DNA of 61,917 bases, filler included. It is 15 parts of 15 records of this genome, joined end to end, with 100 filler letters (N's around TTAATTAATTAA, not from the genome) between each part and the next. Parts side by side here need not be neighbours in the genome. Positions count along the whole stretch, not along the records: positions 44,658 to 50,628 come from SRR11831580_1924; 14 more parts are not named here. The stretch is one strand, 5' to 3'. This document shows positions 1 to 61,917 of this stretch, in pieces (the stretch's first letter is position 1; each line of letters starts with the position of its first letter). The translations under genes and the position numbers were made by a program. Under the pieces are notes generated by a model. The model worked only from the letters and a program-made list of their open reading frames with translations, searched no databases and was not told where the DNA came from.

Positions 1-30
1 GTCGTGCTCTACCAACTGAGCTATTCCCGC
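1..30 (-). tRNA. glyV: tRNA-Gly, 5' 30 nt (first gene of the glyVXY cluster), cut by the window edge
   Basis: Reverse complement GCGGGAATAGCTCAGTTGGTAGAGCACGAC is the 5' half of E. coli tRNA-Gly(GCC); it lies downstream of orn as in K-12. Confidence 0.9.
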
Positions 31-79
31 GTACTACTTAATTTTGCTTTCGTAATTTTCGCATTTCTGCGTCGTTACG

Positions 80-115
80 GGAGGCGCATTATACGAGAAA
101 TCTTTCCCTCTGCAA
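80..115 (-). promoter_or_regulatory. Stable-RNA sigma70 promoter for the tRNA-Gly operon
   Basis: Minus strand: TTGCAG (115-110), 16-nt spacer, TATAAT (93-88), then a GC-rich discriminator GCGCCTCC. Confidence 0.75.
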
Positions 116-238
116 CCCCCCAAAAAGTTTTTTTGCGTTTTTATCTCAAGTGCTGAAATTATCAGCAAGACGTTCAATTTAGCGTCAAAATCACGCCGCC
201 GCAAGTGGATTCCGGCGCTTACGTGACCAGGAAAAATT

Positions 239-784
239 TTACAGCTTGATAAAATGCTCGCGGTAGTAAGCCAGCTCCGCCACCGATTCACGGATATCAT
301 CCATCGCCTGATGCGTCCCCTGCTTGGTAAAACCATCCAGAATTTCCGGCTTCCAGCGGCGCGCCAGCTCTTTCAGGGTGCTGACATCGAGATAACGGTA
401 GTGGAAGTAGGCTTCCAGCTCCGGCATGTATTTAAACAGGAAACGACGGTCCTGACCGATGCTGTTACCGCAAATCGGCGATTTTCCCGCAGGCACCCAC
501 TGTTTTAAAAATTCGAGCGTTGCCAGTTCAGCTTCCCGATCGCCCATCGTGCTCGCTTTCACGCGCTCTACCAGCCCGCTGGCGGTATGGGTGCGCACGT
601 TCCAGTCATCCATCAGCGCCAGCTGTTCATCAGACTGGTGTACTGCAATGGTCGGCCCTTCTGCCAGAATATTCAGGTTGGCATCGGTCACCAGCGTGGC
701 AATCTCAATAATGCGATCGCGCTCGGGATCCAGACCGGTCATCTCAAGATCGATCCAAATCAGGTTGTTTTCATTGGCACTCAT
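239..784 (-). CDS. orn: Oligoribonuclease
   Basis: [20 protein letters not shown]..., DEDDh motifs, 181 aa from the ATG at 784. Confidence 0.97.
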
Positions 785-878
785 GCTATTTTCCACCCAT
801 TCACAGTGACTATATTGATCCACAATTGCGTGTATCATAGATGTTTTGCCCATCAGGGGCGACCAGGAGTCTGTACGA

Positions 879-1931
879 TTGAGTAAAAATAAACTCTCCA
901 AAGGCCAGCAGCGCCGCGTGAACGCCAATCACCAGCGTCGTCTTAAAACGTCTAAGGAGAAGCCCGACTACGACGACAATCTGTTTGGCGAGCCTGATGA
1001 AGGTATCGTCATCAGCCGCTTTGGTATGCACGCTGATGTGGAATCCGCCGATGGCGACGTTCACCGCTGCAATATTCGCCGTACCATCCGTTCGCTGGTA
1101 ACCGGCGACCGCGTAGTCTGGCGTCCGGGTAAACCGGCGGCGGAAGGCGTAAATGTCAAAGGGATCGTGGAAGCGGTGCATGAGCGTACCTCGGTGTTGA
1201 CGCGTCCGGATTTCTACGACGGCGTAAAACCTATTGCCGCCAACATCGACCAGATTGTCATTGTCTCCGCCATTTTGCCGGAGCTGTCGCTCAATATTAT
1301 CGACCGTTACCTGGTGGCCTGCGAAACCTTGCAGATTGAGCCGATTATTGTGCTCAACAAGATAGACCTGCTGGACGACGAAGGCATGGCGTTCGTCAAC
1401 GAGCAGATGGATATCTACCGCAATATCGGTTATCGCGTATTGATGGTTTCCAGCCATACTCAGGATGGGCTAAAACCGCTGGAAGAGGCGTTGACCGGGC
1501 GCATCAGCATTTTTGCCGGGCAGTCTGGCGTCGGCAAATCCAGCCTGCTGAATGCGTTGCTGGGGCTGCAAAAAGAGATCCTGACCAACGATATCTCTGA
1601 CAACTCGGGGCTCGGTCAGCACACCACGACCGCCGCTCGGCTGTATCACTTCCCGCACGGCGGTGATGTGATTGACTCCCCAGGAGTGCGTGAGTTCGGC
1701 CTCTGGCACCTGGAGCCGGAACAAATCACTCAGGGCTTTGTCGAATTCCATGACTATTTAGGTCTGTGTAAATATCGCGATTGCAAACACGATACCGATC
1801 CGGGCTGCGCTATCCGGGAAGCGGTTGAGGAAGGGAAAATCGCGGAAACCCGTTTCGAAAACTATCACCGTATTCTGGAAAGCATGGCGCAGGTAAAAAC
1901 GCGTAAAAACTTTTCTGATACGGATGACTGA
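879..1931 (+). CDS. rsgA: Ribosome small-subunit-dependent GTPase A
   Basis: TTG start after AGGAG; circularly permuted GTPase motifs [16 protein letters not shown]; CxxxxCxHxxxxxC zinc site; 350 aa. Confidence 0.97.
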
Positions 1932-2027
1932 CAATTAAGCTAACCGTCGTTAGAATCGTCCCCTTTTTTTCAGGATCCGGCATGTAGGCCGGATCAGGAA
2001 CGACAAAACAATGGCCTGGAGGCTACC

Positions 2028-2996
2028 TTGTTAAATTCATTTAAACTTTCGCTACAGTACATTCTGCCGAAACTATGGCTTACTCGCCTGGCGGGTTGGG
2101 GCGCAAGCAAGCGGGCAGGATGGCTGACAAAACTGGTTATCGATCTGTTCGTTAAATACTACAAGGTCGACATGAAAGAGGCGCAAAAGCCGGACACCGC
2201 CAGCTACCGCACCTTTAACGAATTCTTTGTCCGTCCGCTGCGTGACGAAGTACGCCCAATCGATACCGATCCGAATGTACTGGTCATGCCTGCCGATGGC
2301 GTTATCAGCCAGTTGGGTAAAATCGAAGAAGATAAAATCCTGCAAGCCAAAGGCCACAACTACAGCCTCGAAGCCCTGCTGGCAGGCAACTATCTGATGG
2401 CGGACCTGTTCCGCAACGGTACGTTTGTGACCACTTACCTCTCCCCGCGTGACTACCACCGCGTACACATGCCGTGCAACGGTATTCTGCGTGAGATGAT
2501 CTACGTGCCGGGCGATCTCTTCTCCGTTAACCATCTCACGGCTCAGAACATGCCGAATCTGTTTGCCCGTAACGAACGCGTGATTTGCCTTTTCGATACC
2601 GAATTTGGCCCAATGGCGCAGATTCTGGTCGGAGCGACGATTGTTGGCAGCATTGAGACGGTCTGGGCGGGCACCATTACGCCGCCGCGCGAAGGTATCA
2701 TCAAGCGCTGGACCTGGCCTGCCGGGGAAAACGACGGTTCTGTGGCACTGCTGAAAGGCCAGGAAATGGGTCGCTTTAAACTCGGTTCCACCGTTATCAA
2801 CCTGTTTGCACCGGGTAAAGTGAATCTGGTTGAGCAACTGGAAAGCCTGTCTGTCACGAAAATTGGCCAGCCGCTGGCAGTATCTACCGAAACCTTTGTT
2901 ACGCCAGACGCTGAACCTGCCCCGCTTCCTGCTGAAGAGATCGAAGCAGAACACGACGCCAGCCCATTGGTTGACGACAAAAAAGACCAGGTCTAA
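2028..2996 (+). CDS. psd: Phosphatidylserine decarboxylase proenzyme
   Basis: 322 aa with [11 protein letters not shown] and the LGST self-cleavage motif. Confidence 0.97.
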
Positions 2997-3017
2997 TCCA
3001 TCAAAGGAAACGCTGAC

Positions 3018-6000
3018 GTGCGCCTGATTATCACTTTTCTGATGGCCTGGTGCCTCAGTTGGGGGGCGTACGCCGCGACGGCCCCCGATAGCAAACAAAT
3101 CACTCAGGAACTGGAGCAGGCAAAAGCGGCGAAACCCGCACAGCCGGAAGTCGTAGAGGCGCTCCAGTCTGCCTTAAATGCGCTTGAGGAACGAAAAGGT
3201 TCCCTTGAGCGCATCAAACAATATCAGCAAGTTATCGATAATTATCCGAAACTCTCCGCTACTCTGCGCGCACAATTAAACAACATGCGTGACGAGCCGC
3301 GCAGCGTGTCGCCGGGAATGTCTACCGACGCGCTGAATCAGGAAATTCTCCAGGTCAGCAGCCAGTTGCTGGATAAAAGCCGTCAGGCCCAGCAAGAGCA
3401 GGAGCGCGCCCGCGAGATTGCCGATTCGCTGAATCAACTGCCGCAACAGCAAACCGACGCCCGCCGTCAGTTAAATGAGATCGAGCGCCGCCTGGGAACG
3501 CTTACCGGCAATACTCCGCTCAATCAGGCACAAAATTTCGCGTTGCAGTCTGACTCTGCACGTCTTAAGGCGCTCGTTGATGAACTGGAGCTGGCGCAGC
3601 TGTCTGCCAATAACCGCCAGGAATTAGCGCGCTTACGCTCAGAGCTGGCGGAAAAAGAGAGCCAGCAACTGGATGCGTATTTGCAGGCCTTGCGTAATCA
3701 ATTAAACAGCCAACGTCAGCTTGAGGCGGAGCGGGCGCTGGAAAGTACCGAATTGCTGGCAGAAAACAGCGCCGATTTGCCGAAAGATATCGTCGCGCAA
3801 TTCAAAATTAACCGCGAACTATCGGCGGCTTTGAATCAACAGGCGCAGCGGATGGATCTCGTTGCCTCGCAACAGCGTCAGGCTGCCAGCCAGACGTTAC
3901 AGGTCCGGCAGGCGTTGAATACGCTGCGTGAACAGTCGCAATGGCTGGGATCGTCCAATCTGCTCGGCGAAGCGCTGCGGGCGCAGGTGGCACGGCTGCC
4001 GGAAATGCCGAAACCACAACAGCTTGATACCGAAATGGCGCAGTTGCGTGTGCAACGGTTACGTTATGAGGATCTGCTTAATAAACAGCCGCTGCTACGG
4101 CAAATTCATCAGGCCGACGGTCAGCCGCTGACTGCCGAGCAAAACCGTATTCTGGAAGCACAACTGCGCACTCAGCGTGAGTTGCTGAACTCATTGTTGC
4201 AGGGTGGCGACACGCTACTATTGGAACTGACCAAGCTGAAAGTCTCCAACGGGCAACTGGAGGATGCACTGAAAGAGGTGAACGAAGCAACGCACCGCTA
4301 TCTGTTCTGGACCTCTGACGTGCGCCCGATGACCATCGCCTGGCCGCTGGAAATCGCCCAGGATCTGCGTCGTCTCATTTCGCTGGACACCTTCAGTCAG
4401 TTGGGCAAAGCCAGTGTGATGATGCTGACCAGCAAAGAGACAATTTTGCCGCTGTTTGGCGCGTTGATTCTGGTCGGTTGCAGTATTTACTCGCGCCGCT
4501 ATTTCACCCGTTTTCTTGAACGTTCGGCGGCGAAAGTTGGCAAAGTGACTCAGGATCACTTCTGGCTGACGTTGCGCACTCTTTTCTGGTCGATTCTCGT
4601 CGCGTCACCGTTACCGGTGCTGTGGATGACGCTGGGTTACGGCTTGCGCGAGGCGTGGCCTTATCCGCTGGCGGTCGCGATTGGCGATGGTGTAACGGCC
4701 ACCGTGCCGCTGCTGTGGGTAGTGATGATTTGCGCCACCTTTGCCCGCCCGAACGGCTTGTTTATCGCTCATTTTGGCTGGCCGCGCGAACGTGTTTCCC
4801 GTGGGATGCGCTACTACCTGATGAGCATCGGGCTTATTGTGCCGCTGATTATGGCGCTGATGATGTTCGATAACCTCGACGACCGTGAATTCTCCGGTTC
4901 GCTGGGACGGCTTTGCTTTATCCTCATTTGCGGTGCGCTGGCGGTGGTCACCCTCAGCCTGAAAAAGGCCGGGATTCCGCTGTATCTCAACAAAGAGGGC
5001 AGCGGCGACAACATTACCAACCATATGCTGTGGAACATGATGATTGGCGCGCCGTTGGTTGCCATTCTGGCGTCGGCGGTGGGTTATCTGGCAACGGCAC
5101 AGGCGCTGTTAGCGAGGCTTGAAACCTCGGTTGCCATCTGGTTCCTGCTACTGGTGGTTTATCACGTTATCCGCCGCTGGATGCTGATCCAGCGCCGCAG
5201 GCTGGCGTTTGATCGGGCGAAGCATCGCCGGGCAGAGATGTTAGCGCAACGTGCGCGTGGCGAAGAGGAAGCGCATCATCACAGTAGCCCGGAAGGAGCA
5301 ATTGAAGTCGATGAAAGCGAAGTCGATCTCGATGCCATCAGTGCGCAATCCTTGCGGCTGGTGCGCTCAATTTTGATGTTGATCGCCCTGCTTTCTGTCA
5401 TTGTGCTGTGGTCAGAAATCCATTCCGCTTTCGGCTTCCTCGAAAATATTTCGCTGTGGGATGTCACCTCCACGGTACAGGGCGTAGAAAGTCTGGAGCC
5501 AATTACCCTCGGTGCGGTGCTGATTGCCATTCTGGTGTTTATCATCACCACGCAGCTGGTGCGCAACTTGCCCGCGCTGCTGGAACTGGCGATTTTGCAG
5601 CACCTGGATTTAACGCCGGGTACGGGTTACGCCATCACCACCATCACCAAATATCTGCTGATGCTGATTGGCGGGCTGGTCGGCTTCTCAATGATTGGTA
5701 TTGAGTGGTCGAAATTGCAGTGGCTGGTTGCCGCGCTCGGTGTTGGTCTCGGTTTTGGTTTGCAGGAAATTTTCGCCAACTTTATCTCTGGTCTGATTAT
5801 CCTGTTCGAAAAACCGATTCGCATTGGCGATACGGTGACAATTCGCGATCTCACCGGTAGCGTGACGAAAATTAACACCCGCGCCACCACCATCAGCGAC
5901 TGGGACCGTAAAGAGATAATCGTGCCGAACAAGGCGTTTATTACCGAGCAGTTTATCAACTGGTCGCTCTCTGACTCGGTCACGCGCGTGGTGTTGACGA

Positions 6001-6341
6001 TACCGGCCCCTGCCGATGCCAATAGCGAAGAAGTGACGGAAATCCTGCTCACCGCAGCGCGTCGCTGCTCGCTGGTGATCGACAACCCGGCACCGGAAGT
6101 CTTCCTGGTGGATCTGCAACAGGGGATTCAGATTTTCGAGCTGCGTATTTACGCCGCTGAGATGGGTCACCGTATGCCGCTACGCCATGAGATCCACCAG
6201 CTGATTCTGGCTGGCTTCCATGCCCACGGTATCGATATGCCATTCCCGCCCTTCCAGATGCGTCTGGAAAGCCTCAACGGTAAACAAACGGGGAGAACGC
6301 TGACGTCTGCGGGCAAAGGTCGTCAGGCGGGAAGTTTGTAA
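3018..6341 (+). CDS. mscM: Miniconductance mechanosensitive channel MscM (YjeP)
   Basis: 1107 aa; signal peptide, periplasmic coiled coils, TM region and MscS domain (GLGFGLQEIFANFISG). Confidence 0.95.
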   Translation: MRLIITFLMAWCLSWGAYAATAPDSKQITQELEQAKAAKPAQPEVVEALQSALNALEERKGSLERIKQYQQVIDNYPKLSATLRAQLNNMRDEPRSVSPGMSTDALNQEILQVSSQLLDKSRQAQQEQERAREIADSLNQLPQQQTDARRQLNEIERRLGTLTGNTPLNQAQNFALQSDSARLKALVDELELAQLSANNRQELARLRSELAEKESQQLDAYLQALRNQLNSQRQLEAERALESTELLAENSADLPKDIVAQFKINRELSAALNQQAQRMDLVASQQRQAASQTLQVRQALNTLREQSQWLGSSNLLGEALRAQVARLPEMPKPQQLDTEMAQLRVQRLRYEDLLNKQPLLRQIHQADGQPLTAEQNRILEAQLRTQRELLNSLLQGGDTLLLELTKLKVSNGQLEDALKEVNEATHRYLFWTSDVRPMTIAWPLEIAQDLRRLISLDTFSQLGKASVMMLTSKETILPLFGALILVGCSIYSRRYFTRFLERSAAKVGKVTQDHFWLTLRTLFWSILVASPLPVLWMTLGYGLREAWPYPLAVAIGDGVTATVPLLWVVMICATFARPNGLFIAHFGWPRERVSRGMRYYLMSIGLIVPLIMALMMFDNLDDREFSGSLGRLCFILICGALAVVTLSLKKAGIPLYLNKEGSGDNITNHMLWNMMIGAPLVAILASAVGYLATAQALLARLETSVAIWFLLLVVYHVIRRWMLIQRRRLAFDRAKHRRAEMLAQRARGEEEAHHHSSPEGAIEVDESEVDLDAISAQSLRLVRSILMLIALLSVIVLWSEIHSAFGFLENISLWDVTSTVQGVESLEPITLGAVLIAILVFIITTQLVRNLPALLELAILQHLDLTPGTGYAITTITKYLLMLIGGLVGFSMIGIEWSKLQWLVAALGVGLGFGLQEIFANFISGLIILFEKPIRIGDTVTIRDLTGSVTKINTRATTISDWDRKEIIVPNKAFITEQFINWSLSDSVTRVVLTIPAPADANSEEVTEILLTAARRCSLVIDNPAPEVFLVDLQQGIQIFELRIYAAEMGHRMPLRHEIHQLILAGFHAHGIDMPFPPFQMRLESLNGKQTGRTLTSAGKGRQAGSL

Positions 6342-6369
6342 GTTTGTGTGCCGGATGAACCAATCCGGC

Positions 6370-6684
6370 TCACAAACAAAACTGATAGCGCAGAAAAAAC
6401 TGCCACAGCCAGTAGCCGAAAATAGCCAGCGCGGTGGCGTACATAAACCAGCCGCGTTTTTTTCGCCACAAAGCGAACCAGAGAAAAGGGAAAAAGAGCG
6501 GTAACGTCATTATCACACCAACATCACGGGTATCGTCTTCTTCGAGATACATCAACACATCGCAGACGTTGTTAATCCCGCGTCCATCAATCATCCACTC
6601 TTTGTCCAGCGCGGAAGTGATGGTTATCCAGAGGAACGCCACAATAAACCAGATGCAGCATAAGACAAACATGCGCGCACTCAT
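6370..6684 (-). CDS. yjeO: Small inner-membrane protein YjeO
   Basis: 104-aa hydrophobic protein in K-12 synteny after yjeN. Confidence 0.85.
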   Translation of the reverse strand: MSARMFVLCCIWFIVAFLWITITSALDKEWMIDGRGINNVCDVLMYLEEDDTRDVGVIMTLPLFFPFLWFALWRKKRGWFMYATALAIFGYWLWQFFLRYQFCL

Positions 6685-6995
6685 AAGGTAACCGGTCGCT
6701 TAATTTCGCTATAGCGCATACGAAACAAATCGCCGTATCCCACTAATTCCCCGCGAAAAACCAGACATCGGATAAGATAAGCGCAATAAATATCCGGCAG
6801 GTTTCCCCACCGTTTACCATCGCGATCTTTGAGGGTGTTAATGGTGCTACCCACCACCATCGCCACTTTACGGGTGTGGCAGGCATCGACAAAAGAGAGA
6901 ATCGTCTGCTCTATTTCCGCTACATCCCCGGCAGAAAATTGCAGCGCCCTGATTTCATCTTCGGTTATTGCCGGGTCCCGGCTGGTGTCATCCAT
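6681..6995 (-). CDS. yjeN: Uncharacterised protein YjeN
   Basis: 104 aa, overlaps yjeO by 4 nt; K-12 synteny. Confidence 0.85.
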   Translation of the reverse strand: MDDTSRDPAITEDEIRALQFSAGDVAEIEQTILSFVDACHTRKVAMVVGSTINTLKDRDGKRWGNLPDIYCAYLIRCLVFRGELVGYGDLFRMRYSEIKRPVTL

Positions 6996-7046
6996 AACAT
7001 TTCCTGTCTTTACGCCCTATCGTCAGGTAGACGATAGGGCATCGGG

Positions 7047-7815
7047 TTATTCCACCGCCCACTGCGGATTTTTTGCCACTCTGCTGCAATAGTTCTGGTA
7101 AATCGCCATCGCTAACAGCGAGAAGAAGACAGGGCCGCCAATCATCCACAATGTGCTGTCCCAGTCTCCGGCTTCAACCACAGGTTGAATGATGGTGAAG
7201 ACGTTCGCAAATGTCACCACCAGTACGACAACCACTGTCGCAATCATTGCCGACAAATGCGTTTTGAAAATCACAAACGGTCTGTCGAGATCCTGACGTG
7301 CTTTAAAGAACGGGAAAGCCAGCGCGAGGAACAGGTAAGGAAGCGTCATAGACACGTTCGCCATCAGCGTCAGCTTGTTAAAGAACGCCGATGCGGTACC
7401 GCCACCAAACGAAACCAGCAGGATGAAGACAGTAACCAACCCGCACTGCATCCACATGGCGATAGACGGCATCCCCATCGCATTCAGGCGCGTCATCGGT
7501 TCCGGCCACAATGCTTTCGGCGTCCCCTGGATGATGGCTTTCAACGGTGAATAGCAAAGCGTAAAGAACGCACCGGTATAGGCGAGGAACATCGAAAGTC
7601 CAGTAATACGCGCAAACCATACGCCCAGCGACAATGACGCTTCAGGTGACAAATGCAGTGCATTACCCAGCGTCATCCCAAGGCTCTTCATCAGCACATA
7701 GGTAATATTGCCGAGGTTAACGGAACCATTACTTAATACCTGCTGCCAGTTTGTGCTGACGCCCCATAAAAATATTGCCAGCGAATAACCGATTGAAATA
7801 ACAATAGCGGCAAAA
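7047..7815 (-). CDS. yjeM: APC-family amino-acid transporter YjeM, 3' part (contig-truncated)
   Basis: Multi-TM ORF running into the spacer; synteny with yjeN/yjeO. Confidence 0.85.
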
Positions 7816-7915
7816 NNNNNNNNNNNNNNNNNNNNNNNNNNNNNNNNNNNNNNNNNNNNTTAATTAATTAANNNNNNNNNNNNNNNNNNNNNNNNNNNNN
7901 NNNNNNNNNNNNNNN
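7816..7915. other. Artificial contig spacer N/TTAATTAATTAA/N. Identical spacers at 14344-14443, 19875-19974, 23000-23099, 25909-26008, 30698-30797, 33196-33295, 35501-35600, 41550-41649, 44558-44657, 50629-50728, 53002-53101, 55464-55563, 57672-57771
   Basis: Identical 100-nt blocks with stops in all six frames separate loci that are unlinked in E. coli. Confidence 0.99.
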
Positions 7916-7967
7916 GACTAGCGCCGGACCAGGCTAGCTGGCGAAGCGACATGCGAGGTATTTGCAT
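7916..7967 (-). CDS. mzrA: EnvZ/OmpR modulator MzrA, 5' fragment
   Basis: MQIPRMSLRQLAWSGA begins just after the yqjA stop. Confidence 0.8.
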
Positions 7968-7970
7968 CCC

Positions 7971-8633
7971 TTACCCCCGATTTCCATATTTCTTTTTCCA
8001 TAACACGACCAGAGAACCTGCCAGGCCAAACACCAGCAGCACCACCGGGAGCAGCATCAGGCATGACATCAGCTGGTCCTCGTACTTTAAAAATACCGGC
8101 GTTTTGCCGAGCATGTAACCCAGAGTTGTCAGGATCAATACCCACAGCAGACCGCTCATCCAGTTGAAAAACTGAAAGCGCGCGTTATTCAGCCCTGATA
8201 ACCCGGCAATCGTCGGCAGCAGTGTTCTGACAAACGCAATAAAGCGACCAATTAACAGCGCCGATAAACCGTGTTTATGAAAAAGATGGTGTGCGCGTTG
8301 ATGATAATGCGCGGGTAAATGAGATAGCCAGTTTTGTACGGTGCGGGTATTGCCCAGCCATCGCCCCTGAATATAGCTGACCCAGCAGCCGAGGCTGGCG
8401 GCAACGGTCAGCAGCAGAATCGTTTGCGGATAGCCCATCGCGCCTTTCGCAATCAACACGCCGACCAATACCAGTAAACTGTCGCCCGGTAAAAAGGCCG
8501 CCGGAAGCAAGCCGTTTTCAAGGAACAAAATTACAAACAAGACAAAATACAACATGCCAATCATCGATGGATTGGCCAGGGTTTCAAAATCCTGCGCCCA
8601 CAGGGCTTGCAGCAATTGGGTCAAAAGTTCCAT
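7971..8633 (-). CDS. yqjA: DedA-family inner-membrane protein YqjA
   Basis: 220 aa; [17 protein letters not shown] and GRFIAFVRT DedA motifs. Confidence 0.95.
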
Positions 8634-8977
8634 TCATTATTCCTGGTGAATCGGTTAACGCCACGCTGGTTTTAAAAGATGCACTACCGCAATGTTATTG
8701 CTGTTTTGGTATGTTCTGCGGGTTTGATACATCAACACAGCCTGAACTATTCCCTGTTAAATCGTGAGATAAGAAAGCATTCAAAAACATAAATTCAAAT
8801 TGAATCTAATTGTAACAAAGGTCAACGTTGTTCGTTATCAAAATTACATGTCCGTGGAGTCTGATTTTGCTGAATGCAGGGGAGGGTGGCGAGAGGATTT
8901 ACACAGGCTGACACTTTATACTTTTCGCTTACCGACGAGACAAACAGGCGCATTGCAGCGCCTGTCGGACAGGAATT

Positions 8978-9754
8978 TCATTTACTGCCGCTGGTGGCTG
9001 TATCGAGATGCACCACCGGGTTTTCGGCGAATAGATAGCGGTCGGCATTGAACTCGAAGTCGTCGCTGGTTTCGTTAAATAACATGATCTTGGTGTTTTC
9101 CAGATGCTGCCACATTGCCAGCTTAGCAGCATGAGGATCTTTGCGAATCAGCGCCTTGAGGATTTGATCGTGGTCATCACACCAGTTATCGACGGTACGG
9201 GAATCAATGTGTTCGTGCAGTTTTTTCCAGTACGGGTTATGACTACGCTGGGTCCACATTTTTTCCACGATAGCCGCCAGGGCGGAGTTCTGCGTCGCCA
9301 GAGCGACCTGAATGTGGAACTGCAAATCCCACTCGGAATCACGGAAGCATTGTTCGCCGCGCGCCTGTTCCTGAATGGCCATCAGTTTCATGATGTCCTG
9401 TTTCGTTACCTGAGTTGCCGCGAATTCGGCAATATTACTTTCGATGAGCTGGCGAGCCTGAAGCAACTCAAACGGACCGTAATTGGCGAATTCCATATTA
9501 TTGTCAGCCGCCTGCTGATGGCGCGGCTGGTTGGAAACCACATGAATACCTGAACCTTTACGCACTTCGACATAGCCTTCAACTTCCAGCATGATGATGG
9601 CTTCACGAACTACCGTACGGCTGACGTTCTTTTCATCGGCAATAAAGCGTTCTGCAGGCAGTTTATCACCCACCAGATAGACGCCCTGTTCGATGCGCTC
9701 TTTCAGGTCAGCGGCAAGTTGTTGATACAAACGGCGTGGTTCAGTGATTTCCAT
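8978..9754 (-). CDS. exuR: GntR/FadR-family hexuronate regulator ExuR
   Basis: [12 protein letters not shown]..., wHTH with VSRTVVREA; 258 aa. Confidence 0.96.
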
Positions 9755-9786
9755 ATGCGCTCCAGGCATGATACGGCAGACTATAT

Positions 9787-9797
9787 TTGTTATACCA
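9787..9797. promoter_or_regulatory. Candidate ExuR/UxuR operator upstream of exuR; similar site TTGTCATACAA at 11417-11427 between exuT and uxaC
   Basis: TTGTTATACCA fits the FadR-family TxGT-N-ACxA palindrome. Confidence 0.5.
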
Positions 9798-9830
9798 CTT
9801 TTGCGAGTTTAGCTCTACTCGCAGTGATGA

Positions 9831-9856
9831 AAAAGCCGCCTGAGAAGGCGGCTTTG
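9831..9856 (-). terminator. Intrinsic terminator after exuT
   Basis: AAAAGCCGCCT-gaga-AGGCGGCTTT hairpin with a T-tract on the minus strand. Confidence 0.75.
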
Positions 9857-9883
9857 AAGGGAAACTAAAACTTACACGAAACG

Positions 9884-11182
9884 TTAATGTTGCGGTGCGG
9901 GATCGTTATGTGTTTCCTGCGCCACCTCAATCGCCGGTTTGTTCTGCAACACGGTCCAGATAACCAGCGCACCTAACAGGTCGAACACTGCCAGAACTGC
10001 GAACAGCGGGCTGAAGCCGATGGTGTCAGCCAGTGCACCGACAACCAGCGCAAACAGCGTACTTGCCAGCCATGCGGACATCCCGGTTAAACCGTTTGCC
10101 GTTGCCACTTCGTTACGACCAAACACATCGGAAGAGAGCGTAATCAGCGCGCCAGACAGTGCCTGGTGGGCAAAACCACCGATACACAGCAGCATAATTG
10201 CGACATACGGGTTGGTGAACAGGCCGATCATACCCGGGCCAATCATCAGCACTGCACCCAGCGTTACGACCATCTTACGGGAAACGATCAGGTTCACACC
10301 AAACCAACGCTGGAACAGCGGCGGCAGGTAACCACCGAGGATACAACCGAGGTCAGCAAACAGCATCGGCATCCAGGCGAACATCGCGATCTCTTTCAGG
10401 TTAAAGCCGTAAACTTTAAACATGAACAGCGGGATCCACGCGTTAAAAGTACCCCAGGCCGGTTCTGCCAGGAAACGCGGCAGCGCGATACCCCAGAACT
10501 GACGGTTACGCAGGATCTGACCAACGGACATTTTCTTCGCCGTGCTCACCTGGTGCTGGGCTTCCTGACCATTAATAATATAGTCGCGTTCTTCATCGGT
10601 CAGATGCTTCTGGTCGCGCGGATGTTTATAGAAAATCAGCCATGCCATCGCCCAGATAAAGCTCAATGCACCGGAGATGATAAATGCCATCTGCCAGCTG
10701 TGCATTACGATTGCCCATACCACCAGCGGCGGCGCAATCATCGCACCAATCGAAGAACCTACGTTAAAGTAGCCTACTGCGATGGAACGCTCTTTCGCCG
10801 GGAACCATTCGGAGCTGGCTTTCAGACCCGCCGGGATCATCGCTGCTTCCGCGGCACCGACCGCACCACGAGCAACAGCCAGGCCACCCCAGCTACCTGC
10901 CAGCGCGGTTGCACCACAGAACACGGCCCACAGCACAGCAAACATTGCATAACCGATTTTCGTACCCAGCACATCCAGTACATAACCTGCTACCGGTTGC
11001 ATGACCGTATAAGCAGCAGAATAGGCTGCGATGATATAGGAATACTGTTGGGTGGAGATGTTTAACTCTTCCATCAGAGTTGGCGCAGCTGCCGCCACAG
11101 TGTTACGCGTCAGGTAACCAAGCACGGTGCCGAGCGTCACCAGTGCGATCATATACCAACGTAACCCTTTAATTTTACGCAT
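9884..11182 (-). CDS. exuT: MFS hexuronate transporter ExuT
   Basis: MRKIKGLRWYMI..., 432-aa MFS; the ORF track extends it upstream to 11302. Confidence 0.95.
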   Translation of the reverse strand: MRKIKGLRWYMIALVTLGTVLGYLTRNTVAAAAPTLMEELNISTQQYSYIIAAYSAAYTVMQPVAGYVLDVLGTKIGYAMFAVLWAVFCGATALAGSWGGLAVARGAVGAAEAAMIPAGLKASSEWFPAKERSIAVGYFNVGSSIGAMIAPPLVVWAIVMHSWQMAFIISGALSFIWAMAWLIFYKHPRDQKHLTDEERDYIINGQEAQHQVSTAKKMSVGQILRNRQFWGIALPRFLAEPAWGTFNAWIPLFMFKVYGFNLKEIAMFAWMPMLFADLGCILGGYLPPLFQRWFGVNLIVSRKMVVTLGAVLMIGPGMIGLFTNPYVAIMLLCIGGFAHQALSGALITLSSDVFGRNEVATANGLTGMSAWLASTLFALVVGALADTIGFSPLFAVLAVFDLLGALVIWTVLQNKPAIEVAQETHNDPAPQH

Positions 11183-11561
11183 GTAAAACCTCATCGTTTT
11201 GTTATATCCGCAGGAAGCGCGGCCATCATCCCGCCAGAGGCTGAAGATGTTAGTTACGACCGGGTAACCGAAAAAAAACCGGCACGCCCCGAACGTTGCC
11301 ATGAAAGTTTCGTGCTAATTCGGCTTCCGTACCGGTTAACCCGATTCATCTAACAAATGAATGAATCGGCAATTTGCATTCCGTCGACTTATGATTTGCG
11401 ACGGCAGAAAGATAACTTGTCATACAACTTTAAAAGGTGAGAGCCATCACAAATGTGGGAATATTTGTAGGGACATTACCTGACGACAGCAAGGCCAGTA
11501 CTGGCGCGGCCTGCAGCGAGATTTACCACTTTGAGAGTAATTTTTTAACTACGTTTATTGA

Positions 11562-13076
<1,515 letters not shown>

Positions 13077-13090
13077 GGTCTGGGGTTGAT

Positions 13091-14343
13091 ATGCAATACA
13101 TCAAGATCCATGCGCTGGATAACGTCGCGGTCGCTTTAGCAGATTTGGCTGAAGGCACAGAAGTCAGTGTCGATAACCAGACTGTTACGCTGCGCCAGGA
13201 TGTTGCTCGTGGACATAAATTTGCGTTAACGGATATCGCAAAAGGGGCCAATGTCATCAAATATGGCCTGCCGATTGGTTATGCATTGGCGGATATTGCG
13301 GCAGGTGTTCACGTTCACGCCCACAATACGCGCACGAATCTGAGCGATCTGGATCAGTATCGCTATCAACCTGATTTTCAGGATCTGCCTGCGCAAGCGG
13401 CAGATCGTGAAGTGCAGATCTATCGTCGCGCTAACGGCGATGTCGGGGTGCGTAATGAGCTGTGGATCCTGCCAACCGTGGGCTGTGTCAACGGCATCGC
13501 GCGGCAGATCCAGAACCGTTTTCTGAAAGAGACCAACAACGCCGAAGGTACTGACGGCGTGTTCCTCTTCAGCCACACCTACGGCTGCTCACAGCTGGGC
13601 GACGATCACATTAATACCCGCACCATGCTGCAAAACATGGTGCGCCACCCGAACGCAGGCGCAGTGCTGGTGATTGGTCTGGGCTGTGAAAACAACCAGG
13701 TTGCCGCATTCCGTGAAACGCTGGGCGATATCGATCCTGAACGCGTTCATTTCATGATCTGCCAACAGCAGGATGATGAGATCGAAGCCGGAATCGAGCA
13801 TTTGCATCAGCTGTATAACGTGATGCGCAACGATAAACGCGAGCCAGGCAAACTCAGCGAACTGAAGTTTGGTCTGGAGTGCGGTGGTTCTGACGGTCTT
13901 TCTGGTATTACTGCTAACCCGATGCTGGGGCGTTTCTCTGACTACGTGATTGCTAACGGCGGTACTACCGTACTGACCGAAGTGCCGGAGATGTTTGGCG
14001 CAGAGCAGTTGCTGATGGACCATTGCCGCGACGAAGCAACGTTTGAAAAACTGGTCACCATGGTCAACGACTTCAAACAGTACTTTATTGCCCATGATCA
14101 GCCGATCTATGAAAACCCATCGCCGGGGAACAAAGCGGGCGGTATCACCACGCTGGAAGACAAATCACTTGGCTGTACCCAGAAAGCGGGTTCCAGCGTC
14201 GTGGTTGACGTGCTGCGTTACGGCGAGCGTCTGAAAACGCCAGGGCTGAACTTGTTAAGTGCGCCGGGTAACGATGCCGTAGCGACCAGCGCCCTGGCGG
14301 GTGCGGGCTGCCATATGGTGCTGTTCAGTACTGGTCGTGGCAC
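13091..14343 (+). CDS. uxaA: Altronate dehydratase, 3'-truncated
   Basis: SAF domain plus UxaA core (ECGGSDG, NPSPGNKAGG). Confidence 0.96.
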
Positions 14344-14443
14344 NNNNNNNNNNNNNNNNNNNNNNNNNNNNNNNNNNNNNNNNNNNNTTAATTAATTAAN
14401 NNNNNNNNNNNNNNNNNNNNNNNNNNNNNNNNNNNNNNNNNNN

Positions 14444-14761
14444 TATCCGCTCGCCTTTGGTATCCACCATGATGGCGGATTGCGAAGATTTCGCCTGGTT
14501 ATACCGTTTGGTGTAACGGGTGTTAACGCCCCAGGATTCCAGCTCTGCCAGCAGGCTGTTGCCCGTGTCGTCATCACCTACGCGACCAATAAAATCGACC
14601 TGCGCCCCCAGCCTTGCCGCCGCAACCGCTGCCGTCGCCGCTGGCCCGCCACCAACTTCCGTATAATTTCTCGCCACGTATTTACCGCTCTCCGTCGGTA
14701 ACCCTTCCACGTAATAGATGCGATCCATCACGGTTATACCTACACAAGCAACACGAATCAT
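14444..14761 (-). CDS. yihV: Sulfofructose kinase (PfkB family), 5' part
   Basis: MIRVACVG...GGGPAATAAVAAARLG PfkB signature; divergent from yihU. Confidence 0.92.
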
Positions 14762-14928
14762 GGTCATTCCTTAAACATTTTGGGATGCGTTCATTTTAAT
14801 TTCACCAATTGTTTAAAAAGTGACGGCTGTCAATTTTTTGACGATAAATTACAAATACGATCAAAAACAGACAAGCAAAGCATGTCATAAATGACAAAAA
14901 GTGACATAACTGTATTCAGGAGAGGGTT

Positions 14929-15825
14929 ATGGCAGCAATCGCGTTTATCGGTTTAGGACAAATGGGTTCGCCAATGGCGAGCAATTTATTGCAGCAAGGG
15001 CATCAACTTCGCGTCTTTGATGTGAACGCCGAAGCTGTGCGGCATCTGGTAGACAAAGGTGCGACTCCCGCCGCCAACCCGGCGCAGGCCGCTAAAGATG
15101 CCGAATTTATCATTACCATGTTGCCGAATGGCGATCTGGTGCGCAACGTGTTGTTCGGTGAAAACGGCGTTTGCGAAGGCTTATCTACCGATGCGCTGGT
15201 CATTGATATGTCCACCATCCATCCGCTGCAAACCGATAAATTGATTGCCGATATGCAAGCCAAAGGCTTCAGCATGATGGATGTTCCGGTAGGCCGTACT
15301 TCTGCAAATGCCATTACCGGTACTCTGTTACTGCTGGCTGGCGGCACCGCTGAACAAGTTGAACGTGCCACACCGATCCTGATGGCGATGGGCAGTGAGT
15401 TGATCAACGCTGGCGGTCCGGGCATGGGGATCCGCGTTAAGCTCATCAACAACTACATGAGCATCGCGCTCAATGCGCTTTCGGCAGAAGCCGCCGTTTT
15501 GTGCGAAGCCCTGAATCTTCCCTTCGATGTTGCCGTCAAAGTGATGAGCGGTACCGCCGCCGGTAAAGGTCACTTCACCACTTCCTGGCCAAACAAAGTC
15601 CTCAGCGGAGATCTTTCTCCCGCCTTCATGATCGATCTTGCCCATAAGGATCTTGGCATCGCCCTTGATGTCGCCAACCAGCTGCATGTGCCAATGCCGC
15701 TGGGGGCCGCCTCACGGGAGGTTTATAGCCAGGCGCGCGCAGCGGGTCGCGGTCGCCAGGACTGGTCCGCCATTCTGGAACAGGTCCGTGTCAGTGCCGG
15801 GATGACTGCCAAAGTAAAAATGTAA
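14929..15825 (+). CDS. yihU: 3-sulfolactaldehyde reductase
   Basis: GLGQMG Rossmann motif, beta-hydroxyacid dehydrogenase family; 298 aa. Confidence 0.95.
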
Positions 15826-15848
15826 CGACTGGATAAAGGAATAAATGA

Positions 15849-16727
15849 ATGAATAAGTACACCATCAACGACATTACGCGCGCATCGGGCGGTTTTGCCA
15901 TGCTGGCGGTCGATCAGCGCGAAGCCATGCGCATGATGTTTGCCGCGGCTGGGGCACCCGCTCCGGTAGCCGATAGCGTTTTAACTGATTTCAAAGTTAA
16001 CGCTGCAAAGGCCCTCTCGCCTTATGCCTCGGCGATTCTGGTAGATCAACAATTCTGCTACCGCCAGGTGGTTGAGCAAAACGCGATTGCCAAAAGTTGC
16101 GCCATGATTGTCGCCGCCGATGAGTTCATTCCTGGCAACGGTATTCCGGTCGATAGCGTGGTTATTGACCGCAAAATCAATCCGCTACAGATCAAACAAG
16201 ACGGTGGCAAAGCCTTAAAACTGCTGGTGCTGTGGCGTAGTGATGAAGATGCGCAGCAACGTCTGGATATGGTGAAAGAGTTCAACGAACTGTGCCACTC
16301 ACACGGTCTGGTAAGCATCATTGAGCCAGTCGTCCGCCCACCGCGTCGTGGCGATAAATTCGATCGCGAACAAGCGATCATCGATGCCGCCAAAGAGCTG
16401 GGCGACAGTGGCGCTGACCTCTACAAAGTTGAAATGCCGCTTTATGGCAAAGGTCCGCAACAAGAGCTTCTCTGTGCTTCACAACGTCTGAATGACCATA
16501 TCAATATGCCATGGGTGATCCTCTCTTCCGGTGTCGACGAAAAACTGTTCCCGCGTGCCGTACGCGTGGCAATGACGGCGGGCGCATCGGGATTCCTGGC
16601 AGGCCGTGCAGTCTGGGCATCGGTCGTCGGTTTACCAGACAACGAGCTGATGCTGCGTGACGTTTGCGCACCGAAATTACAACAACTTGGCGATATCGTC
16701 GACGAAATGATGGCTAAACGCCGCTAA
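15849..16727 (+). CDS. yihT: Sulfofructose-1-phosphate aldolase
   Basis: LacD-like class I aldolase ([14 protein letters not shown]); 292 aa. Confidence 0.95.
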
Positions 16728-16743
16728 GATGAGGATAAAAGGA

Positions 16744-17985
16744 ATGAAATGGTTTAACACCCTAAGCCACAACCGTTGGCTGGAACAGGAAACCGACCGC
16801 ATCTTTGATTTTGGTAAAAATTCCGTAGTGCCGACTGGTTTTGGCTGGTTAGGCAATAAAGGGCAAATCAAAGAAGAGATGGGCACCCATCTGTGGATCA
16901 CCGCTCGTATGTTGCACGTTTATTCCGTTGCTGCGGCGATGGGTCGACCTGGCGCTTACTCGTTGGTTGATCACGGTATCAAAGCCATGAACGGCGCACT
17001 GCGTGATAAAAAATATGGCGGCTGGTATGCCTGCGTGAATGACGAGGGCGTGGTGGATGCCTCCAAACAGGGCTATCAACACTTCTTTGCTCTGCTGGGT
17101 GCCGCCAGCGCCGTCACAACGGGTCACCCGGAAGCGCGCAAGCTGCTCGATTACACCATTGAAATTATCGAGAAATATTTCTGGAGCGAAGAAGAGCAGA
17201 TGTGCCTGGAATCCTGGGACGAAGCCTTCAGCAAAACCGAAGAGTACCGCGGCGGCAATGCCAATATGCACGCGGTGGAAGCTTTCTTGATTGTTTATGA
17301 CGTCACTCACGACAAAAAATGGCTGGATCGCGCGATTCGCGTGGCTTCCGTGATTATCCACGACGTCGCCAGAAATAATCATTATCGCGTTAACGAACAC
17401 TTCGATACCCAGTGGAATCCGCTGCCGGATTACAACAAAGATAACCCGGCGCATCGCTTCCGCGCGTTCGGAGGTACACCAGGCCACTGGATCGAATGGG
17501 GCCGTTTAATGCTGCACATCCATGCTGCCCTGGAAGCCCGTTGCGAACAACCACCAGCATGGCTGCTAGAAGATGCCAAAGGTCTGTTTAACGCCACCGT
17601 GCGCGATGCCTGGGCACCCGATGGCGCGGACGGGATTGTTTATACCGTTGACTGGGAAGGAAAACCGGTGGTCCGCGAACGTGTACGTTGGCCTATCGTC
17701 GAAGCAATGGGTACGGCCTACGCGCTCTACACCGTCACTGGCGATCGCCAGTATGAAACCTGGTATCAAACATGGTGGGAGTACTGCATTAAGTACCTGA
17801 TGGACTATGAAAATGGTTCCTGGTGGCAGGAGCTGGATGCGGACAATAAGGTCACCACCAAAGTCTGGGACGGCAAACAGGATATTTATCACCTGCTGCA
17901 TTGCCTGGTGATCCCGCGTATCCCGTTAGCGCCCGGCATGGCTCCAGCGGTTGCAGCGGGTCTGCTGGATATTAATGCGAAATAA
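16744..17985 (+). CDS. yihS: Sulfoquinovose isomerase (AGE family)
   Basis: MKWFNTLSH..., NANMH, PGHWIEW, DIYH; 413 aa. Confidence 0.95.
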
Positions 17986-18011
17986 CTGATCTGAAAATAG
18001 GGTGCGGGTTT

Positions 18012-18052
18012 TCCCCTCTCCCTAACCCTCTCCCCAAAGGGGCGAGGGGACC
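18012..18052. repeat. BoxC-type intergenic repeat
   Basis: CCCCTCTCCCTAACCCTCTCCCCAAAGGGGCGAGGGGA; a related copy lies in the opposite orientation at 37408-37442. Confidence 0.65.
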
Positions 18053-18098
18053 GTCCGGTGCAGTTTTTGGGTTTGACATCAGCCTCACGGGAGGCTGT

Positions 18099-19024
18099 AT
18101 GTCGTTAATTAAGGTGCCTTGTATGCAAATCACCAATATGCATTGCAGTGGACAGACCGTTTCACTTGCCGCGGGGGATTATCACGCGACCATTGTGACC
18201 GTCGGTGCTGGTCTGGCTGAATTAACCTTTCAGGGTTGTCATTTAGTCATCCCGCACAAACCCGAAGAGATGCCGCTGGCGCATCTGGGTAAAGTGCTTA
18301 TTCCGTGGCCGAACCGGATCGCCAACGGCTGTTACCGCTATCAGGGGCAGGAATATCAGTTACCCATTAATGAACATAGTTCAAAAGCCGCTATTCACGG
18401 GCTGCTTGCCTGGCGAGACTGGCAAATTAGTGAATTAACCGCCACCAGCGTTACCCTGACAGCTTTTCTGCCGCCCAGTTACGGCTATCCGTTTATGCTG
18501 GCTTCACAAGTTGTTTATTCGCTCAACGCACACACGGGTCTTTCCGTTGAGATCGCAAGCCAGAATATCGGCACTGTCGCAGCGCCTTATGGCGTGGGTA
18601 TTCATCCTTATTTAACCTGCAACTTAACATCTGTTGATGAATATCTGTTCCAGCTTCCGGCAAACCAGGTTTATGCCGTCGATGAGCACGCGAATCCGAC
18701 AACGCTTCACCACGTTGATGAGCTGGATTTAAATTTCACGCAGGCGAAAAAAATAGCCGCGACAAAAATCGACCACACCTTTAAAACCGCTAATGATTTG
18801 TGGGAAATGACCATTACCCATCCACAGCAGGCGCTTTCGGTAAGCCTTTGTTCCGATCAACTCTGGGTGCAGGTTTATAGCGGTGAAAAATTACAGCGTC
18901 AGGGACTGGCAGTTGAACCTATGAGTTGCCCGCCTAACGCCTTTAATTCAGGTATCGACTTATTATTACTGGAATCAGGAAAACCGCACCGCCTGTTTTT
19001 AATATTTACGGACAGAGAAAATAA
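18099..19024 (+). CDS. yihR: Sulfoquinovose mutarotase (aldose 1-epimerase family); apparent -1 homopolymer error near the 3' end
   Basis: PWPNRI, AIHG, HPY and EPM motifs; one more T in the T5 run at 18996-19000 gives ...FFNIYGQRK*. Confidence 0.92.
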
Positions 19025-19222
19025 CTTGTATTGATTAGCAGTCAAAATCATTGAAGAACATTTCACTCGCTAAAGGCAACATTATGTATCTTCAATTTAT
19101 TAAGTTAAAAACAGCTCAGCTTCTGTAAAGTTTTTATATATCAGTTTTATGAGAATCATTTTACATAAGCCTGTAATAACAGGAAGGCAACAATCTCGTT
19201 CTCAACTCTATGGAGATTAGTT

Positions 19223-19874
19223 ATGGATACGCCACGTCCACAGTTATTAGATTTTCAATTTCATCAGAATAACGACAGTTTTACCCTACATTTTCAACAA
19301 CGTCTTATTTTAACCCATAGCAAAGATAATCCTTGTTTATGGATTGGCTCAGGTATAGCGGATATCGATATGTTCCGCGGTAATTTCAGCATTAAAGATA
19401 AACTACAGGAGAAAATTGCGCTTACCGACGCCATCGTCAGCCAGTCACCGGATGGTTGGTTAATTCATTTCAGCCGTGGTTCTGACATTAGCGCCACGCT
19501 GAATATCTCTGCCGACGATCAGGGGCGTTTATTGCTGGAACTACAAAACGACAACCTTAACCACAACCGTATCTGGCTGCGCCTTGCCGCTCAACCAGAG
19601 GACCATATCTACGGCTGCGGCGAACAGTTTTCCTACTTCGATCTGCGTGGCAAACCGTTCCCGCTATGGACCAGTGAACAAGGCGTTGGTCGCAACAAAC
19701 AAACCTATGTCACCTGGCAGGCCGACTGCAAAGAAAATGCGGGCGGCGACTATTACTGGACTTTCTTCCCACAGCCTACGTTTGTCAGCACGCAGAAGTA
19801 TTACTGCCATGTTGATAACAGTTGCTATATGAACTTCGACTTTAGTGCCCCGGAATACCATGAACTGGCGCTGT
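19223..19874 (+). CDS. yihQ: Sulfoquinovosidase (GH31), 5' part
   Basis: YGCGEQFSYFDLRGK, EQGVGRNK; yih synteny. Confidence 0.93.
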
Positions 19875-19974
19875 NNNNNNNNNNNNNNNNNNNNNNNNNN
19901 NNNNNNNNNNNNNNNNNNTTAATTAATTAANNNNNNNNNNNNNNNNNNNNNNNNNNNNNNNNNNNNNNNNNNNN

Positions 19975-19999
19975 ATGTATGCTATACGAAGTTATTACG
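19975..19999 (+). other. loxP spacer plus one arm, matching the end of the 454 Titanium paired-end linker (library artefact)
   Basis: ATGTATGC-TATACGAAGTTAT-TACG at the contig end, abutting interrupted fhuE. Confidence 0.85.
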
Positions 20000-20673
20000 A
20001 CAATTCGCGCGCGGATTTTACCGTCTTCGGTGAGTGGGCTTTGTAAATCCGCCACATACCGTTCTTTGTTCCAGCTACCGTATTCCGCCGAGACATCGCC
20101 TTTAAATTCACGACTGGTCGCGTGTTTTCGAACCATATTAATTGCCGCAGATGGATTACCCGTCCCGGTCATGAGTCCTGTCGCGCCACGCACTACTTCT
20201 ACGCGTTCAAAGAGTGCCATATCAGAAAGTGCGTCGCCCAGATTCCAGCGCGATTCAAAATAGGTGGGGATACCATCAACCATATAGTTATCGATCTGGA
20301 ATCCGCGGGAATAATAAAGAGCACGATCGGAATCCGCCTGACTTTTGCTGATCCCCAGCGTGTTTTCCATCACTTCGCCCAGCGTTTGTAACTGCTGATC
20401 TTCCATCCGCTGCTGGCTAACAATAGTGACCGACTGAGGAATATCACGTTGAGTCATCTGCATTTTGGTACCCGCAGAGGTAGACGTTACGCTGTAATCA
20501 TTTTCGCCATCATCTGGAGCTGTGGCTGAACCCTCAACAATCACCGTTTCTTCAGTGGCTGGTGCAGCAAAAGCGGCAGAAGGTAATAGTGCCAGTGCTA
20601 TGCAACCGGCAAGTAGTGACGGTTTGGTGATGGCTTGATATTGATTATCCCTGTTAAATTGTGTTGAAAGCAT
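20000..20673 (-). CDS. fhuE: TonB-dependent ferric-coprogen receptor FhuE, 5' part
   Basis: Signal peptide, TonB box ETVIV, plug motifs SRGF and RVEVVRGATGLMTG. Confidence 0.95.
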
Positions 20674-20766
20674 TTGAAATCTCTTGGTTTATGTTGTCGT
20701 CAGGCTCATGCCGGAGGAGGGTGATGAGCGATTATATTTAGTGTGCGAATAATTTTGTTTGTAAAT

Positions 20767-20785
20767 GCAAATGAGAAATATACGC
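20767..20785. promoter_or_regulatory. Candidate Fur box of fhuE
   Basis: GCAAATGAGAAATATACGC resembles GATAATGATAATCATTATC and lies upstream of an iron-uptake receptor. Confidence 0.6.
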
Positions 20786-21006
20786 ATTCATATTTGTCAT
20801 GTAAACCAAACAGAGAATGTCTTTTCAGCGCATTCGCAGGCAGAAATGGGAATAATGGCGATATATACGGCAGCAAAACGATTTTTTGCTTAAGAAATCG
20901 TGAGTTAAGGTTGAAAGAGCAGGTTTAACTCGACCATACTCTATACTCGCAGTGTGGCGCGGCGTAGCATGGCGCAACGCATGGCTATTTGAAAAAGGAA
21001 AATGTC

Positions 21007-21366
21007 GTGGCAGAAGAAACTATATTCAGCAAAATTATTCGTCGTGAGATCCCCTCCGATATCGTCTACCAGGATGATCTGGTAACGGCGTTTCGCGATA
21101 TTTCGCCGCAAGCGCCAACGCATATTCTGATCATTCCGAATATCCTCATTCCGACTGTGAACGACGTCTCAGCTGAGCATGAGCAGGCGCTGGGACGCAT
21201 GATCACCGTAGCGGCAAAAATTGCTGAGCAAGAAGGTATTGCCGAAGATGGCTATCGTCTGATCATGAATACCAACCGCCATGGCGGACAAGAGGTTTAC
21301 CACATCCATATGCACTTGTTGGGTGGCCGTCCGCTGGGACCAATGCTGGCGCATAAAGGTCTGTAA
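21007..21366 (+). CDS. hinT: Purine nucleoside phosphoramidase (HIT family)
   Basis: HIHMH histidine triad; 119 aa from GTG. Confidence 0.96.
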
Positions 21367-21368
21367 CG

Positions 21369-21746
21369 ATGAGAAAAGGATGCTTTGGGCTGGTGTCTCT
21401 GGTGTTGTTACTGCTGGTGGGCTGTCGTTCACATCCGGAAATTCCGGTGAATGATGAGCAATCGCTGGTGATGGAGTCATCTTTATTGGCTGCGGGCATC
21501 AGTGCAGAAAAGCCCTTCCTTTCGACGTCTGATATTCAACCTTCAGCATCCTCAACGCTTTATAACGAAAGGCAAGAACCCGTTACCGTTCATTATCGTT
21601 TTTACTGGTATGACGCCAGAGGGCTGGAGATGCATCCTCTGGAAAGGCCACGCAGCGTTACCATTCCCGCACATTCGGCGGTAACGCTGTACGGCAGCGC
21701 CAATTTTCTGGGGGCGCACAAAGTCAGACTTTATCTATATTTGTAA
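21369..21746 (+). CDS. ycfL: Lipoprotein YcfL
   Basis: Lipobox LVGC; 125 aa; synteny. Confidence 0.92.
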   Translation: MRKGCFGLVSLVLLLLVGCRSHPEIPVNDEQSLVMESSLLAAGISAEKPFLSTSDIQPSASSTLYNERQEPVTVHYRFYWYDARGLEMHPLERPRSVTIPAHSAVTLYGSANFLGAHKVRLYLYL

Positions 21747-21759
21747 GGGGTGAATCTTG

Positions 21760-22401
21760 ATGACAAAAATGAGTCGCTACGCCTTGATTACCGCGCTGGC
21801 GATGTTTCTCGCCGGGTGTGTGGGGCAACGTGAACCTGCACCGGTAGAAGAAGTGAAACCAGCGCCGGAACAACCAGCCGAGCCACAACAGCCTGTCCCC
21901 ACAGTGCCCTCGGTGCCGACGATCCCGCAGCAGCCAGGCCCAATTGAGCACGAAGATCAAACTGCACCGCCTGCGCCGCATATTCGCCATTATGACTGGA
22001 ATGGCGCAATGCAGCCGATGGTCAGTAAGATGCTTGGGGCTGACGGGGTGACTGCGGGTAGCGTCCTGCTGGTTGATAGCGTTAACAACCGTACTAACGG
22101 TTCGCTGAATGCCGCAGAAGCGACCGAAACGCTGCGAAATGCGCTGGCTAATAACGGGAAATTTACCCTGGTTTCCGCCCAGCAACTGTCGATGGCGAAG
22201 CAACAGTTAGGTTTGTCGCCGCAGGACAGTTTAGGCACCCGTAGTAAAGCCATAGGCATTGCCCGCAATGTCGGCGCTCATTACGTGCTGTACTCCAGCG
22301 CCTCTGGCAACGTTAACGCTCCGACCCTACAAATGCAGCTGATGCTGGTGCAGACGGGCGAAATTATCTGGTCAGGTAAAGGTGCCGTTTCGCAGCAATA
22401 A
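21760..22401 (+). CDS. lpoB: PBP1b activator lipoprotein LpoB
   Basis: LAGC lipobox, Pro-rich linker; 213 aa. Confidence 0.95.
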
Positions 22402-22999
22402 TCCCATCACGCGCGACGAATTGCTGTCGCGCTTTTTCCCGCAGTATCATCCCGTCACGACGTTTAATAGTGGGCTTAGTGGCGGGAGTTTTCTCATTGA
22501 ACATCAGGGCCAGCGTTTTGTTGTGCGTCAGCCGCACGATCCTGATGCGCCGCAGTCCGCGTTCTTGCGCCAGTATCGGGCTTTATCACAACTACCCGCA
22601 TGCATTGCACCGAAGCCGCATTTATATCTCCGTGACTGGATGGTAGTCGACTATCTGCCCGGCGCGGTAAAAACGTATTTGCCGGATACCAACGAACTGG
22701 CAGGCTTGCTGTATTATCTACATCAACAACCACGTTTTGGCTGGCGAATAACGCTGTTGCCGTTACTGGAACTGTACTGGCAGCAAAGCGATCCGGCGCG
22801 GCGGACAGTGGGTTGGCTGCGAATGTTAAAACGTCTGCGCAAAGCGCGGGAACCACGGCCTTTACGCTTAAGTCCATTGCATATGGATGTCCACGCCGGA
22901 AATTTAGTGCATAGCGCGTCAGGGTTAAAACTCATCGACTGGGAGTATGCCGGAGATGGTGATATCGCGCTGGAACTGGCGGCGGTGTGGGTGGAAAAT
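22382..22999 (+). CDS. thiK: Thiamine kinase, 3'-truncated
   Basis: HMDVHAGN and IDWEYA APH-kinase motifs. Confidence 0.93.
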
Positions 23000-23099
23000 N
23001 NNNNNNNNNNNNNNNNNNNNNNNNNNNNNNNNNNNNNNNNNNNTTAATTAATTAANNNNNNNNNNNNNNNNNNNNNNNNNNNNNNNNNNNNNNNNNNNN

Positions 23100-23354
23100 C
23101 GCGCCATTATGGAACGCTTGCAAAGCAGGGAATGGTTTGATGCCGATGCGGTGGTGATTTCTGATTTTATCGCTCAGCGGTTGCCTGACGACGTGACGAG
23201 TAAAGTGAAAGAGCTGCAGCGGGTACATCAGCATCGCTTTCATGCCGTGGCGATGTCGGCACACGGCAAACCCGGCATCATGCGCATTTTCGATCATATC
23301 TGGCGCTTTGATACCGGGATGCGAAGCCGCCTGCTCAGACGCTGGCGGCGATAA
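23100..23354 (+). CDS. viaA: VWA-domain protein ViaA, 3' end
   Basis: [10 protein letters not shown]...RLLRRWRR*, convergent with asnA. Confidence 0.88.
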
Positions 23355-23358
23355 ATTA

Positions 23359-24351
23359 TTACAGCAGAGAAGGGACGCTCTCGCGAACAGCAGCTGGCCA
23401 TACTCCACACTGAACCTGGCCGATATGCGGCAGTTGCAGCAGCAGCATAGTCAAACGAGACTGGCCGATACCGCCGCCGATGGTCTGCGGCATTTCACCG
23501 CGCAGCAGCGCCTGATGCCACTCCAGCTCCAGGCGATCTTCGTCACCGGTCAGCGCCAGTTGATGCTTCAGCGTGTCGGCATCTACACGGATCCCCATGG
23601 AGGAAAGCTCAAACGCATCTTCCAGTACCGGGTTCCACACCAGAATATCGCCGTTCAGACCCGCATGGCCCAGCTCTGACGGGGTGCTCCAGTCATCATA
23701 ATCCGGTGCGCGCACGTCGTGGCGATGACCATCGCTCAGCTTGCCGCCAATCCCGACAAGGAATACCGCGCCAAGATCTTTCGCTATCGCCCGCTCACGC
23801 CCTTTGGCATCAAGATCCGGATAACGAGACAGTAACTCCTGGCTGTGTACGAAGTGGATCTGATCCGGCAGGAACGGTGCCAGGCCAAACTCTTCGCTAA
23901 CCGCAGCTTCGGTTGCTTTAATTCCCGCCCAGATCGCCTCTACCGTGCTTTTCAGAGTCGAGAATTGACGCTCACCGTCGCCCATTACGCGTTCCCAGTC
24001 CCACTGGTCAACATAGACCGAGTGCAACGGAGAAAGACGGTCTTCATCGGGGCGAAGGGCTTTCATGTGCGTGTACAGCCCTTCGCCCGCGCTGAAGTCG
24101 TGTTGCCCTAAGGTCTGACGTTTCCACTTCGCCAGTGAATGAACCACTTCGAACTGGGCATCAGGCAGAGCTTTCACTTTTACCTGCACCGCTTTTTCAC
24201 AGCCCGACAAGTTGTCCTGCGTGCCATCCCCCACACGGCTAAGAATCGGCGCCTGGACTTCGATCAGCCCCAGACGTTCTTCCAGTTGACGAGAAAAGTG
24301 AGATTTCACGAAGCTAATTTGACGTTGTTTGGCAATGTAAGCGGTTTTCAT
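23359..24351 (-). CDS. asnA: Asparagine synthetase A
   Basis: 330 aa; [23 protein letters not shown]. Confidence 0.97.
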
Positions 24352-24502
24352 TTTTTATACTCCTGCGTCCTGTTGCTTATGATTAAGCAACAAAAACCGA
24401 CACACATGCAATAATCATTCAATAAAAAGCCTAACTCACTTTTGATTCATTAAAAAAGAAGGCTAAAATAGAATGAATCATCAATCCGCATAAGAAAATC
24501 CT

Positions 24503-24961
24503 ATGGAAAATTATCTGATCGACAATCTGGACCGTGGCATCCTGGAAGCATTAATGGGCAATGCGCGCACCGCTTACGCCGAACTGGCGAAACAATTTGG
24601 CGTCAGTCCGGAGACGATTCACGTTCGAGTAGAGAAAATGAAGCAGGCGGGGATCATTACCGGGGCGCGTATTGATGTCAGCCCGAAGCAGCTCGGTTAT
24701 GACGTAGGCTGCTTTATCGGCATTATATTAAAGAGCGCCAAAGACTACCCTTCCGCGCTGGCAAAGCTGGAAAGCCTTGATGAAGTCACTGAAGCCTATT
24801 ACACAACCGGCCACTACAGCATCTTTATAAAAGTGATGTGCCGTTCGATCGACGCTCTCCAGCATGTACTTATCAACAAGATCCAAACAATTGATGAAAT
24901 TCAGTCCACCGAGACATTGATCGTCCTGCAAAACCCGATCATGCGTACCATCAAGCCCTGA
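24503..24961 (+). CDS. asnC: Lrp/AsnC-family regulator AsnC
   Basis: 152 aa, HTH plus RAM domain, divergent from asnA. Confidence 0.97.
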   Translation: MENYLIDNLDRGILEALMGNARTAYAELAKQFGVSPETIHVRVEKMKQAGIITGARIDVSPKQLGYDVGCFIGIILKSAKDYPSALAKLESLDEVTEAYYTTGHYSIFIKVMCRSIDALQHVLINKIQTIDEIQSTETLIVLQNPIMRTIKP

Positions 24962-24981
24962 TCGGCTTTTTAATCCCATAC

Positions 24982-24990
24982 TTTTCCACA
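24982..24990 (+). promoter_or_regulatory. DnaA box in the mioC promoter
   Basis: TTTTCCACA upstream of mioC. Confidence 0.7.
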
Positions 24991-25049
24991 GGTAGATCCC
25001 AACGCGTTCACAGCGTACAATACGCCACTCTTAATAAAGGTGGCGGTTT

Positions 25050-36440: not shown

Positions 36441-36889
36441 GTGGCGATTAATTTCAGCCCTAAGGTTGGTGAAATACTGGAATGCAACTTTGGTAACTAT
36501 CCTGTTAGCCAAAATGGACCGTTCAGCACGACGTATTACGATGGCCGCATTCCTCCTGAAATGATAAAAAACAGGTTAGTTGTCGTGCTCAACGGAAAAA
36601 TTAATGGCAACGCATGCATCGTCGTTCCATTATCAACCACTCGCGACCAGACAAGTTAAAACGTGGAATGCATGTTGAAATAGCCAGTAATGTTATCAAT
36701 GACCTGCAATTCTTTGATCAGCAGATTCGTTGGGCCAAAGCCGACCTGGTACAACAAGTCAGTCGAAACAGATTAAACAGAGCAAGGACTTACAGAGGGT
36801 ATCTTAATCAATGTTTGCCACATGAGTTGGTTGCAGACATACAGAGGGCGGTCATCAAGTCAATCAATGCCATATCGCTCATAAATTGA
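36441..36889 (+). pseudogene. yifN: PemK/MazF-like endoribonuclease toxin gene, frameshifted near 36645-36650 (yifN/yifO)
   Basis: GTG after AAGGAG; PEMIKNRLVVVL and CIVVPLST PemK-type motifs in frame 1, continuing WAKADLVQQVSRNRL in a second frame; AT-rich. Confidence 0.8.
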
Positions 36890-36914
36890 CAATAAAATAA
36901 CCATCCCCGATAAT
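36886..36914 (+). promoter_or_regulatory. Near-consensus sigma70 promoter overlapping the yifN stop codon
   Basis: TTGACA (36886-36891), 17-nt spacer, GATAAT (36909-36914). Confidence 0.7.
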
Positions 36915-36920
36915 GACTTT

Positions 36921-36988
36921 GTAGCCCATAGAGGCCCTAAGTTTTCTCCCCTTGAGGGACCTGCGAAGCCCGGATTTTCCGGGCTTTT
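36921..36988 (+). ncRNA. Putative ~68-nt structured small RNA downstream of yifN
   Basis: Bounded by the promoter above and a terminator; internal bulged hairpin AGGCCCTAAG/CTTGAGGGACCT; no ATG-initiated ORF inside. Confidence 0.45.
36966..36988 (+). terminator. Intrinsic terminator
   Basis: AAGCCCGGA-TTT-TCCGGGCTT followed by T's. Confidence 0.8.
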
Positions 36989-37063
36989 GCCATATATGTA
37001 CCAGCCACTCCCTGACTGACAATTACGTTAGCATCTGCGGATCATGCTAAAATCGCCGCCTGA

Positions 37064-37369
<306 letters not shown>

Positions 37370-37373
37370 TAGC

Positions 37374-37398
37374 AAGGCCTTCTCCAGGAGAAGGCCTT
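37374..37398. terminator. Hairpin between convergent ppiC and ilvC
   Basis: AAGGCCTTCTCC-A-GGAGAAGGCCTT perfect inverted repeat. Confidence 0.65.
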
Positions 37399-37407
37399 GA
37401 GTGTTTT

Positions 37408-37442
37408 CTCCCTCTCCCTGTGGGAGAGGGTCGGGGTGAGGG
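37408..37442. repeat. BoxC-type intergenic repeat
   Basis: CCCTCTCCCTGTGGGAGAGGGTCGGGGTGAGGG. Confidence 0.7.
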
Positions 37443-37455
37443 CATCAGCGCGCAC

Positions 37456-38931
37456 TTAACCCGCAACAGCAATACGTTTCATATCTGTCATATAGCCGCG
37501 CAGTTTCTTACCTACCTGCTCAATCGCATGGCTGCGAATCGCTTCGTTCACATCACGCAGTTGCCCGTTATCTACCGCGCCTTCCGGAATAGCTTTACCC
37601 AGGTCGCCCGGTTGCAGCTCTGCCATAAACGGTTTCAGCAACGGCACACAAGCGTAAGAGAACAGATAGTTACCGTACTCAGCGGTATCAGAGATAACCA
37701 CGTTCATTTCGTACAGACGCTTACGGGCGATGGTGTTGGCAATCAGCGGCAGCTCGTGCAGTGATTCATAATATGCAGACTCTTCAATGATGCCGGAATC
37801 GACCATGGTTTCGAACGCCAGTTCAACGCCCGCTTTCACCATCGCAATCATCAGTACGCCTTTATCGAAGTACTCCTGCTCGCCGATTTTGCCTTCATAC
37901 TGCGGCGCGGTTTCAAACGCGGTTTTGCCGGTCTCTTCACGCCAGGTCAGCAGTTTCTTATCATCGTTGGCCCAGTCCGCCATCATACCGGAAGAGAATT
38001 CGCCGGAGATGATGTCGTCCATATGTTTCTGGAACAGGGGTGCCATGATCTCTTTCAGCTGTTCAGAAAGCGCATAAGCACGCAGTTTCGCCGGGTTAGA
38101 GAGACGGTCCATCATCAGGGTGATGCCGCCCTGTTTCAGTGCTTCGGTGATGGTTTCCCAACCGAACTGAATCAGTTTTTCTGCGTATGCTGGATCGGTA
38201 CCTTCTTCCACCAGCTTGTCGAAGCACAGCAGAGAGCCAGCCTGCAACATACCGCACAGGATGGTTTGCTCGCCCATCAGGTCAGATTTCACTTCCGCAA
38301 CGAAGGACGATTCCAGCACACCCGCACGGTGACCACCGGTTGCAGCCGCCCAGGCTTTGGCAATCGCCATGCCTTCGCCTTTCGGATCGTTTTCCGGGTG
38401 AACGGCAATCAGCGTCGGTACGCCGAACCCACGTTTGTACTCTTCACGCACTTCGGTGCCTGGGCATTTCGGCGCAACCATCACTACGGTGATATCTTTA
38501 CGGATCTGCTCGCCCACTTCGACGATGTTGAAACCGTGCGAGTAGCCCAGCGCCGCGCCGTCTTTCATCAGTGGCTGTACGGTGCGCACTACATCAGAGT
38601 GCTGCTTGTCCGGCGTCAGGTTAATCACCAGATCCGCCTGTGGGATCAGTTCTTCGTAAGTACCCACTTTAAAACCATTTTCGGTCGCTTTACGCCAGGA
38701 CGCGCGCTTCTCGGCAATCGCTTCTTTACGCAGAGCGTAGGAGATATCGAGACCAGAATCACGCATGTTCAGGCCCTGGTTCAGACCCTGTGCGCCACAG
38801 CCGACGATGACTACTTTTTTACCCTGAAGGTAGCTCGCGCCATCGGCGAATTCATCGCGGCCCATAAAGCGACATTTGCCCAGCTGTGCCAGCTGCTGGC
38901 GCAGATTCAGTGTATTGAAGTAGTTAGCCAT
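37456..38931 (-). CDS. ilvC: Ketol-acid reductoisomerase
   Basis: MANYFNTL..., GCGAQG; 491 aa. Confidence 0.98.
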
Positions 38932-39010
38932 GGTGATTCCTCGTGATGTTGTGCTTCTTATTGTTCGGTTCGCGTTTGCGAGATTGAATTCACTATATGA
39001 CAGGAAATTT

Positions 39011-39057
39011 ATTGCGGAAATTGATATATTCACAACGTCACATTGCAATTTTTGCAA
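39011..39057. promoter_or_regulatory. IlvY operator region in the divergent ilvC/ilvY promoters
   Basis: TTGCAATTTTTGCAA LysR-type palindrome at 39043-39057 and a degenerate second copy near 39012. Confidence 0.65.
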
Positions 39058-39080
39058 CGTCAACATCGAGGGCTGTCCCT

Positions 39081-39974
39081 GTGGATTTACGCGATCTGAA
39101 AACCTTCCTGCATCTGGCGGAAAGCCGCCATTTTGGCCGCAGCGCGCGGGCGATGCACGTTAGCCCATCCACGCTCTCACGGCAGATTCAGCGCCTGGAA
39201 GAAGATCTCGGTCAGCCGCTGTTTGTGCGCGATAACCGCACGGTGACGCTGACTGAAGCGGGCGAAGAGCTGCGCGTTTTCGCCCAGCAAACGCTGTTGC
39301 AGTATCAGCAGTTGCGCCACACCATCGATCAGCAAGGGCCGTCGCTCTCTGGCGAATTACATATCTTCTGCTCGGTGACCGCTGCCTACAGCCATCTGCC
39401 GCCGATTCTGGATCGCTTCCGCGCGGAACACCCGTCGGTGGAGATTAAACTTACTACTGGTGATGCGGCAGATGCGATGGAAAAGGTGGTCACTGGTGAA
39501 GCGGATCTGGCGATTGCGGGTAAACCGGAAACCTTGCCCGGCGCAGTGGCGTTTTCGATGCTGGAGAATCTGGCAGTAGTGCTGATTGCCCCCGCGCTGC
39601 CCTGCCCGGTGCGTAATCAGGTGTCGGTAGAGAAGCCGGACTGGTCAACGGTGCCGTTTATTATGGCCGATCAGGGGCCGGTACGCCGCCGCATTGAACT
39701 GTGGTTTCGACGCAATAAAATCAGTAACCCGATGATTTACGCCACGGTTGGCGGGCATGAAGCGATGGTATCGATGGTGGCACTCGGCTGTGGCGTGGCA
39801 TTGTTGCCGGAAGTGGTGCTGGAAAACAGCCCCGAACCGGTGCGTAACCGCGTGATGATTTTAGAGCGCAGCGATGAGAAAACGCCGTTTGAGCTGGGCG
39901 TGTGTGCGCAGAAAAAGCGGCTACATGAGCCGCTAATTGAGGCATTCTGGAAGATTTTGCCGAACCACAAATGA
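39081..39974 (+). CDS. ilvY: LysR-family regulator IlvY
   Basis: [25 protein letters not shown]; 297 aa. Confidence 0.97.
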
Positions 39975-39987
39975 CGTTGTCGCGCGG

Positions 39988-40018
39988 GTAGGCCTGATAA
40001 GCGAAGCGCTATCAGGCA
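39988..40018. repeat. REP element
   Basis: GTAG-GCCTGATAAGCGAAGCGCTATCAGGC. Confidence 0.85.
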
Positions 40019-40025
40019 TTTTTCC

Positions 40026-41549
40026 CTAACCCGCCAAAAGAACCTGAACGCCGGGTTATTGGTTTCGTCGTGGCAATCGTAGCCCAGCTCATTCAGCCGG
40101 GTTTCGAAATCCGGTTCATGGTCGCCAAGTTCGAACGCCGCCAGTACGCGCCCGTAGTCGGTGCCATGGCTGCGATAGTGGAACAAAGAAATGTTCCAGT
40201 ACGTACCCAGCGTGTTGAGGAAGCGCAGCAGCGCGCCCGGTGATTCCGGGAATTCGAAGCTGTAGAGGCGTTCCTGCAACGGATGCGATGGACGTCCGCC
40301 GACCATATAGCGCACGTGTAGCTTCGCCATTTCGTCGTCGGAGAGATCAACCACGCTGTAGCCGCCGTCGTTGAGCATCTGCAAAATTTCTTTGCGCTCT
40401 TCGAGGCCGCGGCTCAGGCGCACACCGACAAAGATGCAGGCGTTTTTGGCATCGGCAAAACGGTAGTTGAACTCGGTGACCGAACGCCCGCCAAGCAGTT
40501 GGCAGAATTTGAGGAAGCTGCCTTTTTCTTCCGGAATGGTCACCGCCAACAACGCTTCACGCTGTTCGCCCAGTTCGCAGCGTTCTGAGACGTAGCGCAG
40601 GCCGTGGAAGTTCACGTTGGCACCGGAAAGAATATGCGCCAGCCGTTCGCCGCGAATGTTGTGCAGGGCGATATATTTTTTCATTCCCGCCAGCGCCAGC
40701 GCGCCAGAGGGTTCCGCCACCGCGCGCACATCTTCGAATAAATCCTTCATCGCCGCACAGATCGCATCGCTATCGACGGTGATGATGTCGTCGAGATACT
40801 CCTGGCATAAACGGAAGGTTTCGTCACCGATGCGTTTTACCGCTACGCCTTCAGCAAATAGCCCTACGCGCGGCAGATCAACCGGATGACCCGCATTCAG
40901 CGCTGCTTTCAGGCAGGCGGAGTCTTCCGCTTCTACGGCGATCACTTTGATTTGCGGCATCAGTTGTTTGATCAGCACCGCCACGCCAGCAGCCAGACCG
41001 CCGCCGCCGACTGGCACAAATACGCGGTCGAGATGGGCGTCCTGCTGGAGCAGTTCCAGCGCCAGCGTGCCTTGCCCGGCAATCACCATCGGATGGTCGA
41101 ACGGCGGCACCCAGGTGAACCCCTGCTGCTGTGACAGTTCGATCGCTTTGGCTTTCGCTTCATCAAAGTTCGCGCCGTGGAGCAGCACTTCGCCGCCGAA
41201 GCCGCGCACCGCGTCGACTTTGATGTCGGCGGTGGCGGTTGGCATAACGATCAGGGCCTTCACGCCTAACCGCGCAGAAGAAAACGCGACGCCCTGCGCG
41301 TGGTTACCCGCAGAAGCAGTGATCACGCCGTGCGCTTTCTGTTCTTCCGTCAGGCCCGCCATCATGGCGTATGCGCCGCGCAGCTTAAAGCTGTGCACTG
41401 GCTGGCGATCTTCGCGCTTCACCAGAATGACGTTATCAAGACGCGACGACAGTTTTTCCATTTTTTGTAGCGGCGTAACCTGCGCCGCCTCGTAAACCGG
41501 CGCGCGCAGCACTGCTCTTAAATATTCGGCACCTTCCGGAGCACCGGAC
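40026..41549 (-). CDS. ilvA: Biosynthetic threonine deaminase, 5'-truncated; apparent -1 homopolymer error at the 3' end
   Basis: SFKLRGA PLP lysine, SAGNHAQG; one more base in the run at 40036-40039 gives ...FRFFLAG*. Confidence 0.96.
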
Positions 41550-41649
41550 NNNNNNNNNNNNNNNNNNNNNNNNNNNNNNNNNNNNNNNNNNNNTTAATTA
41601 ATTAANNNNNNNNNNNNNNNNNNNNNNNNNNNNNNNNNNNNNNNNNNNN

Positions 41650-42241
41650 CAGCCTGTTCACCTCGTCGGTAATGACGGTGATGGCAAAAAGTCGGGGCGT
41701 TATTAGTTGGCGAACTTGGCTGATTAACGCACTTCTGGTGGCCTGCGGTAATCTGGCAGGTATTGCCTGTTTCAGTTTGTTAATCTGGTTTTCCGGGCTG
41801 GTGATGAGTGAAAACGCGATGTGGGGAGTCGCGGTTTTACACTGCGCCGAGGGCAAAATGCATCATACATTTACTGAATCTGTCAGCCTCGGCATTATGT
41901 GCAATCTGATGGTTTGCCTGGCGCTGTGGATGAGTTATTGCGGGCGTTCGTTATGCGACAAAATCGTCGCCATGATTTTGCCCATCACCCTGTTTGTCGC
42001 CAGTGGCTTTGAGCACTGTATCGCCAATTTGTTTGTGATTCCGTTCGCCATTGCCATTCGCCATTTCGCCCCTCCCCCCTTCTGGCAGCTGGCGCACAGT
42101 AGCGCAGACAATTTTCCGGCACTGACGGTCAGCCATTTTATTACCGCCAATCTGCTCCCGGTGATGCTGGGTAATATTATCGGCGGTGCGGTGCTGGTGA
42201 GTATGTGTTATCGGGCTATTTATTTACGTCAGGAACCCTGA
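41650..42241 (+). CDS. focB: Formate/nitrite transporter FocB, 3' part
   Basis: LFTSS, GIMCNLMVCLA, GFEHCIAN, GNIIGG FNT motifs. Confidence 0.92.
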
Positions 42242-42278
42242 AAAATCAGCCCGGCGAAACAGTTCGTCGGGCTGAAGA

Positions 42279-43340
42279 TTATTCTTGCGCGATTTGCCCA
42301 TCGGGCCAGGCATGAATCACGGCTTTGATCAGCGTCGCCAACGGAATGGCGAAGAATACGCCCCAGAATCCCCACAAACCACCGAAGATCACCACCGATA
42401 AAATAATCACCAGCGGATGCAGGTTAACCGCTTCGGAGAACAACACCGGCACTAACAGGTTGCCGTCCAGCGCCTGAATAATCAGATACACCGCGAAGCA
42501 GCTCCAGAATTCAGTACCTGCGCCAAACTGGAATAGCGCCACGCCAACCACCGGAATGGTCACCACAAATGCGCCAATGTACGGAATAAGAACCGAGAAG
42601 CCGACCAGCACTGCCAGCAGCAGCGAATAGTTCAGCCCGAAGAGCAAGAACCCCAGCCAGGTGGCGATCCCCACCACGATCATCTCCAGCACTTTGCCGC
42701 GGATATAGTTGGTGATTTGTTGATTCATCTCCTTCCACACCTGTCCTGCCAGCCCACGGTTACGCGGCAGCACCCGGCGAACGGCGTTCAGCATCTGCTC
42801 TTTGTCTTTCAGCAGGAAGAAGACCATCAATGGCACCAGCACCAGATAGACGGCTATGGTCAGCAAACCGACCAGCGAGGCGAGGGAAATTTTCACCACC
42901 GAATCGCCCATGGTCAGCATCCGACTGCGCATATTTTCGGCCATTGCATCAATAATGCCCGCGTCCATTAACGCCGGATAGCGGCGCGGCAACGTGGCGG
43001 CAAAGTCAGAAAGCTTATTGAGCATCCCCGGCATATCGCGGATTAAGTAGATGCCCTGTTGCCAGGCGATAGGCAGTACCACGAACGCCATCAGTAGCAA
43101 TATACCGACGAAAACCACCAATACAATCGACGTCGCCCAGCGGCGGGAGCAGCCAATAGATTGCAGACGCACGGTTGGCCATTCCAGCAAATAGGCCAGC
43201 ACAATAGCCACCAGCAACGGAGCAAGCAGGCCACTAAAGAAAAAGATAATGCCAAATCCGGCAACTAAAATAACCAGCAAGGCAATCGCTTCCGGGTCGC
43301 TAAAACGGCGGCGATACCATTGCATCAACATTTCGAGCAT
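42279..43340 (-). CDS. perM: AI-2E family transporter PerM (YfgO)
   Basis: 353 aa; LIPYIG, Q.LDGN.L.P, LHP motifs. Confidence 0.92.
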   Translation of the reverse strand: MLEMLMQWYRRRFSDPEAIALLVILVAGFGIIFFFSGLLAPLLVAIVLAYLLEWPTVRLQSIGCSRRWATSIVLVVFVGILLLMAFVVLPIAWQQGIYLIRDMPGMLNKLSDFAATLPRRYPALMDAGIIDAMAENMRSRMLTMGDSVVKISLASLVGLLTIAVYLVLVPLMVFFLLKDKEQMLNAVRRVLPRNRGLAGQVWKEMNQQITNYIRGKVLEMIVVGIATWLGFLLFGLNYSLLLAVLVGFSVLIPYIGAFVVTIPVVGVALFQFGAGTEFWSCFAVYLIIQALDGNLLVPVLFSEAVNLHPLVIILSVVIFGGLWGFWGVFFAIPLATLIKAVIHAWPDGQIAQE

Positions 43341-43552
43341 AAAGACCTTCCCTGAACCTCAAGAGCGGGATTGCGATCCGCAATTGTATCGAAATGTCAC
43401 AAAAAAGACTTCGCTTTTTATGACGGATTCAGGAAACTGAAAAGTCATTTGAGTGGGCTAATCTTCGCCGTTACACTCAAAGGCGGCGCGGTGGGAACGA
43501 TATTTCACAGTATCGGTCAAATGACTATCTCCAGAAATACAGGATAGAGGTT

Positions 43553-44557
43553 ATGTTCAGGCAGTTGAAAAAAAACCTGGTTGCAACCCTCATTGCTGCT
43601 ATGACCATTGGTCAGGTAGCCCCGGCGTTTGCCGACAGCGCAGACACCTTGCCGGATATGGGAACCTCCGCAGGAAGCACGCTTTCCATTGGTCAGGAAA
43701 TGCAGATGGGCGACTATTATGTCCGCCAGCTACGCGGCAGCGCGCCGTTAATTAATGACCCGCTGTTAACGCAATATATTAATTCGCTGGGGATGCGTCT
43801 GGTTTCGCATGCCAATTCGGTTAAGACACCGTTTCATTTTTTTCTGATCAACAACGACGAAATTAACGCCTTTGCTTTCTTTGGCGGCAACGTGGTGCTG
43901 CACTCTGCCCTGTTCCGTTATTCCGATAACGAAAGTCAACTGGCTTCAGTTATGGCGCACGAAATCTCCCACGTCACCCAACGTCACCTGGCGCGAGCGA
44001 TGGAAGATCAGCAGCGCAGCGCGCCGCTGACCTGGGTCGGCGCGTTAGGTTCTATTTTACTGGCGATGGCCAGTCCGCAGGCGGGGATGGCGGCGCTGAC
44101 CGGTACACTGGCGGGAACGCGTCAGGGGATGATCAGTTTCACCCAGCAAAATGAACAGGAAGCGGACCGCATTGGTATTCAGGTGCTGCAACGCTCGGGA
44201 TTCGATCCGCAGGCGATGCCAACCTTCCTCGAAAAATTACTCGATCAGGCGCGTTACTCCTCGCGCCCGCCGGAAATTTTATTGACTCACCCGTTGCCGG
44301 AAAGTCGTCTGGCAGATGCCCGCAACCGTGCTAATCAGATGCGCCCGATGGTGGTGCAGTCGTCGGAAGATTTCTATCTGGCGAAAGCGCGCACACTGGG
44401 GATGTATAATTCCGGACGTAACCAGCTCACCAGTGATTTGCTGGATGAATGGGCGAAAGGAAACGTTCGTCAGCAACGAGCAGCACAATATGGTCGTGCT
44501 TTACAGGCGATGGAAGCCAATAAATACGACGAGGCGCGTAAAACGCTGCAACCGTTA
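43553..44557 (+). CDS. bepA: M48 metalloprotease/chaperone BepA, 5' part
   Basis: INAFA, HEISH zinc motif, EQEAD, THP. Confidence 0.95.
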
Positions 44558-44657
44558 NNNNNNNNNNNNNNNNNNNNNNNNNNNNNNNNNNNNNNNNNNN
44601 NTTAATTAATTAANNNNNNNNNNNNNNNNNNNNNNNNNNNNNNNNNNNNNNNNNNNN

Positions 44658-44687
44658 TTGAGGGCCAATGGAACGAAAACGTACGTT
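44658..44687 (+). repeat. Tn1000 terminal inverted repeat (tnpA side)
   Basis: TTGAGGGCCAATGGAACGAAAACGTACGTT. Confidence 0.97.
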
Positions 44688-47600
44688 AAGGAGATAATTC
44701 GTTGTTTATATTTAAATTTAGAGCTCTCAGTTCCCCTTTTAAAATATCCTCTGGCAACGTGAATGTATAATGGCCCAACATATTGATATGCCCGTGCATC
44801 AGGGGAGATAGCCGAGCGATATCTTCATCTATAATTTCTTCGCCATTACGGCGCATCCAGCTCAACGCTTCCTCCATATAGAGCGTGTTCCACAGAACCA
44901 CTGCATTAGTAACCAGGCCCAGCGCCCCCAGTTGATCTTCCTGCCCTTCACGATAACGCTTTCTGATCTCTCCGCGTTGTCCGTAACAAATCGCACGAGC
45001 CACAGCGTGGCGGCCTTCTCCTCGATTAAGCTGCGTCAGGATCCGCCGACGATAATCTTCATCATCAATATAATTGAGGAGATATAGCGTTTTGTTTACA
45101 CGCCCTACTTCCATAATTGCCTGTGCCAGTCCTGATGGGCGCGAGCTTTTCAGTAAAGAGCGAATGAGTTCTGACGCATGAATTGTACCCAACTTCAGCG
45201 AACCAGCGGTTCGCATCATCTCATCCCACTGACTCTCCGCTTTTGACAGATCTGCATATCCTCGGGCCAACTTATCCAGTACTCCGTAGTTTGCCGATTT
45301 ATTCACCCGCCAGAACACCGCCTCACCTGCATCGGCAAGCCGGGGGGAAAACTGATACCCCAGTAGCCAGAACAGACCGAAAATAATATCGCTGCTACCC
45401 GCAGTGTCTGTCATGATTTCAACTGGATTCAGCCCTGTCTGCTGCTCAAGAAGTCCTTCCAGTACAAAAATCGAATCCCGTAATGTACCGGGTACCACAA
45501 TGCCATGGAACCCAGAGTACTGATCAGATACGAAGTTATACCAGGTGATGCCTCGTCCAGAACCAAAATATTTTCTGTTAGATCCTGAGTTGATGGTCTT
45601 CACTGGTGTGACAAAGCGCATGCCGTCAGCTGATGCCACTTCTCCACCTCCCCAACGACCAGCAAGCTCCAGTGTGGACTGAAAATCAACCAGGCGGGCA
45701 TTGGCGCTGACCAGCGTTTCTGCACGAAGGTAATTCTGTTTCACCCAACTGAGCCGATGGCGGGTCAGTGCTGGTATATTGTGCTTTATCAGCGGTTCCA
45801 GTCCGATATTACAGGCTTCAGCCATCAATACCGCACATAAACTGATGTGCAAATCTTGCGCTCGAGCACCAGATTCACTGACATGCGCAAACTCATGTGT
45901 AAATCCTGTCTGGGCATCTATCTCAAGTAACAGTTCCGTTAAATCTACCGGTGGGAGTAGCTGTTTGATCCGATTATTTAGACGAAGCAATGATGGTGGC
46001 TCTTCCTGTTTCTCCAGACAACTGATAGTCAGGGATGGATATTTACCTTCATTACAGATATGAACTTCCGCATTCTTTTCAAATCGTGATGCCACGGCTT
46101 TCCAGGTCTCATCCAGCTGAATAGCCAGTTGTTGCACACCTTTACGTCCATCGACAGGATGTCCCAGTGCCCGACAGACAGGAATACGCTGAGTCTGCCA
46201 CTCTTCACCTTGCAACAACTTCTCGCGAGGATCTCCCCAGCGATCACTGTTTTCAAGCCAGATGTCCCGGCGGCGCAGTGCATCCTGAAGGCGTTCCAGC
46301 AAACATAGTGAATAACCTGCACGCTGTATCCGTCCCTCCGCATCGTATACGAGGCGTTTCCAGGGACCGGTGATAATATGTTCAGGCGCATCATCAAGGA
46401 TGCGCTTTTTCGAACCATTCAGTTCTGCCAGATAATGAATCGCAGCCAGTACATGTTCACCTGCCGGTGCCGCACGGAAATGCAGGTCCCGCAACACCGC
46501 CGGAAGAAAACGTTTAACCCGACCGTACTGCTCAACCATTTCGTCATGGAAATTATTGTTCTGTGGACGAGCAAGTTCATTAACCTTGCTTACAGATTCT
46601 GCCAGTCTGTTTTTGGGTACGCACTTGAAGATAACCTGCCTGAGATCTGGGACATCTGTATTATCATCCAGCAACAATGCACATGCCCGCGCCAGTAACA
46701 ATGCGGCCTGATCAAGATCTTTCAGTGTCCTGAGTCGTTTTTTTTGCCCGGTTTTCTTTGCTTCGCGGATAATGTCCAGAATTAGCATATCAAGCACATC
46801 AACGGCATCGTCTAATGCCGTTATTTCCTGTGCTTTAACGAATGCAGTAAGTACAGCAAGCTTTCTCTGCTGTGGCATTCGAGCGATATATTTTACCGAC
46901 GCCATGCCAGCATAACGAGCCAGATTACGCAGTTGAATGGCAGGCAGACCGGAAAAGTTCAGTCGGGAAAACTCAAGACTTCGTAATCGGATATATCGTT
47001 CCAGCGCTTCATTAAACGCAGGTCCACTGACTGTAACAGGGCCTTTTTTCAACTGTTCCAGTGCTGATACACGCTGACCTTCCGGAATGACCAGAAGCTC
47101 CATCACTTGAGCTGCCTGCCATTTGTTCGGCAGTGCGGCCAGCTTTTTCCACAGCCGCTGATTTGCCCTTTCACGAATTTCACTGATGAGACGTACTAGT
47201 GTGGTTGCTCCGGGCAGTAATACCTTATTTTGAAGCAACCATGCAGTGGCAAAATCAAACATCAGACCCGGTCGCTCATTACTGAGCCACGCCCGGGTAT
47301 ATAGCAGACGCTTCAGGCGGAAAGACCATGGAAAATCACCAAATTCATGATAGCCGTAATATTCCTTAATTAATGCAGTATGTTCTCTAAGGGTAGTGTC
47401 CCGTTCAGCATAGCGGGAGAGAACTTCTGGACGGTGGATATTAAGCTGTACCGCGACAAAATGTTGAACACCAGGCAGAACCTGAGTTAAATCCGTCAGA
47501 AATGTTCCCAGAAAACGGGCTGTGGTGAGCTGAAGCGCAATGCCCAGCCTATTATGTTTGCCCCGTCGTTGGTTAATGAAGGCCAGATCCCGTTCATCAA

Positions 47601-47694
47601 GATGAAAATAGCGCGCCAGTTGCACGTCATTAGGTTCTGCAGCATAACAACCGTAATTCTGTTTTTGGTCAGAGGTTAGAAAGTCGACAGGCAT
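44686..47694 (-). CDS. tnpA: Tn3-family transposase of Tn1000
   Basis: 1002 aa; ASADG, MTDTAG, LNRGE DDE motifs; stop overlaps the IR. Confidence 0.97.
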   Translation of the reverse strand: MPVDFLTSDQKQNYGCYAAEPNDVQLARYFHLDERDLAFINQRRGKHNRLGIALQLTTARFLGTFLTDLTQVLPGVQHFVAVQLNIHRPEVLSRYAERDTTLREHTALIKEYYGYHEFGDFPWSFRLKRLLYTRAWLSNERPGLMFDFATAWLLQNKVLLPGATTLVRLISEIRERANQRLWKKLAALPNKWQAAQVMELLVIPEGQRVSALEQLKKGPVTVSGPAFNEALERYIRLRSLEFSRLNFSGLPAIQLRNLARYAGMASVKYIARMPQQRKLAVLTAFVKAQEITALDDAVDVLDMLILDIIREAKKTGQKKRLRTLKDLDQAALLLARACALLLDDNTDVPDLRQVIFKCVPKNRLAESVSKVNELARPQNNNFHDEMVEQYGRVKRFLPAVLRDLHFRAAPAGEHVLAAIHYLAELNGSKKRILDDAPEHIITGPWKRLVYDAEGRIQRAGYSLCLLERLQDALRRRDIWLENSDRWGDPREKLLQGEEWQTQRIPVCRALGHPVDGRKGVQQLAIQLDETWKAVASRFEKNAEVHICNEGKYPSLTISCLEKQEEPPSLLRLNNRIKQLLPPVDLTELLLEIDAQTGFTHEFAHVSESGARAQDLHISLCAVLMAEACNIGLEPLIKHNIPALTRHRLSWVKQNYLRAETLVSANARLVDFQSTLELAGRWGGGEVASADGMRFVTPVKTINSGSNRKYFGSGRGITWYNFVSDQYSGFHGIVVPGTLRDSIFVLEGLLEQQTGLNPVEIMTDTAGSSDIIFGLFWLLGYQFSPRLADAGEAVFWRVNKSANYGVLDKLARGYADLSKAESQWDEMMRTAGSLKLGTIHASELIRSLLKSSRPSGLAQAIMEVGRVNKTLYLLNYIDDEDYRRRILTQLNRGEGRHAVARAICYGQRGEIRKRYREGQEDQLGALGLVTNAVVLWNTLYMEEALSWMRRNGEEIIDEDIARLSPLMHGHINMLGHYTFTLPEDILKGELRALNLNINNELSP

Positions 47695-47738
47695 ATCAGG
47701 CTCCCTACCTGACAGTTATTCATTAACAATTTTGCAAC

Positions 47739-48409
<671 letters not shown>

Positions 48410-48424
48410 CATAAAAGGTTGAAT

Positions 48425-50521
48425 ATGGAATTGAATATTACTTCAAAGTCTAATCCGTTTGGTGATACGACAGCAGAAAATGATAAAAAGATGTTGAGTA
48501 ATGCTTTCATTGAAACTGCTGACTTTAGGACTCTAATTGAAACTGATGACAGGACCATTGTTGTTGGTAGACGAGGGACAGGTAAAAGTGCTTTATTTAT
48601 TCAGCTAAATGAGCATTGGAAGAAAGACAAAAAAATATTAATCCTGAGTTTCTCACCAGACGATTCTCAAATTATTGGTTTCAGATCAATGTTGAAACCA
48701 TTTACAGGATCATTTAATTTAGCAAGGGCAGCAACAAGACTATTATGGCGATACGCTATGCTAATGGAGATAGCATCATATATATCATCTCATTACAAAT
48801 TGTCATCTCAAATATCATCAGAAACATTGTTGAATGAACATTTGAAAAAATGGAATTCTGCACAAGGTGACATTTTAAGAAAGTGTAGGCTTGTCGCAAA
48901 GGAGTATTTAGATGAAAATAACCCAGAAGAATCAATTGGTGATCTTCAATTCAATTTGAATATCTCAGAAATAGAAAATAATATAGTATCACTTCTTGAA
49001 CGCTCAGACAGGAAAGTTGTCATATTAATGGATAAGCTAGATGAGGCGTATGAACCGGATAATATAGGAATTGGAATCATTGCAGGTCTAGCATATGCAT
49101 CTATTGAATTAAATCAAAAAGCAAAATGCATTCGTCCAATAATTTTTTTAAGGGATAATATATTTAGGTCGCTATCAAAGGAAGATCCTGATTACTCGAG
49201 AAATATAGAGGGTCAAGTCATAAGGTTGCATTGGGACTGGGCACAACTCCTAATGCTGTCAGCTAAAAGAATGAAAGTAGCATTTAAGCTAGATATTGAG
49301 AAAGATCAACGAGTTTGGGATAGATGCACAGCGGATGATCTTAAAGGGAGGAATGGTTTTAAGCGATGTTTGCAATTTACCCTTTACCGGCCCAGGGATT
49401 TACTATCATTGTTGAATGAAGCTTTTTTTTCCGCATTCAGAGAGAATAGAGAAACTATCATAAACACTGACCTAGAATATGCAGCCAAGTCAATTTCCAT
49501 GGCCAGACTTGAAGATCTCTGGAAAGAGTATCAGAAGATCTTTCCTTCAATACAGGTTATAACTAGTGCATTTCGTAGCATTGAACCTGAATTAACAGTT
49601 TATACGTGCTTAAAAAAAATAGAAGCATCTTTCGAATTAATCGAAGAAAATGGAGATCCTAAAATAACGTCTGAAATACAGTTGTTAAAGGCAAGTGGAA
49701 TTCTCCAAAGTTTGTATAGTGTAGGATTTGTTGGTATTCGTGATAAAAACACCTCATCCTATTCATTTTGCCATGACGGGCGAACTCCAGATAAAGGTTT
49801 TGAAAGTAATGAGAAATTATTAATTCATCCATGTTACTGGCTTGGTTTGAATCTAAATCGTAATGCACTTGCTCCAGAGGAAGCAGAGGAGATAAATGAC
49901 GAATATGATATTAATATTATTTCAGATAATTCAGCCATTAGAAATAAAACAATAGGTCAAATAACTACTCATCTAGATCAGATACCGATAGGAAATGAAG
50001 GTGCCACTGAATTTGAACAATGGTGTTTAGACGCACTAAGAATAGTATTTGCATCCCACCTAACAGACATCAAGTCCCATCCAAATGGTAACGCAGTTCA
50101 GAGACGAGATATTATAGGCACCAATGGTGGCAAATCTGATTTTTGGAAACGAGTATTGGAGGACTATAAAACAAGACAAGTTGTTTTTGATGCTAAAAAT
50201 TTTGAAGAATTAGGTCCATCTGAGTATAGACAATTACAATCATATTTAACAGGTCCGTATGGAAAGCTCGGTTTTATAATTAATAGAGATGAGAGTGAGG
50301 TATTGAAATCAGGAAAAGATTTAGATTGGACAAAGGAAATGTATCAATCCCATAATTCATTAATAATAAAGTTACCTGCGAAATATATATCTAAACTGCT
50401 GCAGAAATTAAGAAATCCTGAAAAACATGACGCTATAGATAGACAGATGGGGAAACTTTTAACTTTATATGAAACATCATATATGGCTATTAAAAGCACC
50501 CAAAAGAAAAGAAGAAAATAA
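48425..50521 (+). CDS. tnpX: Tn1000 cargo protein TnpX: P-loop NTPase fused to a C-terminal PD-(D/E)xK-like nuclease
   Basis: Walker A GRRGTGKS (48566-48589), Walker B VVILMDKLDE, RPRD, and C-terminal FEQWC...RRDII...VVFDAKN; AT-rich. ATG 48425 follows AAGG; the ORF track uses TTG 48419. Confidence 0.88.
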   Translation: MELNITSKSNPFGDTTAENDKKMLSNAFIETADFRTLIETDDRTIVVGRRGTGKSALFIQLNEHWKKDKKILILSFSPDDSQIIGFRSMLKPFTGSFNLARAATRLLWRYAMLMEIASYISSHYKLSSQISSETLLNEHLKKWNSAQGDILRKCRLVAKEYLDENNPEESIGDLQFNLNISEIENNIVSLLERSDRKVVILMDKLDEAYEPDNIGIGIIAGLAYASIELNQKAKCIRPIIFLRDNIFRSLSKEDPDYSRNIEGQVIRLHWDWAQLLMLSAKRMKVAFKLDIEKDQRVWDRCTADDLKGRNGFKRCLQFTLYRPRDLLSLLNEAFFSAFRENRETIINTDLEYAAKSISMARLEDLWKEYQKIFPSIQVITSAFRSIEPELTVYTCLKKIEASFELIEENGDPKITSEIQLLKASGILQSLYSVGFVGIRDKNTSSYSFCHDGRTPDKGFESNEKLLIHPCYWLGLNLNRNALAPEEAEEINDEYDINIISDNSAIRNKTIGQITTHLDQIPIGNEGATEFEQWCLDALRIVFASHLTDIKSHPNGNAVQRRDIIGTNGGKSDFWKRVLEDYKTRQVVFDAKNFEELGPSEYRQLQSYLTGPYGKLGFIINRDESEVLKSGKDLDWTKEMYQSHNSLIIKLPAKYISKLLQKLRNPEKHDAIDRQMGKLLTLYETSYMAIKSTQKKRRK

Positions 50522-50542
50522 AATCAGCTACAACATACGAAA

Positions 50543-50564
50543 GGGTCCCTGAAAAGGGACCTTT
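50543..50564 (+). terminator. Terminator after tnpX
   Basis: GGTCCCT-GAAA-AGGGACC followed by TTT. Confidence 0.7.
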
Positions 50565-50578
50565 GTATACTGTATTAT

Positions 50579-50591
50579 AATCAATAAGTTA
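50579..50591 (+). promoter_or_regulatory. IHF site next to the Tn1000 end
   Basis: AATCAATAAGTTA matches WATCAANNNNTTR. Confidence 0.7.
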
Positions 50592-50598
50592 TACCATA

Positions 50599-50628
50599 AA
50601 CGTACGTTTTCGTTCCATTGGCCCTCAA
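50599..50628 (-). repeat. Tn1000 terminal inverted repeat (tnpX side)
   Basis: Exact reverse complement of 44658-44687. Confidence 0.97.
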
Positions 50629-50728
50629 NNNNNNNNNNNNNNNNNNNNNNNNNNNNNNNNNNNNNNNNNNNNTTAATTAATTAANNNNNNNNNNNNNNNN
50701 NNNNNNNNNNNNNNNNNNNNNNNNNNNN

Positions 50729-51883
50729 AAAAAATTGTTATTTTTATCAATTAGCCATTTATTCGTATTAAATCTGTTAATAAAATCGATCATCTGTTGG
50801 GTATCGAAATTCACCTCACTGAATCGATGTTGACGCATAAAATCATCGAACTTGTTATCTTCATCAGAATGGATATAACTGCGTATAATGGGATCTTTTA
50901 TATAAGGACAATGGCTAAATATTTTCTTCATATTCTCAATAAAGTTTTATTAACAATATTAAGTATTTTAATTGCATCACCAGTTTTACGGCCAGAACGG
51001 ATTTCAATATCATTGCATTATCTGGCAATGTATCAATCATTTTTATAATGTTATTGATATAACCATCGAGATCTTCATTCCAAAATATATCTGAATAATC
51101 AATAGTTAATTCCAATTGTTCTGTAATGCAATCTTTAAAATTCCCTGTCGACATTCGCACATAATCAAACATAACAGCTGTCAAATTCGATTTAATAAAT
51201 GATATTTCTTTGGCAGACAGAAACTCTGCTCTGGTGAAGTGCGAAGCGTAAAGATAACAATTATCGAAGTTTGAATTTCTAATCTGACATTCGCGAAAAT
51301 TACTATGACCAAGTTGACTCTGCGAGAAGTCAACTGTATCAAGAATATTTTTGCTGAAATCGACACATTCACCACTCGCTTTGATAAAAATCACATTGTG
51401 TAAACGTCGACATCTAAATATGACATTATCAACTATTGCAGTAGTAAAATTGCAATCCCCAATTTCTTTACATTCGAATGTTACATGTTGTAGATTTGAT
51501 GATAAAAAAGACACCTTCGATATAACGTCACCTTTAAAATGACAACTTGTTAAATCCAAATCAGACAGGTCGATATACCCCTGCGCATCTTTATCCATCA
51601 GAAAATTGCAAGCGCATTCAATTTTTTTCATTTCTGTAGAATTTTACACTTATAGTATCATTACTGATTGAGACTTCACGAAACATATTTATTGCATGAT
51701 TTTTTCGTTCCGTTGTTTTATATTTGAAAAAATATTGCTGATATAAATAAAGTTATCTCTGTTTAAACCTGGCACCCCATTTAAATTACGTAGTAAATCA
51801 AGATCTACTATATTATTTCCTTGCACCACATCATGTTTCATCAAAGAGTTATTGCCGCCAGAATTTAGGATATGACTTATCAT
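50729..51883 (-). pseudogene. yjbI: Pentapeptide-repeat protein gene yjbI, broken by several A-run frameshifts and truncated by the contig end
   Basis: Fragments 51689-51883, 50936-51631 (pentapeptide-like repeats) and 50729-50931 join up through single-base changes in A runs; very AT-rich; downstream of malM. Confidence 0.8.
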
Positions 51884-52053
51884 AAAACCTCTGCATAACA
51901 GAAATAAAATAACCTGGAAAAGTAGCCTGAATGTCCAGACACTACCGGCGAAAGGAAAAGAATCTCTGATAAGGCATTGAGATAATGGATATTCTTAGTG
52001 AAGAAGAAGTGAGTTACTATAAAAAATCGCTCATATCCCAGGAAGGAAGCATA

Positions 52054-52080
52054 AAAAAAGGTGCGCCAGGAGACGCACCA
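52054..52080 (-). terminator. Terminator after malM
   Basis: GGTGCG-ccaggaga-CGCACC hairpin with an A-run on + (U-tract on -). Confidence 0.7.
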
Positions 52081-52111
52081 GTTGTTGCAAAATCAGCACT
52101 GTGGGGCGTAA

Positions 52112-53001
52112 TTACCCCTTGCCTTTTACACTGCTGATAAAGGTGGAACGGGCAGATGTCGATCCCAGGCGTTCAGCTTCATCAAGCAGTTTTAACGCCT
52201 TATCAACATCACCTTTCGCGACAGCGTTTTTGATCGCGGTATTAAAATAACTTTCCGTGTCGTTGAGCATCGGCTCGCTTTTCTTCACCGGTGCCGGAGC
52301 GGGTGCAGCCACAGCTGGTGCCGCCGTGTTACCTACCGTAACCGGAGCTGGAGCGGAAGAACCAAATAAAGGTCCTACCAACACGCTGGAGCTGGAGTTC
52401 GTTTTCACTTTCAGTTTCAGTAAGCCATCGGTGGTATGACGAGCAACCGGATCGGGGATATCCGGGATCGAGTTACCGACGCCCTTGGCATAGGCTTTAG
52501 CCGGGTCGAGCAGTTGGGTCGTCTGCTGGAGATCTTTTTCCGTGGTAAAGACCAGAACATAAAGTTTTTGCTGCCCCAACGCCGGTGTCAGGCGCATAAC
52601 GCCTTCCAGCCGATCTGCACTCATCACGCCTGGTTCCTGGTAGGTGAAATAACTGCTGGGGAAGAAGGCTGATGGGGTCATGTTCTGATCAAGAATCAGC
52701 ACGTTCGGCGCAAAAACGCTGGTTTGTTTGTTCACTTCGCTGGTCAGCGTCAGGGTCAGTTCGCCAATGTTTGCCGGGACGCTGTACGCAGCAACCGGAC
52801 CACTGATGCCGGGAACGTTCAGTTGTTGGCCGCCGGTCGCCAGTTGGGTGGTCTGGGTTTTAGATTGATCGACCGGTGTCCAGGTGAGTTGTTGCAGCGC
52901 AACAGATGGAATGGCTGGCGCGTCGCTGGTGTTTTGCGGTACGTAGTTAACATCGGCAAGGCTAATTCCAGGCGCGCTTGCCAGTAACCCTGCTGATAAA
53001 C
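52112..53001 (-). CDS. malM: Maltose regulon periplasmic protein MalM, 5'-truncated
   Basis: Open frame from the contig edge; Ala/Pro linker APAVAAPAPAP; ends ...SSVKGKG. Confidence 0.93.
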
Positions 53002-53101
53002 NNNNNNNNNNNNNNNNNNNNNNNNNNNNNNNNNNNNNNNNNNNNTTAATTAATTAANNNNNNNNNNNNNNNNNNNNNNNNNNNNNNNNNNNNNNNNNNN
53101 N

Positions 53102-55191
53102 CTTATATCATCTTTACCTCTGGCTCCACCGGCAGGCCGAAAGGGGTAATGGTCGGGCAGACGGCTATCGTCAACCGCCTGCTTTGGATGCAAAATCATT
53201 ATCCGCTTACAGGCGAAGATGTCGTTGCCCAAAAAACGCCGTGCAGTTTTGATGTCTCGGTGTGGGAGTTTTTCTGGCCGTTTATCGCAGGGGCAAAACT
53301 GGTGATGGCTGAACCGGAAGCGCACCGCGACCCGCTCGCTATGCAGCAATTCTTTGCCGAATATGGCGTAACGACCACGCACTTTGTGCCGTCGATGCTG
53401 GCGGCATTTGTTGCCTCGCTGACGCCGCAAACCGCTCGCCAGAGTTGCGCGACGTTGAAACAGGTTTTCTGTAGTGGTGAGGCCTTACCGGCTGATTTAT
53501 GCCGCGAATGGCAACAGTTAACTGGCGCGCCGTTGCATAATCTATATGGCCCGACGGAAGCGGCGGTAGATGTCAGCTGGTATCCGGCTTTTGGCGAGGA
53601 ACTGGCACAGGTGCGCGGCAGCAGTGTGCCGATTGGTTATCCGGTATGGAATACGGGTCTGCGTATTCTTGATGCGATGATGCATCCGGTGCCGCCGGGT
53701 GTGGCGGGTGATCTCTATCTCACTGGCATTCAACTGGCGCAGGGCTATCTCGGACGCCCCGATCTGACCGCCAGCCGCTTTATTGCCGATCCTTTTGCCC
53801 CAGGTGAACGGATGTACCGTACCGGAGACGTTGCCCGCTGGCTGGATAACGGCGCGGTGGAGTACCTCGGGCGCAGTGATGATCAGCTAAAAATTCGCGG
53901 GCAGCGTATCGAACTGGGCGAAATCGATCGCGTGATGCAGGCGCTGCCGGATGTCGAACAAGCCGTTACCCACGCCTGTGTGATTAACCAGGCGGCTGCC
54001 ACCGGTGGTGATGCGCGTCAATTGGTGGGCTATCTGGTGTCGCAATCGGGCCTGCCGTTGGATACCAGCGCATTGCAGGCGCAGCTTCGTGAAACATTGC
54101 CACCACATATGGTACCGGTGGTTCTGCTGCAACTTCCACAGTTACCACTTAGCGCCAACGGCAAGCTGGATCGCAAAGCCTTACCGTTGCCTGAACTGAA
54201 GGCACAAGCGCCAGGGCGTGCGCCGAAAGCGGGCAGTGAAACGATTATCGCCGCGGCATTCTCGTCGTTGCTGGGGTGTGACGTGCAGGATGCCGATGCT
54301 GATTTCTTCGCGCTTGGCGGTCATTCGCTACTGGCAATGAAACTGGCAGCGCAGTTAAGTCGGCAGGTTGCCCGCCAGGTGACGCCGGGGCAAGTGATGG
54401 TCGCGTCAACTGTCGCCAAACTGGCAACGATTATTGATGCTGAAGAAGACAGCACCCGGCGTATGGGATTCGAAACCATTCTGCCGTTGCGTGAAGGTAA
54501 TGGCCCGACGCTGTTTTGTTTCCATCCTGCGTCCGGTTTTGCCTGGCAGTTCAGCGTGCTCTCGCGTTATCTCGATCCACAATGGTCGATTATCGGCATT
54601 CAGTCACCGCGCCCCAATGGCCCCATGCAGACGGCGGCAAACCTGGATGAAGTCTGCGAAGCGCATCTGGCAACGTTACTTGAACAACAACCGCATGGCC
54701 CTTATTACCTGCTGGGGTATTCCCTTGGCGGTACGCTGGCGCAGGGTATTGCGGCGCGACTGCGTGCCCGTGGCGAACAGGTGGCATTTCTTGGCTTGCT
54801 GGATACCTGGCCGCCAGAAACGCAAAACTGGCAGGAAAAAGAAGCTAATGGTCTGGACCCGGAAGTGCTGGCGGAGATTAACCGCGAACGCGAGGCCTTC
54901 CTGGCAGCACAGCAGGGAAGTACTTCAACGGAGTTGTTTACCACCATTGAAGGCAACTACGCTGATGCTGTGCGCCTGCTGACGACTGCTCATAGCGTAC
55001 CGTTTGACGGTAAAGCGACGCTGTTTGTTGCTGAACGCACACTTCAGGAAGGTATGAGTCCCGAACGCGCCTGGTCGCCGTGGATAGCGGAGCTGGATAT
55101 CTATCGTCAGGATTGTGCGCATGTGGATATTATCTCTCCAGGGACGTTTGAAAAAATTGGGCCGATTATTCGCGCAACGCTAAACAGGTAA
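53102..55191 (+). CDS. entF: Enterobactin NRPS EntF, 3' part (A-T-TE domains)
   Basis: YIIFTSGSTGRPKG, YGPTE, GGHSL carrier Ser, GYSLG thioesterase. Confidence 0.97.
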
Positions 55192-55206
55192 ATTAATATT
55201 ATTTAT

Positions 55207-55242
55207 AAACCCATAATTACAGAAAATAATTATGGGTTTTTT
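55207..55242 (+). terminator. Hairpin/terminator after entF
   Basis: AAACCCATAATTA-N7-TAATTATGGGTTT then T's. Confidence 0.7.
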
Positions 55243-55406
55243 ATTTGTTTGATTTATAGGTTTGATGAATATTTCTCTTAAATAGAGTGAATGTTGCATT
55301 CAGTGGAAGGAATTTACAAACTTCAGCTTCGGATAATTATCACCAACTGGTAAAGTGAGCGCCGTGGAGATTTCCCCCTATTGGACTCATTTTCAGGTTA
55401 TACCCC

Positions 55407-55463
55407 ATGTCATCACTGAATATTAAACAGGGAAGTGACGCTCATTTTCCCGATTATCCTCTG
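55407..55463 (+). CDS. fepE: Wzz-like chain-length regulator FepE, first codons
   Basis: MSSLNIKQGSDAHFPDYPL after entF. Confidence 0.8.
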
Positions 55464-55563
55464 NNNNNNNNNNNNNNNNNNNNNNNNNNNNNNNNNNNNN
55501 NNNNNNNTTAATTAATTAANNNNNNNNNNNNNNNNNNNNNNNNNNNNNNNNNNNNNNNNNNNN

Positions 55564-55670
55564 AAAATTCTGTTACCGATTTACTGTTTGTTGGCCTTGT
55601 GCAACTCAATGATGTGGAGTCATTGAAAATGATTCAGCGCAGCAGTGAGCTAACACAACGCCTGAAATGA
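55564..55670 (+). CDS. murR: RpiR-family regulator MurR, 3' end
   Basis: ...[34 protein letters not shown] upstream of ucpA. Confidence 0.75.
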
Positions 55671-55798
55671 TGCATAAAGCAGCGACTGGATTGAGATTTT
55701 CCTGAATTAGTGAGCTGATCCGCAGCAATATTTTGTTTATCCTGTATTTTCAGAGGGAATGGAGTGTAACGCTCTGTATTAACAAGGAGAGCATTAAA

Positions 55799-56590
55799 AT
55801 GGGTAAACTCACGGGCAAGACAGCACTGATTACGGGCGCATTGCAGGGAATTGGCGAAGGAATTGCCAGAACTTTTGCACGTCATGGCGCGAACCTAATC
55901 TTGCTGGATATCTCCCCTGAGATCGAAAAGCTGGCGGACGAACTGTGTGGTCGTGGTCATCGCTGTACGGCGGTTGTCGCCGATGTGCGTGACCCGGCGT
56001 CGGTAGCCGCAGCTATCAAACGCGCGAAGGAAAAAGAAGGGCGCATTGATATCCTGGTGAATAACGCAGGCGTTTGTCGTCTGGGCAGTTTCCTCGATAT
56101 GAGCGATGACGATCGCGATTTCCATATTGACATCAATATTAAAGGCGTATGGAACGTCACGAAGGCGGTGCTGCCGGAGATGATTGCCCGCAAAGATGGT
56201 CGCATTGTGATGATGTCTTCAGTCACTGGTGATATGGTGGCCGATCCTGGCGAAACGGCGTACGCCTTAACGAAAGCGGCGATTGTTGGCCTGACAAAAT
56301 CGCTGGCGGTGGAGTACGCGCAGTCTGGTATTCGCGTTAACGCCATTTGCCCGGGATACGTGCGCACACCAATGGCGGAAAGCATTGCCCGCCAGTCGAA
56401 CCCGGAAGATCCAGAGTCGGTGCTGACTGAAATGGCGAAAGCAATCCCGATGCGTCGCCTCGCCGATCCGCTGGAAGTCGGCGAACTGGCGGCCTTCCTC
56501 GCATCGGATGAATCCAGCTATTTAACCGGTACACAGAATGTGATTGATGGCGGCAGCACACTGCCGGAGACGGTTAGCGTCGGTATCTGA
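55799..56590 (+). CDS. ucpA: SDR oxidoreductase UcpA
   Basis: TGALQGIG, NNAG, YALTK; 263 aa. Confidence 0.95.
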   Translation: MGKLTGKTALITGALQGIGEGIARTFARHGANLILLDISPEIEKLADELCGRGHRCTAVVADVRDPASVAAAIKRAKEKEGRIDILVNNAGVCRLGSFLDMSDDDRDFHIDINIKGVWNVTKAVLPEMIARKDGRIVMMSSVTGDMVADPGETAYALTKAAIVGLTKSLAVEYAQSGIRVNAICPGYVRTPMAESIARQSNPEDPESVLTEMAKAIPMRRLADPLEVGELAAFLASDESSYLTGTQNVIDGGSTLPETVSVGI

Positions 56591-56893
56591 TTCACCTCTG
56601 TTTCCTCCCTGCATTTGTGGGGAGGATTTCGTCTTGAACTAAGTTCACCAGGCTATTTTATTTGTCATTTTGGCCCCGGGCAGTGCTCGAAATCCTCACG
56701 TACTATGTGTACGCTCCGGTTTCTCCGCGCTGTTCGTGTCCAAACTGACTGCAACAATTACGCCTGTTGAACCAAGTTCTTATTCCCTTTTCAACTTCCA
56801 AATCACCAAACGGTATATAAAACCGTTACTCCTTTCACGTCCGTTATAAATATGATGGCTATTAGAAAGTCATTAAATTTATAAGGGTGCGCA

Positions 56894-57671
56894 ATGGCCG
56901 TTAACTTACTGAAAAAGAACTCACTCGCGCTGGTCGCTTCTCTGCTGCTGGCGGGCCATGTACAGGCAACGGAACTGCTGAACAGTTCTTATGACGTCTC
57001 CCGCGAGCTGTTTGCCGCCCTGAATCCGCCGTTTGAGCAACAATGGGCAAAAGATAACGGCGGCGACAAACTGACGATAAAACAATCTCATGCCGGGTCA
57101 TCAAAACAGGCGCTGGCGATTTTACAGGGCTTAAAAGCCGACGTTGTCACTTATAACCAGGTGACCGACGTACAAATCCTGCACGATAAAGGCAAGCTGA
57201 TCCCGGCCGACTGGCAGTCGCGCCTGCCGAATAATAGCTCGCCGTTCTACTCCACCATGGGCTTCCTGGTGCGTAAGGGTAACCCGAAGAATATCCACGA
57301 TTGGAACGACCTGGTGCGCTCCGACGTGAAGCTGATTTTCCCGAACCCGAAAACGTCGGGTAACGCGCGTTATACCTATCTGGCGGCATGGGGCGCAGCG
57401 GATAAAGCTGACGGTGGTGACAAAGGCAAAACCGAACAGTTTATGACCCAGTTCCTGAAAAACGTTGAAGTGTTCGATACTGGCGGTCGTGGCGCGACCA
57501 CCACTTTTGCCGAGCGCGGCCTGGGCGATGTGCTGATTAGCTTCGAATCGGAAGTGAACAACATCCGTAAACAGTATGAAGCGCAGGGCTTTGAAGTGGT
57601 GATTCCGAAAACCAACATTCTGGCGGAATTCCCGGTGGCGTGGGTTGATAAAAACGTGCAGGCCAACGGTA
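56894..57671 (+). CDS. cysP: Thiosulfate-binding protein CysP, 3'-truncated
   Basis: [28 protein letters not shown]. Confidence 0.96.
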
Positions 57672-57771
57672 NNNNNNNNNNNNNNNNNNNNNNNNNNNNN
57701 NNNNNNNNNNNNNNNTTAATTAATTAANNNNNNNNNNNNNNNNNNNNNNNNNNNNNNNNNNNNNNNNNNNN

Positions 57772-58306
57772 CGTCACCAATCGCCTGTTTCACTGCTGCA
57801 GCTTCTTCTTCGGTATCTTTTGGCAAATCCAGGGTGATAATTTGCTCGCGCGGCACGCCCAGCGATTGCGCAACTCTGGCACCTACTTCCGCTGTACTCA
57901 CCGTATTGGTTTTTGCTACGCCTCCCGTGAAGATCAGTTTTGATCCCGGATTTTCGCGCCATAAGCGAATACCTTCATTCAGGCGTGGCAGACTGTTATT
58001 GATTAAATTAGAGCTCGGTGCCCACTGCGGGTTCCAGGTATAACCACCTCCGAGCACCACGATATAGTCCACTTTTTGCGAATTATTCCATGTCGGATAG
58101 GTGCTTTCGATGGGACGCAGCAGGCGGTCGGCTACCGGTTGCAAACTCAATAACAAGAGCGCCAGCCACCCAATGCTAATAAAAATCTTCCCGGTTTTTT
58201 GAAAACGGCTAAACCACAGCAGCGCCAGGCCAGCGCCAATAATCAACAACATCAGCGGAAGTGGCAGCAACATATTGCCAATCACTTTTTTCAGTGTAAA
58301 AAGCAT
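57772..58306 (-). CDS. elyC: Envelope biogenesis factor ElyC (DUF218), 5' part
   Basis: YIVVLGGG, LIFTGG, DTEEEA. Confidence 0.92.
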
Positions 58307-58441
58307 CCTTTCTGGTTCCTTTTTTAACCATATAGCAAGGGATCGCCAGCGATATTACACCAGACGGGTTCATTCTCGCCGTGGCTGTGACAAAATAGCG
58401 TCTTTATCAGAAAACGTCTTAGCCAACCGGTGGAGAAAGCA

Positions 58442-59227
58442 ATGCAGGATCGCAATTTTGATGATATTGCGGAAAAGTTTTCCCGTAACATTTACGGCAC
58501 CACCAAAGGGCAGCTTCGACAGGCTATTCTGTGGCAGGATCTCGATCGCGTGCTGGCGGAAATGGGCCCGCAAAAACTGCGTGTGCTGGATGCTGGCGGT
58601 GGAGAAGGGCAGACCGCAATCAAAATGGCCGAGCGTGGGCATCAGGTCATTTTATGCGATCTTTCTGCGCAGATGATCGACCGCGCAAAACAGGCGGCAG
58701 AAGCAAAAGGTGTGAGCGACAACATGCAATTTATACATTGCGCCGCTCAGGATGTTGCTTCGCATTTGGAAACGCCCGTTGATCTGATATTGTTCCATGC
58801 GGTGCTCGAGTGGGTGGCTGATCCCCGCAGCGTATTGCAGACCCTCTGGTCAGTGTTGCGTCCAGGCGGCGTGTTGTCGTTAATGTTCTACAATGCGCAT
58901 GGTTTGTTGATGCATAACATGGTCGCCGGGAATTTTGATTACGTGCAGGCGGGAATGCCGAAAAAGAAAAAACGGACGCTTTCGCCAGATTATCCACGCG
59001 ACCCGGCGCAGGTTTATCTGTGGCTGGAAGAAGCTGGTTGGCAAATTATGGGTAAGACAGGCGTTCGCGTGTTTCATGATTATCTGCGCGAGAAACACCA
59101 GCAGCGCGACTGCTATGAAGCATTACTTGAATTAGAAACGCGTTATTGCCGTCAGGAACCGTATATTACCCTGGGGCGTTATATTCATGTCACCGCGCGC
59201 AAACCGCAGAGCAAGGATAAAGTATGA
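58442..59227 (+). CDS. cmoM: tRNA cmo5U methyltransferase CmoM (SmtA)
   Basis: [12 protein letters not shown] motif; 261 aa; upstream of mukF. Confidence 0.95.
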
Positions 59228-60547
59228 GTGAATTTTCCCAGACAGTCCCCGAACTGGTTGCCTGGGCCAGAAAAAATGACTTCTCCATCTCGCTGCCGGT
59301 AGACCGACTCTCGTTTTCTGCTGGCGGTTGCCACGCTGAACGGCGAGCGTCTGGATGGTGAGATGAGTGAAGGCGAGCTGGTGGATGCATTCCGCCATGT
59401 GAGTGATGCGTTTGAGCAAACCAGCGAAACCATCGGCGTGCGCGCCAATAACGCGATCAACGACATGGTGCGTCAACGTCTGCTGAACCGCTTTACCAGC
59501 GAGCAGGCGGAAGGGAACGCAATTTACCGTCTGACGCCGCTCGGCATCGGCATTACTGACTACTACATCCGTCAGCGCGAGTTTTCTACGCTGCGTCTTT
59601 CTATGCAGTTGTCGATTGTGGCGGGTGAGCTCAAACGCGCAGCAGATGCCGCCGAAGAGGGCGGTGATGAATTTCACTGGCACCGTAATGTCTATGCGCC
59701 ACTGAAATATTCGGTAGCAGAAATTTTCGACAGTATCGACCTGACGCAACGTCTGATGGACGAACAGCAGCAGCAGGTGAAGGACGATATCGCCCAGTTG
59801 CTGAACAAAGACTGGCGGGCGGCGATTTCCAGCTGTGAATTGTTGCTTTCGGAAACTTCCGGAACGCTGCGTGAATTGCAGGATACGCTGGAAGCGGCAG
59901 GCGACAAATTGCAGGCTAATCTGTTGCGCATTCAGGATGCGACGATGACCCATGACGATCTGCATTTCGTCGATCGTCTGGTGTTCGATCTGCAGAGCAA
60001 ACTCGATCGTATTATCAGTTGGGGCCAGCAATCCATCGACTTGTGGATTGGCTACGACCGCCACGTACACAAATTTATTCGTACCGCGATCGATATGGAT
60101 AAAAACCGCGTCTTTGCTCAGCGGTTACGTCAGTCGGTACAAACCTATTTTGATGAGCCGTGGGCGCTAACTTATGCCAATGCCGATCGTCTGCTGGATA
60201 TGCGTGACGAAGAGATGGCACTGCGCGATGAAGAAGTGACTGGGGAACTTCCTGAGGATCTGGAATACGAAGAGTTTAACGAGATCCGCGAACAGCTGGC
60301 GGCGATCATCGAAGAACAACTTGCCGTGTACAAAACCAGACAAGTGCCGCTGGATCTTGGTCTGGTGGTACGCGAATATCTGTCACAGTATCCGCGTGCA
60401 CGTCACTTTGACGTTGCGCGTATTGTTATTGATCAGGCGGTACGTCTTGGCGTAGCGCAAGCAGATTTCACCGGACTGCCAGCGAAATGGCAGCCGATTA
60501 ATGATTACGGAGCCAAGGTACAGGCGCATGTCATCGACAAATATTGA
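59224..60547 (+). CDS. mukF: Kleisin MukF, with an apparent +1 insertion near 59313
   Basis: [30 protein letters not shown] then a frame switch; the span is 1324 nt (3n+1). Confidence 0.93.
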
Positions 60548-61232
60548 ACAAGTGATGCCGGTTAAGCTGGCGCAGGCGCTGGCGAATCCGTTATTTCCGG
60601 CGCTGGACAGCGCCTTACGTTCAGGACGCCATATTGGCCTCGACGAACTGGATAATCATGCATTCCTGATGGATTTTCAGGAATATCTGGAAGAGTTTTA
60701 CGCGCGTTATAACGTTGAGCTTATTCGCGCACCAGAAGGGTTCTTCTATTTACGCCCACGTTCCACCACGCTGATCCCTCGTTCCGTCTTGTCGGAACTG
60801 GATATGATGGTCGGGAAAATCCTCTGTTATCTCTATCTCAGCCCGGAACGGCTGGCGAATGAGGGGATTTTCACCCAGCAGGAACTGTACGACGAACTGC
60901 TCACCCTGGCCGATGAAGCAAAACTGCTGAAACTGGTGAACAACCGTTCAACCGGTTCAGACGTTGACCGTCAGAAGTTGCAGGAGAAAGTACGTTCTTC
61001 GCTCAACCGTCTGCGTCGTTTAGGCATGGTGTGGTTTATGGGCCACGACAGCAGCAAGTTTCGCATTACCGAATCGGTGTTCCGCTTCGGAGCCGATGTG
61101 CGTGCTGGCGACGATCCCCGTGAAGCACAGCGTCGCCTGATTCGTGATGGCGAAGCAATGCCGATTGAAAATCATCTGCAACTCAACGATGAAACCGAAG
61201 AGAATCAGCCAGATAGCGGAGAGGAAGAATAA
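60528..61232 (+). CDS. mukE: MukE
   Basis: [16 protein letters not shown]...; 234 aa. Confidence 0.96.
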
Positions 61233-61917
61233 TGATTGAACGCGGTAAATTTCGCTCACTGACGCTGATTAACTGGAACGGCTTTTTTGCCCGAACTTTT
61301 GACCTTGACGAGCTGGTCACGACGCTTTCTGGCGGTAACGGGGCGGGTAAATCCACCACCATGGCGGCGTTCGTTACGGCGCTGATCCCCGACCTGACCC
61401 TGCTGCATTTCCGTAACACTACGGAAGCCGGGGCCACCAGCGGTTCGCGCGATAAAGGTCTGCACGGTAAGCTGAAAGCGGGTGTCTGTTATTCGATGCT
61501 CGACACCATTAACTCGCGCCACCAGCGCGTGGTGGTCGGTGTGCGTCTGCAACAGGTTGCCGGACGCGATCGTAAAGTGGATATCAAGCCGTTTGCCATT
61601 CAGGGACTGCCGATGTCGGTGCAGCCGACACAGCTGGTGACCGAAACCCTGAACGAACGCCAGGCGCGCGTGCTGCCGCTTAACGAGCTGAAAGACAAGC
61701 TCGAGGCGATGGAAGGCGTGCAGTTTAAACAGTTCAACTCCATTACTGATTACCACTCGCTGATGTTCGATCTGGGCATCATCGCGCGTCGTCTGCGCTC
61801 CGCATCTGACCGTAGCAAATTCTATCGTCTGATCGAAGCTTCGCTGTATGGCGGGATCTCCAGTGCCATTACCCGTTCTCTGCGCGACTACCTGTTGCCA
61901 GAAAACAGCGGCGTGCG
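61232..61917 (+). CDS. mukB: SMC-like MukB, 5' part
   Basis: [19 protein letters not shown], Walker [10 protein letters not shown]; cut by the window end. Confidence 0.96.

Follow-up and report, generated by a model that had tools for sequence, protein, structure and literature searches.

The window, that is, the whole stretch of 61,917 nucleotides that was analysed, consists of 15 small contigs and 14 linkers, each of the form N44-TTAATTAATTAA-N44. Since contigs strung together with N-linkers give no real context for Tn1000, its flanks were rejected as a setting for tnpX, and nothing beyond the Tn1000 contig is physically linked to it. The Tn1000 (gamma-delta) piece is a single contig of 5,971 nt (44658-50628), which differs from the F-plasmid copy at one of 5,971 positions (46737, in tnpA). 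The outermost 5 nt of both inverted repeats fall within the N runs of the linkers. The whole transposon was also recovered as one 5,971-nt contig in three RNA-seq assemblies (X9, X12, and X14), contigs that cannot tell RNA from DNA carry-over, as the latter could give the same result; X21 is a single study. The features of the element are collected in Table 1. In RefSeq, the products of tnpA, tnpR, and tnpX are named "Tn3-like element ISEc63 family transposase," "recombinase family protein," and "P-loop ATPase, Sll1717 family," respectively. The divergent region between tnpA and tnpR, in gamma-delta the probable site of res and of the promoters, has a single promoter-like site on the + strand (47723-47751), and the counts of such sites are not above those in shuffles.

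The tnpX gene is AT-rich, with a GC content of 0.343 compared with 0.446 for tnpR and 0.485 for tnpA. Its frame has no internal stop and extends over 700 aa from a TTG at 48419 or 698 aa from the ATG at 48425; the ATG is the RefSeq start and that of the earlier note on this DNA. Residue numbers are counted here from the TTG (700 aa), and two must be subtracted for ATG-based numbers. The tnpR stop codon (48407-48409) is separated from the ATG by 15 nt, and AAAGG lies ahead of the start. The DNA is 100% identical to positions 4303-6399 of the F plasmid (NC_002483.1), and identical copies are present in the chromosomes of DH5alpha and JM83 as well as in F. The earlier description of an AT-rich gene of about 700 aa, placed inside the transposon ends 15 nt past tnpR, is thus borne out by an intact reading frame. 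The gene had also been credited with its own terminator. The hairpin is real, but the terminator scan lends it no statistical weight (3 terminator-like sites compared with 1.7 +/- 1.7 in shuffles) and reports it on the - strand only; because an A-tract and a U-tract lie on its sides, it could terminate in both directions.

Table 1. Features of the Tn1000 contig, in coordinates of the window
Feature	Position	Strand	Basis or remark
Left terminal inverted repeat of Tn1000	44658-44687		Reverse-complement match to 50599-50628; readable 30 nt
tnpA, Tn3-family transposase, 1002 aa	44686-47694	-	Pfam DDE_Tnp_Tn3 3e-149, DUF4158 2.2e-54
Divergent tnpA-tnpR intergenic region	47695-47857		GC 0.319
tnpR, resolvase, 183 aa	47858-48409	+	Pfam Resolvase 5.4e-41, HTH_7 3.3e-09
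tnpX, whole gene, 698 aa from ATG	48425-50521	+	Open frame; in-frame TTG at 48419
Predicted AAA+ ATPase module, residues ~23-345	48485-49453	+	NF047389, model secondary structure, invariant residues, fold matches
Predicted winged-helix-like helix-strand domain behind lid, residues ~346-480	49454-49858	+	Model, 2qby_A alignment
Predicted PD-(D/E)xK nuclease domain, residues ~526-690	49994-50488	+	Model, VIA-align, PDC-M36A, conservation
GC-rich hairpin, 22 nt beyond tnpX stop	50544-50561		-18.3 kcal/mol including A/U flanks
Right terminal inverted repeat of Tn1000	50599-50628		Readable 30 nt

In the model of full-length TnpX (m34746812ae7a; pLDDT 81.3), the N-terminal part of about 480 residues, an Sll1717-family ATPase, folds as an initiator-type AAA+ module followed by a winged helix. 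Residues 14-477 match the NCBIfam model NF047389 (Sll1717 family) over the whole profile (positions 1-454 of 454; E 1e-86; 291.9 bits with a cut-off of 75). The Walker A motif is G50RRGTGKS57 and the Walker B motif VVILMD205KLD208E209, and about 100 residues (99-195) are inserted into the module as helices, soluble in the model. In FLR245D246N247, the residues R245-D246-N247 stand at the end of strand 4, and R324PRD327 opens the lid helix (325-341); from these positions in the predicted fold, we read the former as sensor-1-like and the latter as sensor-2-like. Walker A, D205/D208/E209, R245-D-N247, and R324/R326/D327 are kept in 42 of 42 full-length homologues. The winged-helix-like domain is modelled as three helices (349-372, 394-411, and 414-434) followed by strands (438-442, 447-451, and 466-469).

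The fold matches of the ATPase are Cdc6/Orc1 (2qby_A, Z 14.2, 337 residues aligned), TnsC (7ufi, 13.8; 7rzy, 13.3; and 9g0f, 11.8), RdrA (10.8), and MuB (8xvb, 10.7). The alignment of 2qby_A covers model residues 7-480 and includes its winged helix. On the model, TnsC and MuB, both proteins of transposition, are tied with Cdc6/Orc1, which counts against a defence role. All three share with TnpX the ATPase base and lid, and Cdc6/Orc1 also the winged helix, at 10-17% identity and without a sequence-level match to solved chains; unlike TnpX, they have neither the helical insertion nor a fused nuclease, and the homologues of TnpX are without replication or transposition context outside Tn1000. A profile of full-length TnpX found nothing among PDB sequences at E <= 0.1. 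The Pfam family ORC-CDC6-like (PF24389) matches residues 12-60 only, with 26.8 bits for a gathering cut-off of 27, and a precomputed match to it is present in many homologues.

A relation to STAND or KAP ATPases had been proposed earlier, and initiator-type AAA+ fits better. A KAP-family NTPase was rejected, as no KAP_NTPase (PF07693) match exists up to E 1 and the insertion is made of soluble helices, not membrane helices. A STAND NTPase was likewise rejected, as NACHT matches P-loop residues 45-71 only (E 0.017), the model has no C-terminal repeat region, and Cdc6/Orc1 and TnsC lead the fold matches. Among language-model look-alikes, KAP or nSTAND labels are found in 11-13% of members, and the KAP_NTPase Pfam family in 11% of the members of one cluster. 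Foldseek against viral models gave generic AAA+, clamp-loader, and KAP-labelled rows only, with a single match below 1e-3, which is uncharacterised.

The C-terminal part of about 190 residues is, in the model, a PD-(D/E)xK nuclease fold, and its closest matches are the cleavage domains of FokI and BspD6I. The domain has a pLDDT of 90.5 and an alpha-beta-beta-beta-alpha-beta core (helix 526-543; strands 548-555, 563-569, and 587-592; helix 600-607; and strand 617-622). E533 (in FEQW) is placed on the first helix, D564 (R563D564) starts the second strand, and D591-A-K593-N594 ends the third. In VIA-align, five chains reach Z >= 8 with this domain, all of them restriction nucleases: FokI (2fok) and the R.BspD6I small subunit (10.8 each), N.BspD6I (10.6), LlaBIII (9.3), and EcoT38I (9.2). 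On the full TnpX model, Nt.BspD6I reaches 11.1 over residues 506-693. Defence nucleases follow at lower Z, namely, SduA (7.3), Card1 (6.8), Can2, NucC, Hna, Avs4 (5.8), and McrC (5.5). The fold assignment rests on VIA-align. The best E of Foldseek on the nuclease domain alone is 1.0e-3; a profile of the domain retrieved from PDB sequences only chance-level RNase P rows (E ~0.1). Clusters of nuclease look-alikes bear the names Mrr, RE_AlwI, and PDDEXK_3.

Conservation follows the catalytic pattern. In 48 C-terminal domains, E533 and D564 are present in 48 of 48, and an acid at 591 and K593 in 47 of 48. In the 42 full-length homologues, E533 and D564 are kept in all and K593 in 41, and position 591 is E in 22 and D in 20. 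The motifs named in the earlier note are all present, and apart from positions 591 and 593 they are invariant in these homologues. A structure search, which that note had suggested, found the nuclease fold where it was expected. Of the term "Mrr-like PD-(D/E)xK nuclease," the second half stands together with the chosen catalytic residues D564/D591/K593, but FokI and BspD6I are closest and the Mrr-like LlaBIII comes next.

The combination of the two halves can be compared with several known systems. The Sll1717-family model stops ahead of the nuclease, so that TnpX is the nuclease-fused form, and many clusters of look-alikes are ATPase-only proteins of about 480-630 aa; the family name has no attached function and was not found in the literature searched. 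FokI, BspD6I (AlwI-type), and LlaBIII appear from the model to share the restriction-endonuclease fold with E...D...(D/E)xK, at 10-17% identity. In TnpX, however, the fusion partner of the nuclease is an AAA+ ATPase instead of a recognition domain. McrBC and other ATP/GTP-dependent restriction enzymes also unite an AAA+ motor with a PD-(D/E)xK nuclease and cut DNA after nucleotide-dependent assembly, such cutting by TnpX being putative; McrBC is made of two proteins, whereas TnpX is one and has no McrB-type DNA-reading domain, and no modification partner gene adjoins tnpX. STAND/Avs proteins fuse a nucleotide switch to an exchangeable effector, as TnpX does, and RADAR RdrA resembles it in the ATPase fold. 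Unlike STAND/Avs, TnpX is without large C-terminal sensor repeats and resembles initiator-type AAA+ more closely in fold than NACHT/NB-ARC, and no PADLOC Avs or RdrA model matches it.

More generally, no full-length match of TnpX was found to any PADLOC-DB 2.0.0 or NCBIfam DS model. A PADLOC check for a known defence protein, suggested by the earlier note, returned partial matches only, to PDC-M36A (2.4e-11, residues 521-652), PDC-M28C (1.5e-7, residues 183-280), and PtuA (0.008). The DS41_1 model is matched at residues 10-76 only (1.2e-14; 54 bits with a cut-off of 370). Each local match to DS-41, PDC-M36A, or PDC-M28C covers one piece of TnpX, and the PDC entries are candidates; no paper naming PDC-M36 was found in the literature search. 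DS-41 is described as a validated defence system in the report on DefensePredictor (PMC13092281).

The effector half is exchanged among relatives. Pfam was searched with 22 relatives, comprising 17 of the 27 listed matches of atypical length (<660 or >715 aa) and 5 of typical length, and in 8 of the 22 another domain sits on the same ATPase: PNP_UDP_1 (nucleosidase-type) in four and CHAT, an adenylate/guanylate cyclase, a calcineurin-like phosphoesterase, and a sigma-54 activator with HTH in one each. In TnpX relatives, the ATPase is thus retained and the effector domain swapped. Together with the fusion of AAA+ and PD-(D/E)xK, these swaps uphold the earlier view of an NTPase plus nuclease as a defence-type architecture; the sigma-54 activator, being a regulator and not an effector, would count against defence. 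The reading that we favour, with a confidence slightly above even, is that tnpX is a passenger gene of Tn1000 encoding a one-protein, ATP-controlled nuclease for conflict with invading DNA.

The proposed mechanism starts from the predicted ATPase fold, whose matches Cdc6/Orc1, TnsC, and MuB are proteins that, with ATP bound, assemble on double-stranded DNA. A cue of infection, in the simplest case foreign DNA or an intermediate of phage replication, would be bound via the winged helix and the helical insertion and would lead to ATP-dependent oligomerisation of TnpX. The nuclease domains would thereby be brought together; FokI cleaves only as a dimer. Cutting of DNA by TnpX would then restrict the invader or kill the infected cell. 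The gene is probably co-transcribed with tnpR from the res region, and its level would hence be low. Coliphage work has made use of F+ strains and DH5alpha for decades, and Pif, acting against T7-like phages, is the one F-linked exclusion known to us; therefore, any phenotype of tnpX at native level must be narrow or weak.

The distribution of the gene is patchy and mobile. It occurs in 126 of 5,426 complete E. coli genomes, 6 of 301 genomes from the same family contain a match, and the matching plasmid records are mostly typed as conjugative (229 of 273). Homologues are also found in 2 phage-plasmid-sized records and 21 IMG/VR loci, the ATPase has 1,898 representative relatives at E <= 1e-3, and a quick tree mixes classes and phyla. 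Contexts include parDE with an integrase, IS66, IS110, PARIS, and a slot behind glnS. Breakage is frequent: 6 of 54 target ORFs fall below 650 aa, and some plasmid copies are interrupted by IS1, IS3, or IS903. No conserved partner gene was found among 54 loci, the biggest neighbour cluster covering 6 of them, and tnpX travels as a single gene. An unlikely but not negligible alternative is that TnpX acts in competition between elements or in addiction, hitting rival plasmids and incoming mobile DNA or punishing loss of the element, to the benefit of Tn1000 and F and with no phage protection for the cell. The architecture speaks for this as much as for the main reading, carriage is mostly on conjugative plasmids, a parDE toxin-antitoxin pair adjoins the homologue in one locus (L003), and the DNA-binding AAA+ look-alikes would suggest DNA as the ligand. 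Against it, many homologues are chromosomal and distant from plasmid genes, and classical addiction is unlikely because no antitoxin-like conserved partner exists among the 54 loci.

Selection on the gene is strong, a point in favour of a conflict or defence role. Between Tn1000 and a sister transposon of E. kobei, tnpX is 90.0% identical in nucleotides and 97.0% in amino acids with a dN/dS of 0.023, which indicates strong purifying selection; the values are 0.050 for tnpR and 0.060 for tnpA. The gene has diverged along with tnpA and tnpR in this sister, and it is the more constrained, as could be expected of a transposition helper. Such a helper would select targets or provide immunity in an ATP-dependent manner, as TnsC and MuB do, and its TnsA-like nuclease of restriction fold would process donor or target DNA. 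The position within the inverted repeats right after tnpR and the tie of TnsC and MuB with Cdc6/Orc1 among the fold matches argue in the same direction. Nevertheless, this role is quite improbable. In 79 homologue loci (1.40 Mb), Tn3-type TnpA or TnpR is found in L003 only, and there the tnpX homologue lies 2.3 kb outside the transposon; the only transposons that enclose tnpX are Tn1000 and its E. kobei sister, and the gene has no constant association with Tn3-type tnpA/tnpR, in keeping with the earlier view of the gene as cargo. The sister transposon in L003 has the same inverted repeats, the left one of Tn1000 bounding it as well, and a TnpA that is 92% identical, yet its slot after tnpR is occupied by a DUF1883-TIR gene (PDC-S66, 5.3e-71; ThsB, 5.1e-43) and a ThsB-like TIR gene. 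By analogy, these genes may count for a conflict or defence role of tnpX. Furthermore, the CHAT, PNP, cyclase, and phosphoesterase swaps match no transposition chemistry, and homologues reside in phage-like contigs and amid housekeeping genes. Gamma-delta transposition and resolution are not known to require more than tnpA, tnpR, res, and the ends, a list that leaves tnpX out. Viable strains were recovered in which tnpX on F is interrupted 426 bp into the gene (PMC7880599), a result without bearing on transposition.

The neighbourhood of homologues was compared with matched control regions. Zorya ZorA, Hachiman HamA, a pAgo with its TIR partner, PD-Lambda-5, PD-T7-4, MzaA, and AbiEii are among the defence genes found nearby. 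PADLOC models match 18 of 222 neighbour ORFs and 3 of 124 ORFs from the control at E <= 1e-50 (Fisher p 0.035), and at E <= 1e-8 the figures are 39 of 222 and 13 of 124 (p 0.086), it being understood that ORFs of one locus are not independent and that the control is small. Per locus, a match is found in 26 of 53 loci and 9 of 18 control regions, and at E <= 1e-50 in 12 of 53 and 2 of 18 (p 0.49). The analysis omits 25 of the 79 loci, whose matches were short, partial, or duplicate; 4 fragments of target genes that had been split were discarded ahead of the counts, and the counts leave aside 3 test ORFs (one of L078 and two of L080) and 14 of 138 control ORFs. Because controls reach the same rate, the presence of at least one PADLOC match near the gene is uninformative as a defence-island test. 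The enrichment of defence genes is weak against the matched control; of the co-occurrence to which the earlier note looked, the ORF-level excess at E <= 1e-50 is found, but a per-locus difference is not.

Finally, there is little chance that TnpX is a cellular protein of repair, replication control, or signalling merely captured by the transposon and without a role in conflict: the ORC/Cdc6-like fold, the sigma-54 activator fused to one relative, the weak defence-island signal, and homologues, several of them close, that are flanked by ordinary housekeeping genes (L004 and L005) or lie directly downstream of glnS (the ~620-aa upstream gene, in four loci) would suit such a protein, but the patchy occurrence, the carriage by transposon, plasmids, and phage-like contigs, the tree mixing phyla, the frequent breakage, and an exchange of effectors typical of conflict systems do not.

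The conflict reading can therefore be called a well-founded proposal, with the odds only a little in its favour, since architecture, effector exchange, and mobility are set against a weak neighbourhood, close homologues amid housekeeping genes, no full-length defence model, and no literature. Indeed, full-text searches, whose scope was the articles without supplementary tables, found no paper tying tnpX or Tn1000 to phage, the inhibition of T-even phages raised in the earlier note included. A broader proposal is made more tentatively, at somewhat less than even confidence. TnpX may be the founding member of a new class of ATP-licensed enzymes that act as single proteins in restriction or abortive infection, in which an initiator-type AAA+ would read invading DNA directly, assemble on it, and so pair FokI-like domains. 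On this view, gamma-delta-type transposons would take up immunity genes as cassettes in the slot past tnpR (tnpX here and TIR/ThsB-like genes in the sister) and would spread defence between plasmids and chromosomes, those of DH5alpha and F' strains included.

Gamma-delta has served as a model transposon for decades, and tnpX is its third and largest-but-one gene. If tnpX is not a defence gene, its very strong constraint (dN/dS 0.023) still calls for an explanation. If it encodes a nuclease for defence or against plasmids, widely used strains contain a factor that changes phage plating or DNA uptake; on the defence reading, an unnoticed defence gene would be present in DH5alpha, JM83, and F-carrying strains. 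In that case, a large family would join the catalogue of immune proteins, an initiator-type AAA+ would be shown as a switch, and Tn3-family transposons would be vehicles for defence genes.

The product of tnpX, the third gene of Tn1000, combines an ATPase module with a predicted nuclease domain. The open frame encodes 698 aa, and residues are numbered here from an in-frame TTG at 48419 (700 aa). AAAGG lies ahead of the start, and a GC-rich hairpin (50544-50561, -18.3 kcal/mol) begins 22 nt past the end of the gene. GC content is 0.343 in tnpX, as compared to 0.446 in tnpR and 0.485 in tnpA. The earlier note had described an AT-rich open frame with ATPase and nuclease motifs, beginning 15 nt after tnpR, and this anatomy is right. 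Because the gap is so short, we infer that tnpX is co-transcribed with tnpR. The tnpX DNA is 100% identical to positions 4303-6399 of the F plasmid (NC_002483.1), and across the Tn1000 piece (44658-50628; 5,971 nt) there is a single difference to the F copy, one base within tnpA. Of each terminal inverted repeat 30 nt are readable, the outer five being masked.

The 15 small contigs of the window are connected by 14 identical 100-nt linkers (44 N, TTAATTAATTAA, 44 N). The window is thus a concatenated draft assembly in which adjacency across linkers carries no meaning, and the DNA flanking the transposon on either side is not its insertion site. According to Pfam, the remaining contigs hold a scatter of chromosomal genes of E. 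coli type (mechanosensitive channel, uxaC, asnA, fimH, miaA, ilvC, ilvA, malM, and mukF) and an enterobactin-type synthetase piece. The gene for a TrbI/TraB-like conjugation protein suggests that an F-like plasmid is also present in the assembly. The contig at 50729-53001 encodes a 231-aa pentapeptide-repeat protein (Pentapeptide_4, 8.2e-17) in very AT-rich DNA (GC about 0.25-0.33) and carries the malM fragment as well.

Features of the window, and loci (L numbers) holding tnpX homologues, with positions counted along each locus
Feature	Position	Strand	Remark
tnpA	44686-47694	-	confirmed with Pfam
tnpR	47858-48409	+	confirmed with Pfam
tnpX	48425-50521	+	open frame, 698 aa
TrbI/TraB-like conjugation protein	26482-27909	+	separate contig, Pfam
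Pentapeptide-repeat protein	50936-51631	-	231 aa
Linkers N44-TTAATTAATTAA-N44	7816-7915, 14344-14443, 19875-19974, 23000-23099, 25909-26008, 30698-30797, 33196-33295		
Linkers N44-TTAATTAATTAA-N44	35501-35600, 41550-41649, 44558-44657, 50629-50728, 53002-53101, 55464-55563, 57672-57771		
tnpX homologue, L019	8122-9957		directly after glnS; PADLOC neighbours NERD-UvrD, AbiEii
tnpX homologue, L036	8148-10007		directly after glnS
tnpX homologue, L073	8072-9931		directly after glnS
tnpX homologue, L075	8078-9952		directly after glnS
tnpX homologue, L029			PADLOC neighbour ZorA
tnpX homologue, L040			PADLOC neighbour HamA
tnpX homologue, L047			PADLOC neighbours pAgo and its TIR partner, HmaB, HEC-01A
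tnpX homologue, L054			PADLOC neighbour PD-Lambda-5
tnpX homologue, L077			PADLOC neighbour PD-T7-4

Residues 14-477 match the NCBIfam model 'P-loop ATPase, Sll1717 family' (E 1e-86; 291.9 bits, cut-off 75), and the Pfam matches to this module are all sub-threshold. In an AlphaFold2 model built from 42 homologues (mean pLDDT 81.3), Cdc6/Orc1 structures rank first with Foldseek (1fnn at 3.9e-6, 2qby, 2v1u). By VIA-align, 2qby_A reaches Z 14.2 with 337 residues aligned over model positions 7-480, tied with TnsC (13.8 and 13.3), and is followed by the RADAR ATPase RdrA (10.8) and MuB (10.7). The matches to Cdc6/Orc1, TnsC, and MuB point to an AAA+ module like those known to assemble on double-stranded DNA; initiator-type AAA+ is therefore a better description than the STAND or KAP class proposed previously. 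In the model, a winged-helix-like domain comes after the AAA+ module, and strands 2 and 3 are separated by an insertion of some 100 residues (99-195) that is helical. G50RRGTGKS57, D205, D208, E209, R245-D-N247, and R324-P-R-D327 are invariant in all 42 homologues; from their position in the fold, the last two are read here as putative sensor 1 and sensor 2.

The C-terminal domain, modelled separately from 48 homologues (pLDDT 90.5), resembles restriction nucleases. In a representative-wide structural search, only five chains reached Z of at least 8, namely the FokI cleavage domain (10.8; 156 residues aligned, rmsd 3.9), the R.BspD6I small subunit (10.8), N.BspD6I (10.6), the Mrr-like domain of LlaBIII (9.3), and EcoT38I (9.2). 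Below this value there are many restriction and defence nucleases, such as MspJI, HindIII, SduA, Card1, Can2, NucC, Hna, Avs4, and McrC. Foldseek by itself reaches E 1e-3 only. E533, D564, D/E591, and K593 occupy the active-site position of the fold and are kept in 48, 48, 47, and 47 of the 48 sequences, respectively. The fold and the motif give good support to the assignment of this domain as a nuclease, and its activity is predicted.

The most likely reading, somewhat more probable than not, is that TnpX would assemble in an ATP-dependent manner, probably on DNA, that the assembly would pair its FokI-like nuclease domains, and that the paired domains would cut DNA, against phage or other invading DNA. 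F+ and DH5alpha strains have long been used uneventfully with coliphages, which counts against a strong, broad phenotype of TnpX. A role in competition between mobile elements is unlikely, and a role as a transposition helper and a cellular role are each quite improbable.

Full-length relatives (about 700 aa) number 1,035 at E <= 1e-3 among 7,999 candidates and are distributed across many phyla. With the ATPase part alone as query, the number of representative proteins found is 1,898 at E <= 1e-3, of which 177 remain at E <= 1e-30; ATPase-only proteins make up many of the look-alike clusters. Pfam was applied to 22 relatives, comprising 17 of the 27 listed matches of atypical length (<660 or >715 aa) together with 5 whose length is typical. 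A different domain is joined to the same ATPase in 8 of these 22: PNP_UDP_1, at either end, in four, and in one each a CHAT protease, an adenylate/guanylate cyclase, a calcineurin-like phosphoesterase, and a sigma-54 activator with HTH. Conflict systems characteristically swap their effector domains while keeping the nucleotide switch constant.

Carriage is sporadic in E. coli, where 126 of 5,426 complete genomes have a match (73 chromosomal and 58 plasmid places), DH5alpha, JM83, and an MG1655-labelled strain being among the carriers; in another set, drawn from the same bacterial family, a match is present in 6 of 301 genomes. DH5alpha (NZ_CP025520.1; L125, locus 1533-8440) contains a complete Tn1000 with intact tnpX. 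Both genes flanking it are truncated, one of them coding for an ion channel and the other being mhpD, which adjoins lacI, so that the element lies at a rearrangement or deletion junction. Homologues are also found in two 109.6-kb Klebsiella phage records and in 21 IMG/VR contig loci, and the ATPase has a match at 1.1e-75 to a PHROG with no assigned function. Insertions of IS1, IS3, and IS903 disrupt some of the plasmid copies. In all 12 Klebsiella plasmid records listed as partial matches (H32-H43), what is left of a 91%-identical tnpX is 466 nt at the 3′ end (query 1637-2102).

Among 54 loci with the gene and its flanks, no conserved neighbour gene was found (the largest neighbour cluster includes 6 of 54), and the target gene is split or truncated in 6. 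The upstream gene common to four of these loci is glnS, and the position after it may be an integration hotspot. Two of the four (L019 and L075) have defence-type genes nearby (NERD-UvrD, AbiEii, and a pAgo-like gene).

To look for a defence island, neighbours of the gene with a length of 120 aa or more, as many as three to either side, were scanned against PADLOC at 53 loci; this gave 222 ORFs once 4 fragments of split target genes had been removed. As a control, 18 arbitrary regions of 10 kb in nine of the same genomes supplied 124 ORFs; 20 regions from ten genomes had been drawn, and the scan left out 14 ORFs, among them those in both regions of the tenth genome. At E <= 1e-8, 39/222 ORFs near tnpX homologues have a match versus 13/124 in the control (Fisher p 0.086), and at E <= 1e-50, 18/222 versus 3/124 (p 0.035). 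Counted by locus or region, the figures are 26/53 versus 9/18 and 12/53 versus 2/18 (p 0.49), respectively. The neighbourhoods of L019, L029, L040, L047, L054, and L077 (see table) stand out. Overall, this enrichment, modest and from a small sample, gives weak support to defence.

The whole transposon appears as one 5,971-nt contig in three RNA-seq assemblies from three studies, which DNA carry-over could likewise produce. In one further run (X21, a single study), 48428-50628 is spanned by a contig (word depth 87) that goes on for 947 nt outside the transposon on the right, its other edge being 3 nt inside the tnpX ORF. The tnpR cover in X21 is one 267-nt contig (depth 8.9). Three bins in X21 are without cover. 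These contigs, which give no strand, provide a weak hint in this run of a tnpX RNA whose amount does not simply follow that of tnpR RNA; separate or antisense transcription of tnpX may be involved. A promoter scan gave no promoter-like site on the plus strand at 48000-48425.

The name tnpX is in use in Tn1000 records and in three published papers, none of which, in the portions available, concerns its function. 'Sll1717', the TnpX RefSeq accession, and 'PDC-M36' (a PADLOC model name) had no mention in the literature searched, and no paper linking Tn1000 to anti-phage defence was found among sources represented partly by titles and the beginnings of abstracts. In the DefensePredictor study (PMC13092281), 94 units were tested and DS-41 is a validated system. 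TnpX resembles the first DS-41 protein over residues 10-76 only (54 bits; cut-off 370).

Among 79 homologue loci, a Tn3-type transposase was found in L003 only. An Enterobacter kobei plasmid has the same tnpA/tnpR/tnpX layout as Tn1000. The two tnpX genes share 90.0% DNA and 97.0% protein identity with dN/dS 0.023, as compared to 0.050 for tnpR and 0.060 for tnpA; judged by these ratios, the tnpX cargo is constrained at least as much as the transposition genes. L003, a Klebsiella sp. contig (region concerned 1501-7720 and 8524-13458), carries a Tn1000-family element whose inverted repeats are the same and whose TnpA is 92% identical. Downstream of tnpR, in place of tnpX, this element has a 235-aa ORF, a ThsB-like TIR gene, and a DUF1883-TIR gene (PDC-S66 5.3e-71, ThsB 5.1e-43). 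Outside the transposon, at a distance of 2.3 kb, there is a tnpX of 95% identity, with parDE on one side and an integrase on the other. The phage-defence idea for TnpX is reasonable, and the genes found after tnpR in L003 indicate that the tnpX slot of Tn1000 can take recognised defence-type genes.
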